Assembly (NCBI GenBank): GCA_025362585.1
Contig: JANYFR010000045.1
Span: forward strand, 2,110 to 66,109
DNA: 64,000 nucleotides
Direction: 5' to 3'
Source of the DNA: Acidimicrobiales bacterium
GTDB taxonomy: Bacteria > Actinomycetota > Acidimicrobiia > Acidimicrobiales > RAAP-2
Shown: piece after piece, positions 1-64,000 of the stretch
Position numbering within the stretch: position 1 is the first letter of the stretch
Layout of the letters: every line of letters begins with the position of its first letter
Notes under the pieces: generated by a model
The model's input: the letters and a program-made list of their open reading frames with translations, nothing else
Database searches by the model: none
Told to the model about the DNA's origin: nothing
Position numbers and translations under genes: made by a program

Positions 1-1290
1 GAGGATGCACGTGCCTGCGGCAACCATTGTTGCCAGGCCCGTGCCCGAATTGACGGAGCAAATGCTCAGCGTGGTCGAGGCGAACATAATGGTGCCGTTG
101 CCGCTGCCCTTCGCGTACGTCTGGTACGTAGCACCATTCGAGTAACCAATCGAAGCGCTGGTCGTCGTCGTCGTGTAGCTGTTCGAGGTGTAGAAGGCCG
201 CGGTCTGGACGGCCCTGCTGATGGTCAGCGTGAAGGTAGTCGTGCCGCTGTCGAGGTAATTGATTGTCGGTGCCGCATCGCCAGTCACGCTGCAGGTGCC
301 GGCTGTCACGATGGTGATGAGGCCCGTGCCCGAAGTGACGGTGCAGATGCTCGGCGTGGTCGAGGCAAAGGTGATCGTGCCGTTGCCGCTGCCCTTCGCG
401 TAGGTCTGGTAGGTCCCCGACTGGAGGTACAGCACGGTCGCATTCGTCGTGGTCGTCGTGTAACTATTCGAGGTGTAGAAGGCCACGGTCTGGGTGGACA
501 CGGTGAAGGTGACGGTCGTCGGGGAAGAGGAGACCGCGGTGTAGTTCACGTCGGCCGCCTTGGTGGCGGTGACGCTGCAGGTGCCCGAGGACGTGGCCGT
601 CAGCGTGGCGCCGGGGGCCGAGCAGCCGGTCGCGGTGCCACCGTTCACCACGTAGTTCAGGGCGCCGGTGCCCGAGCCGCCCGAGGTCGTGAGGTTCACG
701 GTGTAGGCGGAGCCGTTGTAGGTGGCGCTCGTCGAGGTGATCGTCAGCGCGCTCTGGGCGGCCTGGATCACCGTGAACGACTGCACCTGTTGCACCGCCG
801 CCACGTAATTCGTCCCACCGTTGTCATTGAAGTCCAGCGTGCAGTTTCCGACTCCCACGAAGCTCACCAGACCACTCGAAATGGTGCAGACGCTCGGCGT
901 CGGCGACGTGATTGCCACCACGTCGCCGGACGTGGCGGTTGCTGTTGGCGAGTACGAGCCCCCGTAGATAGGCGACGATGGTGCGGTGGACGTCACCAGA
1001 ATCGAGTTTGGTGCCCTGTTAATGGTCAAAGTGAAGCTCGTCGTGCCACTGTCGAGGTAGTGGTTCGTTGACGCCGCATCGGCCGTGATGTTGCAGGTGC
1101 CGCCCGTCACGATGGTCGCCAATCCAGAGACCGAATTGACGGAGCAGACACTTGGTGTGGTCGAAGCGAATGAGATGGTTCCGCCGCCCGCGCCTTGCGC
1201 GAAGAGCTGGTAGGTGCCAGCCATGCTGTACGTCGTCGCACCACTCGCCGTCGTCGTTGAATAGGTGCCGCTGGTGTAGAACGCGACGGA
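1..1290 (-). repeat. Second repeat family (~95 aa; AFYTS...Y...G.G.GTI.FASTT.S.C.V.S..GL.T.V..GTC), three copies interleaved with two other Ig-like modules
   Basis: Copies lie at about 1020-1290, 200-486 and <1-201. They are near-identical at DNA level in places, e.g. gtgccgttgccgctgcccttcgcgta at about 92 and 377. Confidence 0.75.
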
Positions 1291-3723
1291 TTGCGGGGCA
1301 CCATTGACGGTGAATGACAAGGAGTTCGACGTGAACGGACCCTCGGCGGCGACAATTTGCACCAGACCGACCGTGTTACCTGTCAAAATGACATTGGCAA
1401 CACCGTTCGTCGCCGTGATTGTGCCCAGACCGTTGACGGTGCCCGATCCACCATTCTGAGCAAAAGAGATGCCGGCATTGAACGACGTCTCGACGTTCGC
1501 GAACTGGTCTTTCAGAGCCGCCGAAGCACTGCACGTCGTATTCCAGATGATGTTGGACGAACAGCCACTCAGGACGAGTTGCGTGGGCACCCCGGGCCCA
1601 TTTGGCGTGAAGGCGGTGCTCGTGGCGGAGGTCACGTTATTCGACGAGGCCGTCATGGCGTAGTTGGTGCCGACAACACCAGCGAACGTGCAGTTCGCGA
1701 CGTTGACGACGCCCGTCACGGAGGTCAAGTTCGTGCACGACGAACTTCCCAAACCCCCGGAGTAGGTGATCGAGATTGTGCCCGAAGAAGTCGTGGCGAC
1801 GTTCCCGGCAGAGTCTTCCAGCTTGACGATGGGCTGCGTGGTCATCAGCGATTCGGAGGCACCGGCGACGGGTTGACTCGTGAACACTAGTTGTGTGGCG
1901 ACGCCGGGGCCGGTGAGCGTCATGGCACTACTCGTCACCGAGAGTGCACCTTGCACCGCGGTCAAGGTATAGGGAGTGCCGACCGTGCCCGCCAACGTGC
2001 AGGTGGTGACGTTGATGACGCCATTGAGCGGCGCCAAGCCGGTGCAGTGCTGGAGACTGCCGTTACCCGAAACCGAGAGTGCGATAGAGGTCGTCGAGGC
2101 CGTGACGACGCGGCCCCCGGAGTCGTAGATAGTGATGACGGGCTGGGTCGGCAACGTTTGGGCGGAGATGCCGGCCGCCGGCTGCGTCGTGAAGACCAGG
2201 CTGGCCGGCACACCGGTGATATTGAACTCCGTGCTCGTCGCACTGGTGAGGCCACTACTCGAAGCGGTCATCGAGATCTGGGTGCCGTAGGCACTGCCCT
2301 GGCACCCAGTGAAGGTGACCACACCATTACTCAAAGATGCACTGCATCCGCTCAACGTGCCGCCACCGGTCATGCTCAAGTTCACCGAAGCGTTGGAGCT
2401 GGTCACGACATTGCCAAAGGCGTCCTCAATGGCGACGACCGGTTGGGTGGTGAACGGCGTCGAAGGACTCGCGCTCGACACTCCGCTGGGCTGGGTAGTG
2501 AAAACGAGTTGACTCGCGGCACCCGCGCTCGACACGTTGAACGTGCTACTGGTCGCTGGAACGACGCCCGATGCCGTCGCCGCCAACGTGTAGGGAATGG
2601 GCAGTGTCACTTTAGAGATCGGGTCGTAGAGGTAGCCACCCTGGAAGGTGCAGTTGAGTGAGTTGCCAACCCCGTTGGTGATTGTCACTGTCGCACATCC
2701 GCCGGAAAGGATGCCTCCAGAGGCGCTCAGGTTGACGGTCCCGGACCACGCGGCGTCGATCGACCCATTCAAGTAGACGCTGACCGCGGGCTGGGTCGCC
2801 AACGCCGAACCGGAAGGTCCGCCGACGGGTTGGGTGGTGAAGACGAGGTAGGGAGCGGACGAGCCGCCAATGGTGAACGCTGGCGACGTCGAGGCCGACG
2901 AGAGGTTCCCGTCAGTGGCCAGCAAGGTGTAGTTGCTCCCGGACAAGTTGATTGAGCAGCCCGAGAACGTAACGACACCCGCCAATTCGTTGCCACTACA
3001 GCCCGACAGGATCGCCCCGTTCGTACCCGTCTTGATCGACAAGATGACTGGTGACAGATCAGTGGTAACGGGATTGCCCATAGCGTCCTCCACGACGACC
3101 ACCGGCTGCGTGTTGAAGGGCAGGCCAACGGAATTTGTTCCCGACGGCTGGGAACTGAACACGAGCTGCGTCGGGGCACCGGCACTCGAAGTTGAGTTCG
3201 CGCTCGACAGGGGGTAGTCGACGACGAAGCTATTCAGGTAGGGGCCGCCGGCCCCAGTGACGGTCACCGTGATGAGTTGAGGGGCATCAATCACGCACGT
3301 CGGAGTAAAGGAGGCGGTGTTCGCGTTCCAGTACTGGACTTGGGTGATCTGCGCGCTGAACAGAGTGAGGTAGGAGGAGGGCACGGTAAGTGGCACGGTG
3401 GTCTGGTAGTAACCCAACGTCTGGCACGATGTAAAGAGGCTCAATTGCGATCCGATGCCGGCAATGGCCTCTTGGGAGACGCTGCCGAGCACGATGTCGG
3501 CAGTTGCCAGGCGACGATGTTCCGCAGAGGCCGAGATTGACGTGGAGAAGGCAATGATCAGTGCCACCGACGCGAGACCTAAGACGACCAGGGTCAGCAG
3601 CACTTCGATAAGGGTGTCACCCGCCTCGGAGAAACGCGTCCGAGTGATGCCCTCAGCGGACGATTCGCTAATACGCGGCTCGCTGAGTTGTGCGAAACGG
3701 TCGGAGCGTTGGAGGAATCTCAC
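1..3723 (-). CDS. Giant type IV pilin-like adhesin (prepilin N-terminus plus tandem Ig-like repeats), at least 1241 aa, 3' end beyond the window
   Basis: Read manually: no stop codon in this minus frame from GTG 3723 (GTGA overlap with the upstream stop) to position 1. N-terminus MRFLQ...FSEAG|DTLIEVLLTLVVLGLASVALIIAF is a class III signal with Glu+5 and a hydrophobic helix. The body is Thr/Ser/Gly-rich beta repeats. Confidence 0.9.
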   Translation of the reverse strand, partial: MRFLQRSDRFAQLSEPRISESSAEGITRTRFSEAGDTLIEVLLTLVVLGLASVALIIAFSTSISASAEHRRLATADIVLGSVSQEAIAGIGSQLSLFTSCQTLGYYQTTVPLTVPSSYLTLFSAQITQVQYWNANTASFTPTCVIDAPQLITVTVTGAGGPYLNSFVVDYPLSSANSTSSAGAPTQLVFSSQPSGTNSVGLPFNTQPVVVVEDAMGNPVTTDLSPVILSIKTGTNGAILSGCSGNELAGVVTFSGCSINLSGSNYTLLATDGNLSSASTSPAFTIGGSSAPYLVFTTQPVGGPSGSALATQPAVSVYLNGSIDAAWSGTVNLSASGGILSGGCATVTITNGVGNSLNCTFQGGYLYDPISKVTLPIPYTLAATASGVVPATSSTFNVSSAGAASQLVFTTQPSGVSSASPSTPFTTQPVVAIEDAFGNVVTSSNASVNLSMTGGGTLSGCSASLSNGVVTFTGCQGSAYGTQISMTASSSGLTSATSTEFNITGVPASLVFTTQPAAGISAQTLPTQPVITIYDSGGRVVTASTTSIALSVSGNGSLQHCTGLAPLNGVINVTTCTLAGTVGTPYTLTAVQGALSVTSSAMTLTGPGVATQLVFTSQPVAGASESLMTTQPIVKLEDSAGNVATTSSGTISITYSGGLGSSSCTNLTSVTGVVNVANCTFAGVVGTNYAMTASSNNVTSATSTAFTPNGPGVPTQLVLSGCSSNIIWNTTCSASAALKDQFANVETSFNAGISFAQNGGSGTVNGLGTITATNGVANVILTGNTVGLVQIVAAEGPFTSNSLSFTVNGAPQSVAFYTSGTYSTTTASGATTYSMAGTYQLFAQGAGGGTISFASTTPSVCSVNSVSGLATIVTGGTCNITADAASTNHYLDSGTTSFTLTINRAPNSILVTSTAPSSPIYGGSYSPTATATSGDVVAITSPTPSVCTISSGLVSFVGVGNCTLDFNDNGGTNYVAAVQQVQSFTVIQAAQSALTITSTSATYNGSAYTVNLTTSGGSGTGALNYVVNGGTATGCSAPGATLTATSSGTCSVTATKAADVNYTAVSSSPTTVTFTVSTQTVAFYTSNSYTTTTTNATVLYLQSGTYQTYAKGSGNGTITFASTTPSICTVTSGTGLITIVTAGTCSVTGDAAPTINYLDSGTTTFTLTISRAVQTAAFYTSNSYTTTTTSASIGYSNGATYQTYAKGSGNGTIMFASTTLSICSVNSGTGLATMVAAGTCIL
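1578..3165 (-). repeat. Five to six tandem ~103-113 aa Ig-like repeats starting (Q/Y/S)LVF(T/S)(T/S)QP, each with a Cys pair
   Basis: The LVF motif Leu codons start at 3165, 2847, 2508, 2199 and 1890, with a degenerate QLVLSGC at 1578. Spacings are 318, 339, 309, 309 and 312 nt. Cys pairs include LSGCS...FSGCS and LQHCT...TTCTL. Confidence 0.8.
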
Positions 3724-5153
3724 GGCAGGAGCATTCCGAAGGTCATGGCCTGGAGGCCCGTGCCATGCAACGTGACAGTCATGGTCGTCGGCGCCAATGC
3801 CCCCACCATTGCGGAGCCCGTCTTTTGTCCGCCCGTCTCACTATTCCCGCCAGCACACGTCACCGTGGTCGTGCCGCTCCCCGTCAGGCCGGGCGTGTGA
3901 TTGAGTCCGCTGGTGCCGTCGTTCTGACACGCGTTGCCAACTGGCTGAATCTGTCCGGTCTGCAGGTTTGGAATGACCGTCAGTGGCGTGTTCGCGGACC
4001 AGGAGATCGACTCGCCAGCGTCGGTCGATTCGGCGTCGGCACTGATCGCCTCCCATCCAGTAGCGAGAACACCGGTGGGGCTCACGACGGAAATGTTCGA
4101 GAAAGTCACCACCGAGGGATCACTGCCCTGGACCCTTTGATAAAGAGCCGGGTCCCCGGGGATGCCGGTATAAAACGGGACGCCACCAATCGCGTTGCCG
4201 AGAAACGCCTGAGGGTACGTAGGCAGGTACCACGGAAGGATCGTCCCCCCCGAGAGGCTCAGGCAGAAGTACAGCGTGAAGTTGTTGGGCAGTGCCACCG
4301 ACATTTCAAGACATCCACCGCCCTGGGCCGCCAACAAGGCCGCACCCTTCACTGAAGAGAAGTCCACGAAACAAATTGAAGTTGAGTAAGTACCAGAACC
4401 CGGTGTCGCAAAACTGCAGGTGGAGTTCGAACTGGAACTGACCGGTGATCCCGTCGCCGTTGACGAGGCACTGGCAACGGGACTGGCCACCAGTGAATAC
4501 GGGAAGTTATTAGAAGGGTCGGTGACTGGAAAGACAATTTGGCTGACATTCTGCGCCGAGATCCATTGCTGCGCGGATGCGTCGCACACCGATTGATTGA
4601 TACTTTTCACGCACGTCGCCGTCGGGGGGCTCTGCGAACCGGCGATGTCGTAGGCGAGGGTGGTCGTGCTCACGGGTGCGAGCGACCCTGCGGTGCAGTA
4701 AAGACGCACGAGAGAGTGTGCGGTACTTCCGGCGATCGGCACCAGCACATAGGAGATTGTGGTGAGGAAGACACCAGTCACTGAGTTGAGGTCTGACTCG
4801 AGACCCATCAACTGAGTTCCGGTCCCGAACCCGCATTGCGGCGTGCTGGACGCAGCTGTCGTCACGTACGACGCACCCTGAATGTCCTTTTGGTAGTTCG
4901 CCGAGACGACCTGCGCGTCAGAAGTGTGGCTCAGACGGGTCGACACGCCAGATTGGAGAGAGAAAACAGAGATTAAACCGAGCGAAATTGCGCCAACAAT
5001 GAGAGGTAAAACCGTCACGACAATGAGTAATTCCACCAGCGTGAAGCCGTCTCGCGCGTTGTTAGAGCGTGAGGGCGGTCGTGGTGTGTTCGGGTGTGAC
5101 GGACCACAGTCATCCGGAAACGACAGAACCCGACCCGACCAGCACTTTTTCAT
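3720..5153 (-). CDS. Type IV minor pilin (PilW/PulJ-like) with a C-terminal CshA-NR2-like adhesin domain
   Basis: G|FTLVELLIVVTVLPLIVGAI prepilin motif. The C-terminal half carries CFVDFS, LPTYPQAFLGN, FYTGIPGDPALYQ and ADAESTDAGESISW. ATGA overlap with the pilC stop. Confidence 0.8.
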   Translation of the reverse strand: MKKCWSGRVLSFPDDCGPSHPNTPRPPSRSNNARDGFTLVELLIVVTVLPLIVGAISLGLISVFSLQSGVSTRLSHTSDAQVVSANYQKDIQGASYVTTAASSTPQCGFGTGTQLMGLESDLNSVTGVFLTTISYVLVPIAGSTAHSLVRLYCTAGSLAPVSTTTLAYDIAGSQSPPTATCVKSINQSVCDASAQQWISAQNVSQIVFPVTDPSNNFPYSLVASPVASASSTATGSPVSSSSNSTCSFATPGSGTYSTSICFVDFSSVKGAALLAAQGGGCLEMSVALPNNFTLYFCLSLSGGTILPWYLPTYPQAFLGNAIGGVPFYTGIPGDPALYQRVQGSDPSVVTFSNISVVSPTGVLATGWEAISADAESTDAGESISWSANTPLTVIPNLQTGQIQPVGNACQNDGTSGLNHTPGLTGSGTTTVTCAGGNSETGGQKTGSAMVGALAPTTMTVTLHGTGLQAMTFGMLLP

Positions 5154-6502
5154 CCAACCTTGACCTGGTTGTAAATACCGTACATAGCCGAAATCAACGC
5201 CACCGCAACGAATCCAACAACCACGCCCATAAAAATGATGATCGCGGGTTCAAAGAGGGCAGTCGCCCTCTCCAGCTTTGTCTCCAATTCGCGGTTGTAG
5301 TAGGCCGCCGCGACTTCTAACTGCTGGTCAAGAGTTCCGGTCTCCTCGCCAACGCGGAACATCTGGCGCGCCGCGGCGGGAAACAGGTTGGTGAGTGCGA
5401 TGGGCTCAGCGAGGCCCTGACCCTGCATCATTGCTTCGCGCACGCCTTCAAGGGCTCTGCGGTAAACGGCATTGTTGGCCGAGTCCGCGGTTACGGACAT
5501 CGAACGCGGCAAGTCCACGCCGGCGCGAAGCATGGACGCGAGCACTCGACAGGTCCGCTCAATGATTGCCGTTTCGGTCAGGTCCCCGATCACTGGCAAC
5601 TTAAGTATCAACTTGTCGAGGCGGGCCTTGCCGCCTTCGGACCGGCGCATGGCAATGAATCCAACAACGACAATGATGAGGAACGCGATTTCGGCGTACC
5701 ACCAGTTCGCCATGAACCCTGTTGTATTGAGCAACATCCTAGTGACCAGTGGCAGTTTCGCGTGGAGGGACTTGAAGAAGACCTGGAATCGGGGCATTAC
5801 GAAGACCGCTAGTACGAGAACCGTCACCACCGACATTGCTGCGACGACGGCTGGATAGATCAAGGCCGCGGTGACCTTGCCACGGGCCTTGGCGTCGCGG
5901 TCCATGTAGTCGGCGAGCTGATTCAACACTGCGTCGAGACTTCCGGTCAGTTCCGCTGATTCCAGAATGCCCACGTAGAAGTTAGGAAAGGCCTCGGGGT
6001 GGAGCGATGCCGCGGCGGCGAAGGTGTCACCGGCGCGCAGGCTGTCGACCATCTCCAACAAGACCTTCTTCATCATCTTGTTTTGGGTCTCTTCGACGAT
6101 GACCTCGAGCGCCTCCATGATGGGGATTCCCGCGCGCATGAAGACGGCCAACTGGCGCGTGAAGTTCATGACGTCTTGACGCGGCACCCGCTTTTTGGTG
6201 ATCTCGAACTTCATGAGGCTCTGGCGCTGGCTGACCTCGAGGGGCTGGAGTCCGCGCGCGAGCAGCGCAATGTGTGCCGCACCGGTCGACGTGGCGACCT
6301 CGACGCCGGAGACTTGGCGACCCGTCTCGTCGAGGGCCTTGTAACGGAACTTCTCGGGCTTGCTCGGCTTGCTCGGCTTACTCGCCTTCTTAGCCTTGTT
6401 GGGCTTGTTGGGTTTGCTGGCCCTGTTGGGTCGGTTGGCCTTGGGAGCCTTGCTCGGCTTCTCGGGCTTTTCCGTCGAACCACTGCGACTGAGAATGCTC
6501 AT
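5150..6502 (-). CDS. pilC: Type IV pilus inner-membrane platform protein (T2SS F family)
   Basis: RQLAVFMRAGIP, AELTGSLDAVL, YPAVV and GEETGTLDQQL motifs with three TM segments. Start moved to ATG 6502, which overlaps the pilB stop (the ORF track starts at 6820). Confidence 0.92.
   Translation of the reverse strand: MSILSRSGSTEKPEKPSKAPKANRPNRASKPNKPNKAKKASKPSKPSKPEKFRYKALDETGRQVSGVEVATSTGAAHIALLARGLQPLEVSQRQSLMKFEITKKRVPRQDVMNFTRQLAVFMRAGIPIMEALEVIVEETQNKMMKKVLLEMVDSLRAGDTFAAAASLHPEAFPNFYVGILESAELTGSLDAVLNQLADYMDRDAKARGKVTAALIYPAVVAAMSVVTVLVLAVFVMPRFQVFFKSLHAKLPLVTRMLLNTTGFMANWWYAEIAFLIIVVVGFIAMRRSEGGKARLDKLILKLPVIGDLTETAIIERTCRVLASMLRAGVDLPRSMSVTADSANNAVYRRALEGVREAMMQGQGLAEPIALTNLFPAAARQMFRVGEETGTLDQQLEVAAAYYNRELETKLERATALFEPAIIIFMGVVVGFVAVALISAMYGIYNQVKVG
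6350..6472 (-). repeat. 9-bp-period repeat encoding 14 x-[K/R]-[P/A] tripeptides at the PilC N-terminus
   Basis: Encodes EKPEKPSKAPKANRPNRASKPNKPNKAKKASKPSKPSKPEK; DNA units such as cttgctcgg x2 and cttgttggg. Confidence 0.85.
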
Positions 6503-8355
6503 AGGGTGTACACGCTTCGTATGACCTCCGAAATTGAGGTGATGTCTTGGGTAACGAGGTTGATGGCCTCTTGGCGCAGGGTTCGCATACCCTGCTTTAC
6601 TGCCATATTGCGTAACTCCTCCTGGGTCGCCCAACCGACGACGAGCCGTCGCAGCTCGGGGGTCATCACGAGTAGTTCGTAAATACCGATCCGGTCCTTG
6701 TAACCGGTGTTGGTGCAGAAGTTGCAACCAGTGCCCTGGTAGAAGCCATCCTTCGGCGTTCCGCCACTCTCTTCGTAGAAGATGAGCTCCTCGTCGGTGG
6801 GCGTGTAGGGCGACTTGCACGAAGGACAGATTCGACGAAGCAGACGCTGACCCACGACAGCGAGCACCGACGAGGCGATGAGGAACGACTCGATGCCCAT
6901 GTCGAGGAATCGGTGAAGTGCCGACACGGAGTCGGTGGCGTGTAGCGACGAGACGACGAAGTGGCCCGTGAGTGCTGACTGGACGGCCACCCGAGTGGTC
7001 TCGACGTCGCGGATCTCGCCCACGAGGATGACGTCGGGGTCTTGGCGCAGAATCGAGCGAAGACCAGTCGCGAATGTCAGACCGGCCTGCTCGTTCGTCT
7101 GGATCTGATTGATCGAGGGGAAGACGTACTCAACCGGGTCCTCGATGGTCATGACGTTGAGCGACGGGTTGCTGACCTCGCTGAGCGTGGCGTAGAGCGT
7201 GGTTGTCTTGCCACTACCGGTTGGACCAGCGCAGAGCACCATCCCAAACGGCGCTCGCACGATCTTAGAGTAGGCGGCGTGCGTGTCGACGGGCATGCCG
7301 AGGTCGTTTAGTCGCAGGACCGACCTGGTCTTATCGAGCAGTCGCATCACGCAGCTCTCACCCATGATGGTTGCCACCGTGGCGACGCGAACGTCGACCT
7401 CTTTACCGTCAATCATGACCGTCAACTGTCCGTCCTGGGGGCGTCGGCGCTCAACGATGTTCATGTTCGCCATGATCTTGATGCGACTCACGAGCCCAGG
7501 ACCGATCGCTGCCGGGAGCTGCAGTATCTCCTTCAGCGCACCGTCAATGCGGAAGCGCACGCGAACGATATCGTCGGCGGGCTCGATGTGGACGTCCGAC
7601 GCACGATCGCGCATCGCTTGAGTGAGGATGCGGTCCACCACCTGGACAACCGGCGCGTCGTCGGTAACAATGTCGGGTTCGTTGTTGTCAACGCTGCGAC
7701 GACGCGAACCTTCGACCGACTCGAAGACTTTGACCAGGCTGTCGACGTTGCCTATAGCGCGGTAGTTGCTGTCGATCGCCCATCGGATGTCACTGAGCGG
7801 CGCGATAAGTAGATGGACCGTCTTGCCGCTCGCCTTGCTGAGCGCCGCGCGAAGTTCGTCACTCGGCTCGGCCACCGCGATGTAGAGGCCGTCTTCGTCG
7901 AGTCGGACGGGGAAGGCCATTTGGGCTCTCGCGTCGTCTTCGGGCAAGAAATTGAGGACTGCCGGATCGACCACGTCACGTCGAAGGTTCGCGACGTCGA
8001 ATCCGAAGAATGCCGCGAGGGCGTGCGCGAGTGACTGCTCGCTCAACGCTCCGAGACTTACCAAGACTTCACCCAGACGGCCGCCCGACTCGCGTTGCAT
8101 TTCGAGCGCCTGATCTAGTTGGCTCGGCGTGATCAGGTTGCTGCCGATCAACTGTTCGCCGAGGCGAACGTTGCGCGGTCCTGTGTCGCCATCCATTGGA
8201 CCGTTCCCCACGTCACGGCCCGGTGTGGGCGTCAGCCGCTGACTGGCGTCGACCCTGCTCTGATCTTCTATGACCGTCGCGACCGATCCAGCGACCGAAC
8301 CCGTAGGGGTTTGATCGCTGGTGCCCTCGTCACGGTTCTTTCTTTTGAATGCCAC
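6499..8355 (-). CDS. pilB: Type IV pilus assembly ATPase (GspE/PilB) with an N-terminal MshEN-like motif
   Basis: Walker A GPTGSGKTTT, Walker B ILVGE, Asp boxes, and Zn motif CPSC...CNFC. Start at GTG 8355 with GGAG SD; the ORF track gives 8382. Confidence 0.95.
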   Translation of the reverse strand: MAFKRKNRDEGTSDQTPTGSVAGSVATVIEDQSRVDASQRLTPTPGRDVGNGPMDGDTGPRNVRLGEQLIGSNLITPSQLDQALEMQRESGGRLGEVLVSLGALSEQSLAHALAAFFGFDVANLRRDVVDPAVLNFLPEDDARAQMAFPVRLDEDGLYIAVAEPSDELRAALSKASGKTVHLLIAPLSDIRWAIDSNYRAIGNVDSLVKVFESVEGSRRRSVDNNEPDIVTDDAPVVQVVDRILTQAMRDRASDVHIEPADDIVRVRFRIDGALKEILQLPAAIGPGLVSRIKIMANMNIVERRRPQDGQLTVMIDGKEVDVRVATVATIMGESCVMRLLDKTRSVLRLNDLGMPVDTHAAYSKIVRAPFGMVLCAGPTGSGKTTTLYATLSEVSNPSLNVMTIEDPVEYVFPSINQIQTNEQAGLTFATGLRSILRQDPDVILVGEIRDVETTRVAVQSALTGHFVVSSLHATDSVSALHRFLDMGIESFLIASSVLAVVGQRLLRRICPSCKSPYTPTDEELIFYEESGGTPKDGFYQGTGCNFCTNTGYKDRIGIYELLVMTPELRRLVVGWATQEELRNMAVKQGMRTLRQEAINLVTQDITSISEVIRSVYTL

Positions 8356-8612
8356 ATTCACTCCGTACTGTCCTTGGTGCACTTGGCTTTGAGTCGTTAT
8401 CTATTTCTGATGTCGAGAAATTCAATCCAACTGAAACCGAATCTCACATACATTCAGGATAACTACGTTGACACTTTTAATCGCGGAATTGTCGTTTCTT
8501 TCAGAGAATTGATTAACGAGGTGCAAGAACAAAGAACCCTCAACACATCGCATGAGGTGCAGCACGCATTCCGCGAAGATCAAAATGATGTCGAGTCATC
8601 GCCTCAGATGAC

Positions 8613-8633
8613 GATGAAGAAATTTTCTTCATC
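8613..8633. promoter_or_regulatory. Perfect 21-bp palindrome, candidate operator or hairpin
   Basis: GATGAAGAAA-T-TTTCTTCATC; extends with one bulge to 8607-8638. Confidence 0.55.
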
Positions 8634-8659
8634 TCATCCCAGCGCCAGGAGGTCAAAAT

Positions 8660-8719
8660 ATGAATTCACAACAAATGAACAACGCGTTGCCCATTGAAAC
8701 AGCCTGCAACGGGTCGTAG
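8660..8719 (+). other. Candidate 19-aa small ORF (MNSQQMNNALPIETACNGS)
   Basis: Perfect SD AGGAGGT at 8647-8653, 6 nt before the ATG; TAG at 8717-8719. Confidence 0.25.
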
Positions 8720-9205
8720 CGCAAAGTTGGTGATCGCCTGTTGGTGTGGCAACGCCTCTCGGATGTCCGGAGCGCACCGTTGTGAATGAAGTTAATGGGT
8801 TTAGATGCGCAAGTAAAGGTGTAGCAATTGACATCGAAGGTAGTGAAGACTGACGCATACTGTCGAGTCGTTCCGATGGCGACGATGGAAACCGGCCTGA
8901 TTTCGGCATGACTGAGCCACACAACTCGGTGTTTACCAAATATTCCCTAATTCTTCGGAGCATGGTGGATGGCTCAAATGACTCAGCGTGGAGAACATCT
9001 CCTCATTGCATGTTGCGATTGTCCAGATCGAGAAGAACCCAGAAGTTTGGTCAAGGCAATTTTGTGGCAAAATCACCGCTTGCCATTGAGTGGGACTGTC
9101 CCGAATCTCCGTGACCAGTGAATTTGAGCGGCATTCAGCCAAAAGAACCGCGCCGAGGGACCAAGGATTGGGTATCGTGCGAGCAGAATGGTTGGAGGCG
9201 AGCAA

Positions 9206-10528
9206 ATGAATATTGCCACGTTCGTTTCGTTGGTGTTCAAGAACGAACTCCCATTCCGCATCGAGGCCTACGACGGCAGCAGCGCCGGACCGATGGTTGC
9301 ATCGCCAGCGAGCGAGATCACCGTGCGAATCCTGCGCCGAGAAGCACTGACGCGAATCTTCACACATCCTGGCGAACTAGGCGTCGCGCGGGCCTACGTC
9401 GCGGGCGACATCGACGTCGACGGTGACCTTGACGCCCTGTTCGATCTCGTGGCGCCCGGGGCAGCCCAACTGCTGCGAATCGAGAATCTTCGATCTCTGC
9501 TATCGGTCGTCGGCGTCGCGGGGCTAAGACCAATCGCCCCTCCGAGCATCGAGGCCCGGCAACGCGGCGTGCTGCACAGCCGTTCGCGAGACCGTCAAGC
9601 GATCTCGCACCACTACGACGTCTCCAATCGCTTCTACGAATTGGTTCTCGGACCGTCGATGACGTACTCGTGCGCCGTCTTTCGCTCGCCCGAGGACCCC
9701 CTCGAGGAGGCGCAACGTCGCAAGGTCGATTTGGTGGCGAAGAAGTTGGATCTGGCGCCGAGCAGGCGGCTACTCGACGTGGGGTGTGGTTGGGGCACAA
9801 TGGCCATCCACGCCGCGCGCACTTACGGCGCGAATGTGGTGGGCATTACGCTCTCCGAGCCTCAGCGGCGTTTCGCCATTGAGCAGGCGCGGTTGGCGGG
9901 CGTCGAGAACCTCGTCGAGTTTCGCATTCAGGACTACCGCGACGTCAATGACGGCCCGTATGACGCGATCAGCTCGATCGGCATGTCCGAGCACGTGGGA
10001 CGTAAATCCCTGGCGCCATACTCCCAAGGGCTCTTTGACCTCCTGCGCCCGGGTGGACGATTCCTCAATCACGCCATTGGACGACCGACCTCCTTCGAGG
10101 CCGACCCCGACCCGTCCAGGCGCTCCGAGGCGACCCACCAGTTACAGATTGCCCTCGGGATGCGGGGTCCGTCGAGGATCGGGAGCCCCTTCATCGAGCG
10201 CTACGTTTTTCCTGACGGCGAACTCCACGAGGTGGGCACGCTGGTCTCGACCTTCCAAGCCCATGGTTTTGAGGTCCGTCATCTCGAAAGTCTGCGCGAA
10301 CACTACGCCTTGACGCTTCGTCAGTGGGTGACTAATCTCACCAAACGATTCGACGAGGCAGTCGAAGAGGTTGGCGAGCAGCGGGCCCGGGCCTGGCATC
10401 TCTATATGGCGGTCTCGGCCGTGGGCTTTGCGCGCGGCCACCTGGAGATCCACCAGATTCTCAGTGTCCGCCCCGAAAAGGGACAGAGCGTGATGCCACT
10501 TCGACTTAACTTTGAACCTGGGTTCTAG
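9206..10528 (+). CDS. cfa: Cyclopropane-fatty-acyl-phospholipid synthase family SAM methyltransferase
   Basis: HYDVSNRFY, MTYSCA, LLDVGCGWG, YVFPDG and HYALTL motifs; GGAGG SD before ATG 9206. Confidence 0.9.
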   Translation: MNIATFVSLVFKNELPFRIEAYDGSSAGPMVASPASEITVRILRREALTRIFTHPGELGVARAYVAGDIDVDGDLDALFDLVAPGAAQLLRIENLRSLLSVVGVAGLRPIAPPSIEARQRGVLHSRSRDRQAISHHYDVSNRFYELVLGPSMTYSCAVFRSPEDPLEEAQRRKVDLVAKKLDLAPSRRLLDVGCGWGTMAIHAARTYGANVVGITLSEPQRRFAIEQARLAGVENLVEFRIQDYRDVNDGPYDAISSIGMSEHVGRKSLAPYSQGLFDLLRPGGRFLNHAIGRPTSFEADPDPSRRSEATHQLQIALGMRGPSRIGSPFIERYVFPDGELHEVGTLVSTFQAHGFEVRHLESLREHYALTLRQWVTNLTKRFDEAVEEVGEQRARAWHLYMAVSAVGFARGHLEIHQILSVRPEKGQSVMPLRLNFEPGF

Positions 10529-10562
10529 GGCCCAATCGCTGACCGTGAGGCTCTATTTCGCC

Positions 10563-10586
10563 TCGACCCCTATTAATAAGGGTCGA
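10563..10586. terminator. Hairpin between convergent cfa and E1-beta, possible bidirectional terminator
   Basis: TCGACCC-ctattaataa-GGGTCGA. Confidence 0.45.
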
Positions 10587-10598
10587 ACGGGTGTCGGC

Positions 10599-11576
10599 TC
10601 AGGTGTTCATGGACTTGGTGACCGTGCTCACAATCCGCTCCACCGACGGAATCGCCAGGTCTTCGAGGGCGTCGGCCGCCGGCAAGGGGATGTGGGGCGT
10701 CGTGATACGCACGATTGCACCGTCGAGGTCGTAGAAGGCCTCCTCGCTAACGATCGACGACAACTCCGCGCCCCAGCCGCAGAGCCGGGGGTTCTCTTCC
10801 ACGGTGAACATCCGTCCAGTGGCGATCACCTCGCGAAGAACCGTCGCGGTGTCGAGGGGCACGAGCGATCGAACGTCGATGACGGTGCAGTCAATTCCGG
10901 CGTCGCCGAGATTTTTCGCCGCGACGAGTGCCTTTGGGACCATGTTCCCGAGGGCGATCAGGGTCGCGTCGCCGCCACGTCGCAGTACCTTCGCGAGGCC
11001 CAACTCGTCGACAATCTCGCCGTCGGGGACTTCCATCTTGGAGGAGTAGAGCGCCTTCTCCTCGAGGAAGATGACCGGATCGTCGTCGCGGATCGATGCC
11101 GCCATCAGTCCAATGACGTCGAGGGCGTTCGACGGCACGACGACCTTCAGACCGGGGACCATCATCGCCCAGTTCTCCACGCTCTGCGAATGCTGGGCTC
11201 CGAAGCGCAGTCCGCCACCGTTGCCCGAGCGGATCACCAGCGGAAAGGTCAACTGTCCGTTGGTCATGTACCGACTCTTGGCGATCTCGTTGACGACAAT
11301 GTCCCAACAGACCGCGAAGAAGTCGGCGAACATGATTTCGGCGATCGGGCGAAGCCCGGTCATGGCGGCGCCCATGGCCGCGCCGAGGATGGCCTGCTCG
11401 CTAATCGGCGTGTCGCGTACGCGCACGCCGCCGAACTCCTCCAAGAGTCCAACGGTCCCCTTGAACACACCACCGGCGGCGCCGACGTCCTCGCCGAGCA
11501 AGACCACGGACTCGTCGCGACGCATCTCTTGGGCGATGCCCCGCGCGATCGCCTCTCGAAAGGTCAGTTGCGCCAC
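10599..11576 (-). CDS. TPP-dependent 2-oxoacid/acetoin dehydrogenase E1 beta subunit
   Basis: LLGEDVG, RVRDTPISEQ and HSQSVE motifs. GTG start with GGAGG SD, overlapping the E1 alpha stop. Confidence 0.9.
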   Translation of the reverse strand: MAQLTFREAIARGIAQEMRRDESVVLLGEDVGAAGGVFKGTVGLLEEFGGVRVRDTPISEQAILGAAMGAAMTGLRPIAEIMFADFFAVCWDIVVNEIAKSRYMTNGQLTFPLVIRSGNGGGLRFGAQHSQSVENWAMMVPGLKVVVPSNALDVIGLMAASIRDDDPVIFLEEKALYSSKMEVPDGEIVDELGLAKVLRRGGDATLIALGNMVPKALVAAKNLGDAGIDCTVIDVRSLVPLDTATVLREVIATGRMFTVEENPRLCGWGAELSSIVSEEAFYDLDGAIVRITTPHIPLPAADALEDLAIPSVERIVSTVTKSMNT

Positions 11577-12568
11577 GACGAACCTCCGTCCGCCCAGACG
11601 TCCTTCATCAACAGCTCCTCGCCTGGAATCGGCCCGCTCTTGGCCTCCTCGGTCGCGAGTTCGACCTGAGCCGCGACGGAAAGTTCGATCTCGGTCAGCT
11701 GGGCCTCGGAGGCACCCTCGGCCAGTAGCCGCGCGTGGTAGCGAGGGATCGGGTCCTTGGCCATCCATTCGGCGACCTCGTCGTCGGGGCGGTACTTACC
11801 CGGATCGGCTCTCGAGTGGCCGCCGTGGCGGTACGTCAAGGCTTCGATCATGCTCGGCCCCTCGCCCGCGCGAGCGCGAGCGATTGCCGTGGACGCCACT
11901 TCGTAGACTGCGTCGGCGTCATTGCCGTCGACGATGATCGCTTCGAGTCCGTAGGCCGCCGCCCGATCGGCCGCGGGGTTGGCCACCGCGGTCACTTCGG
12001 AGGTACGCGTGTACTCCATCCAGAGGTTGTTCTCACAGACGAAGACGACCGGGAGCTTCCAGATCGCGGCGAAGTTGAGGGCCTCGTGGAAGGCGCCGAT
12101 GTTCACCGAGCCGTCGCCGAAGAAACAGACGGCGACCTGCTCGGTGCCCCGGTACTGCGCACTCCACGCCGCGCCGCAGGCGATTGGCAGGTGCGCGCCG
12201 ATGATCGCGTAGCTGCCCATGACTCCGTGCTCGACCGAGGTGAGATGCATCGAGCCACCCTTACCGGCCATGAGGCCGTTGGCGCGACCCATCAGCTCGG
12301 CAAAGACCGGCGTCATTGGTACGCCGCGCGCCAGGGTGTGCGCGTGACCGCGATAGGTCGCGAAGGTCCAGTCGGTCGGGCGCATGGCGGCGGCGAAGCC
12401 GGCGGCAATTGCCTCTTGGCCAATGGACAGGTGACTCGTCCCCTTCACGTAGTTCTCGAGGAACAGGTCGTAGGCCCGCGTCTCGAACTGGCGCAACGCC
12501 ACTTGGCACCGATAGAGCGCAAGCTTCTCCGTGAGGTCCATGACGGACGTGGCGATGGTGCTACTCAT
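11564..12568 (-). CDS. TPP-dependent 2-oxoacid/acetoin dehydrogenase E1 alpha subunit
   Basis: TPP motif GDGS...ENN, HLSIGQEA, TYRGH and YRHGGHSRAD. Confidence 0.92.
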   Translation of the reverse strand: MSSTIATSVMDLTEKLALYRCQVALRQFETRAYDLFLENYVKGTSHLSIGQEAIAAGFAAAMRPTDWTFATYRGHAHTLARGVPMTPVFAELMGRANGLMAGKGGSMHLTSVEHGVMGSYAIIGAHLPIACGAAWSAQYRGTEQVAVCFFGDGSVNIGAFHEALNFAAIWKLPVVFVCENNLWMEYTRTSEVTAVANPAADRAAAYGLEAIIVDGNDADAVYEVASTAIARARAGEGPSMIEALTYRHGGHSRADPGKYRPDDEVAEWMAKDPIPRYHARLLAEGASEAQLTEIELSVAAQVELATEEAKSGPIPGEELLMKDVWADGGSSWRN

Positions 12569-12576
12569 GAATGCTC

Positions 12577-13827
12577 CTAGTACTTGTTGGCGACCATCAG
12601 CTCTTGCGCGGGAAACCGCGTAAGGATCGCTGGGCCGTTCTCGGTCACGACAATCTCTTCTTCGATACGGGCAGCCGACACGCCGTCGGTGCCGGGACAG
12701 TAGGTCTCGAGTGCGAAGACCATGCCCGCCTTCAGTTCAATGGGGTCGCTCAGACTGTTCAGTCGACTAATCACCGGGCGCTCGTGTAGTCCGAGGCCCA
12801 GGCCGTGACCGAACTGCAGCCCGAATGCCGCCATCTCGTTCGCGAACCCGAACTCGGTCGCCGCGGGCCACGCCCGCGCGATCTCGTCGGTCCCGACCCC
12901 CGGACGTACGAGGGCGATCGCCGTGTCCATCCACTCGCGCGCTTGGGTGTAGGCGTCACGCTGGACCGCTGTCGAACTACCCACCGACATTGTGCGGTAG
13001 TAGCAGGTGCGGTACCCATTGAACGAGTGAATAATGTCGAAGAAGGCCTGTTCGCCGGGACGGATGATCCGGTCGGTGAAATTGTGGGGGTGCGGATTGC
13101 AGCGTTCACCCGAGACGGCGTTGATTGCTTCAACCTGATCAGAACCCATTTCGTAGAGTCGCTTGTTCGCGAGCGCCACGATCTCGTTCTCACGTACGCC
13201 GGGCTTCAGGGCCTCGAAGATGTCCTGGTAGACACCGTCGACCATCGCGGCCGCCTGCGAGAGGAGCATCAACTCGTCGGGGGACTTGATCTGGCGCGCG
13301 TCGAGCATGAGCTGTTGGGCATCGTGAATCTCCACGCCGGCCTTTTGCATCTCGAAGAGGAAGGGCAGTTCGATGATGTCGATGCCGATCGGTTGACCGG
13401 TGAGGCCCTGATCCGCCAGGATGCCGACGATCTCCTTGACGGCCGACTCGAAGAGGCCGGCGCGCGGTGCAATGGCGCCGCGCAGTCCCAGCATGCCCGC
13501 GCGACAGTTGTCCGGTTCGAGCCACGGCGCGAACAGCTTGTGGTGACGCGCGGCCGAACCGAAGTCCCACACGATCGGCTCGCCGGTGCGCGTGAGCAGG
13601 CAGTAGCGCGTCATCTTGTCCCCGAGAGCTCCGCCCACCCACGTGCCCGACACGTAACGAATGTTGTAGAAGTCAAAGAGCAGGACCGCCGCGAGATCGG
13701 TCGCGTGCAGCGCCTCGCGCGCCCGAGCGAGCCGGTAGCTGCGCAGCCGGTCGAAGTCGACCCTCATCTCAAAGTCGACGCCCGTGTGGCCCGGGGTGTT
13801 GATCGTGGGACCGAAATCGAATTCCAT
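12577..13827 (-). CDS. M24 (Xaa-Pro peptidase/creatinase fold) hydrolase with a non-canonical metal site
   Basis: FFDII...GYRTCYYRT, GHGLGLGLHE, FALET and RIEE. The second metal-ligand Asp is replaced by Cys. Confidence 0.85.
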   Translation of the reverse strand: MEFDFGPTINTPGHTGVDFEMRVDFDRLRSYRLARAREALHATDLAAVLLFDFYNIRYVSGTWVGGALGDKMTRYCLLTRTGEPIVWDFGSAARHHKLFAPWLEPDNCRAGMLGLRGAIAPRAGLFESAVKEIVGILADQGLTGQPIGIDIIELPFLFEMQKAGVEIHDAQQLMLDARQIKSPDELMLLSQAAAMVDGVYQDIFEALKPGVRENEIVALANKRLYEMGSDQVEAINAVSGERCNPHPHNFTDRIIRPGEQAFFDIIHSFNGYRTCYYRTMSVGSSTAVQRDAYTQAREWMDTAIALVRPGVGTDEIARAWPAATEFGFANEMAAFGLQFGHGLGLGLHERPVISRLNSLSDPIELKAGMVFALETYCPGTDGVSAARIEEEIVVTENGPAILTRFPAQELMVANKY

Positions 13828-14762
13828 CAGCGCACCGCCAATCCGTCGTCGACCGCGACGTTCTCGGCGACCAAGGTGAGACCGGCCCCGCGAGCCGCCT
13901 CGAGGAGGAGCACGGCGAAGTCGTCGTCCACGTAGCCCGCCCCTATCGCGCTCTTGACAATCTCGGTGCAGAGCGCCGAGACGGGCATCGGCACGTCGAG
14001 TTCGTAGGCGGCGTGCATCCCGAGGTCGAAGTCTTTGCGCAACAGCGTGGGAGTGAAGGTCGGTGTGAAGTCGAGGTTCACGAACGCGGGTGACTTGTAG
14101 CGGGTGAACATCGAACCCATCACCGAGTTGTTAAGGAACTCGAGCCACGCGCTGCGCTGGACGCCGCCGCGCTCGGCGAGGACCGTGATTTCCGCCATCG
14201 CCTGGGCGACGATTCCGAGCATCATGTTGTGACAGATTTTGACGAGGCGCGCGACCTCGTCGTCGCCGACGTAGGTGACGCCGTTTCCAAGTTGGTCGAA
14301 ATACGGTCGCACGTCGTCGAACGCCTCACGAGTACCCGACACGGCCAGGGTCAGCTTTCCGGCCGCGACCACCTTCGGGTTACCACTCACTGGGGCGGCG
14401 AGGAAGGCCGCGCCCCGGGCGCTACAGGCAGCGCGCACCGCCGAAGAGGTCTCCGTCGACACCGTCGAGCAGTCGACCACGATTCGTGGAGCGTTGCTCG
14501 GATTGGTGAGCAGTCCCTGCTCGCCCGAGGTCACGTCCACCAGATCGGCGTTCGCCGAGACCATGATGAACACGATGTCACAGTGGGCGAGTTCCCTCGG
14601 CGTGTCGACGACGGTCGCCCCGAGTGCGCCGAGGACATCGGCCTTCGCGCGGGTACGATTCGTCACCGTGACTTCGTGGCCCGCGGCGACGAGCCGTCGA
14701 GCCATCGCGGTGCCCATTCGTCCGGCGCCAATCCAGCCAATACGCACTGGGCTCACACTCAT
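13827..14762 (-). CDS. NAD(P)-dependent beta-hydroxyacid dehydrogenase (3-hydroxyisobutyrate/6PGD family)
   Basis: GWIGAGRMG Rossmann motif, APVSG and catalytic Lys in VKICHN. Start ATG 14762 with GGAGG SD. Confidence 0.88.
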   Translation of the reverse strand: MSVSPVRIGWIGAGRMGTAMARRLVAAGHEVTVTNRTRAKADVLGALGATVVDTPRELAHCDIVFIMVSANADLVDVTSGEQGLLTNPSNAPRIVVDCSTVSTETSSAVRAACSARGAAFLAAPVSGNPKVVAAGKLTLAVSGTREAFDDVRPYFDQLGNGVTYVGDDEVARLVKICHNMMLGIVAQAMAEITVLAERGGVQRSAWLEFLNNSVMGSMFTRYKSPAFVNLDFTPTFTPTLLRKDFDLGMHAAYELDVPMPVSALCTEIVKSAIGAGYVDDDFAVLLLEAARGAGLTLVAENVAVDDGLAVR

Positions 14763-14787
14763 TCCGTCCTCCCGATCTCTACTGGTT

Positions 14788-15537
14788 TCAACTGGCGTGC
14801 TTGGTCTCTTCGATCGAACCGCCCAAGTAGAGTGCGCCAATTTCGGGGTTGTTGAGGACGTCAATCCCCGATCCCGACAACCGGACCCTGCCATTCTCGA
14901 GCACGATACCGGTGTGACTCAGCTTCAGCGCCTGACGGGCGTTCTGTTCGACCAACAACACGGTGCGACCCATGCTGTTCATCATCTTGATCGTGGCGAA
15001 CATGGAGCGAAGTGTCTTGGGGTCGAGTCCCATTGAGGGCTCGTCAAGCACCACGAGGTCCGGTTCAAGCATGAGGCACCGGGCGAACTCGACCAGCCGC
15101 TGCTGACCACCCGACAGGCTGCCGGCCTTGTCGCTCGCCCGTTCGGCCACGATTGGGAACATCTCACGTATCGCCGCCATCCGTTCGGCGATGACCTTGC
15201 GGTCCTTCACGAGAAAAGCCCCGAGTTCGACGTTCTCGTCGACCGTCATTTCACGAAAGAGGCTGTGGTGTTGAGGTACCTGGACGACGCCGAGGCGCAG
15301 GATCTGCCTGGGGGTCTGGCCGACCAGGTTCTCCCCCTTGAACCAGATCTCGCCCAATCGCGGCTTGACGAGCCCGCTCACGGTCTTGAGCAGCGTGGAC
15401 TTGCCCGACCCGTTGGGTCCCACGATGCAGGTGACCCCACCCTGTGGTACATCGAACTGAACACCCTTCAGCACGTCGCCCCCACCGTAGCCCGCGACAA
15501 CATTGGTGAAGCGAAGGAACGGGGCGGTCTCAGCCAT
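14788..15537 (-). CDS. LIV-type ABC transporter ATP-binding subunit (LivF-like)
   Basis: GPNGSGKST, LSGGQQ and LDEPSMGL motifs; start at ATG 15537. Confidence 0.9.
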   Translation of the reverse strand: MAETAPFLRFTNVVAGYGGGDVLKGVQFDVPQGGVTCIVGPNGSGKSTLLKTVSGLVKPRLGEIWFKGENLVGQTPRQILRLGVVQVPQHHSLFREMTVDENVELGAFLVKDRKVIAERMAAIREMFPIVAERASDKAGSLSGGQQRLVEFARCLMLEPDLVVLDEPSMGLDPKTLRSMFATIKMMNSMGRTVLLVEQNARQALKLSHTGIVLENGRVRLSGSGIDVLNNPEIGALYLGGSIEETKHAS

Positions 15538-16306
15538 TGACGGCCTCCACGACCTCGTCGTCGTCGCCGCCGCCCAGGTAGGCATCGAGGACGAGTGGAT
15601 TTGACCTCACGGCCGCGGGCTCACCCGACACCAGATTCGTGCCCTGGTGCATCACGCTCACCCAAGTGCAGAGGTTCATCACGAACTCCATGTTGTGCTC
15701 GACGATTAAGAACGTCTTGCCGGACTTATTGAGTGTGCGGATTTTCTCCGCGACCTGATTGATCAGCGTGAGATTGACCCCACCAGCCGGTTCGTCGAGC
15801 AAGATCACGTCGGGGTCGGCGACGAGCACATAGGCGAGCTCGAGGAGCTTGCGCTGGCCGTACGAGAGGGCGCCGGCCTCGAGGTCGGCCAGTCGAGCGA
15901 TGCCCACGAAGTCGAGCCACTCCATTGCCGAGGCGACTTCGGCCTTGGAGGACTTCGAACGCGTCAGGCCGCGCAGCCAGCTCTCGTCGCGCTGGGTCGC
16001 CACCAGCATGTTCTCGAGCACGCTGATGCGACCAAAGATCCGCGTCAACTGGAAGGTCCGCCCGATACCTCGCTCAAACACCACGTTCGGACGCGCGTTG
16101 GTGATGTCGTTGCCTTCGAACGTGACGGTGCCGGCGTCGGGTTTCACGTAGCCAGTGATGACGTTAAAGAGTGTTGTCTTGCCCGAACCGTTTGGCCCGA
16201 TGAGCCCGGTGATGCTCCCCTGCTCGACGTCGAGCGAGCAGTCGACGAGGGCCTTGACGCCCCCGAACGACTTCGACACGTTCTGGGCACTTAGCAGCGT
16301 CGTCAC
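15530..16306 (-). CDS. LIV-type ABC transporter ATP-binding subunit (LivG-like)
   Basis: GPNGSGKTT, LSYGQRK, LLDEPAGG and LDAYLG motifs. Confidence 0.9.
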   Translation of the reverse strand: MTTLLSAQNVSKSFGGVKALVDCSLDVEQGSITGLIGPNGSGKTTLFNVITGYVKPDAGTVTFEGNDITNARPNVVFERGIGRTFQLTRIFGRISVLENMLVATQRDESWLRGLTRSKSSKAEVASAMEWLDFVGIARLADLEAGALSYGQRKLLELAYVLVADPDVILLDEPAGGVNLTLINQVAEKIRTLNKSGKTFLIVEHNMEFVMNLCTWVSVMHQGTNLVSGEPAAVRSNPLVLDAYLGGGDDDEVVEAVNG

Positions 16307-17301
16307 GAGGCCACCCCAGCGACCGCGGCCTCATTGGAGGCGACGGCCGCCTTCTCCCGTTCGGCCTTCTTCGTGACGCGGTCACGCAGGAAGACGACGA
16401 CGCCCTGGGGCATGAACATGATGACGATGAGAAAGAGGGCGCCGTAGAGGAAGAGGTACAGGTACGGGTACGACACGGTGAAGTACTGCTGGCTTGCCTC
16501 GAGGATCAGCGCGCCGAGGAGCGGGCCGGTAAGTGTGCCGAGTCCGCCGAGGAACGCCATCAGCGCGATGCTGATGTCGAAGAAAGGATCAAACGCGAAC
16601 TGGGGGTAGATCTGGCCGAGGAACATTGCGTAGACGGCACCGGCCATGCCAATCGTGAAGGCCGACATGGTGAAGCCGGCGCGCTTCACGGCAGCGACCT
16701 TGACGCCGAGTCCGAGGGCCCGGTCCTCGTCGTCGCGAATCGCCAATAACTGCAAGCCGAACCTCGAGCGGCGTACGACCGCCGACACGACAGTGATGAA
16801 AATGAGAATGCCGAGGGCCACGTAGTAGAAGGGGACGTTGTAGTAGCTCGCGTTCCACTGGATGAAGGGCAGCGCAATGCCCGCCGACCCTCCGGTGAAT
16901 GAGAAGTTGAATGCCGCATTCTGAAAGATGAATAGCGTCGCGATCGTGATGACGACGAACGTGTGGCGCCGCACCCGCAGCGCCGCCCAGCCGATCGGCA
17001 GGGCGACCGCGGAGGCGGCGAGTCCGCCGAGGGGGACGAGCCAGAACATGCCGGCCCCCGGCGCCATGTGCCAATGCGTCGAGGCGAGCGCCATCGTGTA
17101 AGCCCCGACCCCGTAGAAGACGCCTGATCCCAGGGCGACGTAGCCCGAGTAGCCCGAAAACATATTCCACGACGTCGCGCAGGCCATGTACAGCAAGGTG
17201 AGGACGGCGATCGCCATGTAGCTCGGATTAGACACCCACATGGGAAAGAACCCGAACAGGGCGATGGCCGGCAACCACCACAGGTTCTTCTTTTGACGCA
17301 T
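16303..17301 (-). CDS. LIV-type ABC transporter permease (LivM-like)
   Basis: Multi-TM protein with SRFGLQLLAIRDDE and LGGLGTLTGP. Confidence 0.88.
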   Translation of the reverse strand: MRQKKNLWWLPAIALFGFFPMWVSNPSYMAIAVLTLLYMACATSWNMFSGYSGYVALGSGVFYGVGAYTMALASTHWHMAPGAGMFWLVPLGGLAASAVALPIGWAALRVRRHTFVVITIATLFIFQNAAFNFSFTGGSAGIALPFIQWNASYYNVPFYYVALGILIFITVVSAVVRRSRFGLQLLAIRDDEDRALGLGVKVAAVKRAGFTMSAFTIGMAGAVYAMFLGQIYPQFAFDPFFDISIALMAFLGGLGTLTGPLLGALILEASQQYFTVSYPYLYLFLYGALFLIVIMFMPQGVVVFLRDRVTKKAEREKAAVASNEAAVAGVAS

Positions 17302-18185
17302 TACGCCACTCTCGCGGACTGCTTACCGAAGAGTCCCTGGGGACGCACGAGGAGGACCACGACGAGGACGACAAAGTACGACATCGTCGACCAGACCGGG
17401 GACCACACGGTGCCGACCACGTCGCCAATGAACACCATCGACACACCGGCGAGCATGGCGCCGCCAAGACTGCCCATTCCTCCGAGCACGATGATGGTCA
17501 ACAGTCGAGATATCAAGTCGTAGCTGGTACTCGCGTTAAATGCGTTGGTGGAGCCGTAGATCATCCCGCCGGCCGCGGTCACGGCGACGCCGATGCCGAA
17601 GCAGATCGTCGACACGCGACGCACGTCGATACCGACTAGCGCCGCGGACGTCTGGTCGGCGAGGGACGCGCGCACGCTCACCCCAAAGCGAGTGCGGTAC
17701 AACATGAAGTACAGGGCGCTCAGGAGGACGGCCGCCATGACGAAGCCGGCCACGTAGATGAATCCGAAGTGCACTCCACCAATGCTGAAGGATCGAGTCA
17801 CGTACGACGCCTGCAGTTGGACGACGTTGACCGAGAAGACCGTGTTCAAGGTCCCCTCAATCAGCAGCGAGACAGCGTACGTGACCAAGATCGACATGGC
17901 AGTCTTCTCGGGGCCCTTCAATCGAGCCATGAAGACCCGCTCAATCACGACCCCCACGACGAACAGCGTGGGGATCGTGATCAAGAGGCCGACGAAGAGG
18001 TCGATGCCCAGGTGGACCGACAAGGCGTAACTCAAGTAAGCGCCGAGAATCACGAGGATCCCCTGAGCCACGTTGATGATGTCCATGACCCCAAAGATCA
18101 GGGTCAGTCCGGTGGCCATCAGGGCGTAGACCGAACCGGTCAGGATCCCGTCCTTGGCTGCATTGAGGAGTGCAATTGCGTTCAA
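17301..18185 (-). CDS. LIV-type ABC transporter permease (LivH-like)
   Basis: YALMATGLTLIFGVMDIINVAQG and LGGMGSL motifs; TTG start. Confidence 0.88.
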   Translation of the reverse strand: MNAIALLNAAKDGILTGSVYALMATGLTLIFGVMDIINVAQGILVILGAYLSYALSVHLGIDLFVGLLITIPTLFVVGVVIERVFMARLKGPEKTAMSILVTYAVSLLIEGTLNTVFSVNVVQLQASYVTRSFSIGGVHFGFIYVAGFVMAAVLLSALYFMLYRTRFGVSVRASLADQTSAALVGIDVRRVSTICFGIGVAVTAAGGMIYGSTNAFNASTSYDLISRLLTIIVLGGMGSLGGAMLAGVSMVFIGDVVGTVWSPVWSTMSYFVVLVVVLLVRPQGLFGKQSARVA

Positions 18186-18188
18186 GGG

Positions 18189-19445
18189 TTATTTGCCCCA
18201 GGCCGGCTTCGGGTAGACAGGCTTCGCCGACTTGGGGTCAGACGTCGGATTGATCTGGACGAACTTCGTCCCCGACGTACCCTGCCACTGGAAGGTGTAG
18301 GTCAGCGACTGGAAGTTCTGGCCCGCGTTATTGAACTTGACGTTGCCCTCGACGCTCTTCATCAGGACACCCGAGTGGAGGTACTTGATGATCTTCGCGT
18401 TGTCCACACCACCCGTAGCGACGATCGCCTGCGCGGCGACCTGGCCCACGGAGTAGGCCTCGGCGATGTCGGCGTTGACGCCTGCGGCGTTGCCCCCGTA
18501 CTGCTTGATGTATTCGGCCACCATCTTCCGCGAGGCCGGCAGCGCTGAGCCGCCATACCAGGAGTTCGGCACCATAATGCCGTCCGCGTTTGCCTTGCCC
18601 ACGGCCTTTAGAAACGCTGCGCCCTGGTCGGGTCCGGCGGTAGCGATCATGGCCTTGGGATTGAAGCCCGACTGCTCAAAGGCCTGCATGAACGACGACA
18701 CCGTCGGAACGTCGACCGAACCGAGGAGGACCACCTGGGGCTTCGCCGCCGCGACCGCGTCAGCGATGGGCGTGAAGTCGGTCACTTCGGAGGGGAAGAC
18801 CTTGTTGTAGACGGTCTTGATGCCGGCCTTCTCCATGATCTTCTGGGCGACGGGCAGCTGGGGCTGGGTGAAGGGGTCATTGGACGTCACGTACGCCGCG
18901 GTCGTCGGTCGCTGGCTCTTGGGCAGCGACGAAATCCAGGTCGCGAAGGGCACCAGGGCGTTCGCGATGGGCAGCGTCACGTCAAAGACGTTGTGCAGTC
19001 CGGCACTAAAGACCGACGGTGCGCCACCGGCGCCCTCAATCATGGAGTAGCCGAATCGTGAGGCGGCCTTGGCCGCCGGGATCGTCAACAGGGACGAGAA
19101 CGGCCCGAAGACCAGGTTGACGTGCTTCACCGCTATCAGATTCTGGATGTTGGTCTGCACCTGGTCCGCCTTAGAGGCGTCTGACACAAAGGTCAGCACG
19201 ACCTTGTGTCCGAGGAGGCCGCCGGCCCGGTTGACGTCAGCCGCCCAAAGCCGGTACCCCTGCTGGAAGGCAATGCCGTCGGCCGAAAAGTCGCCGCTCA
19301 GTGAGAGCGAGATGCCGATGTTAATGGGCGCGCCTTTGGCGAGTCCGCTCGAGCTGGCGCCACTCGTGGTCGCCATCGTGACTGCTGATGAGACTGCGAG
19401 CGAGCTCACAGCAAGCGTGCGAAAAAGTTTCCCTTTTCTGTTCAT
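18189..19445 (-). CDS. LIV-type (periplasmic binding protein type 1) ABC substrate-binding protein
   Basis: Signal peptide, then INIGISLSLSG, ADVNRAGGLLGHKV and GPFSS. Confidence 0.88.
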   Translation of the reverse strand: MNRKGKLFRTLAVSSLAVSSAVTMATTSGASSSGLAKGAPINIGISLSLSGDFSADGIAFQQGYRLWAADVNRAGGLLGHKVVLTFVSDASKADQVQTNIQNLIAVKHVNLVFGPFSSLLTIPAAKAASRFGYSMIEGAGGAPSVFSAGLHNVFDVTLPIANALVPFATWISSLPKSQRPTTAAYVTSNDPFTQPQLPVAQKIMEKAGIKTVYNKVFPSEVTDFTPIADAVAAAKPQVVLLGSVDVPTVSSFMQAFEQSGFNPKAMIATAGPDQGAAFLKAVGKANADGIMVPNSWYGGSALPASRKMVAEYIKQYGGNAAGVNADIAEAYSVGQVAAQAIVATGGVDNAKIIKYLHSGVLMKSVEGNVKFNNAGQNFQSLTYTFQWQGTSGTKFVQINPTSDPKSAKPVYPKPAWGK

Positions 19446-19695
19446 GTTTTCCCCCTGCGGTTGTTGAACCCTGAAAGACCCCCAAATACCTGCGACTCCA
19501 AGGTGATCACTCGGTGAGCGATTTCGTAACCATAACGACAGGGCCGTTCAAAGTAAAGCGCAGAACTGTCCAAAACGGCCCATTTTGCATGAAAAGAGTT
19601 CAGTCTGTCCTTTAAACGTTTTCAGGCAATTGCCCTATCGGCGACGAGTCTTCGTCCGTTACCATCGCCATCACGACCGTTGTCCTAGGAGGACC

Positions 19696-20766
19696 ATGAC
19701 TGACGTCTTGCTCGAAGCGGCAATCGCCAACTGGGAGCCCCGATTCACGGTCAACGGGGTCGACGCGAACGACTACGCACGCATCACGCGCAATCTCCAG
19801 CGATGGGACGAGTGGTGCGCGGCGTGGTGCGCCGGAGCCGAAGAGCACGTCACCCTTGGCGCCGAGGCACTTCGCGACGGCCGACACTTCAGTGCCGGCG
19901 AGGCCTTCGCTCGCGCGGCGACCTACTTCCACTTCGGCAAATTTCTCTTCGTTCACGACCATGATCAGGCGAGGGCGGCGCACGGGCGCGCCGTGGAATC
20001 ATTGAATCGAGCGACGCCGCTCTTTCGCCCCGGTGGCCAGCGCGTGGAGATCGCCTTCGACGGTTCGACAATCGTGGGGCTCTTTCGCCCCCCACACGCC
20101 AACGGTCCCCACCCGACGGTGCTCTTGATCCCCGGCCTCGACTCAACCAAGGACGAGTTCCGCGAGATCGAGCGATCCTTCCTCGAACGAGGCATGGCCA
20201 CGTTCGCCCTCGACGGCCCGGGCCAGGGCGAAGCTGAATGGACGTTGCCAATTCGACCGGACTGGGAGGTGGTCGGCGAAGCGGTCCTCGCCCGACTCGC
20301 CCAGATGCCCGAGGTCGACGCGACGCGCGTCGGCGTCTGGGGAGTCAGTCTCGGTGGCTACTACGCCGCGCGTCTCGCCAGCTCCAACCTGCCGATACGG
20401 GCCACCATCGCCCTCGCCGGGCCCTACGACCTCGGCGCGTCGTGGTCTAATCTCAACCCCCTCACCCGGCGCGCCTTCGAAGTGCGATCATTCTCCTCGA
20501 CCCCTGAAGAGGCCGAACTGCGGGCTCGAGATATGACGCTCGACGGCCTCGCCTCCAAGATCGCGATGCCGTTGCTCGTCATCATGGGGAAGAAGGACCG
20601 CCTCTTCCCGTGGCAGGACGGGGTGCGTCTGGCCGACGAGGCGCGCGGCGAATCGTCGGTCGTGCTGCTCGAGGACGGCAACCACGGCTGTGCCAATGTC
20701 GTTTATCGTCATCGTCCCCTCAGTGCGGACTGGATGGCCCAACGCCTCGAAATCGGGGCCCCCTAG
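19696..20766 (+). CDS. Alpha/beta hydrolase resembling 2,6-dihydroxypseudooxynicotine hydrolase
   Basis: Nucleophile elbow GVSLGG, PGLDSTK, DGPGQGE and C-terminal GNHG; helical N-terminal extension with WDEWCAAW. AGGAGG SD before ATG 19696. Confidence 0.8.
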   Translation: MTDVLLEAAIANWEPRFTVNGVDANDYARITRNLQRWDEWCAAWCAGAEEHVTLGAEALRDGRHFSAGEAFARAATYFHFGKFLFVHDHDQARAAHGRAVESLNRATPLFRPGGQRVEIAFDGSTIVGLFRPPHANGPHPTVLLIPGLDSTKDEFREIERSFLERGMATFALDGPGQGEAEWTLPIRPDWEVVGEAVLARLAQMPEVDATRVGVWGVSLGGYYAARLASSNLPIRATIALAGPYDLGASWSNLNPLTRRAFEVRSFSSTPEEAELRARDMTLDGLASKIAMPLLVIMGKKDRLFPWQDGVRLADEARGESSVVLLEDGNHGCANVVYRHRPLSADWMAQRLEIGAP

Positions 20767-20808
20767 TGTTTGGCCCGTCGTTTGCGGCAAATTTGGAGAG
20801 CCACTGCC

Positions 20809-22152
20809 ATGGCTGACGTCACGATGCCTCAGTTGGGCGAAACGGTCGCCGACGGCACGGTCACGAAATGGTTGAAGAGCGTGGGCGACGTGGTTACCCG
20901 GGGTGAGCCCCTCTTCGAGGTCTCGACCGACAAGGTCGACACCGAAATACCGGCACCCGCAGACGGCGTGCTCACCGCAATCCTCGTCAACGAGGGCGCC
21001 ACGGTCGACGTCGGGACGCGACTGGCCGTCATCGGTGCGCCGGGCGACATCGAACAGGTCGCACCCCCCGTCGTCGCCAGTGACCGCGCGCCGCTGTCCT
21101 CGACGAACAGACCGGAGTCGCGACGCGAACGCTCCAAGGGCGAGACACTCTCGCCCGTCGTGCGTCGCCTACTCGCCGAGCACGGCCTCGACGCCTCACA
21201 GGTAGTCGCCGCGGGGCCGGCGGGCCGACTCACTCGCGATGACGTCCTCGCCGCCGTCGCCTCGCGAACAGTGACGACCGGTGGCTCTGCGCTCTCGCCC
21301 GTCGTGCGACGACTGCTGGGTGATCAGGGTATTGATCCCTCCTCTTTGGTGGGGACGGGACCAGGAGGACGTCTCACGCGACGCGACGTGGAGGCGGCAA
21401 TTGCCGCGGGGACGACCGGGCGTGTTGTCACGTCAGCAACGGGTGACCAGGTCGTGCCCTTCACGAAGATTCGTCGGCTCACGGCCGAGCACATGGTCCG
21501 GTCTAAAGCCACCTCCGCCCACACCCTGATGGTGAAGGAGACGGACTACGAGCGCGTCGAATTGGTACGTCGGCGACTCGGACCGGCCTTCAAAGAAAGT
21601 GAGGGATTTTCTCTCACGTTTCTGCCCTTCAACGCCCTCGCCGCGCTCCAGGCACTGCGAGAGTTCCCACACCTCAACGCCTCGGTCGGTGACGACGAAC
21701 TAATCGTCCACCACGATCTCAACCTCGGTGTCGCCGTCGACCTCGACGGTGACGGACTGGTGGTGCCAGTCATCCGCCACGCCGCCGGCTACGACCTTCG
21801 CTCAATCGCGCGACGGATTCGCGAACTCGCGACGTCGGCGCGTGCGAAGCAGTTGACCGTGGACGATCTGGCGGGCGGCACGTTCACGATCACCAATCCC
21901 GGACCCTTCGGCACACTCCTGACGGGCGCGGTCATCAACCAGCCCCAGGTGGCGATCCTCTCCACCGACGGCGTCTCGCGCAAGCCGGTCGTGGCAGTAA
22001 CGCCCGATGGTGGCGAGTCCGTGACCATCCACTCGGTGGGCAATCTCGCACTCACCTTCGACCACCGGGCAATCGACGGGGCGTACGCCGCGCGCTACCT
22101 GAGCCGCGTGGCCGAGATCCTGCACACTCGCGACTGGGCCAGCGAACTCTAG
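20809..22152 (+). CDS. Dihydrolipoamide acyltransferase E2 (one lipoyl domain, two peripheral-subunit-binding domains)
   Basis: MPQLGETV...STDKVD lipoyl Lys, LSPVVRRLL twice, and catalytic DHRAIDG. Confidence 0.9.
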   Translation: MADVTMPQLGETVADGTVTKWLKSVGDVVTRGEPLFEVSTDKVDTEIPAPADGVLTAILVNEGATVDVGTRLAVIGAPGDIEQVAPPVVASDRAPLSSTNRPESRRERSKGETLSPVVRRLLAEHGLDASQVVAAGPAGRLTRDDVLAAVASRTVTTGGSALSPVVRRLLGDQGIDPSSLVGTGPGGRLTRRDVEAAIAAGTTGRVVTSATGDQVVPFTKIRRLTAEHMVRSKATSAHTLMVKETDYERVELVRRRLGPAFKESEGFSLTFLPFNALAALQALREFPHLNASVGDDELIVHHDLNLGVAVDLDGDGLVVPVIRHAAGYDLRSIARRIRELATSARAKQLTVDDLAGGTFTITNPGPFGTLLTGAVINQPQVAILSTDGVSRKPVVAVTPDGGESVTIHSVGNLALTFDHRAIDGAYAARYLSRVAEILHTRDWASEL

Positions 22153-22186
22153 AGTCTGAACGGCATCGCAGCAGTAGCCTTCGAAC

Positions 22187-22798
22187 ATGAAGACGCGGGA
22201 CCGTATTCTCGACGCCGCGGCGCTCGAGATTGAACGAAACGGAATGACGCAGTTCCGAGTGAAACGCGTCGCCTCCGAAGCTGACGTCTCGGTGGCGCTG
22301 CTCTACAGCTACTTCGATGACCGCGAAGACCTGATCGCCGCGACGATGGTACATCGCTATCGTCAGGTCCTCATCGGAACCGCCAAGATCTTCACCGAGC
22401 CCCTGAAGAACGTGGCGACGGGCGACGACCTACGCGCAGCCCTCCGCGTCATCATCGCCGACGCCCAGACTCCCGAACGAACCGAGGCGAGGAACCTGCG
22501 CATCGAGGGCATGTCCTTCGCTCAGCACAACCCCACCGCCCTCGCTGGCGTCGCTGACGCGAAGCGCGAGGCGAGCACCTTGATTATGAGCAGCGTCCAG
22601 CCCCTCGTCGACAAGGACCTCCTCGCCGACGGCATGAGCGGCGTCGCGTTCGCCAGAATCTGGTACGCATTGTTCTTTGGACAGATCGCTCTCGAGGGAG
22701 AGCACGCCCTCTCCATCGATGACGACGACTGGCTGCGGGCCCTGCAGGTGATCGCCGAATCGGCGATCCGCACGAACCGCAATATTCCAGTCCCCTAG
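22187..22798 (+). CDS. TetR/AcrR family transcriptional regulator
   Basis: N-terminal HTH TRDRILDAA...VASEADVSVALLYSYF. Confidence 0.85.
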   Translation: MKTRDRILDAAALEIERNGMTQFRVKRVASEADVSVALLYSYFDDREDLIAATMVHRYRQVLIGTAKIFTEPLKNVATGDDLRAALRVIIADAQTPERTEARNLRIEGMSFAQHNPTALAGVADAKREASTLIMSSVQPLVDKDLLADGMSGVAFARIWYALFFGQIALEGEHALSIDDDDWLRALQVIAESAIRTNRNIPVP

Positions 22799-22985
22799 CG
22801 TACTTGCGCCTCGCAATGCGAGGAGGGAGGTTCACTCGAATCAGCATCTTCCGACGGCCATTTCATCGAAGTGCTGATCGATGAACAGCGACGCGTGATG
22901 GTCGCCTTCCTCGAGGCGAGTCGATGCTCGTTTGACCCGTTAACGACCGTGGGTTCAACGGTGGTCGAGCGCTCGAGCGCCAATG

Positions 22986-23468
22986 TCAGCCCACGAATCG
23001 CGCCCGCGAGGCCTCGAGTTCCGCCAACGCCTCGTGGCGTCCGACGTAGTTCTCGACCTTTACCCACTTGCCTTCGTCGAGGTCCTTGTAGACCGTGAAG
23101 AAGTGGCTAATCCGGTCGAGGAGTTGTTGGGGCACGTCGGTGATGTCGGTCGCCGACTTCCACCGCGGGTCGTAGTTGGGAACGGTGATCAACTTGGCGT
23201 CCTCGCCCTTCTCGTCGGTCATCACGCACATCCCGAGGATCCGGGCCTCGATCAGGCACCCCGGAAATGTCGGGAACTCCGTGAGGACGAGGGCGTCGAG
23301 GGGGTCGCCATCGCCACCGAGGGTGTCGGGGATGAAACCGTACTCGGCGGGGTACCCCATCGCGACGATCAGGTGTCGGTCCAGCATGATCGTGTGCGAC
23401 TCGTGGTCGTACTCATACTTATTACGACTGTCGCGGGGTATCTCCACGACGACCTTTACCGTGTCCAT
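22986..23468 (-). CDS. ppa: Inorganic pyrophosphatase (family I)
   Basis: NKYEYD, YGFIPDT, DGDPLDALV and FFTVYKDL motifs. Confidence 0.95.
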   Translation of the reverse strand: MDTVKVVVEIPRDSRNKYEYDHESHTIMLDRHLIVAMGYPAEYGFIPDTLGGDGDPLDALVLTEFPTFPGCLIEARILGMCVMTDEKGEDAKLITVPNYDPRWKSATDITDVPQQLLDRISHFFTVYKDLDEGKWVKVENYVGRHEALAELEASRARFVG

Positions 23469-23657
23469 GAAATCGTCGGCTCCTCGATTGGTGTCGCCGC
23501 AACGACGACGCAGTTGTGGTCAATCGTAGCCATCCTCTCCACGCCTGCTTACCCGAGAATCGTCGCCCCAGACTCAGTTCACCGTTCGGGGACTGACGAA
23601 GGGGCGAGCGTAGACTTTGCCGTTGGGGTCGACGACTCGACGGAGATGGAGGTCTCG

Positions 23658-24512
23658 ATGGAGCGCATAGGTGTGGTGGGTTGTGGACTGATGGGATCGG
23701 GCATTGCCGAGATCGCGGCTCGAGCGGGCGCCGACGTCGTCGTCGTCGAGCGTGACGCCTCGGCGGTCGCACAGGGAGTGGCGCGAATCGAGCGCTCCCT
23801 CACCCGCGCCGTCGCCGCCGGCAAGATTCCCGACGATGAGGCCAACCGGACCCGAGGAAATCTGACCTTCGGCGAGGACTTCGCCATGCTCGCCGATCGC
23901 GAACTGGTCATCGAAGCCGTCGCCGAGGACGAAATCACCAAACTCGCGGTCTTTGAGAAACTCGACGACGTCGTCCTCGACCCCCGCGCCATCCTCGCCA
24001 CCAATACGTCGTCCATACCCATCATCAAACTGGCGATGGCGACCGACCGACCCGAGCAGGTCATCGGCATGCATTTCTTTAACCCGGTGCCGGTGTTGAA
24101 ACTCGTCGAGGTCATCTCGTCACTGCTCACCAGCGCGGAGACCACCGCGCGGGTCCACGCCTACGCCAGCGACGCGCTCGCGAAAAAGGTCATCTCCTCA
24201 AAAGACCGGGCCGGCTTCGTCGTGAACGCGCTCCTCATTCCCTATCTGCTCTCGGCGATCCGAATGCTCGAAACCGGCTTCGCCAGTGCCGAGGACATCG
24301 ACACCGGAATGGTCCTCGGCTGCGCCCATCCCCTTGGACCCCTGGCCCTGACTGACCTCATTGGACTCGACACCACACTCGCCGTGGCCGAGTCGCTCTA
24401 CGAGGAGTTCAAGGAGTCACACCTTGCTCCTCCGCCGCTGCTCTCTCGCATGACCCAGGCCGGACTCTTGGGCCGAAAGTCGGGTCAAGGTTTCTACTCA
24501 TACAAGGTTTGA
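23658..24512 (+). CDS. 3-hydroxybutyryl-CoA dehydrogenase
   Basis: GVVGCGLMGSG, IEAVAE, TNTSS, GMHFFNP and GFVVN motifs; GGAGG SD. Confidence 0.92.
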   Translation: MERIGVVGCGLMGSGIAEIAARAGADVVVVERDASAVAQGVARIERSLTRAVAAGKIPDDEANRTRGNLTFGEDFAMLADRELVIEAVAEDEITKLAVFEKLDDVVLDPRAILATNTSSIPIIKLAMATDRPEQVIGMHFFNPVPVLKLVEVISSLLTSAETTARVHAYASDALAKKVISSKDRAGFVVNALLIPYLLSAIRMLETGFASAEDIDTGMVLGCAHPLGPLALTDLIGLDTTLAVAESLYEEFKESHLAPPPLLSRMTQAGLLGRKSGQGFYSYKV

Positions 24513-24567
24513 GTCGTAACGACCTCACTCGCGTGACGACGTCGTCGCCGTGGACAACTCGCAGTAG

Positions 24568-25797
24568 TTAGGTCACCGCTGATCGCACGGCGAACTGCGG
24601 GTCACGGTAGGACTCGCTTGTCATGACGTCGACGATTCGTTGCACGGCGTCAAAGACGTCGACGTAGCGAAGGTAGAGAGGCGCGAAGCCAAACCGACAG
24701 ATGTCGGGCGCACGAAAGTCACCGACGACACCTCGCGCGATCAGGGCCCGGACAATGCCGTAGCCCTCGGGATGGGCGAGCGCCACGTGGCTGGCGCGCC
24801 GGCCGTGGTCGTGCGGCGTCACCAGTTTGAAGACACCGGGCAGGCGGTCATCAACGAGCTCGATGAAGAGGTCGGTCAGTGCGAGGCTCTTCGAGCGGAT
24901 CTGGTCCATCGTCGTGCGCTCGAAGACGTCGAGGGCGCCGTCGAGGGCGGCGAGGGCGATGATCGAGGGCGTCGACGTGACGAAGGCCTGCATTCCTGCG
25001 GCCGGTTCGTACGTCAGTTCAAAGTCGAACGGGCGGGCGTGGCCGAGCCATCCGGGCAGGGGGTTGCGCAGAGTCCCCTGCCACTGTGGGTGGACGTACA
25101 TGAACGCGGGAGCACCGGGCCCCCCGTTTAGGTACTTGTAGCCGCACCCGGCCGCGAAATCAACTTGCGCGTCGGTGACGTCGAGGGGGACAGCGCCAGC
25201 CGAGTGCGCGAAGTCCCAGAGCATCAACGCACCCACGTCGTGCACCTTTTTGGTAATGCCCTTCAGGTCGAGCATCTCGCCGGTGCGAAAGTCGACGTGG
25301 GTCAACTCGACCAGCGCGACATCGTCGTTCAGTTCGTCGTCCAGCCGGTCGCGGTCGATGGCTCTGACGGTGATGGGACGCCCGGCGCGCGCACAGACTT
25401 CCTCGATGATGTACAGGTCGGAGTGGAAGTTCGCGACGTCGGTCAACACCACGTGGCGATCGGGTCGCAGGTCGAGGGCGCCGCCGACCAGTTTGGCGAG
25501 GAGCAACGTCAGGGTGTCGGCGACGACGACTTCGCCGTGACGAGCGCCAATCAGCGGGGCGATCCGGTCGCCAATTCGCGTCGGCTCCGCCATCCATCCG
25601 GCCCCCCAGCCGCGCACGAGTCCTCGCGCCCACTCGTCGTCGAGCACCGCGTTGACCCGGGCGCGCACCGCTGTCGAGACTGGCCCCAACGAGTTGCCGT
25701 CGAGGTAGATCTCGTTCTCGTCGAGGGTGAACTCGGCGCGCAACTCAGCGAGTTCGTCACTCGCGTCGAGCGCCACGCAGGTAGCACGGGTCATCAC
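24568..25797 (-). CDS. kynU: Kynureninase
   Basis: YLDGNSLG, WDFAHSAG, PLP Lys in GCGYKYLNGGPG, and GDFRAPD. Confidence 0.93.
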   Translation of the reverse strand: MMTRATCVALDASDELAELRAEFTLDENEIYLDGNSLGPVSTAVRARVNAVLDDEWARGLVRGWGAGWMAEPTRIGDRIAPLIGARHGEVVVADTLTLLLAKLVGGALDLRPDRHVVLTDVANFHSDLYIIEEVCARAGRPITVRAIDRDRLDDELNDDVALVELTHVDFRTGEMLDLKGITKKVHDVGALMLWDFAHSAGAVPLDVTDAQVDFAAGCGYKYLNGGPGAPAFMYVHPQWQGTLRNPLPGWLGHARPFDFELTYEPAAGMQAFVTSTPSIIALAALDGALDVFERTTMDQIRSKSLALTDLFIELVDDRLPGVFKLVTPHDHGRRASHVALAHPEGYGIVRALIARGVVGDFRAPDICRFGFAPLYLRYVDVFDAVQRIVDVMTSESYRDPQFAVRSAVT

Positions 25798-26036
25798 CGA
25801 ACGAACTCACTTTCCACGTGCCGGGATACCGACGCTGCGCGGACGTCGCCAAAGCACGCCAAGCCCTCCATGATGTCCGTGTCGAAACAGCGCCCGATCT
25901 GGCGACCCACCGTCCAGACATGAGGTCGTCGCCCCGTCGCGAGACGCTCGTCGGGGCCGTCCTTCGAAACCGGCAACTGCAACGTCAAGAGATCAGACAG
26001 TCGCCGGTACGTCGAGTAGTTGTTCCCCTCGGTCAC
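25794..26036 (-). pseudogene. kynA: Internally deleted tryptophan 2,3-dioxygenase (kynA) remnant
   Basis: 80-aa ORF joining a TDO-like N-terminus (NYSTYRRLSDLLTLQLPVS...DE) to a TDO-like C-terminus (HVWTVGRQIG). Its stop overlaps the kynU start. Confidence 0.65.
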
Positions 26037-26074
26037 AGGAGAGACCTTACGCTGAGCTCACGCGGTCGATCGAC

Positions 26075-27754
<1,680 letters not shown>

Positions 27755-27834
27755 CTCTCCAGTGTGGCCCAAATGGCGAGGCTTGCGATTCGTGCGAGGG
27801 CAGGAAACCGACAACGTACCCGTACAATCGTCTG

Positions 27835-29283
27835 ATGCCCGAGAAGATCAAACTCGAATCGACCACGGGAACTGGCCATCGCCCGGCGCCCGACTGGATC
27901 ATTCTCTCCATTGCCTGCCTCGCCCAGTTCATGGTCGTCCTCGACGTCTCCGTCGTCAACGTGGCGCTGCCGCGAATGGGTCACGATCTCCACTTCTCCC
28001 AGTCCTCCGCCCAGTGGGTGATCAACGCCTACGTCCTCACGTTCGCCGGCTTCCTCCTGCTCGGTGGACGAGCCGCGGACATCTTCGGACGGCGCCGGGT
28101 CTACCTCACGGGACTGTTGATCTTCACCGCCGCGAGCGTGGGTGCGGGCTTCGCCGCGACCGGAACCCAGATCGTGGCGATGCGCGCGCTGCAGGGTGTC
28201 GGGGGCGCGATCCTTTCGCCGGCCACGCTAACCATCATCGTCACGACCTTCAGTGGACCGCGACTCCCCAAGGCCATTGGCGCCTGGAGTGCCGTCGCGG
28301 GCGCCGGCGGGGCCGTCGGTGGCCTGTTGGGCGGCATCCTCACCGGCTGGGCCTCTTGGCGGTGGGTCTTCTTCATCAACGTGCCTATCGGCATCCTCGC
28401 GGCGGTGATCGCCGTGATGTACCTGCGCGAGATGCGCAACCGCGAGGGCGCCGTCAAGCTCGACGTCGTCGGCGCGGCGCTCGTGACTGGATCGCTCGCC
28501 TCGCTGATCTACGGGGTCGTCAACACCACGACCAAGGGGTGGGCGTCGAGCTCGACGCTCGCGTGGTTCATCGCCGGCACCCTGGGACTGGCGGCCTTCG
28601 TCCTTTGGGAGGCGAAGGTCGCGACGCACCCACTCGTGCCGTTTCGCATCTTTCGTTCACGATCGCTCTCGACCGCCAATGGCGTCATGCTGTTGGTCGG
28701 CGGTGCCTTTTTCGCGATGTGGTACTTCCTGACATTCTACTTTCAGCACATCCTCGGGTACGGTCCCGTGAAGGCCGGCTTCGCCTTCCTGCCCATGGCC
28801 GTCGCCATCATTGCCGGTGCCCAGGTCAGTTCGCGAATCCTCGCCAAGACCGGGGTGCGCCCCCTCCTGCTCGTCGGAGCGTCATTCGCCACCCTTGGTT
28901 TTCTGTGGCTCTCCCTGATTACGGTGACGAGTTCCTATTGGAGCAACATCCTGGCTCCCTCCACGCTGTGCGCCTTCGCCATGGGACTGCTCTTCTCCCC
29001 GCTCGCCATGGCCGCGACCTCGAGCGTCGACCGAAAGGACGCCGGTCTCGCGTCGGGCGTGCTCAACACCTCGCGCCAGGTCGGTGGGTCGCTCTCGCTC
29101 GCGATCCTCGGCACCGTCGCCGCTGACCGCACACTGGCGTTACTGCACCACGGCAGCGCCGCGGCGCCCTCGCAGGTCGCCGGCTACCAACGGGCCTTCC
29201 AGATCTCGGCGGTCATCACGCTGGTGGCCCTCGCGATCAGCCTGACCCTTCCCCGCCACACCGGTCGGACGGCAACGAAATAG
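27835..29283 (+). CDS. DHA2 (EmrB/QacA) 14-TM MFS efflux transporter
   Basis: QFMVVLDVSVVNVALP, GGRAADIFGRRR and WRWVFFINVPIG motifs. Confidence 0.9.
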   Translation: MPEKIKLESTTGTGHRPAPDWIILSIACLAQFMVVLDVSVVNVALPRMGHDLHFSQSSAQWVINAYVLTFAGFLLLGGRAADIFGRRRVYLTGLLIFTAASVGAGFAATGTQIVAMRALQGVGGAILSPATLTIIVTTFSGPRLPKAIGAWSAVAGAGGAVGGLLGGILTGWASWRWVFFINVPIGILAAVIAVMYLREMRNREGAVKLDVVGAALVTGSLASLIYGVVNTTTKGWASSSTLAWFIAGTLGLAAFVLWEAKVATHPLVPFRIFRSRSLSTANGVMLLVGGAFFAMWYFLTFYFQHILGYGPVKAGFAFLPMAVAIIAGAQVSSRILAKTGVRPLLLVGASFATLGFLWLSLITVTSSYWSNILAPSTLCAFAMGLLFSPLAMAATSSVDRKDAGLASGVLNTSRQVGGSLSLAILGTVAADRTLALLHHGSAAAPSQVAGYQRAFQISAVITLVALAISLTLPRHTGRTATK

Positions 29284-29364
29284 GGCTGCGGCTCGCTGCC
29301 GGTTCGAGCGGACCGCCCTCCGCGCCCGACCAACTCCGCGTCACGTTCACGGCTATTCTCACGG

Positions 29365-29390
29365 GTGACAATTATCTGGACGATTGTCAC
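29365..29390. promoter_or_regulatory. Inverted repeat upstream of the nucleoside ABC operon, candidate operator
   Basis: GTGACAAT-N10-ATTGTCAC. Confidence 0.45.
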
Positions 29391-29463
29391 GACCGAGTAA
29401 AAGGTCGCACTACACGCTCAGACAGTCCTTCATGAGGATTGACTATCGATAAGGGAGAAACAA

Positions 29464-30555
29464 ATGGGGAGCATTCGTCGCCTCGCAATGACGCTGGGTG
29501 CCGCATCGCTCGTACTAGGGACGCTGACGGTCAGCGTTGCTGGAACAGTTGCGACAGCCGCACCAAAATTCAAGGCCTGCGTCGTCACCGACATCGGTGG
29601 CATCAACGACAAGTCGTTCAACGCTTCGGCCTACCAGGGATTGAAGGACGCTGCCAAGATCAACAAGAACGTGCAGATCTCGTACCTGTCGTCGACCTCA
29701 GAGGCCGACTACGCACCCAACATCAATAGCTTCATCAACAAGGGTTGCGGGATCATCATCACGGTCGGATTCCTCATGGACGGCGCGACCGCGAAGGCGG
29801 CCAACGCCCACCCCAATCAGAAGTTCGCCATCGTTGACGACGTGCCCACGGTGAAGAAGAACACCCACGTCCTCGCCCTGACCTACGCGACTAACCAGGA
29901 CGGTTTTCTGGGCGGTTACCTCGCCGCCGCCAGCACGAAGACGGGCACCGTCGCCACCTACGGCGGCATGAACTTCCCGACGGTCGCGATCTACATGGAC
30001 GGCTTCGTAGCGGGCGTTCGCTACTACGACAAGACCATGGGCGCTGCCGTGAAGGCACTGGGCTGGACCCCGAAGCCGGGCAACCGGGCCAAGGGTAACT
30101 TCGCCGGTTCGGGCACCTTCGTCGGGAATTTCACTGACCAGACTGCCGGTAAGACCATCACGGCCGGTGACTTTGCGGCCGGTGCCGACATCGTCTTCCC
30201 CGTGGCCGGCTCAGTGGGCCTCGGCTCAGTGGCGGCCGCGAAGGCTGCCGGTCCGGGACACTCGATCATGTGGGTCGACTCCGACGGCTGCGTGTCGGAC
30301 GCTCCCGACTGCACCTATTTCATTGGCAGTGTCACCAAGGGTGTCGAGTCATCGACCAAGAACGCCGTACTGACCGCTGCGGCGGGCACCTTCAAGGCCG
30401 GCGCGTACCTCGGCACATTGAAGAACGGTGGCGCGGCGCTGATCATTGACGCGAAGACGGTCCCCGCTTCGCTCCGGGCCAAGATCAAGAGCATCACCGC
30501 GGGCATCGTGACGGGCAAGATTTCGCTCGACCCGAACTCGTACCCCGCTCGGTAG
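29464..30555 (+). CDS. BMP family (nucleoside) ABC substrate-binding protein
   Basis: GGINDKSFNASAYQG and GADIVFPVAG motifs; signal peptide. Confidence 0.92.
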   Translation: MGSIRRLAMTLGAASLVLGTLTVSVAGTVATAAPKFKACVVTDIGGINDKSFNASAYQGLKDAAKINKNVQISYLSSTSEADYAPNINSFINKGCGIIITVGFLMDGATAKAANAHPNQKFAIVDDVPTVKKNTHVLALTYATNQDGFLGGYLAAASTKTGTVATYGGMNFPTVAIYMDGFVAGVRYYDKTMGAAVKALGWTPKPGNRAKGNFAGSGTFVGNFTDQTAGKTITAGDFAAGADIVFPVAGSVGLGSVAAAKAAGPGHSIMWVDSDGCVSDAPDCTYFIGSVTKGVESSTKNAVLTAAAGTFKAGAYLGTLKNGGAALIIDAKTVPASLRAKIKSITAGIVTGKISLDPNSYPAR

Positions 30556-30582
30556 TCCCTTCGCGTCGCGAGACGCACTTCA

Positions 30583-30627
30583 TCAGAACGAAGACCCGAG
30601 TCACTCCGACTCGGGTCTTCGTTCTGA
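30583..30627 (+). terminator. 20-bp perfect stem-loop between the SBP and ATPase genes (attenuator or mRNA stabiliser)
   Basis: TCAGAACGAAGACCCGAGTC-actcc-GACTCGGGTCTTCGTTCTGA; no U-tract. Confidence 0.7.
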
Positions 30628-30642
30628 GTACGATGAACTCTG

Positions 30643-32157
30643 ATGCGTCTAGAGCTCCGAGGGGTGACGAAGAGGTTTGACTCATTGGTCGCCAACGACG
30701 GCATCGACCTCGTCGTGGAACCGGGACAGATCCACTGTCTGCTGGGTGAGAACGGGGCCGGCAAGTCGACCCTGATGAACGTCATCTTCGGTCTCCTCCG
30801 GCCCGACGAAGGCGAGATGTTGATTGACGGCGAACCCGTGTGGTTCACCAACTCCGGCGAGGCGGTGCGACGGGGCATCGGTATGGTGCACCAACACTTC
30901 ATGCTCGTGCCGGTCTTCTCGGTCGCGGAGAACGTGGTGCTCGGCTTTGAGCCGACGAAGTCCTTCGACCGTCTCGACTACGCCAAGGCTCGCGACGACA
31001 TTCGTCGGGTCTCCAAGGAGTTTGGACTCGAGGTCGACCCCGACGCCATCATCGAGGAGTTGCCCGTTGGACTCCAACAGCGCGTCGAGATCCTGAAGGC
31101 CCTCGACCACGACGCCCAGCTCCTGATCCTGGACGAACCGACCGCGGTGCTGACGCCCCAGGAGATCGACGCACTGATGACCATCATGCGCTCGCTCGCC
31201 GACTCGGGGAAATCAATCCTCTTCATCACCCACAAGCTGAAAGAGGTGAAAGAGGCGGCCGACGTCATCACCGTCATCCGCCAGGGTCGGGTCGTTGGCA
31301 CGGCGCAGCCCACCGACTCCGAGGGGACGCTCGCCTCGTTGATGGTGGGACGCGAGGTCATCTTGACCGTCGAAAAGGAGGTGCGCAGCCCCGGCGACGA
31401 CGTGCTCGAGATCCGCGACCTCGTCGTACGTGACGACCGAGGGCTCCCGGCGGTCAACGGGGTCTCACTCGATGTGCGCGCCGGAGAGATCATGGCGCTC
31501 GCGGGCGTTCAGGGCAATGGTCAGACCGAACTCGTCGAAGCGCTCGCGGGAATGCGCTTCGTCGAGTCCGGAACCATCACCCTCCGGGGTCGCGACATCA
31601 CCAACAAGACGCCGCGCGAGATCCTCGACCACGGTCTCGGTCACGTCCCCGAGGACCGCCATCGCAACGGACTGGTGCTGTCGATGTCGGTGGCGGACAA
31701 CCTGGTACTGAACACGCCGCGACGCGCGCCGTTCGCACGGCATGGTTCGCGCAACCTCAACGCGGTGCGCGACAACGCGACGCAGGTGGTCCGGGACTTC
31801 GACATTCGCGCCACTTCGATCTTCGAGCCGGTGAGTTCGCTGTCGGGAGGTAACCAACAGAAGGTGATCGTGGCCCGCGAACTCTCGCGGCCCCTTACCT
31901 TCTTTGTGGCCTCCCAGCCCACCCGCGGACTCGACGTTGGCTCCATTGAGTACGTCCACCGACAGATCGTGCGCCAACGCGACGAGGGCAATGGCGTCCT
32001 GATCGTCTCGTCCGAACTCGACGAGGTGCTTTCGCTGGGTGACCGCATCGCGGTCATGCACCAGGGCAAGATCACTGGCGTTGTCGAACCCACGACCTCA
32101 CGCGAGACCATCGGCCTGCTGATGGCCGGAGTGAGTGAAGAGCCAGCTCGTGCCTGA
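30643..32157 (+). CDS. Nucleoside/sugar (CUT2) ABC ATP-binding protein
   Basis: GENGAGKST, HQHFMLV, LDEPTAVL, LSGGNQQK and QPTRGLDVG motifs. Confidence 0.92.
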   Translation: MRLELRGVTKRFDSLVANDGIDLVVEPGQIHCLLGENGAGKSTLMNVIFGLLRPDEGEMLIDGEPVWFTNSGEAVRRGIGMVHQHFMLVPVFSVAENVVLGFEPTKSFDRLDYAKARDDIRRVSKEFGLEVDPDAIIEELPVGLQQRVEILKALDHDAQLLILDEPTAVLTPQEIDALMTIMRSLADSGKSILFITHKLKEVKEAADVITVIRQGRVVGTAQPTDSEGTLASLMVGREVILTVEKEVRSPGDDVLEIRDLVVRDDRGLPAVNGVSLDVRAGEIMALAGVQGNGQTELVEALAGMRFVESGTITLRGRDITNKTPREILDHGLGHVPEDRHRNGLVLSMSVADNLVLNTPRRAPFARHGSRNLNAVRDNATQVVRDFDIRATSIFEPVSSLSGGNQQKVIVARELSRPLTFFVASQPTRGLDVGSIEYVHRQIVRQRDEGNGVLIVSSELDEVLSLGDRIAVMHQGKITGVVEPTTSRETIGLLMAGVSEEPARA

Positions 32158-33406
32158 AGACCCCCGCGCGTCTCTCCTGTCGCGCTGGACTCGACGCACG
32201 TCGCAGAGTCCGTTACTCGTCACGGCACTGGCGCTGATCCTCGGTCTCGCGGTCGGTGCCCTCGTCATCATCGTCACGACCCCGGCGGTGCTCGACGCGT
32301 GGCGCGGCAGTTTTCACAGCTGGGGGGCGCCGGGCCACGCGATCAAGGTCACCCTCGACAACGTGGGCGCCGGTTACCGCTCGATGTTCACCGGCTCCGT
32401 GGTCGATCCACCCCAGTTCTGGCACTCGCTCACCACCGGACGCAACTGGTCGCTCTCGCTCACTCCCCTCTCCGAAACCCTCACCTACGCGACGCCCCTG
32501 GTCATTGCCAGCATCGGCGTCGGCATCGCGTTCCAGACGGGGATATTTAACATCGGCGCGAACGGCCAGGCCGTGGCCGGAGGCATCGCGGGGGCCACGG
32601 TCGCCTCCATGATCCACCTCCCGACGTTTCTGCATTTGCCACTCACGCTGCTCGCCGGCGTCGTCGGGGGCATGGCCGCCGGACTCGTGCCGGGACTGTT
32701 AAAGGCGTACACCGGTGCCCACGAGGTCATCGTGACAATCATGTTCAACTACGTCATTTACGCCTTCTTGATCTACACGCTCCTCTCCACACCGCTCCAA
32801 CTCCCGGGTCAGCAGAACGACATTTCACGGACATTTGACGCGACGGCGCAACTCTCGCCATTCTTCGGCGGCTCCTCGGGGCTTCGGGTCAACTGGGGCC
32901 TCTTCGTCGCGATCGCCGTGGTGGTGTTCGCTTGGTGGTTCCTCGACCGGTCTTCGCTCGGCTTCGACTTCCGAGTGACCGGCGCCAACCCCAACGCCGC
33001 GCGCGCCTCGGGCATCAACGCCAGGGTCGTCGTCGTCCTCGTCTTTCTCGTCTCGGGCGGTCTCGCGGGACTCGCGGGGATCGTCCAGGCCTCGGGCACC
33101 ACCCACCTCATCACCGGCGGATTCCTCATCGGTAACGCCGGCATTGGCTTCACCGCGATCACCGTGGCACTGCTCGGGCGCAATCGCCCGATGGGCATCG
33201 TGTGGGGGTCGCTGCTCTTCGCCGCCCTTGGTGTCGGGGGACGGGCCATGCAGTCCGCGACCGGTATCCCGCTCGACCTCGCGACGGTGATCCAGTCAGT
33301 GATCGTCCTCTTCGTGGCGACGCCCGTGCTCATCAAGGAGATTTTTCGACTGCGCGGCGCCCACACCTCGGCCCTGCAGTTGGCCACCAAGGGATGGGGA
33401 TCGTGA
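32135..33406 (+). CDS. Nucleoside ABC permease 1
   Basis: GIFNIGANGQ, GAHEVIVTIM and GFTAITVALLGR motifs. Confidence 0.9.
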   Translation: MKSQLVPEDPRASLLSRWTRRTSQSPLLVTALALILGLAVGALVIIVTTPAVLDAWRGSFHSWGAPGHAIKVTLDNVGAGYRSMFTGSVVDPPQFWHSLTTGRNWSLSLTPLSETLTYATPLVIASIGVGIAFQTGIFNIGANGQAVAGGIAGATVASMIHLPTFLHLPLTLLAGVVGGMAAGLVPGLLKAYTGAHEVIVTIMFNYVIYAFLIYTLLSTPLQLPGQQNDISRTFDATAQLSPFFGGSSGLRVNWGLFVAIAVVVFAWWFLDRSSLGFDFRVTGANPNAARASGINARVVVVLVFLVSGGLAGLAGIVQASGTTHLITGGFLIGNAGIGFTAITVALLGRNRPMGIVWGSLLFAALGVGGRAMQSATGIPLDLATVIQSVIVLFVATPVLIKEIFRLRGAHTSALQLATKGWGS

Positions 33407-34704
33407 CGATCGCCGCCGCGCGGACCCCGGGCCCCCCGACTGTTCGACAGCACTTCGGGCGAACTCGGGTGATGGGTCTGTCGATTGGGGTCATCGGACT
33501 CTTCATCGGCGTCGTCTTTGGCCTCGGATCGAGGGCGGGCTCGCACACCTCGGTCACGTGGTCCCCGGTCAACCTAAGTTCTGCGGTGCCGTGGCACCTT
33601 GGGACCCTGACGGTGCCGACGCGACTCTCCTGTCTCATCCTCGGACTCATCCTCGTCGCTCTGGGTGCCGAGGTCGTCGTGCGCCGTCCCGAGCGCGGCG
33701 TCATGGCGCGATTCGGCGTCGCGGGCATCTTCTTCCTCTTCACGCTCATCTTGTGGACCGGACGAACCCTCGGACCATCCCAGGTCAGTTCGATCAACTT
33801 CACGGCGATACTCATCGGCAGTTCGGGTGTCGCCATGGTGCTCGTTTACGGCTCGCTGTCGGGGGTCATGTGTGAACGTGCGGGAGTGGTGAACATTGCG
33901 ATCGAGGGCCAGTACATTGGGGGGGCCCTGGTGGGCACGGTGCTGGCGTCCACGACCCACAGCTTCATCATCGCGGCCATTGGCGGTGCGGCCATTGGCG
34001 CCGGACTGGGCTGGATTCTCGCCTTCCTCGCGCTTCGCTACATGTCCGATCAGATCATTGTTGGCGTGGTGATCGTCACGATGATGGCCGGACTCTCGTC
34101 CTATCTCAACCTACAGGTCCTGAGCCCCTACCCCCAGTACAACCTCGGGAACCTGGCGCCGCCCCTGGCAATCCCCCTGCTTTCCAAGATCCCGATCCTC
34201 GGTCCGGTCTTCTTCAACCAGTCCGGATTCTTCTACGCCATGATGCTGCTCGTCGCCCTCGTCAGCTTCGGTCTCTTCAAGACCCGCTGGGGCCTGCGGG
34301 TCCGCGCGGTGGGGGAACATCCCAAGGCCGCGGCGTCGGTCGGTATCAACGTGGTTCGCGTGCGCTACATCAACGTGGTGCTCGGCGGCGCCATCGCCGG
34401 TGTCGGGGGCGTCGCCTTCATGGCCGTGCAGGGCCAATTCCAGCCCGGCTACACCTCGGGACTGGGCTATATCGCCCTCGCCGGAATGATCTTCGGTCGC
34501 TGGCGCCCGTCGGGTGCGGTCGTGGCGTCGGTGCTGTTTGGCATCTCGGTCTACCTCGCCGAGAACCTCCAGACCTACCAGATCCCGGTGCCGACCGAGA
34601 TCCTCCAGATGTTCCCGTTCCTCATCACCATCGCCGTTGTCTCGGGGCTCATCGGGCGCGTGCGCCCCCCGGCCGCGGACGGCCTGCCGTACCAGCGCGA
34701 CTAG
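33403..34704 (+). CDS. Nucleoside ABC permease 2
   Basis: CERAGVVNIAIEG, RVRAVGEHP and YIALAGMIFGRW motifs; GTGA overlap with the previous stop. Confidence 0.9.
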   Translation: MTIAAARTPGPPTVRQHFGRTRVMGLSIGVIGLFIGVVFGLGSRAGSHTSVTWSPVNLSSAVPWHLGTLTVPTRLSCLILGLILVALGAEVVVRRPERGVMARFGVAGIFFLFTLILWTGRTLGPSQVSSINFTAILIGSSGVAMVLVYGSLSGVMCERAGVVNIAIEGQYIGGALVGTVLASTTHSFIIAAIGGAAIGAGLGWILAFLALRYMSDQIIVGVVIVTMMAGLSSYLNLQVLSPYPQYNLGNLAPPLAIPLLSKIPILGPVFFNQSGFFYAMMLLVALVSFGLFKTRWGLRVRAVGEHPKAAASVGINVVRVRYINVVLGGAIAGVGGVAFMAVQGQFQPGYTSGLGYIALAGMIFGRWRPSGAVVASVLFGISVYLAENLQTYQIPVPTEILQMFPFLITIAVVSGLIGRVRPPAADGLPYQRD

Positions 34705-35595
34705 TCATCCGCGCGCACCGAGTCCGGCGACGACCCGGGCGCTGGCCGCCATGGCCTGCTCGAGGGCGGCCCCGAGGGACTCGCCATCCATCCGAGACCC
34801 GAGAAACGCGCCCGTCGCGGCATCACCCGCCCCGGTCGTGTCGACCACGTCGGCCGTTTGGGTCGTCACTTCGACCCGGGCTGCGCCACTGGACGCGAGG
34901 GCCCCCGCCGCCCCTCGAGTGATCACGACATCGTCAAACATGTTCGACAACGCCTCGAGGGCTTCGTGCACCTCGGTGACGCTGGCGAGGACCAACGCCT
35001 CCTCCTCGTTGGCGAAGAGCATCGACGCGGCGCTGGCGGCCGCGAGGAAGGCCGTGGCCCCGACCTTCTCGAGCGGGTCGACGGAGCAGGCGTCCACCGA
35101 GGTCGAGTGACCGGTGTCGCGAGCAGTGCGCAACGCCACGGCGCCGGCCTCCCTCGTCGCGCCATCGAGCAGCGTGTAACCCGAGACGTGCAGGTGGTCG
35201 AACGGAGCGGCCAGTTGGGCGAGCACGAAGGCGGACGACAACTGGCGATTCATACCGCGATCGGTGAGCATGGCGCGTTGGCCGTCGGCGCTCACCAGGG
35301 CAACCACGACGCCAGTGGGCCCGTCGACTATCTCGAGCATCGCCGACACGCCGGCGTCGGCCAGTGCGTCCGCGAAGATCTGGCGCGCCGGGTCGTCACC
35401 GCACGCGCCGACGAAGACGACCTGGTGACCGCCGTTCGCGAGCTCCACCGCGAGATTGGCGGCCGAGCCGCCGCGGCTCACGCGCACGGCGGCCGGCGTG
35501 TCGCTCGTCGGCGCCACCGGCGCCGACGGTTTCACTACGACGTCGAGCATCACGTCACCCACAACAATCACCCGACGGGGCGCCGCGGTGCTCAC
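34705..35595 (-). CDS. psuK: PfkB-family kinase, probable pseudouridine kinase
   Basis: GGSAANLA and DTTGAGD motifs; translationally coupled to psuG. Confidence 0.7.
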   Translation of the reverse strand: MSTAAPRRVIVVGDVMLDVVVKPSAPVAPTSDTPAAVRVSRGGSAANLAVELANGGHQVVFVGACGDDPARQIFADALADAGVSAMLEIVDGPTGVVVALVSADGQRAMLTDRGMNRQLSSAFVLAQLAAPFDHLHVSGYTLLDGATREAGAVALRTARDTGHSTSVDACSVDPLEKVGATAFLAAASAASMLFANEEEALVLASVTEVHEALEALSNMFDDVVITRGAAGALASSGAARVEVTTQTADVVDTTGAGDAATGAFLGSRMDGESLGAALEQAMAASARVVAGLGARG

Positions 35596-36509
35596 GAAAA
35601 CGACTGCGCAATCCGTCCGGCCAGTGCGGCATTCGCCACCACCAGGTCGCGATTCACCTGGACGCTGCGCCCTTCGGTAAATCGGGCGAACTCGGCCAAC
35701 AGGACGGGCGTCACGTCCTTACCCGTAACGCCGAGCAACCGGGCCTTCTCGAGCGCGCTCGTTAGTGCCGCGTCGTGCACGTCGGTGGAGAGCTCGCGTT
35801 CGACGTCAATCGGATTGGCGACCAGGAGGCCGGTGGGCGAGAACTCTCGGTGCGTCTCGAAGGCCCGGGCCGCCTCGCGCTCGTCCCCGACCGACCATTC
35901 GAGCGAATAACCACTGTCGCTCCGGTAGAAGCCGGGAAATCGATCCGTCCGGTAGCCAACGACGGGCACCCCGAGACTGTCGAGGCGCTCCAACGTCGCC
36001 GCGATGTCGAGGATCGACTTCACGCCGGACGCCACCACGAGCACCGGGTAGCGCGAGAGGGCCGTCAGGTCCGCCGACTCGTCGTAGCTCTCGTGGGCGT
36101 CGCGATGAACCCCGCCGAGGCCACCAGTCGCCATGACGGCGATCCCGGCGCGGTGCGCGACGGCGATCGTCCCGGCAACGGTCGTCGCACCATGGCCGCC
36201 GCGTGCGATGGCCACGCCCACGTCACGCGCCGACAGCTTCGCGGCGTGGCGATCTGGCGACGCCAGCTCGGCCAGTTCGTCGAGGGAGAGACCGACGACG
36301 GCGCGGCCGTTCAGTACGCCAATGGTGGCGGGTACCGCACCGCTGTCGCGTACCGCCGCTTCGCAGTCGCGAGCGACGTCGATGTTGACCGGCTGGGGCA
36401 GTCCGTGAACGACGATCGTCGTCTCGAGTGCGACAATCCCGCGGCCATCGGCAAGCGCCGCGGCGACTTCGTCACTGACGACGAACGGGCCGTTCGAGGA
36501 GTAGATCAC
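35592..36509 (-). CDS. psuG: Pseudouridine-5'-phosphate glycosidase
   Basis: VALETTIVVHGLP, GATTVAGT, ATGGLGGVHR, DESADL and SGVKSILD motifs. Confidence 0.93.
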   Translation of the reverse strand: MIYSSNGPFVVSDEVAAALADGRGIVALETTIVVHGLPQPVNIDVARDCEAAVRDSGAVPATIGVLNGRAVVGLSLDELAELASPDRHAAKLSARDVGVAIARGGHGATTVAGTIAVAHRAGIAVMATGGLGGVHRDAHESYDESADLTALSRYPVLVVASGVKSILDIAATLERLDSLGVPVVGYRTDRFPGFYRSDSGYSLEWSVGDEREAARAFETHREFSPTGLLVANPIDVERELSTDVHDAALTSALEKARLLGVTGKDVTPVLLAEFARFTEGRSVQVNRDLVVANAALAGRIAQSFS

Positions 36510-36519
36510 GCAAAGCGAA

Positions 36520-36947
36520 GTGTACTGTTTGGAGGTGAAGGAACTCGCTGGTGTCGCGTGGGATGCGTTGCGCGAGCGCGCCCGTCACGCCTCCACTCAG
36601 TCGTACGCGCCGTACTCGCACGTCACCGTCGGGGCGTGCGCCGTCACCTCCGACGGTCGCCTGGTCGAGGGCTCGAACGTCGAGAACGCCAGTTACGGTC
36701 TGACCCTCTGCGCGGAGTGTTCGCTCGTGAGCGACCTCGCCCGGCAAGGCGGCGGACGGCTCGTCGCCGTCTCCATCGTCGCCGGAGACGGTCAACCGAT
36801 CGTCCCGTGCGGTCGTTGTCGCCAGCTGCTCTTCGAACACGGAGGTAACGAGCTCCTCGTCGACGGCGGCGTCGGCGCACCACCGGTGACGCTCGAGTCC
36901 TTGCTGCCCCAGGCGTTCGGACCCGAGGACCTCAAAGTTCGCCAATC

Positions 36948-36951
<4 letters not shown>
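36520..36951 (+). CDS. cdd: Cytidine deaminase (homotetrameric type); start uncertain
   Basis: YAPYS, GSNVENASYGLTLCAE and PCGRCRQ motifs. Confidence 0.93.
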
Positions 36952-38228
<1,277 letters not shown>

Positions 38229-38257
38229 CGCACCAGGCTGTTGACTAGCCTTGACCC

Positions 38258-39346
38258 ATGACGACACCCCTCACACGCGACTTGATCGAGCGTGCCCCAA
38301 AGGTGCTGTTGCACGACCACCTGGACGGAGGCCTGCGTCCCTCGACGGTGCTCGAACTCGCTCGCGAGGTCCGCTACCGCGGCCTCCCGACCGCGGACCC
38401 CGACGAACTGGGCCGATGGTTCGTGACCGACTCGTCCGGCAGTGACCTGGTGCGCTACCTCGAGGGCTTCGCGCACACGATTGCCGTCATGCAGACGAGG
38501 GACCAGATCGAGCGCGTTGCCTCCGAGTGCGCTCTCGACCTCGCGCGTGACGGCGTTGTCTACGCGGAGGTCCGTTTCGCCCCCGAACTACACCTTCACG
38601 GGGGCCTGACGCTGCACGAGGTCGTGCGAGCCGTGCTTGACGGCTTCGCGAACGGCGTGGCCGAGGCCCGGCGCGAGGGCCGCACGATCATCGTGCGCGC
38701 GATCCTGTCGGCGATGCGCCAGGCCGATCGTAGTGAGACGATCGCGGAGTTGGCCATCGAGTTTCGCGACGACGGGGTGTGCGGCTTCGACATCGCTGGG
38801 CCCGAGGACGGCTTCCCGCCCACGCAGCACCTGCGTGCTTTTCACCTCGTCCAGCGCGAAGACTTTCACATGACGGTGCACGCGGGCGAGGCGTTCGGAT
38901 TGCCGTCGATCTGGGAGGCGGTGCAGTTCTGCAACGCCGAGCGCCTCGGCCACGGCGTGCGCATCGTGGACGACATCACCTCCGTCGACGGGCGCTACGA
39001 GCTCGGGCGACTCGCGAACTTCATCCGCGACCGGCGCATCCCGCTCGAGGTCTGTCCGACCTCCAACGTGCATACCGGCGCCGCCCCCTCAATTGGTCAG
39101 CACCCCATCGAACTGCTGCGCACGCTGCGCTTTCGCGTCACGCTCAATACGGACAATCGCCTGATGAGCGGCATCACTTTGAGTAGTGAGTTCGAGACGT
39201 GCGCGACGGCCTTCGGTTGGTCCCTCGAGGACATGGAGTGGCTCACGCTGAACGCCGCCAAGAGCTCGTTCTTCTCCTTCGACACCCGACTCGCGATGAT
39301 CAATACCGTCATCAAGCCCGGGTACGCCGCGTTACGCGCGGCCTAG
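38258..39346 (+). CDS. add: Adenosine deaminase
   Basis: HDHLDG, HAGE, RLGHG and NTDN motifs. Confidence 0.93.
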   Translation: MTTPLTRDLIERAPKVLLHDHLDGGLRPSTVLELAREVRYRGLPTADPDELGRWFVTDSSGSDLVRYLEGFAHTIAVMQTRDQIERVASECALDLARDGVVYAEVRFAPELHLHGGLTLHEVVRAVLDGFANGVAEARREGRTIIVRAILSAMRQADRSETIAELAIEFRDDGVCGFDIAGPEDGFPPTQHLRAFHLVQREDFHMTVHAGEAFGLPSIWEAVQFCNAERLGHGVRIVDDITSVDGRYELGRLANFIRDRRIPLEVCPTSNVHTGAAPSIGQHPIELLRTLRFRVTLNTDNRLMSGITLSSEFETCATAFGWSLEDMEWLTLNAAKSSFFSFDTRLAMINTVIKPGYAALRAA

Positions 39347-41001
39347 AAGCGCAGCCGTCCTTCGAGGTCGACCCGAATGGCCTCGACGACCTTCGCCGCC
39401 GCGTCGCGCTGGTGCGCGAGAGAGGTCGCGTTCGAGGGACGTGACGTGACTTCAATGTAGGCCTTCAACTTCGCTTCGGTGCCCGAAGGTCGAACGACGA
39501 CGCGACCGGTCGCTCCGAGCACCAGCAGCAAACCGTCGGTCGGTGCGAGTCCCGCGTAACCCTGCGCGAGATCGACGACTTCGCTCACCGCGACGCCACC
39601 AATCGTCGAAGGGGGACTCGTTCGAAGTGTGCCGAGTGACGCGGCGATCGCCGTGGCGCCCTCGGGACCGCTCGCGCGCAGGGACAGTTGGGCGACGCTG
39701 TGCACCCCGAAGCGCGACTCGATCTCGTCGAGCCGGTCGAGGAGGCTCTGGCCGCGCGCGGCCAACTCGTGCGCGAGTCGTGCGAGGCAGAGCGCCGCCG
39801 AGAGACCGTCCTTGTCCGCGACGCAGGGATCGACCGCGAAGCCGAGCGCCTCCTCGTAGCCAAAGCGCAGGACCCCGCCAACGGCCGCGCGCGCGATCCA
39901 CTTGAAACCGGTGAGCGTCTGGGCGAATCGTACGTGGGCCTGCCCCGCCATGGCGGCGAGCAGCGTCGATGAGACGATCGTGGTCGCCACGACGTCGCGG
40001 GGGTCGTTCATCTCCTCGAGCAACGTCGAGGCGAGCAGCCATCCAATCTCGTCGCCGCGCAGGAGCTGCCAACCGGCCGCGCCGCGCACTGCGGCGCCGA
40101 GGCGGTCGGCGTCGGGATCGTTCGCGATGACGAGGTCGGCCGCGACATCGTCGGCGCAGGCCATGGCGAGGTTGAGGGCACCCGGCTCCTCGGGGTTGGG
40201 AAACGGCAGCGTCGGGAAGTTCGCGTCGGGCAGGAACTGGGAGGCCACCGGCGTCACCAAAGCAAAGCCGGCACGCGCGAAGAGGTCCATCATGAAGGTC
40301 CCGCCCACGCCGTGCAGCGGCGTGTAGGCGATGCGCAAGCTCGACGGGTCCCCGACGCCGAAGCGCTCAACGAAGTGGGCGCGGTAGGACGAGAGGACGT
40401 CGCTCGCCACCACGTGGTGCAACTCGCTCGCGCGACTCGCCAACGTCGCGACCCCGGCGGCCAACGCGCGCCGCTCGACGAGCTCGTCGTTCGGGGGAAC
40501 GATCTGGGCCCCGTCGTCCGAGTAGAGCTTGTAGCCGTTGTCCTGGGGAGGATTGTGGCTCGCCGTAATCATGATGCCCGCTGCCGCGCCGAGCACCTTG
40601 ACGCAGTAGGGCACGAGGGGGGTCGGCAGCGGTTCGGGCAGTTCGAAGACGACGACGCCCGCGCCGAGCAGCACCGCGACCGCCTCGTCATTGAAGGCCT
40701 CGGAGCCGCGACGCGCGTCACGTCCAACGACGACGCCGCGACTCGGGTCGGCGCCGATCTCGTGGAGCCAGGCGACGACGCCCTGGGTCGCTCGACGCAC
40801 GGTGAGACGATTCATCCCCGCGGGCCCCGCCATCACCGGACCGCGCAGACCGGCCGTGCCGAAGGTCAGTGGATTGGTAAATCTCCGTTCAAGTTCCGCG
40901 TCGTCGCCGTCGTCGAGCAGTGTCTGGAGCGTCGCGCGGTCGTCGTCGTCGGGGTCCTCCGCAATCCAGACCCGCACTCGCTCGTGCAGGGAACGGCTCA
41001 C
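39343..41001 (-). CDS. Alpha-D-phosphohexomutase superfamily mutase, probable phosphopentomutase from context
   Basis: FGTAGLRG, TASHNP (phospho-Ser), DPDADR and RPSGTEAKLKAY motifs; GTG 41001 overlaps the punA stop. Confidence 0.88.
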   Translation of the reverse strand: MSRSLHERVRVWIAEDPDDDDRATLQTLLDDGDDAELERRFTNPLTFGTAGLRGPVMAGPAGMNRLTVRRATQGVVAWLHEIGADPSRGVVVGRDARRGSEAFNDEAVAVLLGAGVVVFELPEPLPTPLVPYCVKVLGAAAGIMITASHNPPQDNGYKLYSDDGAQIVPPNDELVERRALAAGVATLASRASELHHVVASDVLSSYRAHFVERFGVGDPSSLRIAYTPLHGVGGTFMMDLFARAGFALVTPVASQFLPDANFPTLPFPNPEEPGALNLAMACADDVAADLVIANDPDADRLGAAVRGAAGWQLLRGDEIGWLLASTLLEEMNDPRDVVATTIVSSTLLAAMAGQAHVRFAQTLTGFKWIARAAVGGVLRFGYEEALGFAVDPCVADKDGLSAALCLARLAHELAARGQSLLDRLDEIESRFGVHSVAQLSLRASGPEGATAIAASLGTLRTSPPSTIGGVAVSEVVDLAQGYAGLAPTDGLLLVLGATGRVVVRPSGTEAKLKAYIEVTSRPSNATSLAHQRDAAAKVVEAIRVDLEGRLRF

Positions 41002-41816
41002 AGGACCGGGACAATACGGGTCAACAGCGCGCCGAGGGAGGCGGCGGCCGACTGACCCGCTTCGAGGACCTCCAGGTGATCGAGCCGTTCGGCGGAGACC
41101 CCGGCCGCGTGATTGGAGACGAGACTCAGACCGAGCACCTCGGCACCGAGGTGGCGCGCCGCAATCGCTTCGAGGACCGTGGACATGCCCGCGAGGTCCG
41201 CGCCCATTCTGCGCGCCATCACGATCTCGGCCGGCGTCTCGTAGTGCGGTCCGCGAAACCCCGCGTAGACCCCTTCGTCCAGGTCCGGTACGGCCGCGTG
41301 CACCGCCGCGCGCAGGCGCGCGCTGTACAGATCGGTGAGGTCGACGAATCGCGCTCCGTACCCCTTGGGTGGACTGGGACCTTCGAGGGGTGACGTACCC
41401 GTGAGATTGAGGTGGTCCTTGATGACGACGACCTTGCCCGGACCCCACTCGGGCACGATGCCGCCCGCGGCGTTGGTCAAGACGACCGTGTGGGCGCCCG
41501 CGGCGATGACGGTGCGCACGCCGTGAACCACCTCGTCGGCCGAGTTGCCCTCGTAGAGGTGCACGCGACCGGCGACGAGCGCGACGTGCAAGTCCGCGAT
41601 CTGCAGCGAGAGGATTGTGCCGCTGTGGCCCTCGACAGTTGGTGCGACGAAGCCGCTCAACGTCGACGTCGCGACCTTGCTGGTGGGGCTCCCGAGTGCA
41701 ATGGCGCCCTCCTTCCAGCCCGAACCGAGCACGATGGCGACGTCGTAGCGGTCGACGCCACTCTGGGCGCGTAACTCTTGGGCGGCCATTCGAGCCAGTT
41801 TGTAGGGGCCCTTCAT
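40998..41816 (-). CDS. punA: Purine-nucleoside phosphorylase (trimeric type)
   Basis: LGSG, GRVHLYEG, TNAAGG, YETPAE and GMSTVLE motifs. Confidence 0.93.
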   Translation of the reverse strand: MKGPYKLARMAAQELRAQSGVDRYDVAIVLGSGWKEGAIALGSPTSKVATSTLSGFVAPTVEGHSGTILSLQIADLHVALVAGRVHLYEGNSADEVVHGVRTVIAAGAHTVVLTNAAGGIVPEWGPGKVVVIKDHLNLTGTSPLEGPSPPKGYGARFVDLTDLYSARLRAAVHAAVPDLDEGVYAGFRGPHYETPAEIVMARRMGADLAGMSTVLEAIAARHLGAEVLGLSLVSNHAAGVSAERLDHLEVLEAGQSAAASLGALLTRIVPVL

Positions 41817-42670
41817 CACTGTCCGATCGTGTGCCACACCGTGGACGTCTCGATGAAGGCCCGCAGTCGCCGAAGCGACGCGTCGAGGTCGCGCCCGTCG
41901 GGTCGCAGCACGCGCTTAATCGATCCCGCCGCGAGCAGCGCGAGTTCGTTCGCCTCTTCGGGCGCGCCGGTGAGGTCCAAACCGTCGACGTCCTCGTGAG
42001 CGGCGAGTACGGGGGCCAGTTCACTCGTGCGGCCCGTGATGATGTTGATGACGCCGGGCGGGAAGTCAGAGGTAGCGGTCATCTCGCCGAGCAGGACGGC
42101 GGGAATCGGACGACGTTCACTGGCGAGGACCACGACGGTATTGCCCGCGCAGACCGGCGCGAGCACCGCGTCAACAAATCCCCCGAGCGAGGAGTTCTGG
42201 TCGACGATGACGGCCACGACCCCGCTGGCGACGGGCACCGAGAAGTTGAAGAACGGACCGGCGACCGGGTTCGTCCCCCCCATCACTTGAGCGATCTTGT
42301 CCGTCCAGCCGGCGTACCAGACGACCCGGTCGATTGCGCGCGACACGACCACTTGGGCACTTTTGGCGCTGACGCCTTCGGCGAGCGTGACGTGCTCGGC
42401 CAGTTCGTCGCGTCGCGATTCGGCCATCTCGGCGAGACGATAGAGCACCTGGCCCCGGTTGTACGCGGTCGCGCCCCACCACTTCGTCTGGGCGGCGCGC
42501 GCCGCGACGACGGCGTCACGCACGTCCTTGCGCGAGCCCAGAGCGACGTTGCCGAGAAACGCACCCTTGGCCGACGCCACCTCGTAGCTGCGGCCGGACT
42601 CCGAGCGAGGAAAGGCGCCGTTAATGAGCAGTTTGTACGTCTTGCGCACGTCGAGACGTCGGTCAGACAT
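41816..42670 (-). CDS. Truncated ALDH-like protein (NAD-binding fold only, no catalytic domain)
   Basis: LDVRKTYKLLINGAFPRSESGR and WYAGWTDK; lacks ELGGK and the catalytic Cys segment; 284 aa. Confidence 0.85.
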   Translation of the reverse strand: MSDRRLDVRKTYKLLINGAFPRSESGRSYEVASAKGAFLGNVALGSRKDVRDAVVAARAAQTKWWGATAYNRGQVLYRLAEMAESRRDELAEHVTLAEGVSAKSAQVVVSRAIDRVVWYAGWTDKIAQVMGGTNPVAGPFFNFSVPVASGVVAVIVDQNSSLGGFVDAVLAPVCAGNTVVVLASERRPIPAVLLGEMTATSDFPPGVINIITGRTSELAPVLAAHEDVDGLDLTGAPEEANELALLAAGSIKRVLRPDGRDLDASLRRLRAFIETSTVWHTIGQ

Positions 42671-44129
42671 TGAGGTAGGCCTCCAGACCGTGGCGGCCGC
42701 CTTCGCGACCGAAGCCCGATTCACGCATGCCGCCGAAGGGACTCGTGGGGTCGAAGCGGTTGTAGGTGTTCGCCCAGATCACCCCGGCCCGAAGTCGCTG
42801 GGCGACCCAGAGCGTGCGACTCCCCTTTTCGCTCCACACTCCGCACGCCAAGCCGTAGTTGGTGTTGTTGGCCTTGGCGACGGCCTCTTCGGGTGTGCGA
42901 AACGTCAACACCGAGAGGACCGGCCCGAAAATCTCGTCACGCGCGATGCGGTGCGACTGGGCAACGTCGGCGAAGATCGTTGGGGCGAACCAGTAGCCCT
43001 TAACGGGCAGCGCGCACGAGCTGGTGTAGCGCGTCGCCCCCTCCCTCTCGCCCACGTCGCTCAGCTCCCTGATGCGCGCCAACTGCGCCGCCGAGTTAAT
43101 CGCGCCGACGTCGGTGTTCTTGTCCAAGGGGTCGCCCACGCGCAACTGTTCGACGCGGCGCACCAGGCGACGCAGCACCTCATCGGCAATGGTCTCTTGC
43201 ACCAGGAGCCGCGAGCCGGCACAACAGACGTGACCCTGATTGAAAAAGATCCCGTCGATGATCCCCTCGATGACCTCGTCGATCGGGGCGTCGTCAAAGA
43301 CAATGTTGGCTCCCTTGCCGCCGAGTTCGAGCGTGAGGCGCTTCTGACTCGTGGCCACGCGCTGCTGCAGCGAACGGCCAACCTCGGTCGAACCAGTGAA
43401 GGCGATTTTGTCGACGCCCGGGTTATCGACCAGCGCGCTGCCGGTCGAGCCGTCCCCGGTCACGATGTTGACGACCCCGGGCGGCAGTTCGGCCTGCTGG
43501 AGGATCTCGGCGAGGATCAGCGCGCTGAGCGGTGTCGTTTCGGCCGGCTTCAGTACGCACGTGTTGCCGGCGGCGAGGGCCGGCGCCAGCTTCCACGCGG
43601 CCATTAAGAGAGGAAAGTTCCACGGGATGATCTGGCCCGCGACTCCGAGGGACCGGGGGTCGGCGCCGAAGCCGGCGTGCTCGAGCTTGTCGGCCCAGCC
43701 GGCGTAGTAGAAGAAGTGCGCCGCGGCGAGGGGGACGTCAACGTCGCGTGACTCACGAATGGGCTTGCCGTTGTCGAGTGTCTCGACGACCGCCAGCTCG
43801 CGAGCGCGCTCTTGAATCAGTCGAGCGATCCGAAACAGGTACTTCGCGCGTTCGGCGCCCGTTGTCTTGGACCACACCTTGTCGTACGCGCGCCGCGCCG
43901 CGGTGACCGCGCGGTCGACGTCCTGGGCGCTGGCTTGGGCGACAGTCGCCACGATCTCCTCGTTCGCCGGGTTGATTGACGTGAACTGTTCGTGCGACCC
44001 GGGATCGGTGAACACGCCGTCGACGAAAAGGCCGTAGTTGGGCCGTAGTTGGGCGATGCTGGCCGATTCGGGCGCGGGGTCGTACTCGAGGAATCCCAGT
44101 TCGGAGTTCGCGAGTTGCCGGTCAGTCAT
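42663..44129 (-). CDS. Aldehyde dehydrogenase (ALDH16-like), probably acetaldehyde-oxidising
   Basis: PWNFP, GSTEVG, LELGGKG, FFNQGHVCCAG (catalytic Cys) and EIFGPV motifs. Confidence 0.92.
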   Translation of the reverse strand: MTDRQLANSELGFLEYDPAPESASIAQLRPNYGLFVDGVFTDPGSHEQFTSINPANEEIVATVAQASAQDVDRAVTAARRAYDKVWSKTTGAERAKYLFRIARLIQERARELAVVETLDNGKPIRESRDVDVPLAAAHFFYYAGWADKLEHAGFGADPRSLGVAGQIIPWNFPLLMAAWKLAPALAAGNTCVLKPAETTPLSALILAEILQQAELPPGVVNIVTGDGSTGSALVDNPGVDKIAFTGSTEVGRSLQQRVATSQKRLTLELGGKGANIVFDDAPIDEVIEGIIDGIFFNQGHVCCAGSRLLVQETIADEVLRRLVRRVEQLRVGDPLDKNTDVGAINSAAQLARIRELSDVGEREGATRYTSSCALPVKGYWFAPTIFADVAQSHRIARDEIFGPVLSVLTFRTPEEAVAKANNTNYGLACGVWSEKGSRTLWVAQRLRAGVIWANTYNRFDPTSPFGGMRESGFGREGGRHGLEAYLNV

Positions 44130-44130
44130 G

Positions 44131-45123
44131 TCAGTCTCCACTGAATTCGTCGGGGCGAACGTACGCACCGCGGTGCTGCTTCAGCCGCTGCATCAAGAGG
44201 TCGTTCAAGAGCGACGACGCGCCAAAGCGAAAGTAGTCCGGTGAGAGCCACGTGGCGCCAACCGTCTCGTTGACGAGCACCAGGTAGCGAATCGCGTCCT
44301 TCGTCGTGCGAATCCCACCGGCGACCTTCACCCCGACCACCCGTCCGGTCTGTTCGGCGAAATCGCGCACGGCTTCGAGCATCACGAGGGCCGTGGAGCC
44401 CGTCGCCGACACTGCCGCCTTGCCGGTCGAGGTCTTAATGAAATCGGCGCCGCCGAGCATGGCGATCCAACTGGCGCGCCGGACGTTGTCGTAGGTCACG
44501 AGTTCGCCGGTTTCGAGGATGACCTTCAGGTGTGCCGCGCCGCAGACTTCGCGCACCGCCACAATCTCGTCGAAGACCTGCCCAATGCGCCCCGACAGGA
44601 ATGCGCCGCGGTCAATGACCATGTCGATCTCGTCGGCGCCGGCGGCCACGGCCTCGGTGACGTCGAGGAGCTTGACGTGCAGTGACGCGCGCCCCGACGG
44701 GAACGCGGTGGCGACCGAGGCGACCTTGACGGGCGAGTCGGCGAGCACCGCGCGGGCGTGGGCGACGAGGTCGGGGTAGACGCAGACCGCCGCGGCGTGC
44801 GGCACCGAGGCGTCACGGGGATCGGGGCGCATCGCCTTGGTGCAGAGCGACGAGACGCGCCCGGGCGTGTCGGCGCCTTCGAGGGTCGTGAGGTCGACCA
44901 TGGAGATCGCCAAGTTGATCGCGGCCAGCTTCGTCGACTTCTTGATCGAACGCGTCGCCAGCCGGGCCGCGCGGGCCTCGGCCCCGACGGCGTCCACGCC
45001 CGAGAGGCTCGCGAGCAGGGCCCGTAACTGCGCCTCGGACTCGACGGTGGGAACCGTTGCCGCCAGGGGAATGCGTACGCCTCGATCCGTCTCGCGCACG
45101 ATTCGGAGGGGGACGGTGGTCAC
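44131..45123 (-). CDS. deoC: Deoxyribose-phosphate aldolase (long form)
   Basis: DLTTLEGADT, AAVCVYP, EIDMVIDRG, LKVILETGEL and FIKTSTGK motifs. Confidence 0.95.
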   Translation of the reverse strand: MTTVPLRIVRETDRGVRIPLAATVPTVESEAQLRALLASLSGVDAVGAEARAARLATRSIKKSTKLAAINLAISMVDLTTLEGADTPGRVSSLCTKAMRPDPRDASVPHAAAVCVYPDLVAHARAVLADSPVKVASVATAFPSGRASLHVKLLDVTEAVAAGADEIDMVIDRGAFLSGRIGQVFDEIVAVREVCGAAHLKVILETGELVTYDNVRRASWIAMLGGADFIKTSTGKAAVSATGSTALVMLEAVRDFAEQTGRVVGVKVAGGIRTTKDAIRYLVLVNETVGATWLSPDYFRFGASSLLNDLLMQRLKQHRGAYVRPDEFSGD

Positions 45124-45167
45124 CTCGCCAACGCTAGCAACGAAGCAACGACGTGGTCCGAGGTAGT

Positions 45168-45731
45168 TCAGGCGAAGGGCGGGAGTTGACCGTGGGCCAT
45201 CCGATCGGCGAGCGAGGGGGCGCCCCGGTCCTTCGCGCTCACGATGGGTTCACCACGCAGCGACCACGGCACGTTGATCGCTGCGTCGAACGGGTCAATC
45301 TCGAGTTCCATCGCCGCGTTGAACGGCGACGAGAGGAGGTACGACAACGCCGCGTGGTCGCTGGTCACGCAAAAGCCGTGGGCCACGCCGGCCGGCAGGA
45401 GCACCGATCGCTCCTCACTGGCGCTCAGCGACACGACCTCCACTCGCCCGAAGGCCGGCGAGCCCACTCGTACGTCGACGATCACGTCGTCGAGTTCGCC
45501 GAACACGCAGGTCACGACCTTCGCCTGACCCTCGGGGGCCAGTGAGTAGTGCAGGCCGCGCACGACGTCACGGCTCGACATTGAGAGGTTCGCCTGTCGC
45601 GCCTGAAAATCGACGCCGCTCGCCGCGAAGTCCGAGAACTTGAACCACTCGCGAAAGAACCCGCGATCGTCGCCCCAGACGGGCGACTCGAGCAAGAAGA
45701 GTCCGGGGATCGACAGCTCGGTAAGTTTCAC
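45168..45731 (-). CDS. rmlC: dTDP-4-dehydrorhamnose 3,5-epimerase
   Basis: DDRGFFRE, RGLHYS, VDVRVGSP and GVAHGF motifs; GTG overlaps the rmlB stop. Confidence 0.92.
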   Translation of the reverse strand: MKLTELSIPGLFLLESPVWGDDRGFFREWFKFSDFAASGVDFQARQANLSMSSRDVVRGLHYSLAPEGQAKVVTCVFGELDDVIVDVRVGSPAFGRVEVVSLSASEERSVLLPAGVAHGFCVTSDHAALSYLLSSPFNAAMELEIDPFDAAINVPWSLRGEPIVSAKDRGAPSLADRMAHGQLPPFA

Positions 45732-46705
45732 GAGTGGGCGGCCTTCAAGGGACGCCACCACGACTCGTGGTGGCGGTACCACGCGACGGTCGCGGCTAGA
45801 CCCGCGTCGAAGTCGACCAGCGGCGCGTAGCCGAGTTCGTCGCGAATCTTGCTCCAGTCGACGCTGTAGCGACGGTCGTGGCCCAGACGATCCGCGACCG
45901 GTTCGATCATTGACTCATTGGCCCCGCAGAGAGTGAGCAGGCGACTCGTGAGTTCGCGGTTCGAGAGCTCGGTGCCGCCCCCAATGTTGTAGACCTCGCC
46001 CGCGCGGCCACCCTCGAGCACGAGCAGCACGCCGCGGCAGTGGTCGTCGACGTGCAGCCAGTCGCGGACGTTGCTCCCGTCTCCGTAGAGCGGTACCTTC
46101 AGTCCGTCGACGAGATTCGTGACGAAGAGCGGAATGACCTTTTCGGGGAACTGGCGAGGGCCGTAGTTGTTCGAACACCGGGTGACCGTGACGCCAAGAC
46201 CGTAGGTACGGTGATAGGCGAGGGCCGCCAGGTCCGAACCGGCCTTACTCGACGAGTACGGCGAGTTCGGTGCCAGGAGGTGATCCTCGCGCCACGCCCC
46301 CTCGTCAATCGAGCCGTAGACCTCGTCGGTCGAGATGTGCACGAATCGATCGACCGCCGCGCGCCTCGCGCTTTCGAGCAGTTGGTGGGTGCCCAGCACG
46401 TTCGTCTCGAAGAAGGCCTTGGCGCCAGTGATTGAGCGATCGACGTGGCTCTCGGCGGCGAAGTGCACGACGGCCTGCGCGCCGCGCACGACCTCGTCGG
46501 TCAGTTCGGCGTCGTTAATCGAGCCCTCGACGAAGGTGACGCGAGAATCGCGCAAGACGCCGTTCATGTTCTCGCGCCGACCCGAGTAGGTGAGTGCGTC
46601 GAATAGGACCACGTCGTCGTAGTCGAGTCGATCGGCCTGCTCGAGAAAGAGTTCGGCGAACCGCGAGCCGATGAACCCGGCGGCCCCGGTAATCACAACG
46701 CGCAT
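45728..46705 (-). CDS. rmlB: dTDP-glucose 4,6-dehydratase
   Basis: [31 protein letters not shown] and RCSNNYGP motifs. Confidence 0.95.
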
Positions 46706-46756
46706 GGAGGTACCTCGGCCATTAGAAAGGGGTTAACGGACTTCTATACTAATGGA

Positions 46757-47539
46757 GTGAAGGGAATCATTCTGGCTGGAGGGAGCGGGACGCGCCTCCA
46801 TCCGATCACCCGGGCGGTGTCCAAGCAACTGCTGCCCATCTACGACAAACCCATGATCTACTACCCGCTCAGCACCCTCATGCTGACCGGCCTTCGCGAG
46901 ATCCTGCTCATCACGACGCCGCACGACCAGGACGCCTTCCGTCGACTGCTCGGCGACGGTTCCCTGCTCGGCCTCGACATCTCCTACGTCGTCCAGGATC
47001 AGCCCAACGGACTGGCCCAGGCCCTCATCCTCGGTGAGCGGTTCCTCGCCGGCGACAAGTGCGCGCTGATCCTCGGCGACAATCTCTTCTACGGACCCGG
47101 CCTCGGAACCCACCTCCAAGAGAACACTGCGGTCGAGGGTGCCCTCATCTTCGCCTATCAGGTGAGTGACCCGTCGGCCTACGGCGTCGTTGAATTCGAC
47201 GACGCCGGGAGGGTGATCTCCATCGAAGAGAAGCCGGACCGACCCAAGAGCCACTACGCGGTGCCCGGCATCTACTTTTACGACGAGCGGGCCCCCGAGC
47301 TGGCCCGCCAACTAATCCCGAGCGCCCGCGGCGAGTTGGAGATCACCGCGCTCAACAGCGCGTACCTCGAACGGGGCGAGCTGCGCGTTGAGGTGCTCTC
47401 GCGCGCGACGACCTGGCTCGACACGGGAACCCACGAATCGCTCTACGAGGCCGGCGGTCTCATCCGAACCCTCCAGCACCGCATTGGACTGCGCATCGGC
47501 GACGTCACCGAGATTGCGCGCGACCGGGGCTGGATCTAA
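46757..47539 (+). CDS. rmlA: Glucose-1-phosphate thymidylyltransferase (short C-terminus)
   Basis: [38 protein letters not shown] and WLDTGT motifs. Confidence 0.93.
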
Positions 47540-47889
47540 CCGAGCGCGACGTCGGACGGGCCCCGCTCGCCCGCTCGTGCCTTCAGCGCGCGGTATCGAT
47601 GCCACGACCACCACGCGGCCGCGACGACAACCGCTTCCGCGGCGGCGGCGGTCCACGCCCACGTCGAGTCTCGCGCGAGCATCACGGCGCCGATAACGGC
47701 CAGTTCTATGACGATTGCCGCCATGCAGAGCACCGCGTAGAAGCCGTATTCGAGGGCCGCCTCGGCAATCCGGGGCGCGGGTGGCGAACCGGTACGCCAG
47801 AACGCGTCGAGAACTTGGCGCTTCTCCCCGAACGAACAGCTCCGATAGGTCGCCAGCGTCACGCCGTCCACCCTAGTAACCGCCGTCAA
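47536..47889 (-). CDS. Hypothetical small membrane protein (two TM segments)
   Basis: Fills the gap in the same orientation as the upstream gene; two hydrophobic helices. Confidence 0.55.
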
Positions 47890-47934
47890 CGTTTGACCTG
47901 GTCGCCGGTCAACTCCCCAACAACTTCGTGGCGA

Positions 47935-48597
47935 CTAACCCGCGAAGCCGAGCAGCGCCGCCTCGGCACCGTGCGCCAAGAACTTATGTCCTTGCAGGGT
48001 CGTGCGATCGAGCATCGACTGGGTCTCGGCGACACCCACCGCCACGACCAGGACCTGGTCCTCGCTCGCCACCGCCTCGACGATCCCCTGCGCGAATGCT
48101 TCGGGGGCGCCGTAGCGGTGCGCGGTCAACGCGGCCGTGGTCGCGGTCGCGCGCGGCAGTCGGTGTTCGAGAATTGAGAAGAGGCGCTCGTCGAGTGCGA
48201 GCCCAATCTCGGCCTCGTTCATGCACCAGTACCCGCGGTCCTCGCGCATGACGCGATAGTCGAACGCGCACGCCAACAGCGCGCCCCCGGCGAAGGCGTG
48301 GCCGTTGATCGCCGCCACGGTGTACGCCGGAAAGACCATGATCCGTCCAATGGTGCGTTGCACCTCTCGAAGGGTCGCGAGGAACTCGTCCGGCAGGTGG
48401 GCGAAGCGCCCGAGGTCCAGGCCGTTGCTGAAGAACTTGCCCGACCCCGTCAGCACGACCGCGAGCGGTCCCTCGATCGACTCGAGCTCATCGAGGATTT
48501 CGTTCAGTCGCGCGAGCGAGTCGAGATTGAGCCGATTCTCCCCGTCACTCCAGGTCAGCACCGCGACGTGGCTCTCGTGGGTGACCGAGATCTCCAT
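47935..48597 (-). CDS. Enoyl-CoA hydratase/isomerase (crotonase) family protein
   Basis: GKFFSNGLDL, AAINGHAFAGG and MNEAEIGL motifs; alternative start at 48609. Confidence 0.85.
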   Translation of the reverse strand: MEISVTHESHVAVLTWSDGENRLNLDSLARLNEILDELESIEGPLAVVLTGSGKFFSNGLDLGRFAHLPDEFLATLREVQRTIGRIMVFPAYTVAAINGHAFAGGALLACAFDYRVMREDRGYWCMNEAEIGLALDERLFSILEHRLPRATATTAALTAHRYGAPEAFAQGIVEAVASEDQVLVVAVGVAETQSMLDRTTLQGHKFLAHGAEAALLGFAG

Positions 48598-48644
48598 TGT
48601 AGGGAGCATAGGACAGGTCGATAGTGGACGACTAGTTTGGGAAC

Positions 48645-50141
48645 GTGAGTGTCCACGTGCCTCCCGCGAATGAGCCCGACGTCTCGGAGCAGAACCCGGT
48701 CTCGGAGCGTTGGGTCTGGGCGGGGCACCATCGTCCCCCGGTGCCGCGCGCCCTCGTCGATCACATGACCGCGAACTGGGCGCCCGACGAGCCGGTCGAG
48801 GTGGTCCATCCCGCGGCCGCCTATTGCGCGCAACGTCGCGAGCGACTGGCCGCCCAGTTTCCCGAACGGACCCTGGTCGTCGCCACGGGTCATCCGAAGG
48901 TGCGCGCGAACGACACCGACTACCGCTTTCGCCCCGGCACCGACTTCTTTTATCTGACGGGCTGCGTCGAACCGGACGTCGTGCTCGTCATCGCACCCGG
49001 TCAACGTGGCCCTCGCGCGACGCTCTACGTGCCCGAGCGGCGCGACCAACGGACCTTCGAGTTCTTCACCGACGCGCGATACGGTGAGTTGTGGGTTGGG
49101 CCCCGACGCGGCGTCAGCGAAGCGGCGAGCTACTACGGCATCGACACCGCCCCCATCGAGCACCTCGCGAAGGACCTCGCGTCAGTCGCCAACGACGCCG
49201 TCCTGGTCGTGCGCGGCTTTGACTCGTTGCTCGACGGGCTCGTGCCGGCGAACCACGCCGACGAGCTGCTCGCGACGGCACTCAGCGAGATGCGCCTCAC
49301 GAAGGACGACTTCGAGGTCGCCCAACTCCAGTTGGCGATCGACTACACGGTGAAGGGCTTCGAGGACGTCGTGCGAGCATTGCCCTCCGCCGAGGGGCGC
49401 GGCGAGCGCGTCATCGAGGGGATCTTCAACCTGCGCGCCCGCGTCGAGGGTAATGACGTGGGGTACGACACGATCGCGGCGAGCGGTTCGGACGCGACGG
49501 TGCTGCACTGGACCCGCAACAATGGCACCGTGCGCCGTGGCGACCTCCTGCTACTCGACGCGGGGGTCGAGTGCCACCACCTCTACACCGCCGACGTGAC
49601 GAGGACGATGCCGATCAGCGGCACGTTCTCCGAGGCCCAACGTCGCGTCTACGAACTGGTGCTGGCGGCCCAGGAGGCCGGCATCGCCGCGGTCGGGCCG
49701 GGCGTCGCGTACCGCGCACCGCACGACGCGGCCATGAGAATACTGACCGAAGGACTGTGCGCGATGGGGATCTTGACGGTCGAGCCCGAAGAGGCCCTGC
49801 GCAACGACCACCAGTTCCATCGCCGCTACACCCTGCACGGGACCAGCCACATGCTCGGCCTCGACGTCCACGACTGCGACAACGCGCGCGACGAGATGTA
49901 CCGCGAGGGAGTCCTGCACGAGGGTTACGTCCTCACCGTCGAGCCCGGACTGTACTTTCAGGCGAACGACTTAACGGTACCGGAGCAGTACCGGGGCATC
50001 GGGGTTCGCATCGAAGACGACATCCTCGTGACCGCCACCGGATCGCGCAATCTCTCGGCCGCTCTGCCGCGCCAGGTCGACGACGTGGAGGCGTGGATGG
50101 CCGGTCTCTTCGCGCAGGGGCCCACGAACCTCGGGCTCTAG
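48645..50141 (+). CDS. pepP: Xaa-Pro aminopeptidase
   Basis: RANDTDYRFR, with canonical ligands LDAG...YTADVTRT, HMLGLDVHD, TVEPG and RIEDD. Confidence 0.92.
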   Translation: MSVHVPPANEPDVSEQNPVSERWVWAGHHRPPVPRALVDHMTANWAPDEPVEVVHPAAAYCAQRRERLAAQFPERTLVVATGHPKVRANDTDYRFRPGTDFFYLTGCVEPDVVLVIAPGQRGPRATLYVPERRDQRTFEFFTDARYGELWVGPRRGVSEAASYYGIDTAPIEHLAKDLASVANDAVLVVRGFDSLLDGLVPANHADELLATALSEMRLTKDDFEVAQLQLAIDYTVKGFEDVVRALPSAEGRGERVIEGIFNLRARVEGNDVGYDTIAASGSDATVLHWTRNNGTVRRGDLLLLDAGVECHHLYTADVTRTMPISGTFSEAQRRVYELVLAAQEAGIAAVGPGVAYRAPHDAAMRILTEGLCAMGILTVEPEEALRNDHQFHRRYTLHGTSHMLGLDVHDCDNARDEMYREGVLHEGYVLTVEPGLYFQANDLTVPEQYRGIGVRIEDDILVTATGSRNLSAALPRQVDDVEAWMAGLFAQGPTNLGL

Positions 50142-51349
50142 CTCGCCAAGACGTGCAGCGGGATCTGTCGGGGGCCCCGCACCTGGCCCTGCGCCCACGT
50201 GACGTCGCCGCCGGCCGCCAGTTCGAACTTCGTGAAGCGCTTGATGAACTCCTCGACCGCCACGCGCAGCTCGAGACGTGCGAGGTTCGAACCGGCGCAA
50301 CGATGGATACCGAGCCCGAACGCGGCGTGGCGATTGACGGCCCGGTCGATGATGAACCGGTCGGCGTCGTCGAAGGCCACGGGGTCGCGGTTGGCCGCGG
50401 GAAAGCCGAGCAACAGCCAGTCGTCCTTTTTCATTGGACAGCCGAAGAACTCGAAGTCCTCCTTCACCATCCGGGCCATCGTGACCGGGGCGTAGAAGCG
50501 CAGGAACTCCTCGACCGCGAGGGGCATAATCGCGGGCTCGTTCACGAGGCGCTCGAGGTCCTTCGGGTGGGTGGCGAGGTGCCAGATTGCGGCCCCAATG
50601 GCCGACCACGTGGTGTCGATACCGGCCACCAGCATCAACACCATGGTCCCGCGAACGTGCTCGGGCGCTAGTTTGCTGCCGCCGACCTCGACGCCTAGGA
50701 GGTAACTCGTAAAGTCGTCGCGGGGGTTCGCGAGGTGGTCGTCGATCTGGCGGCTGAAGTAGTCGGCCATGGGCGCAAAGAGCGGGGCGCGCTCCTCGGC
50801 CGGCAGGTCGACGAGGTCGAGCACGAGGTGGACGAAGTCGCGGAACCGGTCCTCGTCCTCGGGCGGAAACCCGAGCATGCGTGAGATCACGCCGGGCGAA
50901 ATGAATTGGGCGTACTCGCTTCCGGCGTCAACGAACTCTCGCCCGGCGATCTCGTCGAGGTGTTGGACGCAGAGTTCGCGAATCTGGGGTTCGAGCGCGT
51001 TGACCGGTCCCGGCGCCAGCGCCGGGAGCATGATGCGCCGGGCGATCTGGTGGAACGGGGGGTCTGACGTGATGGGGGGTGCGCCGCCCATCGGCGCCGG
51101 CGGTGCGAACTCGGGAAACTTGTTGTTGGTCACGACGACCTGACGGCTCGTGAAGTGCACGGTGTCGTTGGCGACCGCCGAGACCATCTCGTGGGTCGTC
51201 GGGAACCATCCTCCGCCGTAACGATGGGTGTGGGCGATCGGGCAGCGCTCGCGTAACTCTTCCCAGATCGGGTACGGGTTGTTGACCCACTGCGGGTCGG
51301 TGTGGTCCCAGTCGGTGGCGAAATCCTCCACCGGCGGTTTCGTCGTCAT
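50138..51349 (-). CDS. Cytochrome P450 (paralogue A)
   Basis: AGIDTT, EEFLR and heme motif FGLGIHRCAG. Confidence 0.95.
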   Translation of the reverse strand: MTTKPPVEDFATDWDHTDPQWVNNPYPIWEELRERCPIAHTHRYGGGWFPTTHEMVSAVANDTVHFTSRQVVVTNNKFPEFAPPAPMGGAPPITSDPPFHQIARRIMLPALAPGPVNALEPQIRELCVQHLDEIAGREFVDAGSEYAQFISPGVISRMLGFPPEDEDRFRDFVHLVLDLVDLPAEERAPLFAPMADYFSRQIDDHLANPRDDFTSYLLGVEVGGSKLAPEHVRGTMVLMLVAGIDTTWSAIGAAIWHLATHPKDLERLVNEPAIMPLAVEEFLRFYAPVTMARMVKEDFEFFGCPMKKDDWLLLGFPAANRDPVAFDDADRFIIDRAVNRHAAFGLGIHRCAGSNLARLELRVAVEEFIKRFTKFELAAGGDVTWAQGQVRGPRQIPLHVLAS

Positions 51350-51386
51350 CTCTCCCCCACGGCTGGAACGTGCTCGGTCCCGTCGC

Positions 51387-52595
51387 TCACGACGCCCGGA
51401 CGCGAATCGGCAGTTCGCGCGGACCACGAATCTGACCCGAGGCCCACGTCACCGCCGACGCGTCGGACAGTTCGAATCGTGGATAGCGCTTGATGAACTC
51501 CTCAATCGCGACGCGCAACTCGAGGCGTGCCAGGTTCGACCCGGCGCAACGGTGGATCCCGAGACCGAAGGCGACGTGGCGATTCTGCGCTCGATCAATG
51601 ATGAACTTGTCGGCGTCGGCAAAGATCGACGGATCGCGGTTGGCCGCGGGGAAGCCGAGCAGTATCCAGTCGTCCTCCTTCATCGCACAGCCCAGGTACT
51701 CCATGTCGTGCTTCACCAGCCTCGCCATCGTCACCGGCGCGTAGAAGCGCAGGAACTCTTCGATCGCCACGGGCATGAGCTCGGGCTCGTTCACGAGGCG
51801 CGCGAGGTCGTCGGGGTGATTGGCGAGGTGCCAGATCGCCGAGCCAATCGCCGACCAGGTCGTGTCGATGCCCGCGATCAGCACCAGGACCATCGTGCCA
51901 AAGACGTGCTCGGGTTGGAGCTTCTGGCCCTCGATCTCTACGTTCAACAGGTAACTGGTCAGGTCGTCGCGGGGGTTGGCGATGTGCTCATCCATCTGGG
52001 CGACGAAGTACTCCTCGACCGGCGTGAACTCCTCGATGCGCTGCTCGAGGGGGTGGTCGATGCCTTCGAGGACGATATTGATGAAATCGATGAACTTCTC
52101 GATGTCGTCCTCGGGAAAACCCAGCATCGTGCGGATGACGCTCGGGGGGATGTACTTGGCGTACTCCATCCCGGCGTTGATCACGTCACCCTCGAGGCCA
52201 TCGAGTAGTCGCCCGCAGAGCTCGCGGATCATTGGCTCGAGGGCGTTGATCGGACCCGGAGCGAACGCCGGCAGGAGGAGTTTGCGCGCAATGGCGTGGA
52301 ACGGGGGATCCGACGTGATGGGCGGCGCCACACCAATTGGTGCCGGCAGGTCTAACTCGCTCGGGCGTCCGTTGCCGATGATGACGGTGCGGCTGGTGAA
52401 GTTCTCCGTGTCCTTCGCGATTGCCGACACGCCGGCGTGGGTCGCGGGGAACCACCCGCCGCCGTAGCGTTCGGTGTGCGCGACCGGACAGCGCTCGCGC
52501 AGGTCCTCCCAGATCGGATAGGGATCGGCGACCCACTGAGGGTCGGCGTGGTCCCATTCGGTCGCGAAGTCCTTCACGGGGGGCCGGTCGGTCAT
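51387..52595 (-). CDS. Cytochrome P450 (paralogue B)
   Basis: AGIDTT, EEFLR and FGLGIHRCAG; ATG overlaps the ferredoxin stop. Confidence 0.95.
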   Translation of the reverse strand: MTDRPPVKDFATEWDHADPQWVADPYPIWEDLRERCPVAHTERYGGGWFPATHAGVSAIAKDTENFTSRTVIIGNGRPSELDLPAPIGVAPPITSDPPFHAIARKLLLPAFAPGPINALEPMIRELCGRLLDGLEGDVINAGMEYAKYIPPSVIRTMLGFPEDDIEKFIDFINIVLEGIDHPLEQRIEEFTPVEEYFVAQMDEHIANPRDDLTSYLLNVEIEGQKLQPEHVFGTMVLVLIAGIDTTWSAIGSAIWHLANHPDDLARLVNEPELMPVAIEEFLRFYAPVTMARLVKHDMEYLGCAMKEDDWILLGFPAANRDPSIFADADKFIIDRAQNRHVAFGLGIHRCAGSNLARLELRVAIEEFIKRYPRFELSDASAVTWASGQIRGPRELPIRVRAS

Positions 52596-52792
52596 TACGA
52601 CTCCTCGATGAAGATGGCGTGTTCGGGGCAGTTGGACTGGGCGAGGCGTGCGAGTGCAACGGACTCGGCGTTCAGGGTCCCGTCGCCGATCACGACGCCG
52701 TTGCCGAGGTCGTCGAAGTCGAAAATGGCCGGCGCAATAGAGAAACAGCGCCCCTGACCCTGGCACAACGCAGGATCAATGCTTACCTTCAC
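52595..52792 (-). CDS. Single-cluster [3Fe-4S]-type ferredoxin
   Basis: CQGQGRC...NCPEHAI motif, 65 aa, immediately upstream of the P450s. Confidence 0.9.
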   Translation of the reverse strand: MKVSIDPALCQGQGRCFSIAPAIFDFDDLGNGVVIGDGTLNAESVALARLAQSNCPEHAIFIEES

Positions 52793-52962
52793 GTCAGTCC
52801 CCCCGTCCCACGGATACTTCTCGTTCTGCTCCCGACCTTACTACCGGGTAACGAGGAAGCTCTCGGCTCCTGGTGACGCGACGGGTCAGTCGCCGTCGAT
52901 GCTCGCGCGAGGCGATGGCGTCGGGTACGAACGACGACGCGCCGGGGAATCATTCGCCGGCC

Positions 52963-54141
52963 CTACTCGGCCTCGATCTCCTCGCGACTGATACCGAGGA
53001 AGTAGAGCACCGCGTCGAGGTAGGGCACCGACAGTGCGGCGTCGGCGTGGTCCTGGACAATCGGTTTGGCGTTGAAGGCAATGCCGAGACCGGCGACCGA
53101 CAGCATGTCGATGTCGTTCGCGCCGTCGCCGACGGCGACCGTCTGCTCGAGCGGCACCCCCACCTCGGCGGCGAAGTGGCGCAAGGCCCGCGCCTTGCCG
53201 GCGCGGTCGACGACGTCGCCAACGAGTCGACCAGTGAGTCTCTCGTCCTCAATCTCGAGACGGTTGGCCTCGAGGTACTCGACCCCCAATTCGGCCATCA
53301 GTGGTGCCAGCACCTCGACGAAGCCCCCCGACACGACCGCCGGCACGTAGCCGAGACGACGCAGCGTGCGCAGCAGCGTACGGGCCCCCGGGGTGAGGCG
53401 TAGCTTGGCCCGCACGTCGTCGAGCACGGTCGCGGGCAGACCTTCGAGGAGGGCCACGCGTCGGCGCAACGACTCAGCGAAGTCGATGGTGCCGTCCATC
53501 GCGAGCTCGGTGATCGCCGAGATCTCCGTCGCGTGCCCGCACTCGTCAGCGAGGAGGTCGATCACCTCGTCTTGCAGCAGGGTCGAGTCGGCGTCCATGA
53601 CCACGAGGTGCTTCGAGCGGCGATGGAGGCCGGCTCGTTGGACCGCGAGGTCCACACCGATCGACTTAGCGACCGTCGTGAGTCCCTCGCGCAGTGCGGC
53701 GTGATCCGAGCCGCGCACGACCAGTTCGTAGCAGTCGACCGGGTAATTCGCGAGGTGCACGATTCGTTCACACGTCGAAGCACTCTCGGCAATGGCGCGA
53801 AAGACCGACTCGAGCTGACCGGCGCTGATGCGCGGCGCGAGGAACGTGACCAGCAGCCGACGGCCGTCGCCGACGCTCGGCGTGACCCGTTCGACCGTTG
53901 CCGTGATCCCGGCACTCGCAATGTCGCGCGTCGCGAGCGATGCCTCGATGGCGGACGAGGGGGTCGAGGCGTCGGTGCTCACCTCGGCGCAGAGTACGAG
54001 GGCGCCGCGAATGGTGATTTGGGCGACGTCGGTAATCTCGACGCCCGAGGTCTCGAGTGACGTGAGTGCCGCGAAGAGCTCCGCGCCGACCCCAACGCGA
54101 TCGGGGCCACTCACGGTCACCAGATAGGTCGCGTTTCCCAT
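52963..54141 (-). CDS. serB: Phosphoserine phosphatase with N-terminal ACT domains
   Basis: GPDRVG, MDADSTL, VSGGF and GDGAND motifs. Confidence 0.93.
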   Translation of the reverse strand: MGNATYLVTVSGPDRVGVGAELFAALTSLETSGVEITDVAQITIRGALVLCAEVSTDASTPSSAIEASLATRDIASAGITATVERVTPSVGDGRRLLVTFLAPRISAGQLESVFRAIAESASTCERIVHLANYPVDCYELVVRGSDHAALREGLTTVAKSIGVDLAVQRAGLHRRSKHLVVMDADSTLLQDEVIDLLADECGHATEISAITELAMDGTIDFAESLRRRVALLEGLPATVLDDVRAKLRLTPGARTLLRTLRRLGYVPAVVSGGFVEVLAPLMAELGVEYLEANRLEIEDERLTGRLVGDVVDRAGKARALRHFAAEVGVPLEQTVAVGDGANDIDMLSVAGLGIAFNAKPIVQDHADAALSVPYLDAVLYFLGISREEIEAE

Positions 54142-54171
54142 GCCCGAAGCGTAGGGGAACACCGGCCGAGG

Positions 54172-55452
54172 CTAGGACCGCGCGCCGTCCTCTCGCGAGC
54201 GCAGTTCGCGCACTTCGGCGACGTGGACGTCGGTGCGCGCGTCAAAACTCCAGAGTCGCGGCAGCGCCACCGCGACGACCGCAACCGAACCGGTGCAGGC
54301 GAGCCCCCCGAAGGTCAGCGAGAAGCGCAGCGTCGTCCAGGCGGCCATGACCCCGGCCCGGAACTGACCGGCCGTTGGTCCAAGTGAGTACGAGATCATC
54401 TCGATCCCCGCCATCCGACCGCGCACCAGGGGGGGAATCGACTCATTCCACAGGGCCGATCGGAATATCCCGCTGATCGCGTCGGCGCCGCCGCCAATGG
54501 CGAGACCGAGGAGCACCAGCCAGAGCAACGACGAGTAGCCAAAGAGTGCAATCCCCAGTCCCCAGCACGACGCCGCGGCCACCACCCCCCGGCCATAGCG
54601 GTAGACCTGGCGCGTCCATCCCGACGTCAGCGTCGCCACCAACGCCCCCGCGGGAAGTGCGCAGTAGAGCAGGGAGAGAGCGTAGGTCTCGTGAAAGCGC
54701 GCTGCGACAAAGGGCAGCATCACCACGGGAAAGGCGAGCACCATCGCGAGCATGTCGACGATGTAGGTCCCCACGATGTCCGGGCGCGACTGGGCGTATC
54801 GCAGTCCCGAGGTCAACGCCGCCACCTGGCTCTCCTCGATGGACCCTCCGGGAGCGGTCGCGCGCAACGTGAAGAGCAGCAGCAGCGAGAGTGTAAAGGT
54901 CACCAGGTTCGCCACGTAGACGGTGGCGGGGCCGAGCGCCACGGCGGCGAGCCCACCGAGGGCCGGACCGATGATCGACGCCGTCGTGAAACGAATGTTC
55001 GCCAACGCCGCCGCCGCCCGCTGCAGGTCGTGGGGTACGTAGGCCTGATTGAGAGCCTCGATGCTCGGGCGCTGCAAACTCGCGGCCCCCGCGACGACGA
55101 AGGCGTCGGCGTAGAGCACCCACGTGCTCGGATGCGCGAGCAGCGCGTTGAGGACGAGCACCGCGGTGGAGAGCATGAGGACCGCCTCCATCGAGATGAT
55201 CAGTCGGCGGCGGTTGAGCCGGTCGGCGAGCACCCCGCCGTAGAGACCGAGGACGACCAGCGGGACGAGCTCGGCGAGGCCCAGGGAACCAACGGCGAGA
55301 GTCGAGTGGGTCAGATTCTTCAACTGGAATGGCACCGTCACGTAGGTCGCCTGGCTGCCGACGGCGGTGACGAAGCCGGCGACGTAGAGCCGCCGGTACT
55401 GCTTGGACACGCGCAGTGGCGTGAGGTCGACTCCGAGGCGCCGAGGGCTCAC
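54172..55452 (-). CDS. MFS transporter (EntS/MFS_3-like)
   Basis: GGVLADRLNRRR, FRSALWN and RGRMAG motifs; about 12 TM segments; GTG overlaps the upstream stop. Confidence 0.88.
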   Translation of the reverse strand: MSPRRLGVDLTPLRVSKQYRRLYVAGFVTAVGSQATYVTVPFQLKNLTHSTLAVGSLGLAELVPLVVLGLYGGVLADRLNRRRLIISMEAVLMLSTAVLVLNALLAHPSTWVLYADAFVVAGAASLQRPSIEALNQAYVPHDLQRAAAALANIRFTTASIIGPALGGLAAVALGPATVYVANLVTFTLSLLLLFTLRATAPGGSIEESQVAALTSGLRYAQSRPDIVGTYIVDMLAMVLAFPVVMLPFVAARFHETYALSLLYCALPAGALVATLTSGWTRQVYRYGRGVVAAASCWGLGIALFGYSSLLWLVLLGLAIGGGADAISGIFRSALWNESIPPLVRGRMAGIEMISYSLGPTAGQFRAGVMAAWTTLRFSLTFGGLACTGSVAVVAVALPRLWSFDARTDVHVAEVRELRSREDGARS

Positions 55453-56102
55453 GGGCCGGGCGCCCCGGACCGCCAGCCGTGCTCGGCGCTGTAGTGGCGC
55501 AGCACCCTGGCCGGCACTCCGCCGAGGACGACGTGGTCGGGAAACGTGCCGCGCACCACGGCCCCCGCGGCGACGACCGTATTGGCGCCGAGGACCGTGC
55601 CCGGCAAGATGACCACGTTGGCGCCGAGCCAACTCCCCGACCCGATCGAGACCGCCGCCTCGCTCGGCGTCTGCCATCCGACCGGCTCATTGGGGTCGTC
55701 GTACGAGTGGTTCTGGTCCGTGATGTAGACGTACGGGCCAGTCTGAATCTCGTCACCGAGCACGATCTTCCAATGTCCAATGATGTGCGACCCGCGCCCG
55801 ATGATGCACTTTTTGCCAATGGTCACTACCGGCGACGTCAGCATCGTCTGGTCGGCGCTGACGCCGGCCGTGAGACAGACGTTCGGACCAATGAGCGTCT
55901 CGTCACCAATGGAGAGATAGCGCTCGTTGTAGATGACGCCCTGGGGCGCCATCAGCGCGACCCCCGTTCCGAAATGGCCGAACTTTCGCGCGTAGGGATC
56001 GTCGCTCCCCACCGTCGCCACCTCGTTGAGGTAGCGACGGGTCCGGCGTACCGCGGCGCCGAGCAGGCGACGGAGGCGCAGTCGGGTGTTCACTCCGGCC
56101 AC
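55449..56102 (-). CDS. Hexapeptide-repeat acyltransferase
   Basis: VTIGKKCIIG, IGSGSWLGANVVILPG and GGVPARV motifs. Confidence 0.88.
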   Translation of the reverse strand: MAGVNTRLRLRRLLGAAVRRTRRYLNEVATVGSDDPYARKFGHFGTGVALMAPQGVIYNERYLSIGDETLIGPNVCLTAGVSADQTMLTSPVVTIGKKCIIGRGSHIIGHWKIVLGDEIQTGPYVYITDQNHSYDDPNEPVGWQTPSEAAVSIGSGSWLGANVVILPGTVLGANTVVAAGAVVRGTFPDHVVLGGVPARVLRHYSAEHGWRSGAPGP

Positions 56103-56406
56103 GCTACCTCTGAGGATCGCCGTGCCCCGCGGACTCCTCTAGGTCAGAGGACCACGGTCGATCACGCGAGAGTTCAGTGAGGTGCAATCTAGAACTCCGC
56201 TAATGGTGATGATTTTCCGGCAGCGCAGTGTCCAGAGAGAGGCTGGCTCTGGTCGTCGTCGAACAACATCGCCCTCCCATGACGGCGTCGTTGCCCTCAA
56301 CTGGGTACCTGTCCGCGTTCGTCGACATTTATCCAACGTTTACGAGCGCACCACGCGGTTCTCACCTGGTGGCGCCAAAGTGGTGACAACCAGAAAGAGG
56401 GTCCGG

Positions 56407-56829
56407 ATGGCCTACCGTCGAACAGTCGAACAGCGTGACCTACGCCTCCAGCGCGTGCGTCGCACCGCTCAGGCCATCACGCTCGTCGCCGGCCTCGGCG
56501 GGGGCGTCGGCGTCGCGTACTTCGCCCAGGCGACCGGAACCGCTGGCGCGTCAGCGCCAACGACCAACGTAACGACACCCACCACCACGACGACCTTGAA
56601 GGTGGCCCCGCCCAAAGCGGCGACGACCACGACGACTCCGAAGATTGTGACCCCGACGACGACGCCGAAGGTCGCAACCCCGACGGTGCCGGCCGCTCCG
56701 GCGCCGAAGGTCGCGACCCCGACGACGACGGCCGCCCCGGCGCCGAAGACCACGACGCCCGTTGCCGTTCCAAAGTCAACGCCCACCGTCTGCACGACGT
56801 CGCCGTCGGGCACCACGACCTGTCACTAA
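56407..56829 (+). CDS. Small secreted or membrane-anchored Thr/Pro/Ala-rich protein
   Basis: Arg-rich n-region, hydrophobic segment, repeated PKVATPT/APAPK linker, and C-terminal CTTSPSGTTTCH. Confidence 0.7.
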   Translation: MAYRRTVEQRDLRLQRVRRTAQAITLVAGLGGGVGVAYFAQATGTAGASAPTTNVTTPTTTTTLKVAPPKAATTTTTPKIVTPTTTPKVATPTVPAAPAPKVATPTTTAAPAPKTTTPVAVPKSTPTVCTTSPSGTTTCH

Positions 56830-56863
56830 CTACGACTCCCGGGTCGTGGCGCGAAGGTTCGAT

Positions 56864-57913
56864 TTAGTCGAGCGAGATTGGCGTATCGATGTCGAGACTC
56901 GTCCCGACCACGTCCGGTAGCAGGGCGTTGGCCATGTGCTCGCGCACTCGTCCATCGATCTCCGCCATCGTCTGGGGATTCTCTCGCAGGAAGGCCTTGA
57001 CGTTCTCACGCCCCTGGCCCATCTGCTCGCCCTCGTAGGTGAACCACGCGCCGGCCTTCTTCACGAAGCCCAACTCAACCGCGACGTCGAGCACCGAACC
57101 TTCGCGGCTGATGCCCTGGCCGTACATGATGTCGAATTCCGCCTGCTTGAACGGCGCGGCACATTTGTTCTTCACGACCTTCACGCGCGTGCGGTTGCCC
57201 ACGACGTCGGTGCCGTCCTTAATCGACTCAATGCGACGGATGTCGAGTCGAACCGACGCGTAGAACTTGAGGGCCCGTCCCCCCGGCGTCACTTCAGGCG
57301 AGCCGTAGATGACGCCGATCTTCTCGCGAAGTTGATTGATGAATACTGCGACGGTGTTGGACTTGGACAGACCGCCGGTGAGCTTGCGCAGGGCCTGGCT
57401 CATGAGGCGCGCCTGCAGACCCACGTGGCTGTCTCCCATGTCACCCTCGATCTCGGCGCGGGGGGTGAGTGCCGCCACGGAGTCGATGATGATGACGTCG
57501 AGCGCCCCCGAGCGAATCAGCATGTCGCAGATCTCGAGGGCCTGCTCGCCGGTGTCGGGCTGGCTGATCAACAGGTCGTCGACGTTGACGCCGATCGCGC
57601 GCGCGTAGACCGGGTCCATGGCGTGCTCGGCGTCGATATACGCGCAGACGCCACCGTTGCGCTGGGCTTCGGCGACGACGTGCATCGCCAGGGTCGACTT
57701 ACCCGACGACTCCGGGCCGTAGAGCTCCACGATGCGTCCCCGGGGAAGGCCCCCGATGCCGAGCGCCATGTCGAGTGCGAGCGCGCCGGTAGGAATCGAC
57801 TCGATGTTCATGTGCAGGTTCTCGCCCATGCGCATGATCGAGCCCTTGCCGAACTGCTTCTCGATCTGGCCGAGGGCAGCTTCGAGAGCCTTCGCGCGGT
57901 CATCGGTTGCCAT
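56864..57913 (-). CDS. recA: Recombinase A
   Basis: [34 protein letters not shown] and [10 protein letters not shown] motifs; AAGGAG SD; no intein. Confidence 0.98.
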
Positions 57914-57996
57914 TGCTGTCTCCTTGTTCTTCGCCATCAGAGGAACGTTATGAACCTCTTGTGACATCGGTCGGTCTCCACCCGTCTCCAAAGTAC

Positions 57997-58014
57997 TACG
58001 AACAAGTGTTCGTA
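57997..58014. promoter_or_regulatory. LexA SOS (Cheo) box upstream of recA
   Basis: TACGAAC-AAGT-GTTCGTA matches the Gram-positive GAAC-N4-GTTC consensus. Confidence 0.9.
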
Positions 58015-58087
58015 AAGAGGATTCTCCGACGACCCTCGTATCATGCCCCCTCGACGAGCGATTGACCCGACATTCGAAGCGGAGTGA

Positions 58088-59317
58088 CTAGTCGATCAAT
58101 GACTGGTACACCAGCTGCTGAAGTTCGCGACGGATCGGGTAGGTCCCGCTCGGCAGCAGCTGGGTGAAGAAGCCGACCGTGAGATCCTCGACCGGGTCGA
58201 CCCAAAAGGCCGTCGACGCGGCCCCGCCCCAGGCGAAGCTGCCCTCCGACACGAGGCTCTTGTTCTTGCGCCGGTCGGTCACCACCGAAAAGCCGAGTCC
58301 GAAACCGAGTCCGGCGTAGTCCACTTCAGAGAACGAGTCGACCGCGAACTGCTCGAGGTCCTGATCGCCGGGCAGATGGTTCTGCGTCATCAGTTCGAGT
58401 GTGCGACTCGAGAGCAGGCGCACACCATCGAGCTCGCCACCGCCGAGCAGCATCGTCATGAATCGGTTGTAGTCAGCGGCCGTCGACTGCAGGCCGCCGC
58501 CACCGTCGTAGACGCGCGGGGCCCGGTGCGCATGCCGGGCGAGCTCCTCGAAGGCAAAGGAGTCGCCGTGGTAGGGGACGTACAACATGGCGAGGCGGTC
58601 CTGCTTCTCGGGCGGGCACCACCATCCGGTGTCGTGCATGGCGAGCGGGTCGAGAATCCTCTCGCGAAAGAAGACGTCCAGGGGCTGACCGCTCCAGATC
58701 TCGACGAGCCGACCGAGGACCGCCGTTGACTCCGAGTAGTTCCACCCCGAACCGGGCTGAAAGACCAGCGGACTCGAGCAGAAGTCGTCGACGGCCTGGG
58801 CCAGGTCCTCGCCCGAGTACTTCGCGAAGTCGTAGCCCTTCAATCGGTAGATCGCGTCGACGGGGTGCGAGTTTTGGAATCCGTAGGTCAGGCCGCTCGT
58901 GTGGGTGAGCAGGTGATGTATTCGCACCGGTCCCTCAGCCGGGACCGTCTCGGGGTTCTCGGGCGTACCGCCCGACCACACCCGCGCCTCGCGCAGCGAC
59001 TCGATCCACTTGCTGGCGTCGTCGGTGAGGTCAAAGAGTCCCTCTTCGTACAGCATCATGACGGCGACCGACGTGACGGGCTTGGTCATTGAGTAGATCC
59101 GCCAGATGGTGTCGTCAGTGACCTCGAGATTCCTCTCACGGTCACGATGCCCGCCCTTGTCGCTCCAGACGAGCTCGCCGCCGCGAGAGACCGTCGCGAG
59201 CCAGCCGGCCAATCGCCGGTCGCTCACGTACTGGTCGAAGTGGGGCTTGATGCGCGCGAGACGCGCGGGGTCACAGCCCATCGCCACCGGATCGACCTGA
59301 ACCTCCAACTGCGTCAT
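58088..59317 (-). CDS. Serine hydrolase, beta-lactamase/esterase family VIII
   Basis: SxxK in YSMTKP, HLLTHTSG, WNYS and WGGAAST motifs. Confidence 0.88.
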   Translation of the reverse strand: MTQLEVQVDPVAMGCDPARLARIKPHFDQYVSDRRLAGWLATVSRGGELVWSDKGGHRDRERNLEVTDDTIWRIYSMTKPVTSVAVMMLYEEGLFDLTDDASKWIESLREARVWSGGTPENPETVPAEGPVRIHHLLTHTSGLTYGFQNSHPVDAIYRLKGYDFAKYSGEDLAQAVDDFCSSPLVFQPGSGWNYSESTAVLGRLVEIWSGQPLDVFFRERILDPLAMHDTGWWCPPEKQDRLAMLYVPYHGDSFAFEELARHAHRAPRVYDGGGGLQSTAADYNRFMTMLLGGGELDGVRLLSSRTLELMTQNHLPGDQDLEQFAVDSFSEVDYAGLGFGLGFSVVTDRRKNKSLVSEGSFAWGGAASTAFWVDPVEDLTVGFFTQLLPSGTYPIRRELQQLVYQSLID

Positions 59318-59333
59318 TCGTGCCTCCGATGTT

Positions 59334-60626
59334 CTACTTCGAGATTACGGGCGTGGCGGCGACGTGGCGGTCGAGAGCTCGTCGCAGGACGTCCAGGGCG
59401 CTGATCGCACTGTAGGAGCGAACGCGTGGTCGGTCGCCCGGGAGGCGCAGCGCCACGTGCTCGGTCCGCTCGGCCATCGACAGTCCGACGAACACGGTGC
59501 CCGCCGGCTGGCCGTCCTGCTCGAGGGGACCAGCGACGCCCGTGACGCTCAGTCCAATGTCCGACTTCAACAGGGCCCGCACCCCCGTGGCCATCTGCTC
59601 AGCGGCCGACGCACTGACGACGGGGCCGCGCGCGACGCCGAGGAGGTCAAACTTCACCTCCGAGGCGTAGCTAACTAGTCCACCAACGAACCAGGCCGAC
59701 GCTCCGGCTACGCCCACGAGTCGGCTCGCGATGAGCCCGCCAGTGACCGACTCGGCAACGGCCAGTGTCGTACCCCTCGCCACCAGGCGCGACGCAATCG
59801 CGTCCTCCATAGTTTCGTGGTCGACCCCGAAGATGATGTCACCAAGTCGGTCGTTGACGAGACGACGAACGAGTGCCTCTTCTTCGTACAGCAGCGCCGA
59901 CGCGTGCGGGGCGTCGTCGCCGCGCGCCGTCAAGCGGACCTTGATGCCCTCAATGCCCGAGGCGAGGAATGCAATCGTGACGCGACCGTCATCCGCCAAC
60001 GCGTCGAAGCGGTCGGCGACGGCTTCGGCGAGGGCGGACTCGCTCGCGCCCCACGTGCGCAGTACCCGACTGGTGATGACCGAGGTCTCGCCGGTGCTGC
60101 GCTGGCGCTCGAGGAGGTCGGGCAGGATCGCTCGCTCGAACATGTCGGTCATCTCGTAGGGCACGCCCGGAACGGCGTAGACGACCTTCTGGCCGAGCGC
60201 GCAGACGAGTCCGGGGGCCGTGCCGCGCGTCTGCGCGATGACCGTCGCGCCGTGCGGCACGTCGGCCTGGAGCAGGTTGTTCTCGGGCATGGCGCGACCA
60301 CGTGCGACGAACATGGCGCGGATTACTTCGACGATCTCCCCGTCGCGCTCGAGGGGCACGTTCATCACTTCGGCGATCGCGGCGCGCGTGATGTCGTCCT
60401 GGGTCGGGCCGAGGCCCCCACAGACGATCAGCGCGTCACTACGCGCGAGGGCCGTGCGAAAGGCCAGCACGATGCGATCGTGGTTATCGCCCACGTGCTG
60501 ATGGAAGTGCGACGCGATGCCGTTGGCCGCGAGTTGCTCACCCAGCCACTGCGAGTTCGTGTCGGGGATCTGGCCCAACAGAAGCTCGGTGCCGACCGCG
60601 ACGATCTCAACGCGCACTCGCGACAC
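59334..60626 (-). CDS. cinA: Competence/damage-inducible protein A (MoCF domain plus PncC)
   Basis: AVGTELLLG, GGLGPTQDDIT, AESVTGG and TGVAGP motifs. Confidence 0.93.
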   Translation of the reverse strand: MSRVRVEIVAVGTELLLGQIPDTNSQWLGEQLAANGIASHFHQHVGDNHDRIVLAFRTALARSDALIVCGGLGPTQDDITRAAIAEVMNVPLERDGEIVEVIRAMFVARGRAMPENNLLQADVPHGATVIAQTRGTAPGLVCALGQKVVYAVPGVPYEMTDMFERAILPDLLERQRSTGETSVITSRVLRTWGASESALAEAVADRFDALADDGRVTIAFLASGIEGIKVRLTARGDDAPHASALLYEEEALVRRLVNDRLGDIIFGVDHETMEDAIASRLVARGTTLAVAESVTGGLIASRLVGVAGASAWFVGGLVSYASEVKFDLLGVARGPVVSASAAEQMATGVRALLKSDIGLSVTGVAGPLEQDGQPAGTVFVGLSMAERTEHVALRLPGDRPRVRSYSAISALDVLRRALDRHVAATPVISK

Positions 60627-61179
60627 CCTTCTTGCCGTCGACGAAGTAGCGCCATCCGGTGTAGAGCGTGAGGACCGTGGCCAACCAGATCGTGACGATG
60701 CCGATCCAGGTGTGGTGCGCGGTCACCGGCAGGACGCAAAAGGCGATCGCCCAGTCCTGGACGAAGGTCTTCCACTTGGCCAATTTGCTCGCCGGGATCG
60801 AGAGACCGCGTTTGGAGGCTCGCGACCGGTAGAGGCTCATCCAGATTTCGCGGGCCGTGATGATCAGCGCCGGCGCGATGAAACCGTTGAGCCCGTGGGT
60901 CCTCGAGAGGATCAGGGCGTAGAGGCCGCCGAGCACGATGATCTTGTCGGCCAGTGGATCGAGGAACGCCCCCGAGGTCGTGGTGCCGTGTCGGCGCGCG
61001 ACGATGCCGTCGAAGTAGTCCGACATCGCGGCGAGGAGCCCCACGAGCGACGTCCACCACGAAATCCGCTCGACGATGATCAGGTAGATAAAAAGCGGCG
61101 CGACCAGGAGACGAAAGAGGGTCAGCATGTTGGCCGGCGTCAGCAGGGCCGTCTCGCCGTAGGTGGGCTTGGTGGTCAT
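60607..61179 (-). CDS. pgsA: CDP-diacylglycerol--glycerol-3-phosphate 3-phosphatidyltransferase
   Basis: PANMLTLFR and DYFDGIVARRHGTTTSGAFLDPLADK motifs. Confidence 0.9.
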   Translation of the reverse strand: MTTKPTYGETALLTPANMLTLFRLLVAPLFIYLIIVERISWWTSLVGLLAAMSDYFDGIVARRHGTTTSGAFLDPLADKIIVLGGLYALILSRTHGLNGFIAPALIITAREIWMSLYRSRASKRGLSIPASKLAKWKTFVQDWAIAFCVLPVTAHHTWIGIVTIWLATVLTLYTGWRYFVDGKKGVASAR

Positions 61180-62477
61180 ACCAGCACTGCTTCTAGATCC
61201 GTTCCGTGACTCGCGACAATCTCACAGTCAACGAGTGACCCCACCGACAGTGAATGCTCCACCATCACAATGCCATCAATCTCGGGACACTCTCGGACAC
61301 TGCGTCCGATCCCCGGCGCGTCGATCAAGAGACGCTGTCGCGAGCCCACGAGGGCGTCGCGCCGGCGCGCGGTGATCCCGTCTTGAATTTCGCTGATTTC
61401 GCGCAGGCGTTCGAGCGCCAGCTCGTGGGGTACCTGTCGGTCCATGGCAATGGCGGGGGTCCCCTCCTCCGGCGAGAAGGTGAAGAAACCGGCCCAGTCC
61501 AGCTGGGCCGCCTCGACGAAGTCGATCAGTTCGCGCTGGTCGTCCTCGGTCTCGCCGGGATAGCCCAGAATGAACGAGGAGCGAAACGTCGCGTTCGCGT
61601 CGGACCGACGAATCGTGGCAATGCGCTCGAGGAACCGATCGCCGTCGCCCCATCGGCGCATCGCGCGAAGCATCGGACGCGACGCGTGCTGGAGCGAGAG
61701 GTCGAAGTAGGGGACACCGGTAGCGAGGATCGTCTCGATCAATCCGCTCGTCAGTCCCGAGGGATAGAGGTAGAGGAGGCGCACGCGCTCAACCTCGCGG
61801 CTGAGCGTCGCGGTCAGTTCGATCAGCGGCTGGGTGCCACCCTCGTCGAGCACCTCGACCGCCTCGCCGCGTCCGGCGCGGCGACGGTCGTGACCCCAAC
61901 TCGCGAGGTCCTGGGCGATGAGAACGAGCTCGCGCACGCCGCCCTCGACGAGGGCGCGCGCCTCCACCAGGATCTCCGCGGTCGAGCGTGAGCGCTGGTC
62001 GCCCCGAAAGGTCGGTATGGCGCAGAAGCCGCAACGTCGATCGCACCCTTCGGCGATCTTGACGTAGGCCCACGGCGTCGCGGACTTCGGACGGGGAAGG
62101 TTCAAGAGGTCGAAGGTCGGCACGGACCGGGTGCGCAGGGCCACCGGCGCCGACCGCGCGGCCGTCAGGCTCTCGCCGAAGCCGGCCACGAGGTCCACTT
62201 CGGGCAGCGCCGTGGCGAGCTCGTCGCCGTAGCGCTCGGCCATGCATCCGGTCACCACGAGGCGCGCGACGCCCCGTTTCCGATCGGCCAGTTCGAGGAC
62301 GGTCTCGATTGACTCTTCACGGGCGGCCTCGATGAAGGCGCAGGTATTGGCTACGACCAGGTCCGCCTCTTCGGGCGAGGCGGCCTCGAGGTAGCCCTGG
62401 GAGACGAGGAGTCCCGCCAACTTCTCAGAGTCCACGTGGTTCTTGGGGCACCCGAGTGTCTCGATCCAGTACCGCAA
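61176..62477 (-). CDS. rimO: Ribosomal protein S12 methylthiotransferase
   Basis: LGCPKN, NTCAFI, GCMAER and radical SAM CDRRCGFC. TTG start with GAGGAG SD; the ORF track extends into the tRNA. Confidence 0.92.
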   Translation of the reverse strand: MRYWIETLGCPKNHVDSEKLAGLLVSQGYLEAASPEEADLVVANTCAFIEAAREESIETVLELADRKRGVARLVVTGCMAERYGDELATALPEVDLVAGFGESLTAARSAPVALRTRSVPTFDLLNLPRPKSATPWAYVKIAEGCDRRCGFCAIPTFRGDQRSRSTAEILVEARALVEGGVRELVLIAQDLASWGHDRRRAGRGEAVEVLDEGGTQPLIELTATLSREVERVRLLYLYPSGLTSGLIETILATGVPYFDLSLQHASRPMLRAMRRWGDGDRFLERIATIRRSDANATFRSSFILGYPGETEDDQRELIDFVEAAQLDWAGFFTFSPEEGTPAIAMDRQVPHELALERLREISEIQDGITARRRDALVGSRQRLLIDAPGIGRSVRECPEIDGIVMVEHSLSVGSLVDCEIVASHGTDLEAVLV

Positions 62478-62527
62478 GAACAGCTCCTCATCAACGGCAG
62501 CACCGAGCGCGCTGCGCTCGGTGCTGA

Positions 62528-62621
62528 TGGCGGAGAGGGAGGGATTTGAACCCTCGGGCCCACTTTCGCAGGCCGCATTCTTAGCAGGAATGTGGTTTAA
62601 ACCGAACTCACCCACCTCTCC
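62528..62621 (-). tRNA. tRNA-Ser(GCT), CCA encoded
   Basis: Reverse complement folds with acceptor GGAGAGG/CCTCTCC, anticodon arm CATTC-CTGCTAA-GAATG, a long variable arm, T-loop TTCAAAT, and 3' GCCA. Confidence 0.96.
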
Positions 62622-62790
62622 CAGCCGCTCCATCCTACTAAAGGGAGGTCGCCCACCAAAAAAACTTCGGTTTCGCCGGCGACGGTGTCACGTCGCCGAT
62701 GCGGGGGCCCCTCTCGACCCGTTTCGCGCGGACGCCGAGGGCTACACTGTCCATCTCCACGAAGTGCCAGCACGTCTTGAAGGGATCTCC

Positions 62791-63666
62791 ATGCGTCATG
62801 TACGACTCGTACTCGCCGGTCTGATGGGACTGTCGGCGCTCGGCGTCGCGTCACTGGCCCCGCACGTCGCTGGCGCCTCCGGCGCCCCGTCGCTCGCCAG
62901 CTGCAAGACAGCCATCGCGGCCCAGGAGTTCACCAAGGGCAAGTTGACGGTCGCGACCGACAACCCCGTCTACACGCCCTGGTTCGTCAACAACAAGCCG
63001 ACGAACGGCCAGGGCTACGAGTCGGCATTGGTCTACGCGCTCGCTAACGTCCTCGGCGTCAAGAAGTCCGACGTCGTCTGGGTCACCGAACCCTTCAACG
63101 CCAGCTACGCCCCCGGTCCCAAGAAGTTCGACTTCGACATCAACGAAGTCTCCTACACCGCGGCCCGCGCCAAGGTCGTCACCTTCTCCCACAGCTACTA
63201 CGACGTCCAGCAGTCGATCGTCGCGCTCAAGACCAACAAGATCGTGAAGAACCACTCGGCCGCCCAGCTGAGGAACTACCAGTACGGCGACCAGCTCGGC
63301 ACCACCGGGCTCGCGTACATTAACCAACACATCAAGCCCACGAAGCCCGCGCGGGTCTATTCGACGCTCGATCAAGCGGTCGCGGCGTTGCAGAGTGGCC
63401 AGATCGACGCTCTCGTGATCGACACCCCGACCGGCCAGTACATGGCGTCGGTGCAGATCGTGAGCAAATCGAAGAAGCTCATCGCGACCCAGGTCGGGCA
63501 GTTCCCGAGCGTCGGTGAGCACTACGGTCTGCTCTTCCAGAAGCACGCTCCGCTCGCCGCTTGTGTCAACGTCGCGCTCGCCGCCCTCAAGGCCAACGGA
63601 ACCCTGTCGTCGCTCGCCCACAAGTGGCTGAGCATCTACACGAGCGTCTCCGTCATCCAGCCGTAG
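62791..63666 (+). CDS. Polar amino-acid ABC substrate-binding protein (family 3)
   Basis: LTVATDNPVYTPW, GYES and FDFDINEVSYTAAR motifs; signal peptide. Confidence 0.9.
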   Translation: MRHVRLVLAGLMGLSALGVASLAPHVAGASGAPSLASCKTAIAAQEFTKGKLTVATDNPVYTPWFVNNKPTNGQGYESALVYALANVLGVKKSDVVWVTEPFNASYAPGPKKFDFDINEVSYTAARAKVVTFSHSYYDVQQSIVALKTNKIVKNHSAAQLRNYQYGDQLGTTGLAYINQHIKPTKPARVYSTLDQAVAALQSGQIDALVIDTPTGQYMASVQIVSKSKKLIATQVGQFPSVGEHYGLLFQKHAPLAACVNVALAALKANGTLSSLAHKWLSIYTSVSVIQP

Positions 63667-63671
63667 GCATC

Positions 63672-64000
63672 GTGTCGCTCGGCACCGACGTGGACCCGTC
63701 GGTCACGTCGCCGTCGATGTTCGCGTCGCGGCGCAGCCGCCTGTTGCGAGGACGGCGGGGTCTCGCGGCGAGCATCGTGTCGTCGGTCCTCATTCTTGGG
63801 GGCCTCGTCGCGGTCTTCTACGTGGCCCCGGGCGGCGCCACCGTGCGCTACTACTTCTTCAACCCTCACGATATGTGGCTCTCGTTCGTTGGTAATCCAA
63901 GCAACGGCCTGAGCTCGGTCGGAATCGGACTGCTCACGAACCTGTGGATCTTCCTCGTCGCCGAGCTACTGGTCCTCGGGTTCGGACTGCTCATCGCGTG
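63672..64000 (+). CDS. Polar amino-acid ABC permease, 3'-truncated by the window edge
   Basis: Open frame from GTG 63672 to the end with hydrophobic segments (GLLTNLWIFLVAELLVLGFGLLIA), directly after the SBP gene. Confidence 0.75.
   Translation, partial: MSLGTDVDPSVTSPSMFASRRSRLLRGRRGLAASIVSSVLILGGLVAVFYVAPGGATVRYYFFNPHDMWLSFVGNPSNGLSSVGIGLLTNLWIFLVAELLVLGFGLLIA

Follow-up and report, generated by a model that had tools for sequence, protein, structure and literature searches.

Locus and operon

The window, i.e. the whole stretch of 64,000 nucleotides that was analyzed, carries on its minus strand an open reading frame (3720..5153) encoding a protein of 477 residues, in which a prepilin leader is followed by a pilin module, a Ser/Thr linker and a C-terminal β-sandwich of 237 residues. 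The gene order is pilB, pilC, modular pilin and giant pilin, with the genes being translationally coupled through 4-nt overlaps. The features, with the evidence on which each assignment is based, are as follows:

1..3724, minus strand: giant pilin-like protein, truncated by the window edge (sequence; orthologues in the same position)
3720..5153, minus strand: modular pilin, 477 residues
3723..4433, minus strand: CshA_NR2-like (polymer-adhesin-like) β-sandwich head, residues 241–477 (Pfam, structure model, Foldseek, homology)
4011..4037, minus strand: acidic motif D373-A-E375-S-T-D378-A-G-E381, candidate cation or ligand site (conservation)
4434..4472, minus strand: Ser/Thr-rich linker SASSTATGSPVSS, residues 228–240 (sequence; AF2 model)
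4473..5045, minus strand: pilin module of the mature protein, residues 37–227 (AF2 model, conservation, family profile)
5046..5153, minus strand: class III (prepilin) leader, residues 1–36, ending at Gly36 (sequence, TIGR02532, conservation)
5150..6502, minus strand: PilC-like platform protein of 450 residues with two T2SSF domains (T2SSF E 2.6e-52; gene call)
6499..8382, minus strand: PilB-like assembly ATPase with MshEN and T2SSE domains (T2SSE E 1.1e-124, MshEN 5e-14)

The reading frame at 3720..5153 is a genuine gene and not a chance ORF, given its homologues, the 28 syntenic loci described below and the identical 477-residue product obtained from independent gene calls on three short contigs. 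At E ≤ 0.001 the search gave more than 545 homologues, of which the 120 listed range from 312 to 756 residues, mostly about 460–500, with a query coverage of 83–100% for almost all of them. Transcription of the gene is possible in view of short contigs from one soil RNA-Seq run that are 90–99% identical to it; these are assembled contigs, stem from a related strain and may include DNA. The host is an uncultured member of the Acidimicrobiales, a lineage whose habitats are given as soil, peat, rock and sediment.

The start of the PilB-like ATPase lies either at 8361 (gene call, 620 residues) or at 8382 (longest ORF, 627 residues). The PilC-like protein has a Lys/Pro-rich N-terminal tail, and its gene overlaps both neighbors by 4 nt, the modular pilin ATG at 5153 being superimposed on the pilC stop codon (ATGA). 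In the same manner, the GTG start of the giant pilin overlaps the stop codon of the modular pilin (GTGA). The giant pilin begins with a 35-residue leader, which is followed by G↓DTLIEVLL and then by Ig-like repeats; its orthologues in the same operon position measure 1,500 to >3,400 residues, with Big_3_5 repeats in an orthologue, and it is a probable partner of the modular pilin in the pilus.

This operon order is kept in 28 syntenic loci of Acidimicrobiales or Acidimicrobiaceae, a few of which are labeled only as Actinomycetota. In the relatives, further genes follow in the operon, encoding a small classical pilin (121–142 residues when mature), a PilT-like ATPase and a Peptidase_A24 prepilin peptidase, all three of which are present in the same cluster on the complete chromosome of one relative. 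For the major pilin, pilT and pilD, all of which are outside the window, relatives are the only source. The presence of this classical pilin, of pilT and of the prepilin peptidase in the relatives' operon bears out the designation of the 477-residue protein as a minor pilin in the preliminary description.

Leader and pilin module

The leader ends in the cleavage motif RDG↓FTLVELL, in which Gly36 is the last residue of the leader, F37 occupies position +1 and E41 supplies the Glu at +5. The motif scores 20.9 bits against TIGR02532 (NCBIfam; cut-off 16.3), and G36 and E41 are each conserved in at least 90% of the 59 homologues that were aligned. The Pfam N_methyl match on the protein itself stays slightly below its cut-off (18.8 vs 21.2), with N_methyl matches being found in 51 of the 59 family members. 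The mature module has a hydrophobic α1N containing E41, and Cys107 and Cys153 are invariant among the 59 homologues. In the full-length AF2 model, a 55-residue α1 helix (39–93) is followed by a β-sheet with strands between residues 96 and 223, residues 81–220 being modeled in blocks at pLDDT 81–96, and the family profile aligns with solved pilin structures at their N-termini (7tgg, E 7.9e-5).

The TIGR02532 motif above the cut-off, the helix-and-sheet model and the pilB and pilC genes directly upstream uphold the pilin part of the preliminary description, and the assignment of the N-terminal half as a type IV pilin is thus supported by motif, predicted fold and operon. Linker residues 228–238 are modeled below pLDDT 50, and the pTM of the full-length model is 0.56, so that the relative position of the pilin module and the head is not fixed.

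The C-terminal head and its counterparts on wall-anchored adhesins

The protein ends with the head domain, which the preliminary description had placed at 3723–4379 (residues 259–477). The C-terminal end of that span is correct, whereas its start is not, since the domain begins near residue 241 (C246); based on homology and the structure model, the corrected span is 3723–4433. All seven peptide strings that had been quoted are present in the minus-strand translation of the reading frame.

The proposed resemblance to CshA_NR2 (PF18651) was examined in a Pfam search, which gave a match above the gathering score (E 4.2e-6; 27.5 bits vs 24). It extends over residues 347–474 and corresponds to model positions 87–195 of 196, i.e. 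to the second half only; 27 of the 59 family members match at E ≤ 0.01, the best of them at 1e-9. A profile search with the head returned 606 cluster representatives at E ≤ 0.001. Among the best 150 of these, at least 44 combine a prepilin motif with the head at the C-terminus, and at least 38 have the head N-terminal before a long tail, which in 24 cases ends in an LPXTG-like motif. BLASTP aligned the pilin head with the heads of the LPXTG adhesins from end to end (E 1e-27 to 1e-45), pairwise identity over the whole head being 35–42% for most and 32% for the weakest. Two of these adhesin heads match the CshA_NR2 model over its full length: P0164 (40.5% identity, E 1e-40; positions 2–195, 49.5 bits) and P0214 (36% identity, E 4e-30; positions 2–196, 63.2 bits).

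The LPXTG fibrillar adhesins of Actinomycetia, exemplified by a protein of Microlunatus elymi (WP_143986190.1) and one of Subtercola lobariae (L030:9794-11194, ending in LAATG), contain colinear true homologues of the pilin head, with identities of about 30–42%. Common to the adhesin and pilin heads are the motifs PT[YW]..[AF][FY]LGN, PALYQ, ADAESTD..E..W and GNAC, as well as the end FG[VL]L[VL]S. In these adhesins, the head stands N-terminally after a Sec signal peptide and precedes a repeat stalk (SpaA_3, DUF7507/DUF11) that leads to a sortase anchor, with Pfam detecting the LPXTG anchor in two cases. The adhesin heads differ in not having the C281–C297 cysteine pair of the pilin version, which is also lost jointly in 4 of the 59 pilin-type sequences. 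Of the 59 pilin-type homologues, none gave a SpaA_3 or stalk-repeat match; the pilus would stand in for the repeat stalk. With the PF18651 match and this end-to-end homology, including the two heads that cover the full model, the adhesin-module part of the preliminary description also stands: at the level of sequence homology, the head is shown to be a homologue of the N-terminal heads of sortase-anchored actinobacterial adhesins and a peripheral branch of CshA_NR2.

To the streptococcal CshA itself, the link is remote. No CshA chain in the PDB was found by phmmer or by a sequence search with the family profile, and the sequence searches gave neither CshA nor CshB as a direct match. The head nevertheless resembles the NR2 of CshA and CshB of Streptococcus gordonii (PF18651; PMC10952558) in its family-level Pfam match, its predicted β-sandwich and its structural neighbors, as well as in being an acidic domain with a probable position at the outermost end of a fiber; like the published CshA_NR2 domains, it has been shuffled onto different carriers, and its loops vary (PMC10952558). 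It differs in having no NR3/SpaA_3 domain after it in the 477-residue pilin, and in its carrier, which is a type IV pilin in place of the repeat stalk with C-terminal anchor of CshA and CshB. The CshA_NR2 paper (PMC10952558) makes no mention of pilins.

The head was modeled on its own with high confidence (pLDDT 92.2, pTM 0.90) as 14 strands and one short helix, with probable disulfides C246–C261, C281–C297 and C409–C433. Foldseek gave no match at E ≤ 0.001, and the TM-scores were at most 0.38. The best matches, all weak, were PrgB, GbpC, the V domains of AgI/II and SspB, and Sgo0707 (E 4e-3 to 3e-2, TM 0.23–0.38; probability 0.95 for PrgB and 0.94 for GbpC), which are the published structural neighbors of CshA_NR2 (PMC10952558). 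The structural comparison suggested in the preliminary description thus gave a weak outcome: the matches are to the neighbors of CshA_NR2, and CshA_NR2 itself is not among the 50 matches listed for the head model.

The polymer adhesin domain family consists of antiparallel β-sandwiches of 12–16 strands with a conserved cation site in the central ridge (PMC7726212), and the predicted antiparallel 14-stranded sandwich falls within this range. The polymer adhesin domains of PrgB, GbpC and AgI/II (SpaP, SspB), although only weakly similar, are the best structural matches of the head; unlike these proteins, the pilin head is devoid of alanine-rich or proline-rich flanks and of an LPXTG anchor. D373, E375, D378 and E381 of the acidic motif are invariant in the 59 pilin-type homologues, and in an alignment of 22 sequences, 16 of them adhesin-type heads, ADAE.TD...E reaches a conservation of at least 90%. 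By analogy, this invariant cluster could correspond to the cation site of the polymer adhesin domains (PMC7726212) and may have a role in cation or ligand binding.

Proposed placement on the pilus and function

The combination of pilin module (37–227), linker (228–240) and head (241–477) is the one by which modular pilins were defined by Raynaud et al. 2021 (PMC8179133), together with the occurrence of the same head on proteins that are not pilins, here the LPXTG proteins. The gene is a further example of this known design, its C-terminal half being the same head as the one that caps adhesin fibers anchored in the wall of related bacteria. In Streptococcus sanguinis, the modular pilins PilB, with a vWA module, and PilC, with a concanavalin-A-like lectin module, have been proposed to form a tip-located adhesive complex (PMC8179133, PMC9934059). 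They have in common with the protein described here the N-terminal class III signal peptide, the pilin module, the short linker and a bulky C-terminal module of a type not specific to pilus biology, and in both cases the proteins are minor pilins of a monoderm bacterium with a PilB/PilC/PilT machine. Two different modular pilins on one pilus are also a precedent for the two adhesive subunits of the preliminary description. The differences concern the module, which is a CshA_NR2-like β-sandwich in place of a vWA or ConA-like domain; the pilin module, which at about 190 residues is larger than its S. sanguinis counterparts; the partner, a giant pilin of 1,500 to >3,400 residues as opposed to a second module of about 50 kDa; and the host, an uncultured environmental member of the Acidimicrobiales, whose pilin is known from sequence and predicted models.

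The protein is probably a minor type IV pilin built of two modules, through which a retractile pilus would display an adhesin head. Judging from the motif, a prepilin peptidase, the gene of which is seen in relatives, would cut the 36-residue leader after Gly36, allowing the mature protein (44.6 kDa) to join the pilus assembled by PilB and PilC through its hydrophobic α1 helix with Glu5, as the pilin fold, motif and operon suggest. It would be a low-abundance subunit, most likely located in a priming complex at the tip, of which the adjoining giant pilin and a small Glu5-lacking protein seen in relatives may be the other members. The flexible Ser/Thr linker would extend the 237-residue disulfide-stabilized head, enabling it to bind an extracellular ligand, possibly at the ridge with the invariant acidic DAESTDxGE, which may hold a cation. 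Retraction by the PilT ATPase encoded in the relatives' operons would then result in attachment and pulling. Tip location, ligand and cation binding, and the two adhesive subunits are what we infer from these comparisons; with Glu5 retained, nothing marks the modular pilin as the very tip.

The last point bears on the unlikely alternative that the modular pilin is scattered at low frequency along the shaft, with the head projecting sideways for multivalent adhesion, since at least 90% of the family retain E41, as shaft subunits do, and a location in the filament body is possible for modular pilins if the linker is flexible enough (PMC8179133), which agrees with the flexible linker (228–240) and the low inter-domain confidence (pTM 0.56). 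However, the head (24 kDa) makes a bulky addition to a pilin module of 20 kDa, a tip position has been proposed for the modular minor pilins that are characterized (PilB and PilC of S. sanguinis), and the gene lies directly between pilB/pilC and the giant pilin, apart from the small pilin gene.

The strict co-conservation and translational coupling with the giant pilin gene, together with the binding of wall polymers such as lipoteichoic acid by polymer adhesin domains (PMC7726212), could also be read as indicating that the head serves assembly, for example as a docking site for the giant pilin, or by attaching to wall polymers of the cell itself and thereby helping the priming complex through the thick monoderm wall. 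This is rendered improbable by the long stalk proteins with an LPXTG anchor, in which the same head occupies the extreme N-terminal end, a position typical of outward-facing adhesins (PMC10952558).

Even less probable is a pilus for DNA uptake on which the head would capture extracellular DNA in the way of the PrgB domain. The best Foldseek match of the head is the DNA-bound PrgB adhesin domain (6ged_A, probability 0.95), and there are known type IV pili whose minor pilins bind DNA, but this structural match is weak (TM 0.36), and PrgB contacts DNA via surface lysines and arginines (PMC7726212), whereas the head is strongly acidic (pI 4.2), with 3 Lys+Arg against 11 Asp+Glu in its 237 residues. 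Finally, there is hardly any likelihood that the CshA_NR2 match arose by chance or composition on a Ser/Thr/Gly-rich pilin tail without a shared domain, as might be suspected from a score 3.5 bits above the cut-off over half of the model, its absence at E ≤ 0.01 in 32 of the 59 homologues and the lack of a PDB sequence match to CshA: the end-to-end BLASTP alignments, the two adhesin heads matching the full model, the colinear signature motifs and the confident β-sandwich model, whose top structural neighbors are those reported for NR2 (PMC10952558), refute it as far as the tools used here allow.

With regard to the ligand of the adhesin head, fibronectin is not transferable from CshA and is implausible for an organism of rock, sediment or soil; an environmental polymer or the surface of another cell is more likely. 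It is conceivable, though doubtful as a whole, that in uncultured Acidimicrobiales this head has been exchanged between sortase-anchored fibrillar adhesins and retractile type IV pili, two display systems of the cell surface that are unrelated to each other. On the pilus it would then be a grappling hook that depends on a cation to catch an environmental polymer or partner cell, and the tip complex in which it would work with the giant pilins, the largest noticed to date (1,500 to >3,400 residues), would differ from the complexes of four minor pilins in model bacteria.

Gene boundaries and operon context

The modular pilin is the product of an ORF on the reverse strand (3720..5153) that encodes 477 aa, and the segment 3723-4379, which the preliminary description had read as a minor pilin fused to an adhesin module, is its C-terminal part; the peptides quoted there (7/7) are all present in the translation. 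The ATG at 5153 shares the sequence GGATGA with the stop codon of the upstream gene, and the stop codon at 3720-3722 is overlapped by the GTG (GTGA) that starts the next ORF. The identical protein occurs on three short metagenome contigs, where gene calls made independently returned the same 477 aa and the same 4-nt overlaps; these contigs are at most 8.1 kb long, which puts the rest of the operon beyond their reach, and the complete chromosome of a relative was used instead. The G+C content of the window is 56-69% (2-kb steps), and no paralogues of the pilin module or of the C-terminal head domain (residues 241-477) were found within it.

Features of the pilus operon in the window and in two related loci
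6499-8382, reverse strand: PilB-like ATPase, upstream of the modular pilin (T2SSE, E 1.1e-124, plus MshEN)
5150-6502, reverse strand: PilC-like platform protein, upstream of the modular pilin (T2SSF, E 2.6e-52)
3720-5153, reverse strand: modular pilin, 477 aa
1-3724, reverse strand: giant pilin-like protein with a 35-aa leader, G|DTLIEVLL and Ig-like (Big_3_5) repeats, cut by the window edge
L034:17094-17762 and L005:17556-18221: 221/222-aa protein with a hydrophobic N-terminal helix GAVLLLALAYIIAISLIVGALA, without Glu at +5
L034:18413-21419, operon end on the relative's chromosome: small pilin (140 aa), PilT-like ATPase (365 aa), DUF429, and prepilin peptidase on the other strand

The genes for PilB, PilC, the modular pilin and the giant pilin follow one another with successive 4-nt overlaps (3720-3724, 5150-5153, 6499-6502), for two of which the sequence was read (ATGA or GTGA), and such overlaps suggest translational coupling and a fixed stoichiometry of the products. 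The PilC-like protein begins with a Lys/Pro-rich low-complexity tail, KPEKPSKAPKANRPNRASKPNKPNKAKKASKPSKPSKPEK, ahead of its T2SSF domains (window ~6380-6502, reverse strand). In a synteny scan that took one genome per species, the same gene order was present in 28 loci, in MAGs labelled Acidimicrobiaceae or Acidimicrobiales and, for a few, Actinomycetota only; many of these loci stem from palsa, bog or fen samples or from MAG series without a named habitat.

The giant pilin, with Asp at +1 and Glu at +5, extends over more than 1,240 aa inside the window, and its orthologues (L002-L028, e.g. L019:11277-20114 and L024:11130-21382) span 1,500 to over 3,400 aa, far exceeding the 860-aa protein cited as the “most extreme” modular pilin (PMC8179133). 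In L034 it is directly followed by a 339-aa, extremely Gly-rich protein with long GGAGG-type runs (16078-17097), which is missing from the corresponding position in L005. The downstream order in the longer loci is a 222-aa protein, a classical small pilin (G|FTLIELLIV, 121-142 aa when mature) and a 365-aa PilT-like ATPase. The gene for the 221/222-aa protein, a candidate GspK/PilX-like tip cap, lies between those of the giant and small pilins, past the left edge of the window. In the complete chromosome of the relative, genes for a DUF429 protein and for a prepilin peptidase (A24_N_bact + Peptidase_A24) come next, and no PilM/N/O-type genes were recognised by Pfam at this operon end. Since the operons of relatives thus hold a classical small pilin, a PilT-like ATPase and a prepilin peptidase, the earlier label of a “minor” pilin is supported, and the gene content speaks for a retractile pilus over a secretion pseudopilus.

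Divergent from the adjoining pilB gene, a methyltransferase of the cyclopropane/mycolic-acid synthase family is encoded at 9188-10528 on the forward strand (CMAS, E 1.4e-86), and it is a neighbour in six related loci as well; the intergenic region 8383-9187 (~800 bp) falls within the lowest-G+C part of the window. The WhiG-type promoter (TAAA-N-GCCGATAA), which governs pili in Rubrobacter (PMC8325347), has no match in the window, nor is its -10 box matched upstream of pilB. The window's own sequence is present in rock and sediment metagenomes (DNA runs so labelled), and a soil run labelled “metagenomic RNA-Seq” (X5) yielded short contigs that match all four genes from pilB to the giant pilin gene at 90-99% identity (window 1-8500), two of them inside the modular pilin gene (4021-4188 and 4462-4676). 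As libraries of this kind can also hold DNA, these contigs give a weak hint that the genes are transcribed in a related strain.

Pilin module and predicted domain arrangement

The N-terminal half of the modular pilin is a type IV pilin, as the preliminary description had proposed, and this reading is borne out by the prepilin motif, the predicted fold and the operon shared with pilB and pilC. Residues 1-36 form a basic leader with a Gly end, and FTLVELLIVVTVLPLIVGAI comes next; the cut-off is exceeded for the NCBIfam prepilin domain TIGR02532 (20.9 vs 16.3) and narrowly missed for Pfam N_methyl (18.8 vs 21.2), with the latter matching 51 of the 59 family members. Gly36 and Glu41 (Glu+5 of the mature protein) are kept in at least 90% of the 59 homologues. 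In the AlphaFold2 model of the full-length protein, built on the alignment of these homologues (mean pLDDT 83.5), a 55-residue helix (39-93) is followed by beta-sheet to residue 223, which as predicted is a pilin fold. Searched against the sequences of the PDB, the family profile matched the N-termini of solved pilins alone (7tgg, E 7.9e-5).

The linker that follows (residues 228-240) reads SASSTATGSPVSS, and residues 228-238 are below pLDDT 50 in the full-length model, the pTM of which is merely 0.56, so that no fixed orientation between the pilin module and the head is predicted. Modelled alone, residues 239-477 reach a pLDDT of 92.2 and a pTM of 0.90, with a predicted 14-stranded beta-sandwich and one short helix. 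The head contains three conserved cysteine pairs (246/261, 281/297 and 409/433), and the joint substitution of C281 and C297 in 4 of 59 sequences is as would be expected of a disulfide. Its pI is 4.2, with 3 Lys+Arg vs 11 Asp+Glu. D373, E375, D378 and E381 (DAESTDAGE, window 4011-4037) are invariant in the 59 pilin-type sequences, and when heads of the pilin and adhesin types are aligned together (22 sequences), ADAE.TD...E is kept at 90% or more. The defining feature of polymer adhesin domains is a sandwich of 12-16 strands, the central ridge of which holds a conserved cation site (PMC7726212), and the acidic motif is a candidate for such a site. In the alignment of homologues, the main indel sites lie between FLGN and PFYTG, after ALYQ and around GNAC...LTG, a pattern consistent with the published picture of variable loops on a conserved core.

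Homology of the head to fibrillar-adhesin tips

The CshA_NR2 identity put forward for the head was upheld by hmmscan with PF18651 (E 4.2e-6; 27.5 bits vs a gathering score of 24), with a match confined to residues 347-474, equivalent to model positions 87-195 of 196; the same model is matched by 27 of the 59 homologues at E <= 0.01 (best 1e-9). By itself this direct match is modest evidence, and the firmer argument, likewise drawn from sequence, is transitive and runs via the heads of adhesins.

A search of 1.84 billion cluster representatives with a head profile (alignment A2) gave 606 matches at E <= 0.001, of which 454 reach <= 1e-10 and 171 reach <= 1e-30. The best 150 of the 606 include at least 44 proteins that combine a prepilin motif with a C-terminal head domain and at least 38 that carry the head N-terminally (~residues 40-260), followed by a tail of 100 to ~1,900 residues and ending, in 24 of 38, in an LPXTG-like C-terminus. 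Pfam scans of nine of the latter showed SpaA_3 directly after the head in eight, DUF7507 stalk repeats, in some together with DUF11, in 8/9 (the ninth has SpaA + SpaA_2), and the Pfam LPXTG anchor in two. The whole CshA_NR2 model is matched by two of the nine, namely P0164 (49.5 bits, positions 2-195) and P0214 (63.2 bits, positions 2-196).

The head of the window aligns with the adhesin heads end to end, mostly at 35-42% identity (weakest 32%; BLASTP E 1e-27 to 1e-45), and in the multiple alignment the two groups share the colinear signatures PT[YW]..[AF][FY]LGN, G.PALYQ and G[WYF]...ADAESTD..E.I.W as well as GNAC, KTG.A and G.GL[EQ]A..FG. A homologous head is carried by an LPXTG protein of Microlunatus elymi and by a Subtercola lobariae homologue that consists of a signal peptide, head, SpaA_3 and LAATG anchor. 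Pfam detects SpaA_3 alone on the Subtercola homologues, with no CshA_NR2 match; the model being insensitive to this branch, the link is drawn via P0164 and P0214. By sequence, no CshA/CshB chain was found in the PDB with the protein, the 59-sequence profile, the Subtercola homologue or P0214 as query, all matches being limited to pilin N-termini or SpaA-type stalk domains. Taken together, the end-to-end homology, the full-model matches and the shared signatures show, as far as sequence comparison goes, that the head and the tip domain of fibrillar adhesins from actinobacteria are true homologues, and place the head in a peripheral branch of the Pfam CshA_NR2 family.

Structural comparison is less conclusive on this assignment than sequence. 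With the full-length model the Foldseek scores are diluted by the two-module query, and a domain-only rerun gave a cleaner ranking. No PDB entry matched the head model at E <= 0.001; the best match was the adhesin domain of PrgB (6ged_A; E 4.1e-3, probability 0.95, TM 0.36), alongside GbpC (6cam; probability 0.94, TM 0.37), the N-terminal domain of Sgo0707 (4igb; probability up to 0.80, TM 0.38) and the V domains of AgI/II, SspB and Pas, with Epf lower down. The predicted head thus appears in the right structural neighbourhood, though the scores are weak and no CshA/CshB entry is among the 50 matches listed.

Proposed function, precedent and significance

In the mechanism proposed here, which builds on the demonstrated pilin motif, fold prediction, operon and homology of the head to adhesin heads, the prepilin would be cut after Gly36, and the 44.6 kDa mature pilin would join the pilus via alpha-1, probably as one component, alongside the giant pilin and the Glu5-less protein, of a priming complex that comes to lie at the tip. 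There the head, held on its flexible linker and possibly coordinating a cation, would bind a ligand, and PilT retraction would turn binding into attachment or pulling. As Glu5 is retained in the modular pilin, it may instead be scattered along the pilus shaft. Ligands bound within this fold are as varied as dextran, DNA, lipoteichoic acid and host proteins (PMC7726212, PMC10952558). PrgB-like binding of eDNA, raised by the top structural match, is unlikely because the head is acidic (pI 4.2) and has only 3 basic residues, and the fibronectin binding of CshA should not be assumed for it.

Raynaud et al. described over 1,200 modular-pilin proteins in 264 architectures (PMC8179133); in S. sanguinis, PilB, with a vWA module, was demonstrated to be an adhesin (PMC8179133) and PilC, with a lectin module, was characterised in a companion paper (PMC9934059). 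With this precedent, the suggestion that the pilus would display a second adhesive tip subunit appears reasonable by analogy, and the underlying identification of the protein is supported. Shuffling of CshA_NR2-like heads between carriers that differ in stalk and anchor is already documented (PMC10952558), in a survey that mentions neither “pilin” nor “pilus” anywhere; “CshA” is absent from the main text of PMC8179133, and both “CshA” and “PF18651” from the supplements searched. A full-text literature search combining the polymer adhesin domain with type IV pili returned nothing relevant. The modular pilin is an established concept, and its combination with a CshA_NR2-like head was not found described. 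PF07963+PF18651 is already assigned to some homologues in precomputed Pfam annotation, so the architecture is visible to routine pipelines. Two family variants carry extra sequence (P0193, 1247 aa, and P0195, 1027 aa), one being a pilin with the head at 232-491 and ~750 further residues, the other with a long insert ahead of the head (860-1027); some lineages have thus elaborated the modular design further.

No principle is changed by a CshA_NR2-like modular pilin. Modular pilins are a proposed explanation for the many functions of simple type IV pili, and the few modules studied so far (vWA, ConA-like lectin) come from pathogens or commensals only. The present family comprises hundreds of sequence clusters, with all recovered genome loci belonging to uncultured Acidimicrobiales or Actinomycetota, which places the same modular strategy in a lineage of soil and peat that is abundant and poorly known. 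The head of a classical wall-anchored fibrillar adhesin can be mounted on a pilin, extending the “domain shuffling” of CshA_NR2-like heads to a carrier outside the published survey, and the soluble 24 kDa head could reveal what these organisms attach to.

Follow-up and report, generated by a model that had tools for sequence, protein, structure and literature searches.

The window, a stretch of 64,000 nucleotides from an Acidimicrobiales bacterium (contig JANYFR010000045.1), carries between positions 10599 and 22798 a group of genes that raises the question of which compound is broken down by the encoded proteins and by which reactions. An earlier note had described here a leftward operon and a divergent one, and this observation was confirmed, all twelve named genes being found with strong Pfam matches and with agreeing coordinates and junctions. 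Neighbouring genes on the minus strand either share 1-13 nt or lie 3-25 nt apart, and the third-position GC ranges from 0.77 to 0.87 across the reading frames of the cluster. The starts of four genes were corrected to positions downstream of those of the longest ORFs, namely GTG 11576 for E1beta, preceded by GGAGG, ATG 14762 for the beta-hydroxyacid dehydrogenase (beta-HAD), ATG 15537 for livF and ATG 20809 for E2, and the start of the alpha/beta hydrolase (ATG 19696) is preceded by the ribosome-binding site aggagg. The locus is a real two-operon nutrient-breakdown cluster, and we lean towards a dedicated role in the use of one small polar compound.

Within the module, the gene that is both best conserved and most constantly present encodes an M24 protein (12577-13827, minus strand; Peptidase_M24 1e-37, Creatinase_N), a putative non-canonical "pita-bread" hydrolase or lyase, with identities of 60-93% overall and of 70-93% across the 80 genomes kept. 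Its relatives were confirmed in at least 596 places, and gene neighbourhoods were counted in the 58 related loci whose flanks are complete. The M24 gene adjoins the beta-HAD gene in 45 of these loci, and a heterodimeric TPP-dependent E1 was found nearby in 42, an E2 in 32 and a Liv-type substrate-binding protein (SBP) in 27. Seven other Acidimicrobiales genomes share the entire layout in synteny, and the beta-HAD/M24 core is found again in hundreds of genomes from actinobacteria and marine alphaproteobacteria. The co-conserved catabolic unit proposed previously was thus borne out, as beta-HAD/M24, the TPP E1/E2 genes and often a Liv-type importer occur together across Actinomycetota and Alphaproteobacteria. 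The proposal that the pathway is complete did not hold, since an SSADH-like aldehyde dehydrogenase (ALDH), regular in the relatives (40 of 58), is missing from the window. Nor did the suggested partnership with the nearby hbd, conserved in only one of the 58 loci; the Hbd domain begins at about residue 222 of a 509-aa ORF, so the gene likely starts at 23646.

The arrangement itself varies among the relatives. The nearest one (L001) has neither importer nor E2; a one-direction operon with the order hydrolase-betaHAD-M24-VOC-E1-E2 occurs in L015, and with one additional gene in L028 and L056; Roseobacter plasmids, Roseibium and Salinarimonas carry the module SDR/betaHAD-M24-E1a-E1b-lipoyl-ALDH-E2(-Lpd); and a minimal version in a Nanopelagicaceae genome consists of LacI, Liv and betaHAD-M24. 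The importers are of the Liv type or of the sugar-type CUT2 class, and the regulators belong to the LacI, GntR, ROK or TetR families, so that the chemical class of the substrate is not fixed by these partners.

The two operons share a divergent control region of 250 bp (19446-19695), as had been suggested, and its operator-like motifs are conserved. A 17-bp palindrome, ATCACTCGGTGAGCGAT, lies at 19506-19522, and its arms change together between loci; this motif and three others, GTAACCATAACGA (19526-19538), TGAAAAGAGTTCA (19590-19602) and TCCGTTACCAT (19655-19665), are kept in eight Acidimicrobiales loci. The TetR-family regulator (22187-22798, plus strand; TetR_N 6e-10), which probably binds the conserved palindromes between both operons, is lineage-specific, with an orthologue in four of the 58 loci, all from close Acidimicrobiales relatives.

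The M24 protein was then compared with enzymes of known function. Residues D264, C275, H341, E374, E389, H246 and H248 are invariant in 60 orthologues, as is the NPHPH motif, and the cysteine stands in place of the second metal-binding aspartate. By its sequence, the protein does not belong to the canonical dinuclear-metal peptidases. None of the curated NCBIfam cut-offs was reached (DddP 101/600, DoeA 76/613 and PepQ 79/630 bits), DddP being the top match. The best PDB match of the family profile was also DddP (E 2e-46), a DMSP lyase of M24 fold (4s00/4s01/4rzy, 4b28), with an alignment spanning both domains, which provides a precedent for non-peptidase chemistry on this fold. However, besides the low score, the counterpart of the bridging metal ligand of DddP, presumably Asp307, is absent from the window's family, which reads GYRTCYYRT, and the gene context differs, as the M24 genes of this family are accompanied by a dehydrogenase, E1/E2 and an ALDH.

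The M24 protein had previously been labelled as of creatinase/ectoine-hydrolase type, which turned out not to be the closest fit, as the closest solved relative is DddP and no curated cut-off was met. In ectoine hydrolase (DoeA) and creatinase the M24 fold serves to open an amidine or guanidine, not a peptide, and DoeA acts together with an SSADH-family aldehyde dehydrogenase (DoeC) in ectoine breakdown. Yet the window protein scored only 76/613 and 58/575 bits on two DoeA models and matched the DoeA and creatinase structures with E-values of 1e-8 to 1e-11, and neither a DoeB deacetylase nor a DoeD transaminase gene occurs here.

These data bear on an alternative that we consider quite improbable, in which the cluster scavenges peptides and branched-chain amino acids: the Liv system would take up Leu/Ile/Val or short peptides, the M24 protein would be a prolidase, the hydrolase a serine peptidase, E1/E2 a branched-chain 2-oxoacid dehydrogenase and the beta-HAD the 3-hydroxyisobutyrate dehydrogenase of valine catabolism. 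The generic annotations (Liv-type ABC, Peptidase_M24, E1/E2, HIBADH at 143 bits) are all compatible with such a role, the hydrolase shows weak Peptidase_S9/S33 matches, and source annotations call the M24 protein an Xaa-Pro peptidase, but the second metal aspartate required in prolidases is the very residue replaced by the invariant cysteine. The importer comprises a HAAT-family SBP (18189-19445; Peripla_BP_6 7e-45), LivH-type (17301-18185; BPD_transp_2 1e-24) and LivM-type (16303-17301; BPD_transp_2 1e-33) permeases and LivG-type (15530-16306; ABC_tran, BCA_ABC_TP_C) and LivF-type (14788-15537; ABC_tran 9e-33) ATPases, all on the minus strand. The SBP fell far under the NCBIfam cut-offs of LivJ (58/477), against the uptake of branched-chain amino acids, and of UrtA (65/493), and its solved relatives are only distant (E 1e-13). 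Likewise, the beta-HAD (13827-14762, minus strand; NAD_binding_2 6e-39, NAD_binding_11), whose stop codon shares one base with the M24 start, reached no NCBIfam equivalog cut-off and remained far under that of HIBADH (143 vs 292 bits). Its best solved relatives, two Geobacter entries (3pef and 3pdu, deposited as 6-phosphogluconate-dehydrogenase NAD-binding and 3-hydroxyisobutyrate-dehydrogenase-family proteins) and the Arabidopsis 3doj, rank above entries deposited as 3-hydroxyisobutyrate dehydrogenase. The LacI/ROK regulators, sugar-type ABC importers, SSADH-like ALDH and molybdenum hydroxylases of the relatives would be unexpected in branched-chain amino-acid use, and the best relatives of the hydrolase are C-C hydrolases.

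Within the TPP-dependent complex, the E1alpha subunit also argues against this alternative. E1alpha (11564-12568, minus strand; E1_dh 2e-78), with an intact GDG..NN TPP motif at residues 151-181, is nearer to human PDH E1alpha (202 bits) and to a Thermus 2-oxoacid dehydrogenase (183) than to BCKDH (132-146), and its 337 bits fall short of the PDH equivalog cut-off (394). E1beta (10599-11576, minus strand; Transket_pyr 2e-40, Transketolase_C 1e-33), a PDH/Aco-like subunit, exceeded the cut-off of the PDH E1-beta subfamily NF006667 (339 vs 321 bits). The dihydrolipoamide acyltransferase E2 (20809-22152, plus strand; Biotin_lipoyl, E3_binding x2, 2-oxoacid_dh) consists of a lipoyl domain, two E3-binding stretches and a catalytic domain, with the lipoyl lysine in STDKV and the catalytic DHRAIDG intact, and missed every NCBIfam equivalog cut-off. 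Between the three M24-linked E1 lineages identity is only 32-42%, as against 60-77% for the corresponding M24 proteins; it is therefore possible that E1/E2 were acquired independently, and that their substrate is a common 2-oxo acid and not one specific to this pathway.

AcoABC and PDH/BCKDH are likewise built from a heterodimeric TPP E1 and a lipoyl E2, and the ALDH of the window's relatives has a parallel in AcoD, which partners Aco in Cupriavidus. An acyloin cluster of the acetoin/2,3-butanediol type can thus be conceived, in which a dehydrogenase forms an alpha-hydroxyketone, an Aco-like E1/E2 splits it into acyl-CoA and an aldehyde that an ALDH oxidises, and the M24 protein is peripheral or unrelated. 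An E1 of the PDH/Aco heterodimeric type under the PDH cut-off would suit it, as would the alphaproteobacterial ALDH gene lying between two E2 genes with Lpd after them, which fits such a split, the annotation of a neighbouring SDR as butanediol dehydrogenase in one source, and the hydrolase beside E2, which recalls AcoC, a lipoyl domain fused to an alpha/beta-hydrolase fold. We nevertheless regard this role as very unlikely. The M24 gene, being the most conserved and most constant of the module, is not a passenger, and some versions consist of M24 and beta-HAD without E1/E2. Moreover, the window's E2 has a canonical catalytic domain and not the AcoC hydrolase fold, the window has no E3, AcoR or AcoX, and it would be unusual for acetoin, which diffuses freely, to have an ABC importer under LacI/TetR control.

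The alpha/beta hydrolase (19696-20766, plus strand) belongs to the DHPON-hydrolase/Ayg1/AntI (FrsA-like) family. Its best solved relative is the 2,6-dihydroxy-pseudo-oxynicotine (DHPON) hydrolase of Paenarthrobacter nicotinovorans (PDB 2jbw, 4e-42), followed by Ayg1-like proteins and AntI (about 1e-15). The GVSLG motif is intact and the shared triad corresponds to Ser218-Asp301-His330, with Ser and Asp invariant and His present in 25 of 26 aligned sequences. The earlier assignment to a DHPON-type hydrolase therefore stands for the fold family; the protein is not an orthologue, because its identity to DHPON hydrolase is only 31-36%. The gene is accessory, occurring in 22 of the 58 loci and being absent from three Roseobacter plasmid loci, Roseibium and Salinarimonas, and it adjoins E2 in two arrangements, that of the window and E1-E2-hydrolase (L011, L012, L017).

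Of 15 loci with the hydrolase in Actinomycetes, 13 also encode an IorAB-type molybdenum hydroxylase, often together with a CrtI-like flavoprotein, a setting that resembles the upper nicotine pathway and lends some support to the N-heterocycle substrate suggested in the earlier note; the nicotine pathway, however, lacks the M24, beta-HAD and E1/E2 partners, and the window lacks the hydroxylase. As the lower pathway of a pyridine-type degradation, the cluster would use the hydrolase to detach the side chain of a dihydroxylated ring, as happens in nicotine catabolism, or the M24 protein to take an N-acyl group off the product of ring opening, as the trigonelline and homarine routes do, and the succinate semialdehyde or 2-oxo acid formed would be oxidised. 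The hydrolase family, the hydroxylase loci, the Fer2+MoCo genes of the Roseibium operon and the regular SSADH-like partner agree with this possibility. The trigonelline (tgn) operon, conserved and widespread in Rhodobacterales, likewise serves a small N-containing osmolyte by a hydrolase and an SSA dehydrogenase. The conserved homarine operon (homABCDER), widespread in Rhodobacterales and reported mainly from Proteobacteria, pairs the "peptidase" HomC with the aldehyde dehydrogenase HomD after ring opening of its small N-containing osmolyte; the likeness of HomC to M24 is by description only, as the paper states no HomC protein family (PMC13236597). Against this lower pathway, which we judge unlikely, the window contains no molybdenum hydroxylase, flavin monooxygenase or HomA/HomB- or TgnA/TgnB-like ring-hydroxylating or ring-opening gene, such ring enzymes are also missing from the three Roseobacter plasmid loci, Salinarimonas and the Nanopelagicaceae locus, and the identity to DHPON hydrolase is low.

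The earlier interpretation was thus retained for the co-conserved unit, and not for its completeness, its hbd link or its M24 label. Its description as apparently undescribed agrees with our searches, in which no curated NCBIfam family (June 2026) or paper assigned a function and a limited literature search returned no characterised orthologous pathway. In the role that we favour, the observed HAAT (Liv-type) ABC system would import the compound, and the M24-fold enzyme, given the observed loss of its metal aspartate, would cleave a C-N bond or, less likely, catalyse a DddP-like elimination. The beta-HAD would act on a hydroxyl group, in the substrate or in the product, and oxidise it to an aldehyde or oxo group, a step that rests on its family and its adjacency to M24, and in most relatives the co-occurring SSADH-like ALDH, absent here, would then yield a dicarboxylate such as succinate. 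From family chemistry, the PDH/acetoin-type E1alpha-beta and E2 would convert a 2-oxo acid or acyloin to acyl-CoA with an E3 encoded elsewhere, and the DHPON-type hydrolase might act as an accessory front end that cleaves a 1,3-dicarbonyl tautomer at a C-C bond, or else an ester or lactone. With moderate confidence, we thus propose that the cluster is under repressor control and dedicated to the catabolism of a single small, polar, N-containing compound; a hydroxylated amide or amidine is the likeliest substrate, and it may derive from an N-heterocycle.

The gene cluster described in the earlier note was confirmed by its domain matches, coding GC, tight gene junctions and intact catalytic motifs. 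A Pfam domain scan of window positions 10599-22798 returned 12 genes in two divergent operons, each with a domain match (E-values from 1e-10 to 1e-78). The minus-strand operon encodes a HAAT-family substrate-binding protein (SBP, 18189-19445), two permeases (17301-18185 and 16303-17301), two ATPases (15530-16306 and 14788-15537), a beta-hydroxyacid dehydrogenase (beta-HAD, 13827-14762), an M24-fold protein carrying Peptidase_M24 and Creatinase_N domains (12577-13827), and the E1alpha (11564-12568) and E1beta (10599-11576) subunits of a TPP-dependent dehydrogenase. The plus-strand operon encodes an alpha/beta hydrolase (19696-20766), an E2 protein with lipoyl, E3-binding and catalytic domains (20809-22152) and a TetR regulator (22187-22798). 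Third-position GC of the called frames was 0.77-0.87, and the minus-strand junctions are overlaps of 1-13 nt or gaps of 3-25 nt. Four start codons were corrected, the refined starts being preceded by plausible ribosome-binding sites. The TPP motif of E1alpha, the lipoyl-lysine and DHRAIDG motif of E2 and the GVSLG motif of the hydrolase are all intact. The named close homologues and nearest loci belong to Acidimicrobiales/Acidimicrobiaceae MAGs, and the window sequence was detected in metagenomes from sediment and rock. Two RNA-Seq-labelled soil runs gave scattered fragments of 95-99% identity across the whole region, which have no bearing on induction.

The 250-bp intergenic region separating the operons was aligned with its counterpart from seven other Acidimicrobiales loci, revealing four conserved motifs. 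Both arms of a 17-bp palindrome (19506-19522) co-vary between these eight loci, the behaviour expected of a protein-binding operator. Conservation of the motifs and co-variation of the palindrome thus make common control of both operons through these putative operators plausible. A scan for E. coli-type promoters returned no match in the region, the model being uninformative for this phylum.

The M24 protein possesses both the pita-bread catalytic domain (Peptidase_M24, 1e-37) and the N-terminal creatinase/prolidase domain (Creatinase_N, 3e-6). Its second metal-Asp position, mapped by motif, is occupied by Cys275 within GYRTCYYRT, the canonical M24B peptidase motif at this site being GY.sD.TRT. 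The cysteine is invariant in 60 orthologues, as are the remaining four metal-ligand positions (D264, H341, E374 and E389) and an NPHPH motif, so that the five-ligand set Asp, Asp, His, Glu, Glu of M24B Xaa-Pro peptidases is incomplete. This replacement, together with the invariance of the other four ligands and of NPHPH, indicates from sequence that the M24 protein is not a canonical dinuclear-metal peptidase. Its NCBIfam scores fell below the cut-offs of the M24B peptidases (PepQ, 79 against 630; aminopeptidase, 65 against 393; PRK10879, 31 against 465) and of the DddP equivalog (101 against 600 bits). The best solved relative of the family profile was the DMSP lyase DddP (2e-46, full length), with prolidases close behind; a profile alignment to 4s00 showed that the M24 family is missing the two residues that hold the Asp of the DddP VDISRT segment, presumably the metal ligand Asp307. 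The "creatinase/ectoine-hydrolase-type" label previously given to this protein is thus not its closest description. Both DoeA cut-offs were missed (76 against 613 and 58 against 575), and neither a deacetylase nor a transaminase, the DoeB and DoeD partners of the ectoine hydrolase DoeA, occurs among the cluster genes. An AlphaFold model built from a shallow alignment (58-95% identity to the query) reached a pLDDT of 61, most of the catalytic domain in the interval 209-353 lying below 50.

In order to evaluate gene co-conservation, species-representative genomes were scanned with a profile from a close 6-sequence M24 alignment, which matched at least 596 places. The best 80 of these matches were 70-93% identical and came from Acidimicrobiia and many orders of Actinomycetes; their neighbouring genes were called and clustered, and partners were counted in the 58 loci whose 10-kb flanks were complete. 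Beta-HAD was present in 45 of the 58, a heterodimeric or fused TPP E1 in 42 (the window type, at least 65% identical, in 9), an SSADH-like aldehyde dehydrogenase (ALDH) in 40 and E2 in 32; by our rough estimate, the chance of finding an E1alpha-beta pair within 10 kb is about 1-2%. LacI regulators (35), a small VOC-fold protein (34), GntR regulators (27), the Liv-type SBP (27) and the DHPON-type hydrolase (22) followed, ahead of an IorAB-type molybdenum hydroxylase (12) and TetR (4). One locus (L015) carries hydrolase, beta-HAD, M24, VOC, E1 and E2 in a single-direction operon; two others (L028 and L056) have this order plus one extra gene, and the order E1-E2-hydrolase recurs in three Micromonosporaceae loci (L011, L012 and L017). 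Flavin-dependent oxygenases similar to TgnAB were rejected as module members because they were neighbours in only 3 of the 80 loci, and one orphan SBP-like neighbour had no relative in Pfam or PDB.

The nearest relative of the window, L001 (CAWDPR010000006.1), has the closest M24 protein among the matches listed (93% identical). It has hydrolase-TetR and betaHAD-M24-E1a-E1b and lacks both the Liv importer and E2; importer and E2 were therefore gained or lost recently. It shares with the window the flanking cyclopropane-fatty-acyl-phospholipid synthase, 3-hydroxybutyryl-CoA dehydrogenase (hbd) and kynureninase genes. The synthase gene (9188-10528) lies directly downstream of E1beta on the opposite strand, a flank conserved only in L001 among the matches listed. 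The hbd domain occurs in a 509-aa ORF, in the interval 22983-25797, whose approximately 220 N-terminal residues have no Pfam match, the real start probably being the ATG at 23646; a kynureninase gene above its curated cut-off (24568-25797) is convergent with it. The suggestion that hbd could process the pathway product was not borne out, as hbd was kept in 1 of the 58 full-flank loci and lies outside the unit; kynureninase was also found in 1. Further out, a type IV pilus/type II secretion ATPase (6499-8382) and platform protein (5150-6820) are adjoined by large ORFs at 4-3723, running off the window, and 3720-5153, with weak matches to adhesin or glycosidase domains. The ABC-F ATPase, MFS transporter and Bmp/PnrA-type ABC importer (SBP, fused ATPase and permease) at 26075-33406 have no apparent relation to the cluster.

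M24 homologues of 60-62% identity were also found outside the phylum, on plasmids of Phaeobacter, Tritonibacter, Marinovum and Pacificitalea, in the order SDR, M24, E1alpha, E1beta, double-lipoyl protein, SSADH-like ALDH and E2 catalytic subunit, the last followed by Lpd in Phaeobacter. A sugar-type ABC importer and beta-HAD adjoin this Roseobacter-type operon, in which E2 is split: in L081, a protein with two lipoyl domains and a degenerate C-terminus (15280-16566) is separated by the ALDH gene from a protein with E3-binding and catalytic domains (18023-18901). The Salinarimonas locus resembles the Phaeobacter version. In Roseibium the order is LacI, beta-HAD, Liv-type importer, GST, YdcZ, M24, E1alpha, E1beta, lipoyl protein, ALDH and E2, the locus ending in a two-subunit molybdenum hydroxylase, and a streamlined freshwater Nanopelagicaceae genome retains LacI, Liv importer, beta-HAD and M24 alone. 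A YdcZ-type DMT "exporter" lies near M24 in two distant lineages (L045:1967-2941, Nanopelagicaceae; L086:9418-9864, Roseibium) and might serve to expel a by-product of hydrolysis. A paralogous M24 clade, 54% identical, is represented on a Paenarthrobacter ureafaciens plasmid (L082:12010-13431); the clade occurs on small catabolic plasmids, where its neighbours are genes for a flavin reductase, an amidase, a Liv-type importer, RidA and a cupin, and it probably acts on a different substrate.

The partner counts and the occurrence outside the phylum therefore define a set of co-conserved genes in a clear hierarchy. The module core is beta-HAD (or SDR) plus M24, with TPP E1/E2 and the SSADH-like ALDH as frequent partners; the hydrolase is accessory and TetR is lineage-specific. 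A plain acetoin-type cluster would leave M24, the most constant gene, unexplained, and we regard it as very improbable.

Among the proteins tested against curated NCBIfam cut-offs (June 2026), M24, beta-HAD, hydrolase, SBP, E1alpha and E2 fell short, and E1beta was the sole diagnostic protein to exceed one, that of the PDH-beta subfamily only. The complex has the features of 2-oxoacid/acetoin dehydrogenases (E1alpha with its TPP motif, E1beta, and E2 with lipoyl-lysine, E3-binding domain and DHRxxDG), and no dedicated E3 (Lpd) was matched within the window. E1alpha scored 337 against a PDH cut-off of 394 and is nearer to PDH (202 bits) than to BCKDH (132-146). The closest solved relatives of beta-HAD are two Geobacter entries (3pef and 3pdu) and Arabidopsis 3doj, which we take to be 4-hydroxybutyrate/succinic-semialdehyde or glyoxylate reductases; such an activity would fit the SSADH-like partner of related loci. 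No ALDH occurs in the cluster, the nearest in the window being at 42663-44168. The Liv-type importer is complete within one operon, and its SBP scored 65 against 493 for UrtA and 58 against 477 for LivJ. Scavenging of peptides and branched-chain amino acids agrees with the generic gene names. It runs counter to the M24 metal site, the affinities of E1 and beta-HAD and the partner genes in relatives, and seems to us quite improbable; were it nevertheless correct, the finding would be an ordinary one.

The best solved relative of the hydrolase is DHPON hydrolase 2jbw (4e-42, residues 7-352), followed by the polyketide-shortening C-C hydrolases Ayg1 and AntI. Ser218 and Asp301 of its triad are invariant, and His330 is present in 25 of 26 aligned sequences. 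An identity of 31-36% to DHPON hydrolase points to a separate clade. In Actinomycetes the hydrolase was accompanied in 13 of 15 loci by a two-subunit 2Fe-2S and MoCo hydroxylase of the IorAB type, often with a CrtI-like flavoprotein (hydroxylase loci L012, L013, L015-L018, L022, L025, L028, L048, L056, L059, L066, L071 and L074); in Roseibium the hydroxylase lies 3' of the E2 gene (L086:16776-19381). The hydrolase is an accessory gene that is mostly found together with the molybdenum hydroxylase. This association, and the resemblance to the recently reported homarine operon (PMC13236597), speak for the N-heterocycle substrate proposed in the earlier note, with the cluster as a lower degradation pathway; against it, a ring-attacking enzyme is absent from the window and from several relatives, and we consider this reading unlikely. 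The hom operon is defined by adjacent homA (FAD) and homB with homC and homD nearby (PMC13236597), and no FAD-binding or two-component oxygenase domain was found among the cluster genes or scanned neighbours.

We favour, with moderate confidence, a general catabolic model that leaves the substrate unnamed, in which gene content, adjacency and residue conservation are observed and from which we infer every reaction step. A compound would be imported by the Liv-type ABC system, M24 would cut a C-N bond, beta-HAD would oxidise a hydroxyl group, and ALDH in relatives or E1/E2 in the window cluster would act next. Importer and regulator types differ among relatives and the three M24-linked E1 lineages share just 32-42% identity with one another, suggesting that E1/E2 may act on a common 2-oxo acid as the last stage of the pathway. 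More tentatively, and as a reading that we hold to be less likely than not, the Cys-for-Asp M24 subfamily might catalyse a reaction to which no gene has so far been linked. With beta-HAD, SSADH-like ALDH and the TPP complex it would then make up a widely distributed, hitherto undescribed pathway that consumes a metabolite abundant in the environment. One candidate reaction is the hydrolysis of a tertiary amide or amidine of a hydroxy acid; an orphan activity such as pantothenase, still without an identified protein in 2023 (PMC10393543), is a speculative candidate. A pantothenate route (M24 pantothenase, beta-HAD pantoate 4-dehydrogenase, ALDH and BCKDH) fits in enzyme types, lacks a dimethylmalate dehydrogenase and fits poorly in importer and regulator types; it was kept as speculation.

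No characterised orthologue was found in curated families (June 2026), solved structures or a limited literature search, HomC and trigonelline hydrolase lying outside the comparison; the same limited search returned no characterised M24, E1/E2 and SSADH cluster and nothing relevant on the Phaeobacter plasmid genes or mycosporine catabolism. The cluster is a catabolic operon assembled from known folds, with an atypical and uncharacterised M24 subfamily at its centre. That 122 of 416 M24 residues are invariant in 60 orthologues from two phyla suggests a substrate that is ecologically common. Were the unassigned-reaction reading true, the carriers would include Actinomycetota of soil and sediment, Nanopelagicaceae of fresh water, and marine Roseobacter and Stappiaceae. 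The wide distribution, which includes genome-streamlined freshwater Actinobacteria, and the cultured, genetically tractable carriers (Phaeobacter, Roseibium, Mycolicibacterium, Streptomyces and Nocardioides) make testing straightforward. Identification of the substrate would give a function to a family automatically misnamed "Xaa-Pro peptidase", extend the M24 fold to a third or fourth type of chemistry other than that of peptidases and explain a recurring orphan TPP-dependent dehydrogenase complex.

Follow-up and report, generated by a model that had tools for sequence, protein, structure and literature searches.

A Cysteine at a Predicted Metal-Ligand Position Characterises a Widespread M24 Family That Appears to Be Sister to DddP and Tied to a Catabolic Operon

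Enzymes of the M24 superfamily share the pita-bread fold, and their textbook active site is a dinuclear metal centre built from carboxylates and histidine only. Creatinase, an enzyme of the same fold, is metal free. Among characterised enzymes the closest relative of the protein described here is DddP, whose metal ligands are D295, D297, D307, H371, E406, and E421 and whose candidate catalytic bases are Tyr366 and Asp377 (PMC4108388).

The window, by which we mean the whole 64,000-nucleotide stretch of DNA analysed here, derives from an Acidimicrobiales MAG of 2.09 Mb that is 96% complete. A reverse-strand reading frame in it encodes an M24 protein, here called M24C, for which an earlier note on this DNA had claimed an altered metal site. 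The gene and the codons for its five canonical ligand positions are as follows.

12577..13827, reverse strand: M24 pita-bread enzyme with a Cys-substituted metal site (M24C), 416 aa; from the ORF and its translation, Pfam, and an AF2 model
13036..13038, reverse strand: Asp264 codon GAC, first metal-ligand position; from alignments to solved prolidases and DddP
13003..13005, reverse strand: Cys275 codon TGC, aligned with the bridging metal Asp, D307 in DddP; from alignments to solved prolidases and DddP
12805..12807, reverse strand: His341 codon CAC, metal-ligand position in GHGLG; from alignment and conservation
12706..12708, reverse strand: Glu374 codon GAG, metal-ligand position in ALET, family-invariant; from conservation
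12661..12663, reverse strand: Glu389 codon GAA, metal-ligand position in RIEEE, family-invariant; from conservation

The 416-residue translation is free of stops. Its stretch FFDIIHSFNGYRTCYYRT (residues 262-279) carries D264 and, 11 residues C-terminal of it, C275, so that the residues at the five canonical ligand positions are D264, C275, H341, E374, and E389. The phmmer alignments to the solved prolidases 5cdl and 1pv9 pair C275 with the second metal Asp of the motif GYnSDmtRT, and the family-profile alignment pairs it with DddP D307 and sets D264, H341, E374, and E389 against DddP D295, H371, E406, and E421. Translation and alignments thus bear out the earlier note in placing a Cys 11 residues past the first Asp, where peptidases carry an Asp, and in stating that the His, Glu, and Glu ligands are retained. 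Its further observation that the canonical PepP of the same window (48645-50141) keeps the Asp also holds, since that protein reads ...LLLDAG...LYTADVTRT.

M24C has both marks of the M24 superfamily. Pfam PF00557 matches residues 189-396 with 130.1 bits against a cut-off of 23 (1.2e-37; model positions 3-208 of 208), behind a Creatinase_N domain at residues 32-180, and the AF2 model (pLDDT 91.3, pTM 0.88) matches M24 structures with a probability of 1.00. Because four of the ligands are kept and the fifth is exchanged for another good metal ligand, the predicted site is an altered one and not a lost one.

The substitution is a fixed property of many proteins. All 119 close homologues (87-96% identity) share the pattern D-I-C-H-E-E, the Ile being residue 266. 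A distant set consisted of the best 150 representatives of 50%-identity clusters drawn from 1.84 billion proteins; position 275 is covered in 127 of them and is Cys in 116 and Asp in 5, most of the remainder being fragments. With Cys in 119/119 close homologues and 116/127 cluster representatives, a chance origin of the residue is excluded. Residues E374 and E389 never change in a set of 27 full-length sequences reaching down to 31% identity, and at least 90% of these sequences retain C275, H341, Y272, Y277, and R278. Position 348 is variable, with H, W, Y, F, G, S, Q, or P in different members of the family. The motif GY[RK][TS]CYYRT has at least 600 matching stretches in GTDB contigs sampled at one genome per species, and its carriers include Haloferax volcanii, Phaeobacter, Mycolicibacterium, and Rhodococcus. 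Among the homologues are HVO_RS04235 of H. volcanii, PhaeoP92_RS21025 of Phaeobacter, and a gene of Mycolicibacterium vanbaalenii. The window protein displays everything by which we delimit the M24C family, namely the broader motif GY[RK][TS]C[YV]YR[TC], the D-C-H-E-E set, and a place in the clade sister to DddP.

Three members (P0250, P0251, and P0267) have lost D264 and gained a Cys at 266, the counterpart of DddP D297, while keeping C275, H341, E374, and E389. The conserved core thus appears to correspond to the M1 site of M24 enzymes, following the M1/M2 assignment that we take to be the one seen in MetAP and PepP structures.

The placement of M24C depends on how it is searched. A single-sequence search ranks prolidases first among solved structures (E 4.7e-25), by the catalytic domain only; with the family profile, DddP becomes the top solved relative in an end-to-end match (E 8e-57, 196 bits) and outranks every peptidase. 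The AF2 model likewise finds its closest fold in DddP (TM 0.82), followed by prolidases, DoeA, and creatinase. The DddP mutant structures 4s00 and 4s01 are among the fold matches. For the tree, genes for true DddP, DddP-like proteins, and DoeA were taken from alphaproteobacterial genomes by means of NCBIfam models and then aligned. In the maximum-likelihood tree with PepP as outgroup, the Cys proteins and two basal Asp-bearing proteins (P0229 and P0239) form one clade (SH-aLRT 99), which is sister to DddP plus the DddP-like clade (SH-aLRT 97). The state of site 275 needs at most two changes between Asp and Cys on this tree, and the position of the Cys forms and the basal Asp forms places the swap near the base of the family, with fixation afterwards. 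In an initial tree the Cys clade also took in DoeA and the creatinase-like M24 of the source genome, both on very long branches; this may be a long-branch artefact and was not relied on, and the final tree was built without either. M24C would thus represent a large, uncharacterised M24 family, the sister clade of DddP, in which the Cys has been kept since an early replacement.

The surroundings of the gene are those of an operon and a divergent set of genes.

10599..11768, reverse strand: E1 beta subunit; the listed ORF is too long, with the Pfam match beginning at residue 66 and the real start near 11570
11564..12568, reverse strand: TPP-dependent E1 alpha subunit, starting 8 nt past the M24C stop
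13827..14894, reverse strand: beta-hydroxyacid dehydrogenase of the HIBADH / tartronate-semialdehyde / succinic-semialdehyde reductase type; Pfam NAD_binding_2 and NAD_binding_11
14788..19445, reverse strand: Liv/HAAT-type ABC importer, comprising two ATPases, two permeases, and a Peripla_BP_6 protein (18189-19445); from domain matches
19585..20766, forward strand: alpha/beta hydrolase of the DHPON-hydrolase / Ayg1 / AntI type (retro-Claisen C-C hydrolases); Pfam FrsA-like, divergent
20770..22152, forward strand: lipoyl-bearing E2 acyltransferase; from a profile match
22187..22798, forward strand: TetR-family regulator; from a profile match

M24C is gene 7 of 9 in the leftward operon, which runs from the Peripla_BP_6 binding protein through two permeases, two ATPases, and the beta-hydroxyacid dehydrogenase to M24C, E1 alpha, and E1 beta. 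The TGA of the dehydrogenase overlaps the ATG of M24C by one base (TGATG), and the two genes are predicted to be translationally coupled. The dehydrogenase, whose likely true start is M45 at 14762, carries GxGxxG and the catalytic Lys motif LVKICHN; all of its NCBIfam matches lie below cut-off, and its nearest PDB entries are 3pef, 3pdu, and 3doj (succinic-semialdehyde / glyoxylate reductases) and 1yb4, with tartronate-semialdehyde reductases also among them. The hydrolase, E2, and TetR genes are divergent from the operon; the hydrolase matches DHPON hydrolase (PDB 2jbw) over its full length (E 8.7e-43) and also Ayg1/AntI. No sulfite- or amine-handling genes are present in the window cluster. 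Besides the canonical PepP, the source genome has another M24 at 180 bits.

The same partners recur elsewhere. The comparison covered 80 loci from named genomes, and 74 of them yielded M24C as an ORF cluster. A beta-hydroxyacid dehydrogenase lies directly upstream on the same strand in 52 of these 74 loci, and an SSADH-like aldehyde dehydrogenase lies directly downstream in 28. E1 beta is found in 40/74, E1 alpha in 25 (plus fused alpha-beta forms in 10), E2 in 31/74, a DHPON-type hydrolase in 21/74, and a VOC protein in 19/74. Two types of E1 occur near M24C, orthologues of the window proteins at 60-87% identity and the fused type at 33-38%. Importers interchange between loci (Liv-type ABC, Dpp/Opp-type ABC in Aquiluna, TTT, or MFS), and Burkholderiales clusters have TctC and NMT1 binding proteins. 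Some loci have LacI, GntR, or TetR regulators, and some have additional C-N hydrolases (Amidohydro_3, CN_hydrolase, amidase, or a second M24). In two actinobacterial genomes the M24C gene sits within the proteasome/Pup operon, between prcA and pafA.

On Phaeobacter plasmids, M24C is accompanied by both E1 subunits (alpha and beta), a lipoyl protein, SSADH, an E2 core, and LpdA; a beta-hydroxyacid dehydrogenase is encoded in a neighbouring divergent operon. The homologue on pHV4 of Haloferax volcanii is 35% identical and keeps D, C, H, E, and E. Its neighbours are a TPP enzyme of the acetolactate-synthase type and an NAD-dependent oxidoreductase, together with hydantoinase A/B, a metal transporter of the Nramp type, and the binding protein of an ABC system. 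Taken together, the loci tie M24C to an NAD dehydrogenase and a TPP enzyme throughout the family. Such neighbourhoods speak for linkage in a pathway and not for the reaction catalysed.

The distribution is patchy near the source and broad away from it. Among 200 other genomes of the same order only 10 gave a close homologue, and the three same-genus genomes and the single same-family genome covered gave none. Proteins of 64-68% identity occur in Burkholderiales, Rokubacteria, Dormibacterota, and Vulcanimicrobiota, and members of the family are frequent among soil Actinomycetota and haloarchaea. Carriers with small genomes include the source MAG and Aquiluna (1.4 Mb). The cluster looks like a horizontally mobile catabolic module.

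Our main reading, to which we give a probability of roughly 0.55, is that M24C is a thiolate-ligated metalloenzyme, either hydrolase or lyase, that acts in a catabolic pathway and belongs to a sister family of DddP in which the Cys was acquired early and kept. We infer that a bound metal is still present. The metal site appears to be retained because its three acidic ligands and the His are fixed, whereas DoeA, a metal-free relative, has replaced them. C275, H341, E374, and E389 would form a thiolate-containing M1 site, and D264 would belong to a second, more dispensable one. A Cys in place of the bridging carboxylate should give a softer and less negative first shell, the soft ligand may shift metal preference to Fe(II), Zn, Co, or Ni, and the site might be effectively mononuclear. 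The reaction type that we propose is C-N hydrolysis of an amide or amidine by metal-activated water; alternatively, the metal centre could polarise a bound carboxylate or carbonyl for elimination. The amidohydrolase or amidinohydrolase chemistry that the earlier note had suggested is a plausible candidate.

M24C probably serves in the breakdown of a small nutrient and not of peptides. The substrate would be a small non-peptide carboxylate, probably containing nitrogen, that the adjacent transporter imports. In the order of steps that we favour, the coupled beta-hydroxyacid dehydrogenase would handle either the product or the substrate of M24C, and the carbon skeleton would pass to the dedicated TPP E1 alpha/beta-E2 and emerge as an acyl-CoA. 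Other genomes may add an SSADH-like aldehyde dehydrogenase and a C-C hydrolase to the pathway. Several specific substrates were considered and not adopted. DHPS or sulfolactate, which would pair a C-S lyase like DddP with a reductase of the YihU kind and a dehydrogenase of the GabD kind, was set aside in view of the lack of a sulfite-handling gene in the window cluster and the Liv-type importers. Pantothenate or pantoate would be degraded through amide hydrolysis, a primary-alcohol dehydrogenase, ALDH, and a 2-oxoacid dehydrogenase; this suits the classes of enzyme encoded, but there is no dimethylmalate dehydrogenase. A glyoxylate-releasing ureide or amidine is hinted at by the resemblance of the dehydrogenase to glyoxylate/tartronate-semialdehyde reductases and by the Haloferax hydantoinase genes. 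Compounds that yield 4-hydroxybutyrate would account for the dehydrogenase and SSADH but leave E1/E2 unexplained.

A bolder version, to which we would give somewhat short of even odds, makes the Cys-His-Glu-Glu metalloenzyme, a coordination not known for the pita-bread fold, the signature of a widespread, mobile, and unnamed pathway. This would lead from M24C through the dehydrogenase to TPP E1/E2, with or without SSADH and the retro-Claisen hydrolase, and its target would be an abundant nitrogenous carboxylate of soil, freshwater, and marine bacteria and of haloarchaea.

Three other explanations have to be weighed against the thiolate-ligated metalloenzyme. M24C could be a metal-free Cys hydrolase, an amidinohydrolase or amidohydrolase that works without metal as creatinase does, with Cys275 as the nucleophile, assisted by His341 and a Glu, and a covalent thio-intermediate. 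By the alignment, Cys275 and His341 stand where M24 enzymes have two ligands of one and the same metal and should therefore be adjacent; related members (DoeA and creatinase-like) operate without the canonical site, three members of the family dispense with D264, and the Amidohydro_3, CN_hydrolase, and amidase genes of some loci suggest an amide- or amidine-rich substrate. What makes this explanation unlikely is the near-universal retention of D264, E374, E389, and the His, which is what a metal site needs and what the metal-free relatives have discarded, together with the metal importer in the Haloferax cluster. A slightly smaller chance goes to an ordinary Xaa-Pro dipeptidase or aminopeptidase that tolerates Cys for Asp and scavenges peptides beside an amino-acid or peptide importer. 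The single-sequence ranking of prolidases, the fit of H348-E349 to the prolidase HE.P motif, and the public annotation as "Xaa-Pro peptidase family" agree with it, as does the prcA-pafA location in two genomes; the Liv- and Dpp-type importers that adjoin M24C would also fit amino-acid or dipeptide-like substrates. Residue 348 is variable across the family, however, and scores on the peptidase equivalog models fall far under their cut-offs (PepQ_Arch, 78.9 versus 630; PRK09795, 65 versus 393; PRK10879 [PepP], 30.7 versus 465). The family profile moreover places DddP above every peptidase and matches the N-terminal domain too, M24C keeps its operon partners, a dehydrogenase and TPP E1/E2, across phyla, and the genome already possesses PepP and another M24. 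The earlier judgement that M24C is probably not a peptidase gains indirect support from its kinship with DddP in profile, fold, and tree, from the catabolic operon, and from the separate PepP and M24 in the genome.

That kinship raises the possibility of a DddP-type lyase, which would remove a sulfonium, ammonium, or sulfonate group from a carboxylate (DMSP or an analogue) by beta-elimination. Consistent with this are the rank of DddP as the closest characterised relative, the presence of M24C on Roseobacter plasmids, and the NMT1/SsuA-like and TTT binding proteins of Burkholderiales clusters. We nevertheless regard it as the least probable of the three, and improbable in itself. M24C scores 100.9 bits on the DddP equivalog model (NF043017), against a cut-off of 600 and against 609-903 bits for true alphaproteobacterial DddP. 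Two of the six DddP ligands are replaced, D297 by Ile266 (Ile or Leu in the family) and D307 by Cys275, the other four being conserved, and the DddP bases Tyr366 and Asp377 align to G336 and H348, neither of which is conserved. The lack of sulfite- or amine-handling genes in the window cluster and the frequent occurrence of the family in soil Actinomycetota and haloarchaea also argue against such a lyase.

Database copies that are named are called "Xaa-Pro peptidase," "aminopeptidase P family," or M24 metallopeptidase, among the copies seen, and these peptidase annotations are probably wrong. A literature search of incomplete coverage turned up no description of either a Cys-substituted M24 site or the M24C cluster and no biochemical study of any member of the family, and the GapMind / RB-TnSeq paper does not mention either M24C or the cluster. 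If the main reading is true, the change from bridging Asp to Cys would be new coordination chemistry in an old fold, and it would inform how the pita-bread fold was recruited for non-peptide substrates. With at least 600 species genomes and very small genomes among the carriers, the pathway marked by M24C is probably ecologically relevant, and its occurrence in genetically tractable hosts (Haloferax volcanii, Phaeobacter, Mycolicibacterium, and Rhodococcus) makes the proposal directly testable.

Among known systems, DddP (4b28, 4rzy/4s00/4s01; NF043017) resembles M24C in joining a creatinase-type N-domain to a pita-bread C-domain, but the two are only about 22-26% identical and differ in genomic context. 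The Xaa-Pro dipeptidases and aminopeptidase P (M24B; 5cdl, 1pv9, and E. coli PepP) share the pita-bread fold and four of the five ligands, and in the subfamily of the window protein H348-E349 matches their HE.P motif; instead of their Asp, Asp, His, Glu, and Glu, however, M24C has Cys275 as the second residue, an N-domain more like that of DddP than of prolidases, and an operon shared with a dehydrogenase and TPP E1/E2. Peptide deformylase, with its Cys-His-His Fe(II) site, uses a Cys thiolate as a first-shell ligand to the metal with which it hydrolyses an amide; its fold and ligand set are unrelated to those of M24C, and the likeness is one of principle only. DoeA/EutD (6twk) and creatinase (1chm, 7yto) have the two-domain fold and are non-peptidases that catabolise small nitrogenous solutes, although the similarity of M24C to creatinase 7yto is weak (E 9.7e-9) and its score on the ectoine hydrolase DoeA model (TIGR02993) is 75.6 bits against a cut-off of 613. 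The precedent that the earlier note drew from these two enzymes stands in part: DoeA equivalogs, too, are without the second Asp, which is Pro in them, but three further ligands are missing as well and the first Asp has become Glu, so that their five positions read E, P, Y, M, and I, a site that is gone, where those of M24C read D, C, H, E, and E.

The genome from which the window comes, a 2.1-Mb metagenome-assembled genome, encodes a fourth M24 protein on another contig, C58 (L084:1441-2691, minus strand; 416 aa), which matches PF00557 with a score of 86.7 bits. The majority of the metal ligands have been lost from this protein, and it carries the motifs STEITVNFFDYGGQVLRT, HGYGGG, and VVQPN. 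This combination of ligand loss and motifs suggests that it is likely a second non-peptidase M24 protein within this genome, of a kind resembling creatinase or the ectoine hydrolase DoeA.

The cluster in the window is flanked by a further gene, as follows.

Window 22983-24512, plus strand: 3-hydroxybutyryl-CoA dehydrogenase, directly past the TetR gene of the cluster

The product has an N-terminal extension of ~220 residues that lies outside all of the listed NCBIfam matches, and conservation of the gene is limited to the closest relative (locus L001).

Members of the Cys-M24 family, in which a cysteine replaces the second metal Asp, are found in several other settings. One of these is on a plasmid.

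L093:13289-20291, Phaeobacter inhibens plasmid pP92_e: dedicated 2-oxoacid-dehydrogenase-like system adjoining the Cys-M24 gene

The E2 of this system is split: one protein of 428 aa carries two lipoyl domains, and the catalytic core (292 aa) is encoded separately. An SSADH gene sits between these two E2 genes, and the system's own lpdA comes after. On pHV4 of Haloferax volcanii, a Nramp divalent-metal importer (L095:14083-15300) shares the neighborhood of the Cys-M24 and hydantoinase A/B genes, a hint that the haloarchaeal cluster is equipped with its own metal supply. Two actinobacterial genomes carry the Cys-M24 gene within the proteasome/Pup locus (L061:8199-14160 and L069:3505-11230), where it follows prcB-prcA, with Pup ligase and the Mpa ATPase nearby; the dehydrogenase and E1 genes that usually accompany it are not among its neighbors at these two loci.

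Three proteins (P0250, P0251, and P0267) form a subclade in which, in alignment A1 (columns of residues 262-275), the first metal Asp is replaced by A, L, or Q. All three have a cysteine at the site of D297, the ligand specific to the DMSP lyase DddP, giving two cysteines around the metal site in P0251 and P0267 and three in P0250. The DoeA equivalogs (L086-L088) read RYHCPLSRT in alignment A3, with the cysteine one residue N-terminal of the lost Asp position, and in one tree they grouped, on a long branch, inside the Cys family, a possible artifact. The DddP model was matched at E <= 1e-100 in 29 of 151 sampled alphaproteobacterial genomes (roughly 345-900 bits), but just 2 exceed its 600-bit cut-off. 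The Cys family is thus separated from true DddP by a large group of DddP-like proteins whose function is uncertain.

Follow-up and report, generated by a model that had tools for sequence, protein, structure and literature searches.

In bacteria, the aerobic conversion of tryptophan to anthranilate is encoded by kynA, kynB and kynU, as known from Pseudomonas, the Bacillus cereus group and Cupriavidus. Microhomology-mediated deletion and pseudogene erosion are likewise known in bacterial genomes undergoing reduction. Acinetobacter baumannii is devoid of kynA and needs its kynurenine cluster (KynR, KynU, a permease and the alpha/beta-hydrolase KynB) to grow on supplied kynurenine (PMC9162365). 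In the trp operon of the Chlamydia species caviae, felis and pecorum, an orphan kynU was proposed (Xie et al. 2002, as cited in PMC3937554) to turn host kynurenine into anthranilate.

The locus considered here lies in a window of 64,000 nt (the whole stretch of DNA that was analysed) from an uncultured peat/soil member of the Acidimicrobiaceae, whose metagenome-assembled genome (MAG) amounts to 2.09 Mb in 64 contigs and is 96 % complete. Its kynA and kynU belong to the same families as those of the kynA-kynB-kynU systems, and in its intact relatives kynA also directly precedes kynU, with overlapping stop and start codons. It differs from them in that kynA (tryptophan 2,3-dioxygenase, TDO) was reduced to what is very probably a dead relic of 80 codons, here called ORF80, in that the pair stood behind abcF, and in that a cyclase-type kynB was found neither in this genome nor in most of the genus. 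As in Acinetobacter, kynU was kept without a tryptophan-cleaving dioxygenase. The Acinetobacter cluster, however, holds its own regulator, permease and formamidase candidate beside kynU, none of which adjoined kynU here; it belongs to host-associated Proteobacteria whereas the present organism is a free-living peat actinobacterium, and a kynA relic is undescribed there. The likeness to Chlamydia resides in an orphan kynU feeding TrpD-dependent tryptophan synthesis, trpD being present here as well. These chlamydiae, however, lack an anthranilate synthase and kynU is their sole source of anthranilate, whereas a TrpE-like synthase (502 bits) was found here; moreover, the chlamydial kynU was probably acquired, while the present one would be what remains of an ancestral pair. 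Features of the locus are listed in Table 1.

Table 1. Features of the abcF-kynA-kynU locus and its downstream boundary (positions in the window)
Feature	Position	Strand	Evidence
abcF (EttA-like ABC-F ATPase)	26075..27814	-	two ABC_tran domains and ABC_tran_Xtn; conserved upstream neighbour
kynA (TDO) pseudogene remnant, ORF80	25794..26036	-	tblastn and DNA alignment to intact kynA of relatives
5' part of remnant, native kynA codons 1 to ~30 (YSTY...PDE)	25947..26036	-	59 % amino acid identity to genus TDO residues 1-32
Deletion junction, lone GACGAG(C) copy	25946..25952	-	motif present twice in relatives, 510 nt apart, in the same codon phase
3' part of remnant in native frame (RLAT..H..GRQIG..)	25847..25945	-	tblastn; mapping onto Xanthomonas TDO 2NW7
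Stretch of 15 native codons shifted out of frame	25802..25846	-	DNA alignment, coordinates, tblastn match in second frame
Shine-Dalgarno-like stretch for kynU, GGAAAGTGAG, in the last kynA codons	25806..25815	-	junction sequences; function inferred
kynU, intact kynureninase (start GTG 25797 or ATG 25794)	24568..25797	-	TIGR01814; alignment to 1QZ9
Convergent 3-hydroxyacyl-CoA dehydrogenase gene, operon boundary	23658..24512	+	284-aa call with 3HCDH_N and 3HCDH; identical contigs; synteny

ORF80 starts with the native GTG of kynA and ends with its native TGA. The first-pass annotation had described a TDO-like start joined in frame to a TDO-like end, and this was confirmed here: with an intact TDO of the same genus as tblastn query, residues 1-32 aligned to positions 26036-25941 (59 % identity) and residues 199-230 to positions 25952-25857 in the same frame (53 % identity), followed by residues 235-249 in a second frame. 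At the DNA level, identity to the termini of intact kynA was 66-71 % in the 5' part of the remnant and 65-69 % in the 3' part, with z values of 8-12 against shuffles; the corresponding identities to relatives were ~76 % for kynU and ~82 % for abcF. Homology of ORF80 was visible only through the TDO of close relatives and synteny. Alone, ORF80 yielded no Pfam or NCBIfam match at E<=1, a scan of the whole genome with profile PF03301 at E<=10 returned nothing, the remnant included, and a search of ORF80 against 5.8 billion proteins returned only itself, with no diverged homologues. When the TDO of a relative was searched against the genome, the remnant was its single match. Nine of the 18 same-genus genomes searched displayed a TDO frame of ~250-290 residues (PF03301) directly before kynU. 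One same-genus genome, that of locus L013, also carried a second TDO of the long type (G012:C18:17656-18645), a 398-aa open frame scoring 290 bits to PF03301 and located away from the kynA-kynU pair.

The lesion was mapped by DNA alignment with six intact relatives. These display the motif GA(C/T)GA(G/A) twice, once as the Asp-Glu of PDELLF and once as the Asp-Glu/Gly of DHDERL, and both ends of ORF80 matched these relatives on either side of the single copy left here: sequence left of GACGAGC tracked the first site and sequence right of it the second. With breakpoints thus placed in GACGAG copies 510 nt apart, the large deletion removed codons 31 to ~200 in frame, that is 170 codons (~510 bp) and not the ~200 that had been estimated from the window alone. 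On sequence grounds, the junction pattern points to the signature of a microhomology deletion, which replication slippage or microhomology-mediated recombination may have produced. Two small deletions were also detected in the remnant, of 2 nt between 25847 and 25846 and of 1 nt between 25802 and 25801. Together they total three bases, and the native frame is regained just before the native TGA. The view that TDO was lost by an in-frame deletion was thus accurate for the internal deletion and incomplete for the lesion as a whole, which also comprises these two indels and heavy decay by substitution. Short direct repeats, later small indels and substitutions are shared with the microhomology deletions and pseudogene erosion of shrinking bacterial genomes, as is the grading of related species from an intact gene to a bare spacer; the difference here is that a two-gene pathway has repeatedly lost its first gene and kept its second.

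As the source is a short-read MAG in 64 contigs, the junction might be thought to result from an assembly or binning collapse of two similar stretches, the real genome bearing an intact kynA. A common motif of 6-7 nt, however, cannot bring about such a collapse, and the sequence on both sides of the junction carries decay of its own (indels, altered invariant residues), unlike that of an artefact. Furthermore, the exact KynU protein was encoded on nine other contigs, taken from NCBI assembly GCA_043723365.1 and from Logan assemblies covering several SRA runs; eight of the nine span the remnant and are identical to it save for one SNP. Runs with contigs bearing the locus include SRR23617199, SRR20627847 and SRR22198310. 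The junction is thereby crossed in eight contigs from independent assemblies, and a collapse, which had been named as what would undo the first-pass annotation, is extremely improbable.

Alignment to the Xanthomonas TDO (2NW7) placed the distal histidine (His55) and the substrate-binding residues Tyr113 and Arg117 inside the deleted codons 31 to ~200, together with most of the haem pocket. The remnant keeps the proximal haem histidine (His240) in a WRxxH motif that reads GRRPH, the invariant tryptophan four residues before this histidine being replaced by glycine. The GTGGS loop, whose Thr254 binds the amino group of the substrate, reads DTDIM, with only the threonine surviving. Whereas 53 intact relatives displayed TDOs of ~252-256 residues, only 80 residues are left here; of 38 columns still present and invariant in these relatives, 15 were altered, including five of 15 in the 5' part. 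Having acquired two small indels and decayed heavily by substitution, the remnant was regarded as a drifting pseudogene; judged from these alterations, its ends are drifting without constraint and it cannot be a working enzyme. ORF80 is thus very probably a non-functional relic of kynA that arose by ordinary gene decay next to an intact kynU.

A scan with one genome per species gathered 80 loci, all from uncultured Acidimicrobiaceae/Acidimicrobiales MAGs and largely originating from peat (palsa, bog, fen series, SPRUCE) and Danish soils. The order abcF-kynA-kynU was the commonest across these 80 related species and is probably ancestral. kynA was intact in 56 loci and cut by a contig end in two; it was completely gone from 12 loci, where abcF and kynU are separated by 14-86 nt, and partly eroded in seven loci plus the present one, while three loci displayed a different or cut-off upstream context. 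A short-chain dehydrogenase gene filled the abcF-kynU slot in place of kynA in L104 (1657-2433), and L085 and L089 displayed a methyltransferase gene upstream, abcF being absent there. Two further genomes of the genus (91 % and 97 % complete; loci L120, G008:C25, and L121, G017:C119) harbored neither kynA nor kynU, abcF being directly followed by a KdpD-like gene in the former and by an FMN-dependent dehydrogenase gene in the latter; every stage of pathway loss therefore coexists in the genus.

A quick tree search on only two linked genes, kynU and abcF, gave ten changes between the intact and lost states by parsimony, at least five of which are forced by well-supported branches. Loss of kynA with retention of kynU has thus arisen repeatedly in peat/soil Acidimicrobiaceae, about ten times, at least five of them well supported. 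The present sequence belonged to a supported clade with 16 members, 13 of them intact, and the row nearest to it was a species with intact kynA. In two kynA-less members of this clade (L031 and L032), all that is left of kynA is its final 40-85 nt, directly next to abcF. One common loss in these two and the present genome was considered and disfavoured: since their deletion end-points differ and the nearest row is intact, the present lesion is most simply an independent event. Graded erosion of kynA was also observed in a supported three-species clade in which all kynU genes are intact: L034 (2094-2500) retains kynA codons 122-251 as a 126-aa open frame, L049 (1808-1983) ~32 codons and L103 (1333-1523) ~43 codons, with the frame broken. 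Locus L061 (1838-2501) displayed an internal kynA deletion of ~codons 88-116 with its halves in different frames; as its sister species L058 is intact, this inactivation is probably recent and separate.

The kynU gene itself was intact. Its product scored 296.7 bits against TIGR01814 (cut-off 246.4), contained the KYNU_C domain, aligned over residues 1-409 to residues 1-416 of the Pseudomonas fluorescens kynureninase 1QZ9 (420 bits) and kept the PLP-lysine motif YKYLNGGPG. Being above the equivalog cut-off, it is predicted to be a kynureninase, converting L-kynurenine to anthranilate and alanine. Both candidate starts lie within GTGATG, which also contains the TGA of ORF80; the overlap of the ORF80 stop with the kynU start that had been noticed earlier was borne out (TGA at 25796-25794, GTG at 25797-25795, ATG at 25794-25792). 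Upstream, abcF preceded kynA or kynU in nearly all related loci. Downstream, a 509-aa ORF at 22983-24512 (+) was over-extended, the real start of the convergent gene lying near 23658; an inorganic pyrophosphatase gene occupies positions 22986-23468 on the opposite strand, within the over-extended portion. In a promoter and terminator scan, neither a sigma-70-like site nor, between abcF and kynU, a terminator came up, a result that is uninformative for this phylum.

The overlap raises the question of whether selection has preserved the open frame of ORF80 for use as a translated leader, with ribosomes ending at the TGA of GTGATG and re-initiating on kynU, so that coupling is maintained and ~240 nt are shielded from Rho-dependent polarity. 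The native start and stop both survive, the large deletion is in frame, and the remnant is unchanged, save for the one SNP, in the eight spanning contigs from other assemblies. The joint restoration of the frame by the -2 and -1 indels just before the stop could reflect selection as well; the chance expectation for a frame open to the native stop, however, is ~0.2, the product of 1/3 (matching frame) and 0.64 (no stop in 18 codons of local composition). Against a leader also stand the 12 relatives with complete loss and the other partial remnants, in which no ORF consistently runs up to the kynU start, and the several relatives that evolved a plain GGAG-type site, such sites being encountered in the deeper kynA-less clades. 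In addition, ORF80 had no diverged homologues among short proteins, so its conservation cannot be demonstrated. A selected leader is therefore quite unlikely. The suggestion that the deletion had preserved translational coupling lacked support in the form in which it was made: since no consistent upstream ORF exists in relatives with complete loss, whose spacers measure 14-86 nt, coupling to such an ORF is not required. Many kynA-less relatives keep the last 20-30 nt of kynA, which are Shine-Dalgarno-like for kynU, and in several of them the counterpart of GGAAAGTGAG is kept as GGAAGTGAGG. For an ordinarily decayed kynA, kynU would share the transcript of abcF and be translated by means of the Shine-Dalgarno-like stretch that the former 3' end of kynA provides, and the openness of ORF80 would be incidental.

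Full-length kynU (408-410 aa) was found in all of the 79 complete loci. On chosen pairs, kynU dN/dS amounted to 0.07-0.24 in clades entirely without intact kynA (dS 0.13-1.1) and to 0.055-0.15 in kynA-bearing pairs. Because of this full length everywhere and the low dN/dS, kynU has evidently remained under purifying selection long after kynA loss. The source of its substrate was approached through the content of the genome. As had been recommended, another kynA or an IDO gene was looked for: profile searches (PF03301 for TDO, PF01231 for IDO) and searches with the genus TDO revealed no second such gene in this 96 %-complete genome, the missing 4 % of which could strictly still hold a distant kynA. 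Nor did the locus display a kynurenine transporter or regulator adjoining kynU. The most economical reading is that kynU uses kynurenine made outside the cell; the enzyme would now take as its substrate kynurenine, or a similar aryl-amino acid, of which the cell is not itself the producer. The first-pass suggestion of imported kynurenines is plausible in this respect, with precedents in Acinetobacter and Chlamydia. The predicted products are alanine and anthranilate, and anthranilate would join the TrpD-dependent tryptophan pathway. Since trpD and a TrpE-like gene are both present, anthranilate from kynU could feed tryptophan synthesis; given the TrpE-like anthranilate synthase, kynU is predicted not to be the sole source of this compound.

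A non-homologous or very divergent tryptophan-cleaving enzyme encoded elsewhere might instead have replaced kynA and made kynU independent of outside kynurenine. The strong constraint on kynU would fit such a replacement, as would the fact that most genomes of the genus have no recognisable cyclase-type kynB even where kynA is present: since kynB is missing even beside kynA, unrecognised pathway enzymes probably exist in the lineage. Matches to PF03301 and PF01231 were nevertheless absent here, where the genus TDO found only the remnant, and PF03301 likewise had no match in five further kynU-only genomes of the genus. A replacement enzyme is accordingly regarded as quite improbable, and outside kynurenine is retained as the putative substrate source.

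Cyclase-type kynB (PF04199), which the first-pass annotation had proposed to search for, was not found in the present genome. This absence was uninformative and was rejected as a sign of pathway decay, as most kynA-bearing genomes of the genus are also without kynB. Among genomes G001-G018, the PF04199 kynurenine formamidase was missing from most carriers of kynA-kynU, and the formamidase step is presumably performed by an unrecognised enzyme in this lineage. A role of kynU in a route from tryptophan to NAD was rejected as well, since 3-hydroxyanthranilate dioxygenase was not found in the genome. NadA (PF02445) was not found in it either (G000, 96 % complete); as neither known quinolinate route is evident, NAD may rely on salvage.

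It could be proposed that the repeated loss of kynA with retention of kynU marks a switch from making to scavenging kynurenine, supplied by neighbours or by abiotic oxidation of tryptophan, in which the step requiring O2 and haem was dropped in a Black-Queen-type manner and the -2 and -1 indels were selected for a leader. Taken as a whole, this scenario is rather unlikely. For annotation, ORF80 should not be named a small protein, and a working pathway from tryptophan to anthranilate should not be inferred in this genome. Alone, the remnant is a well-documented pseudogene; the repeated directional loss in an uncultured peat lineage adds modest interest. The ~80 species form a natural series for following how, of two overlapping genes, the first can be deleted while the second is left unharmed, and the lineage pattern suggests that kynurenine may pass between organisms in peat.
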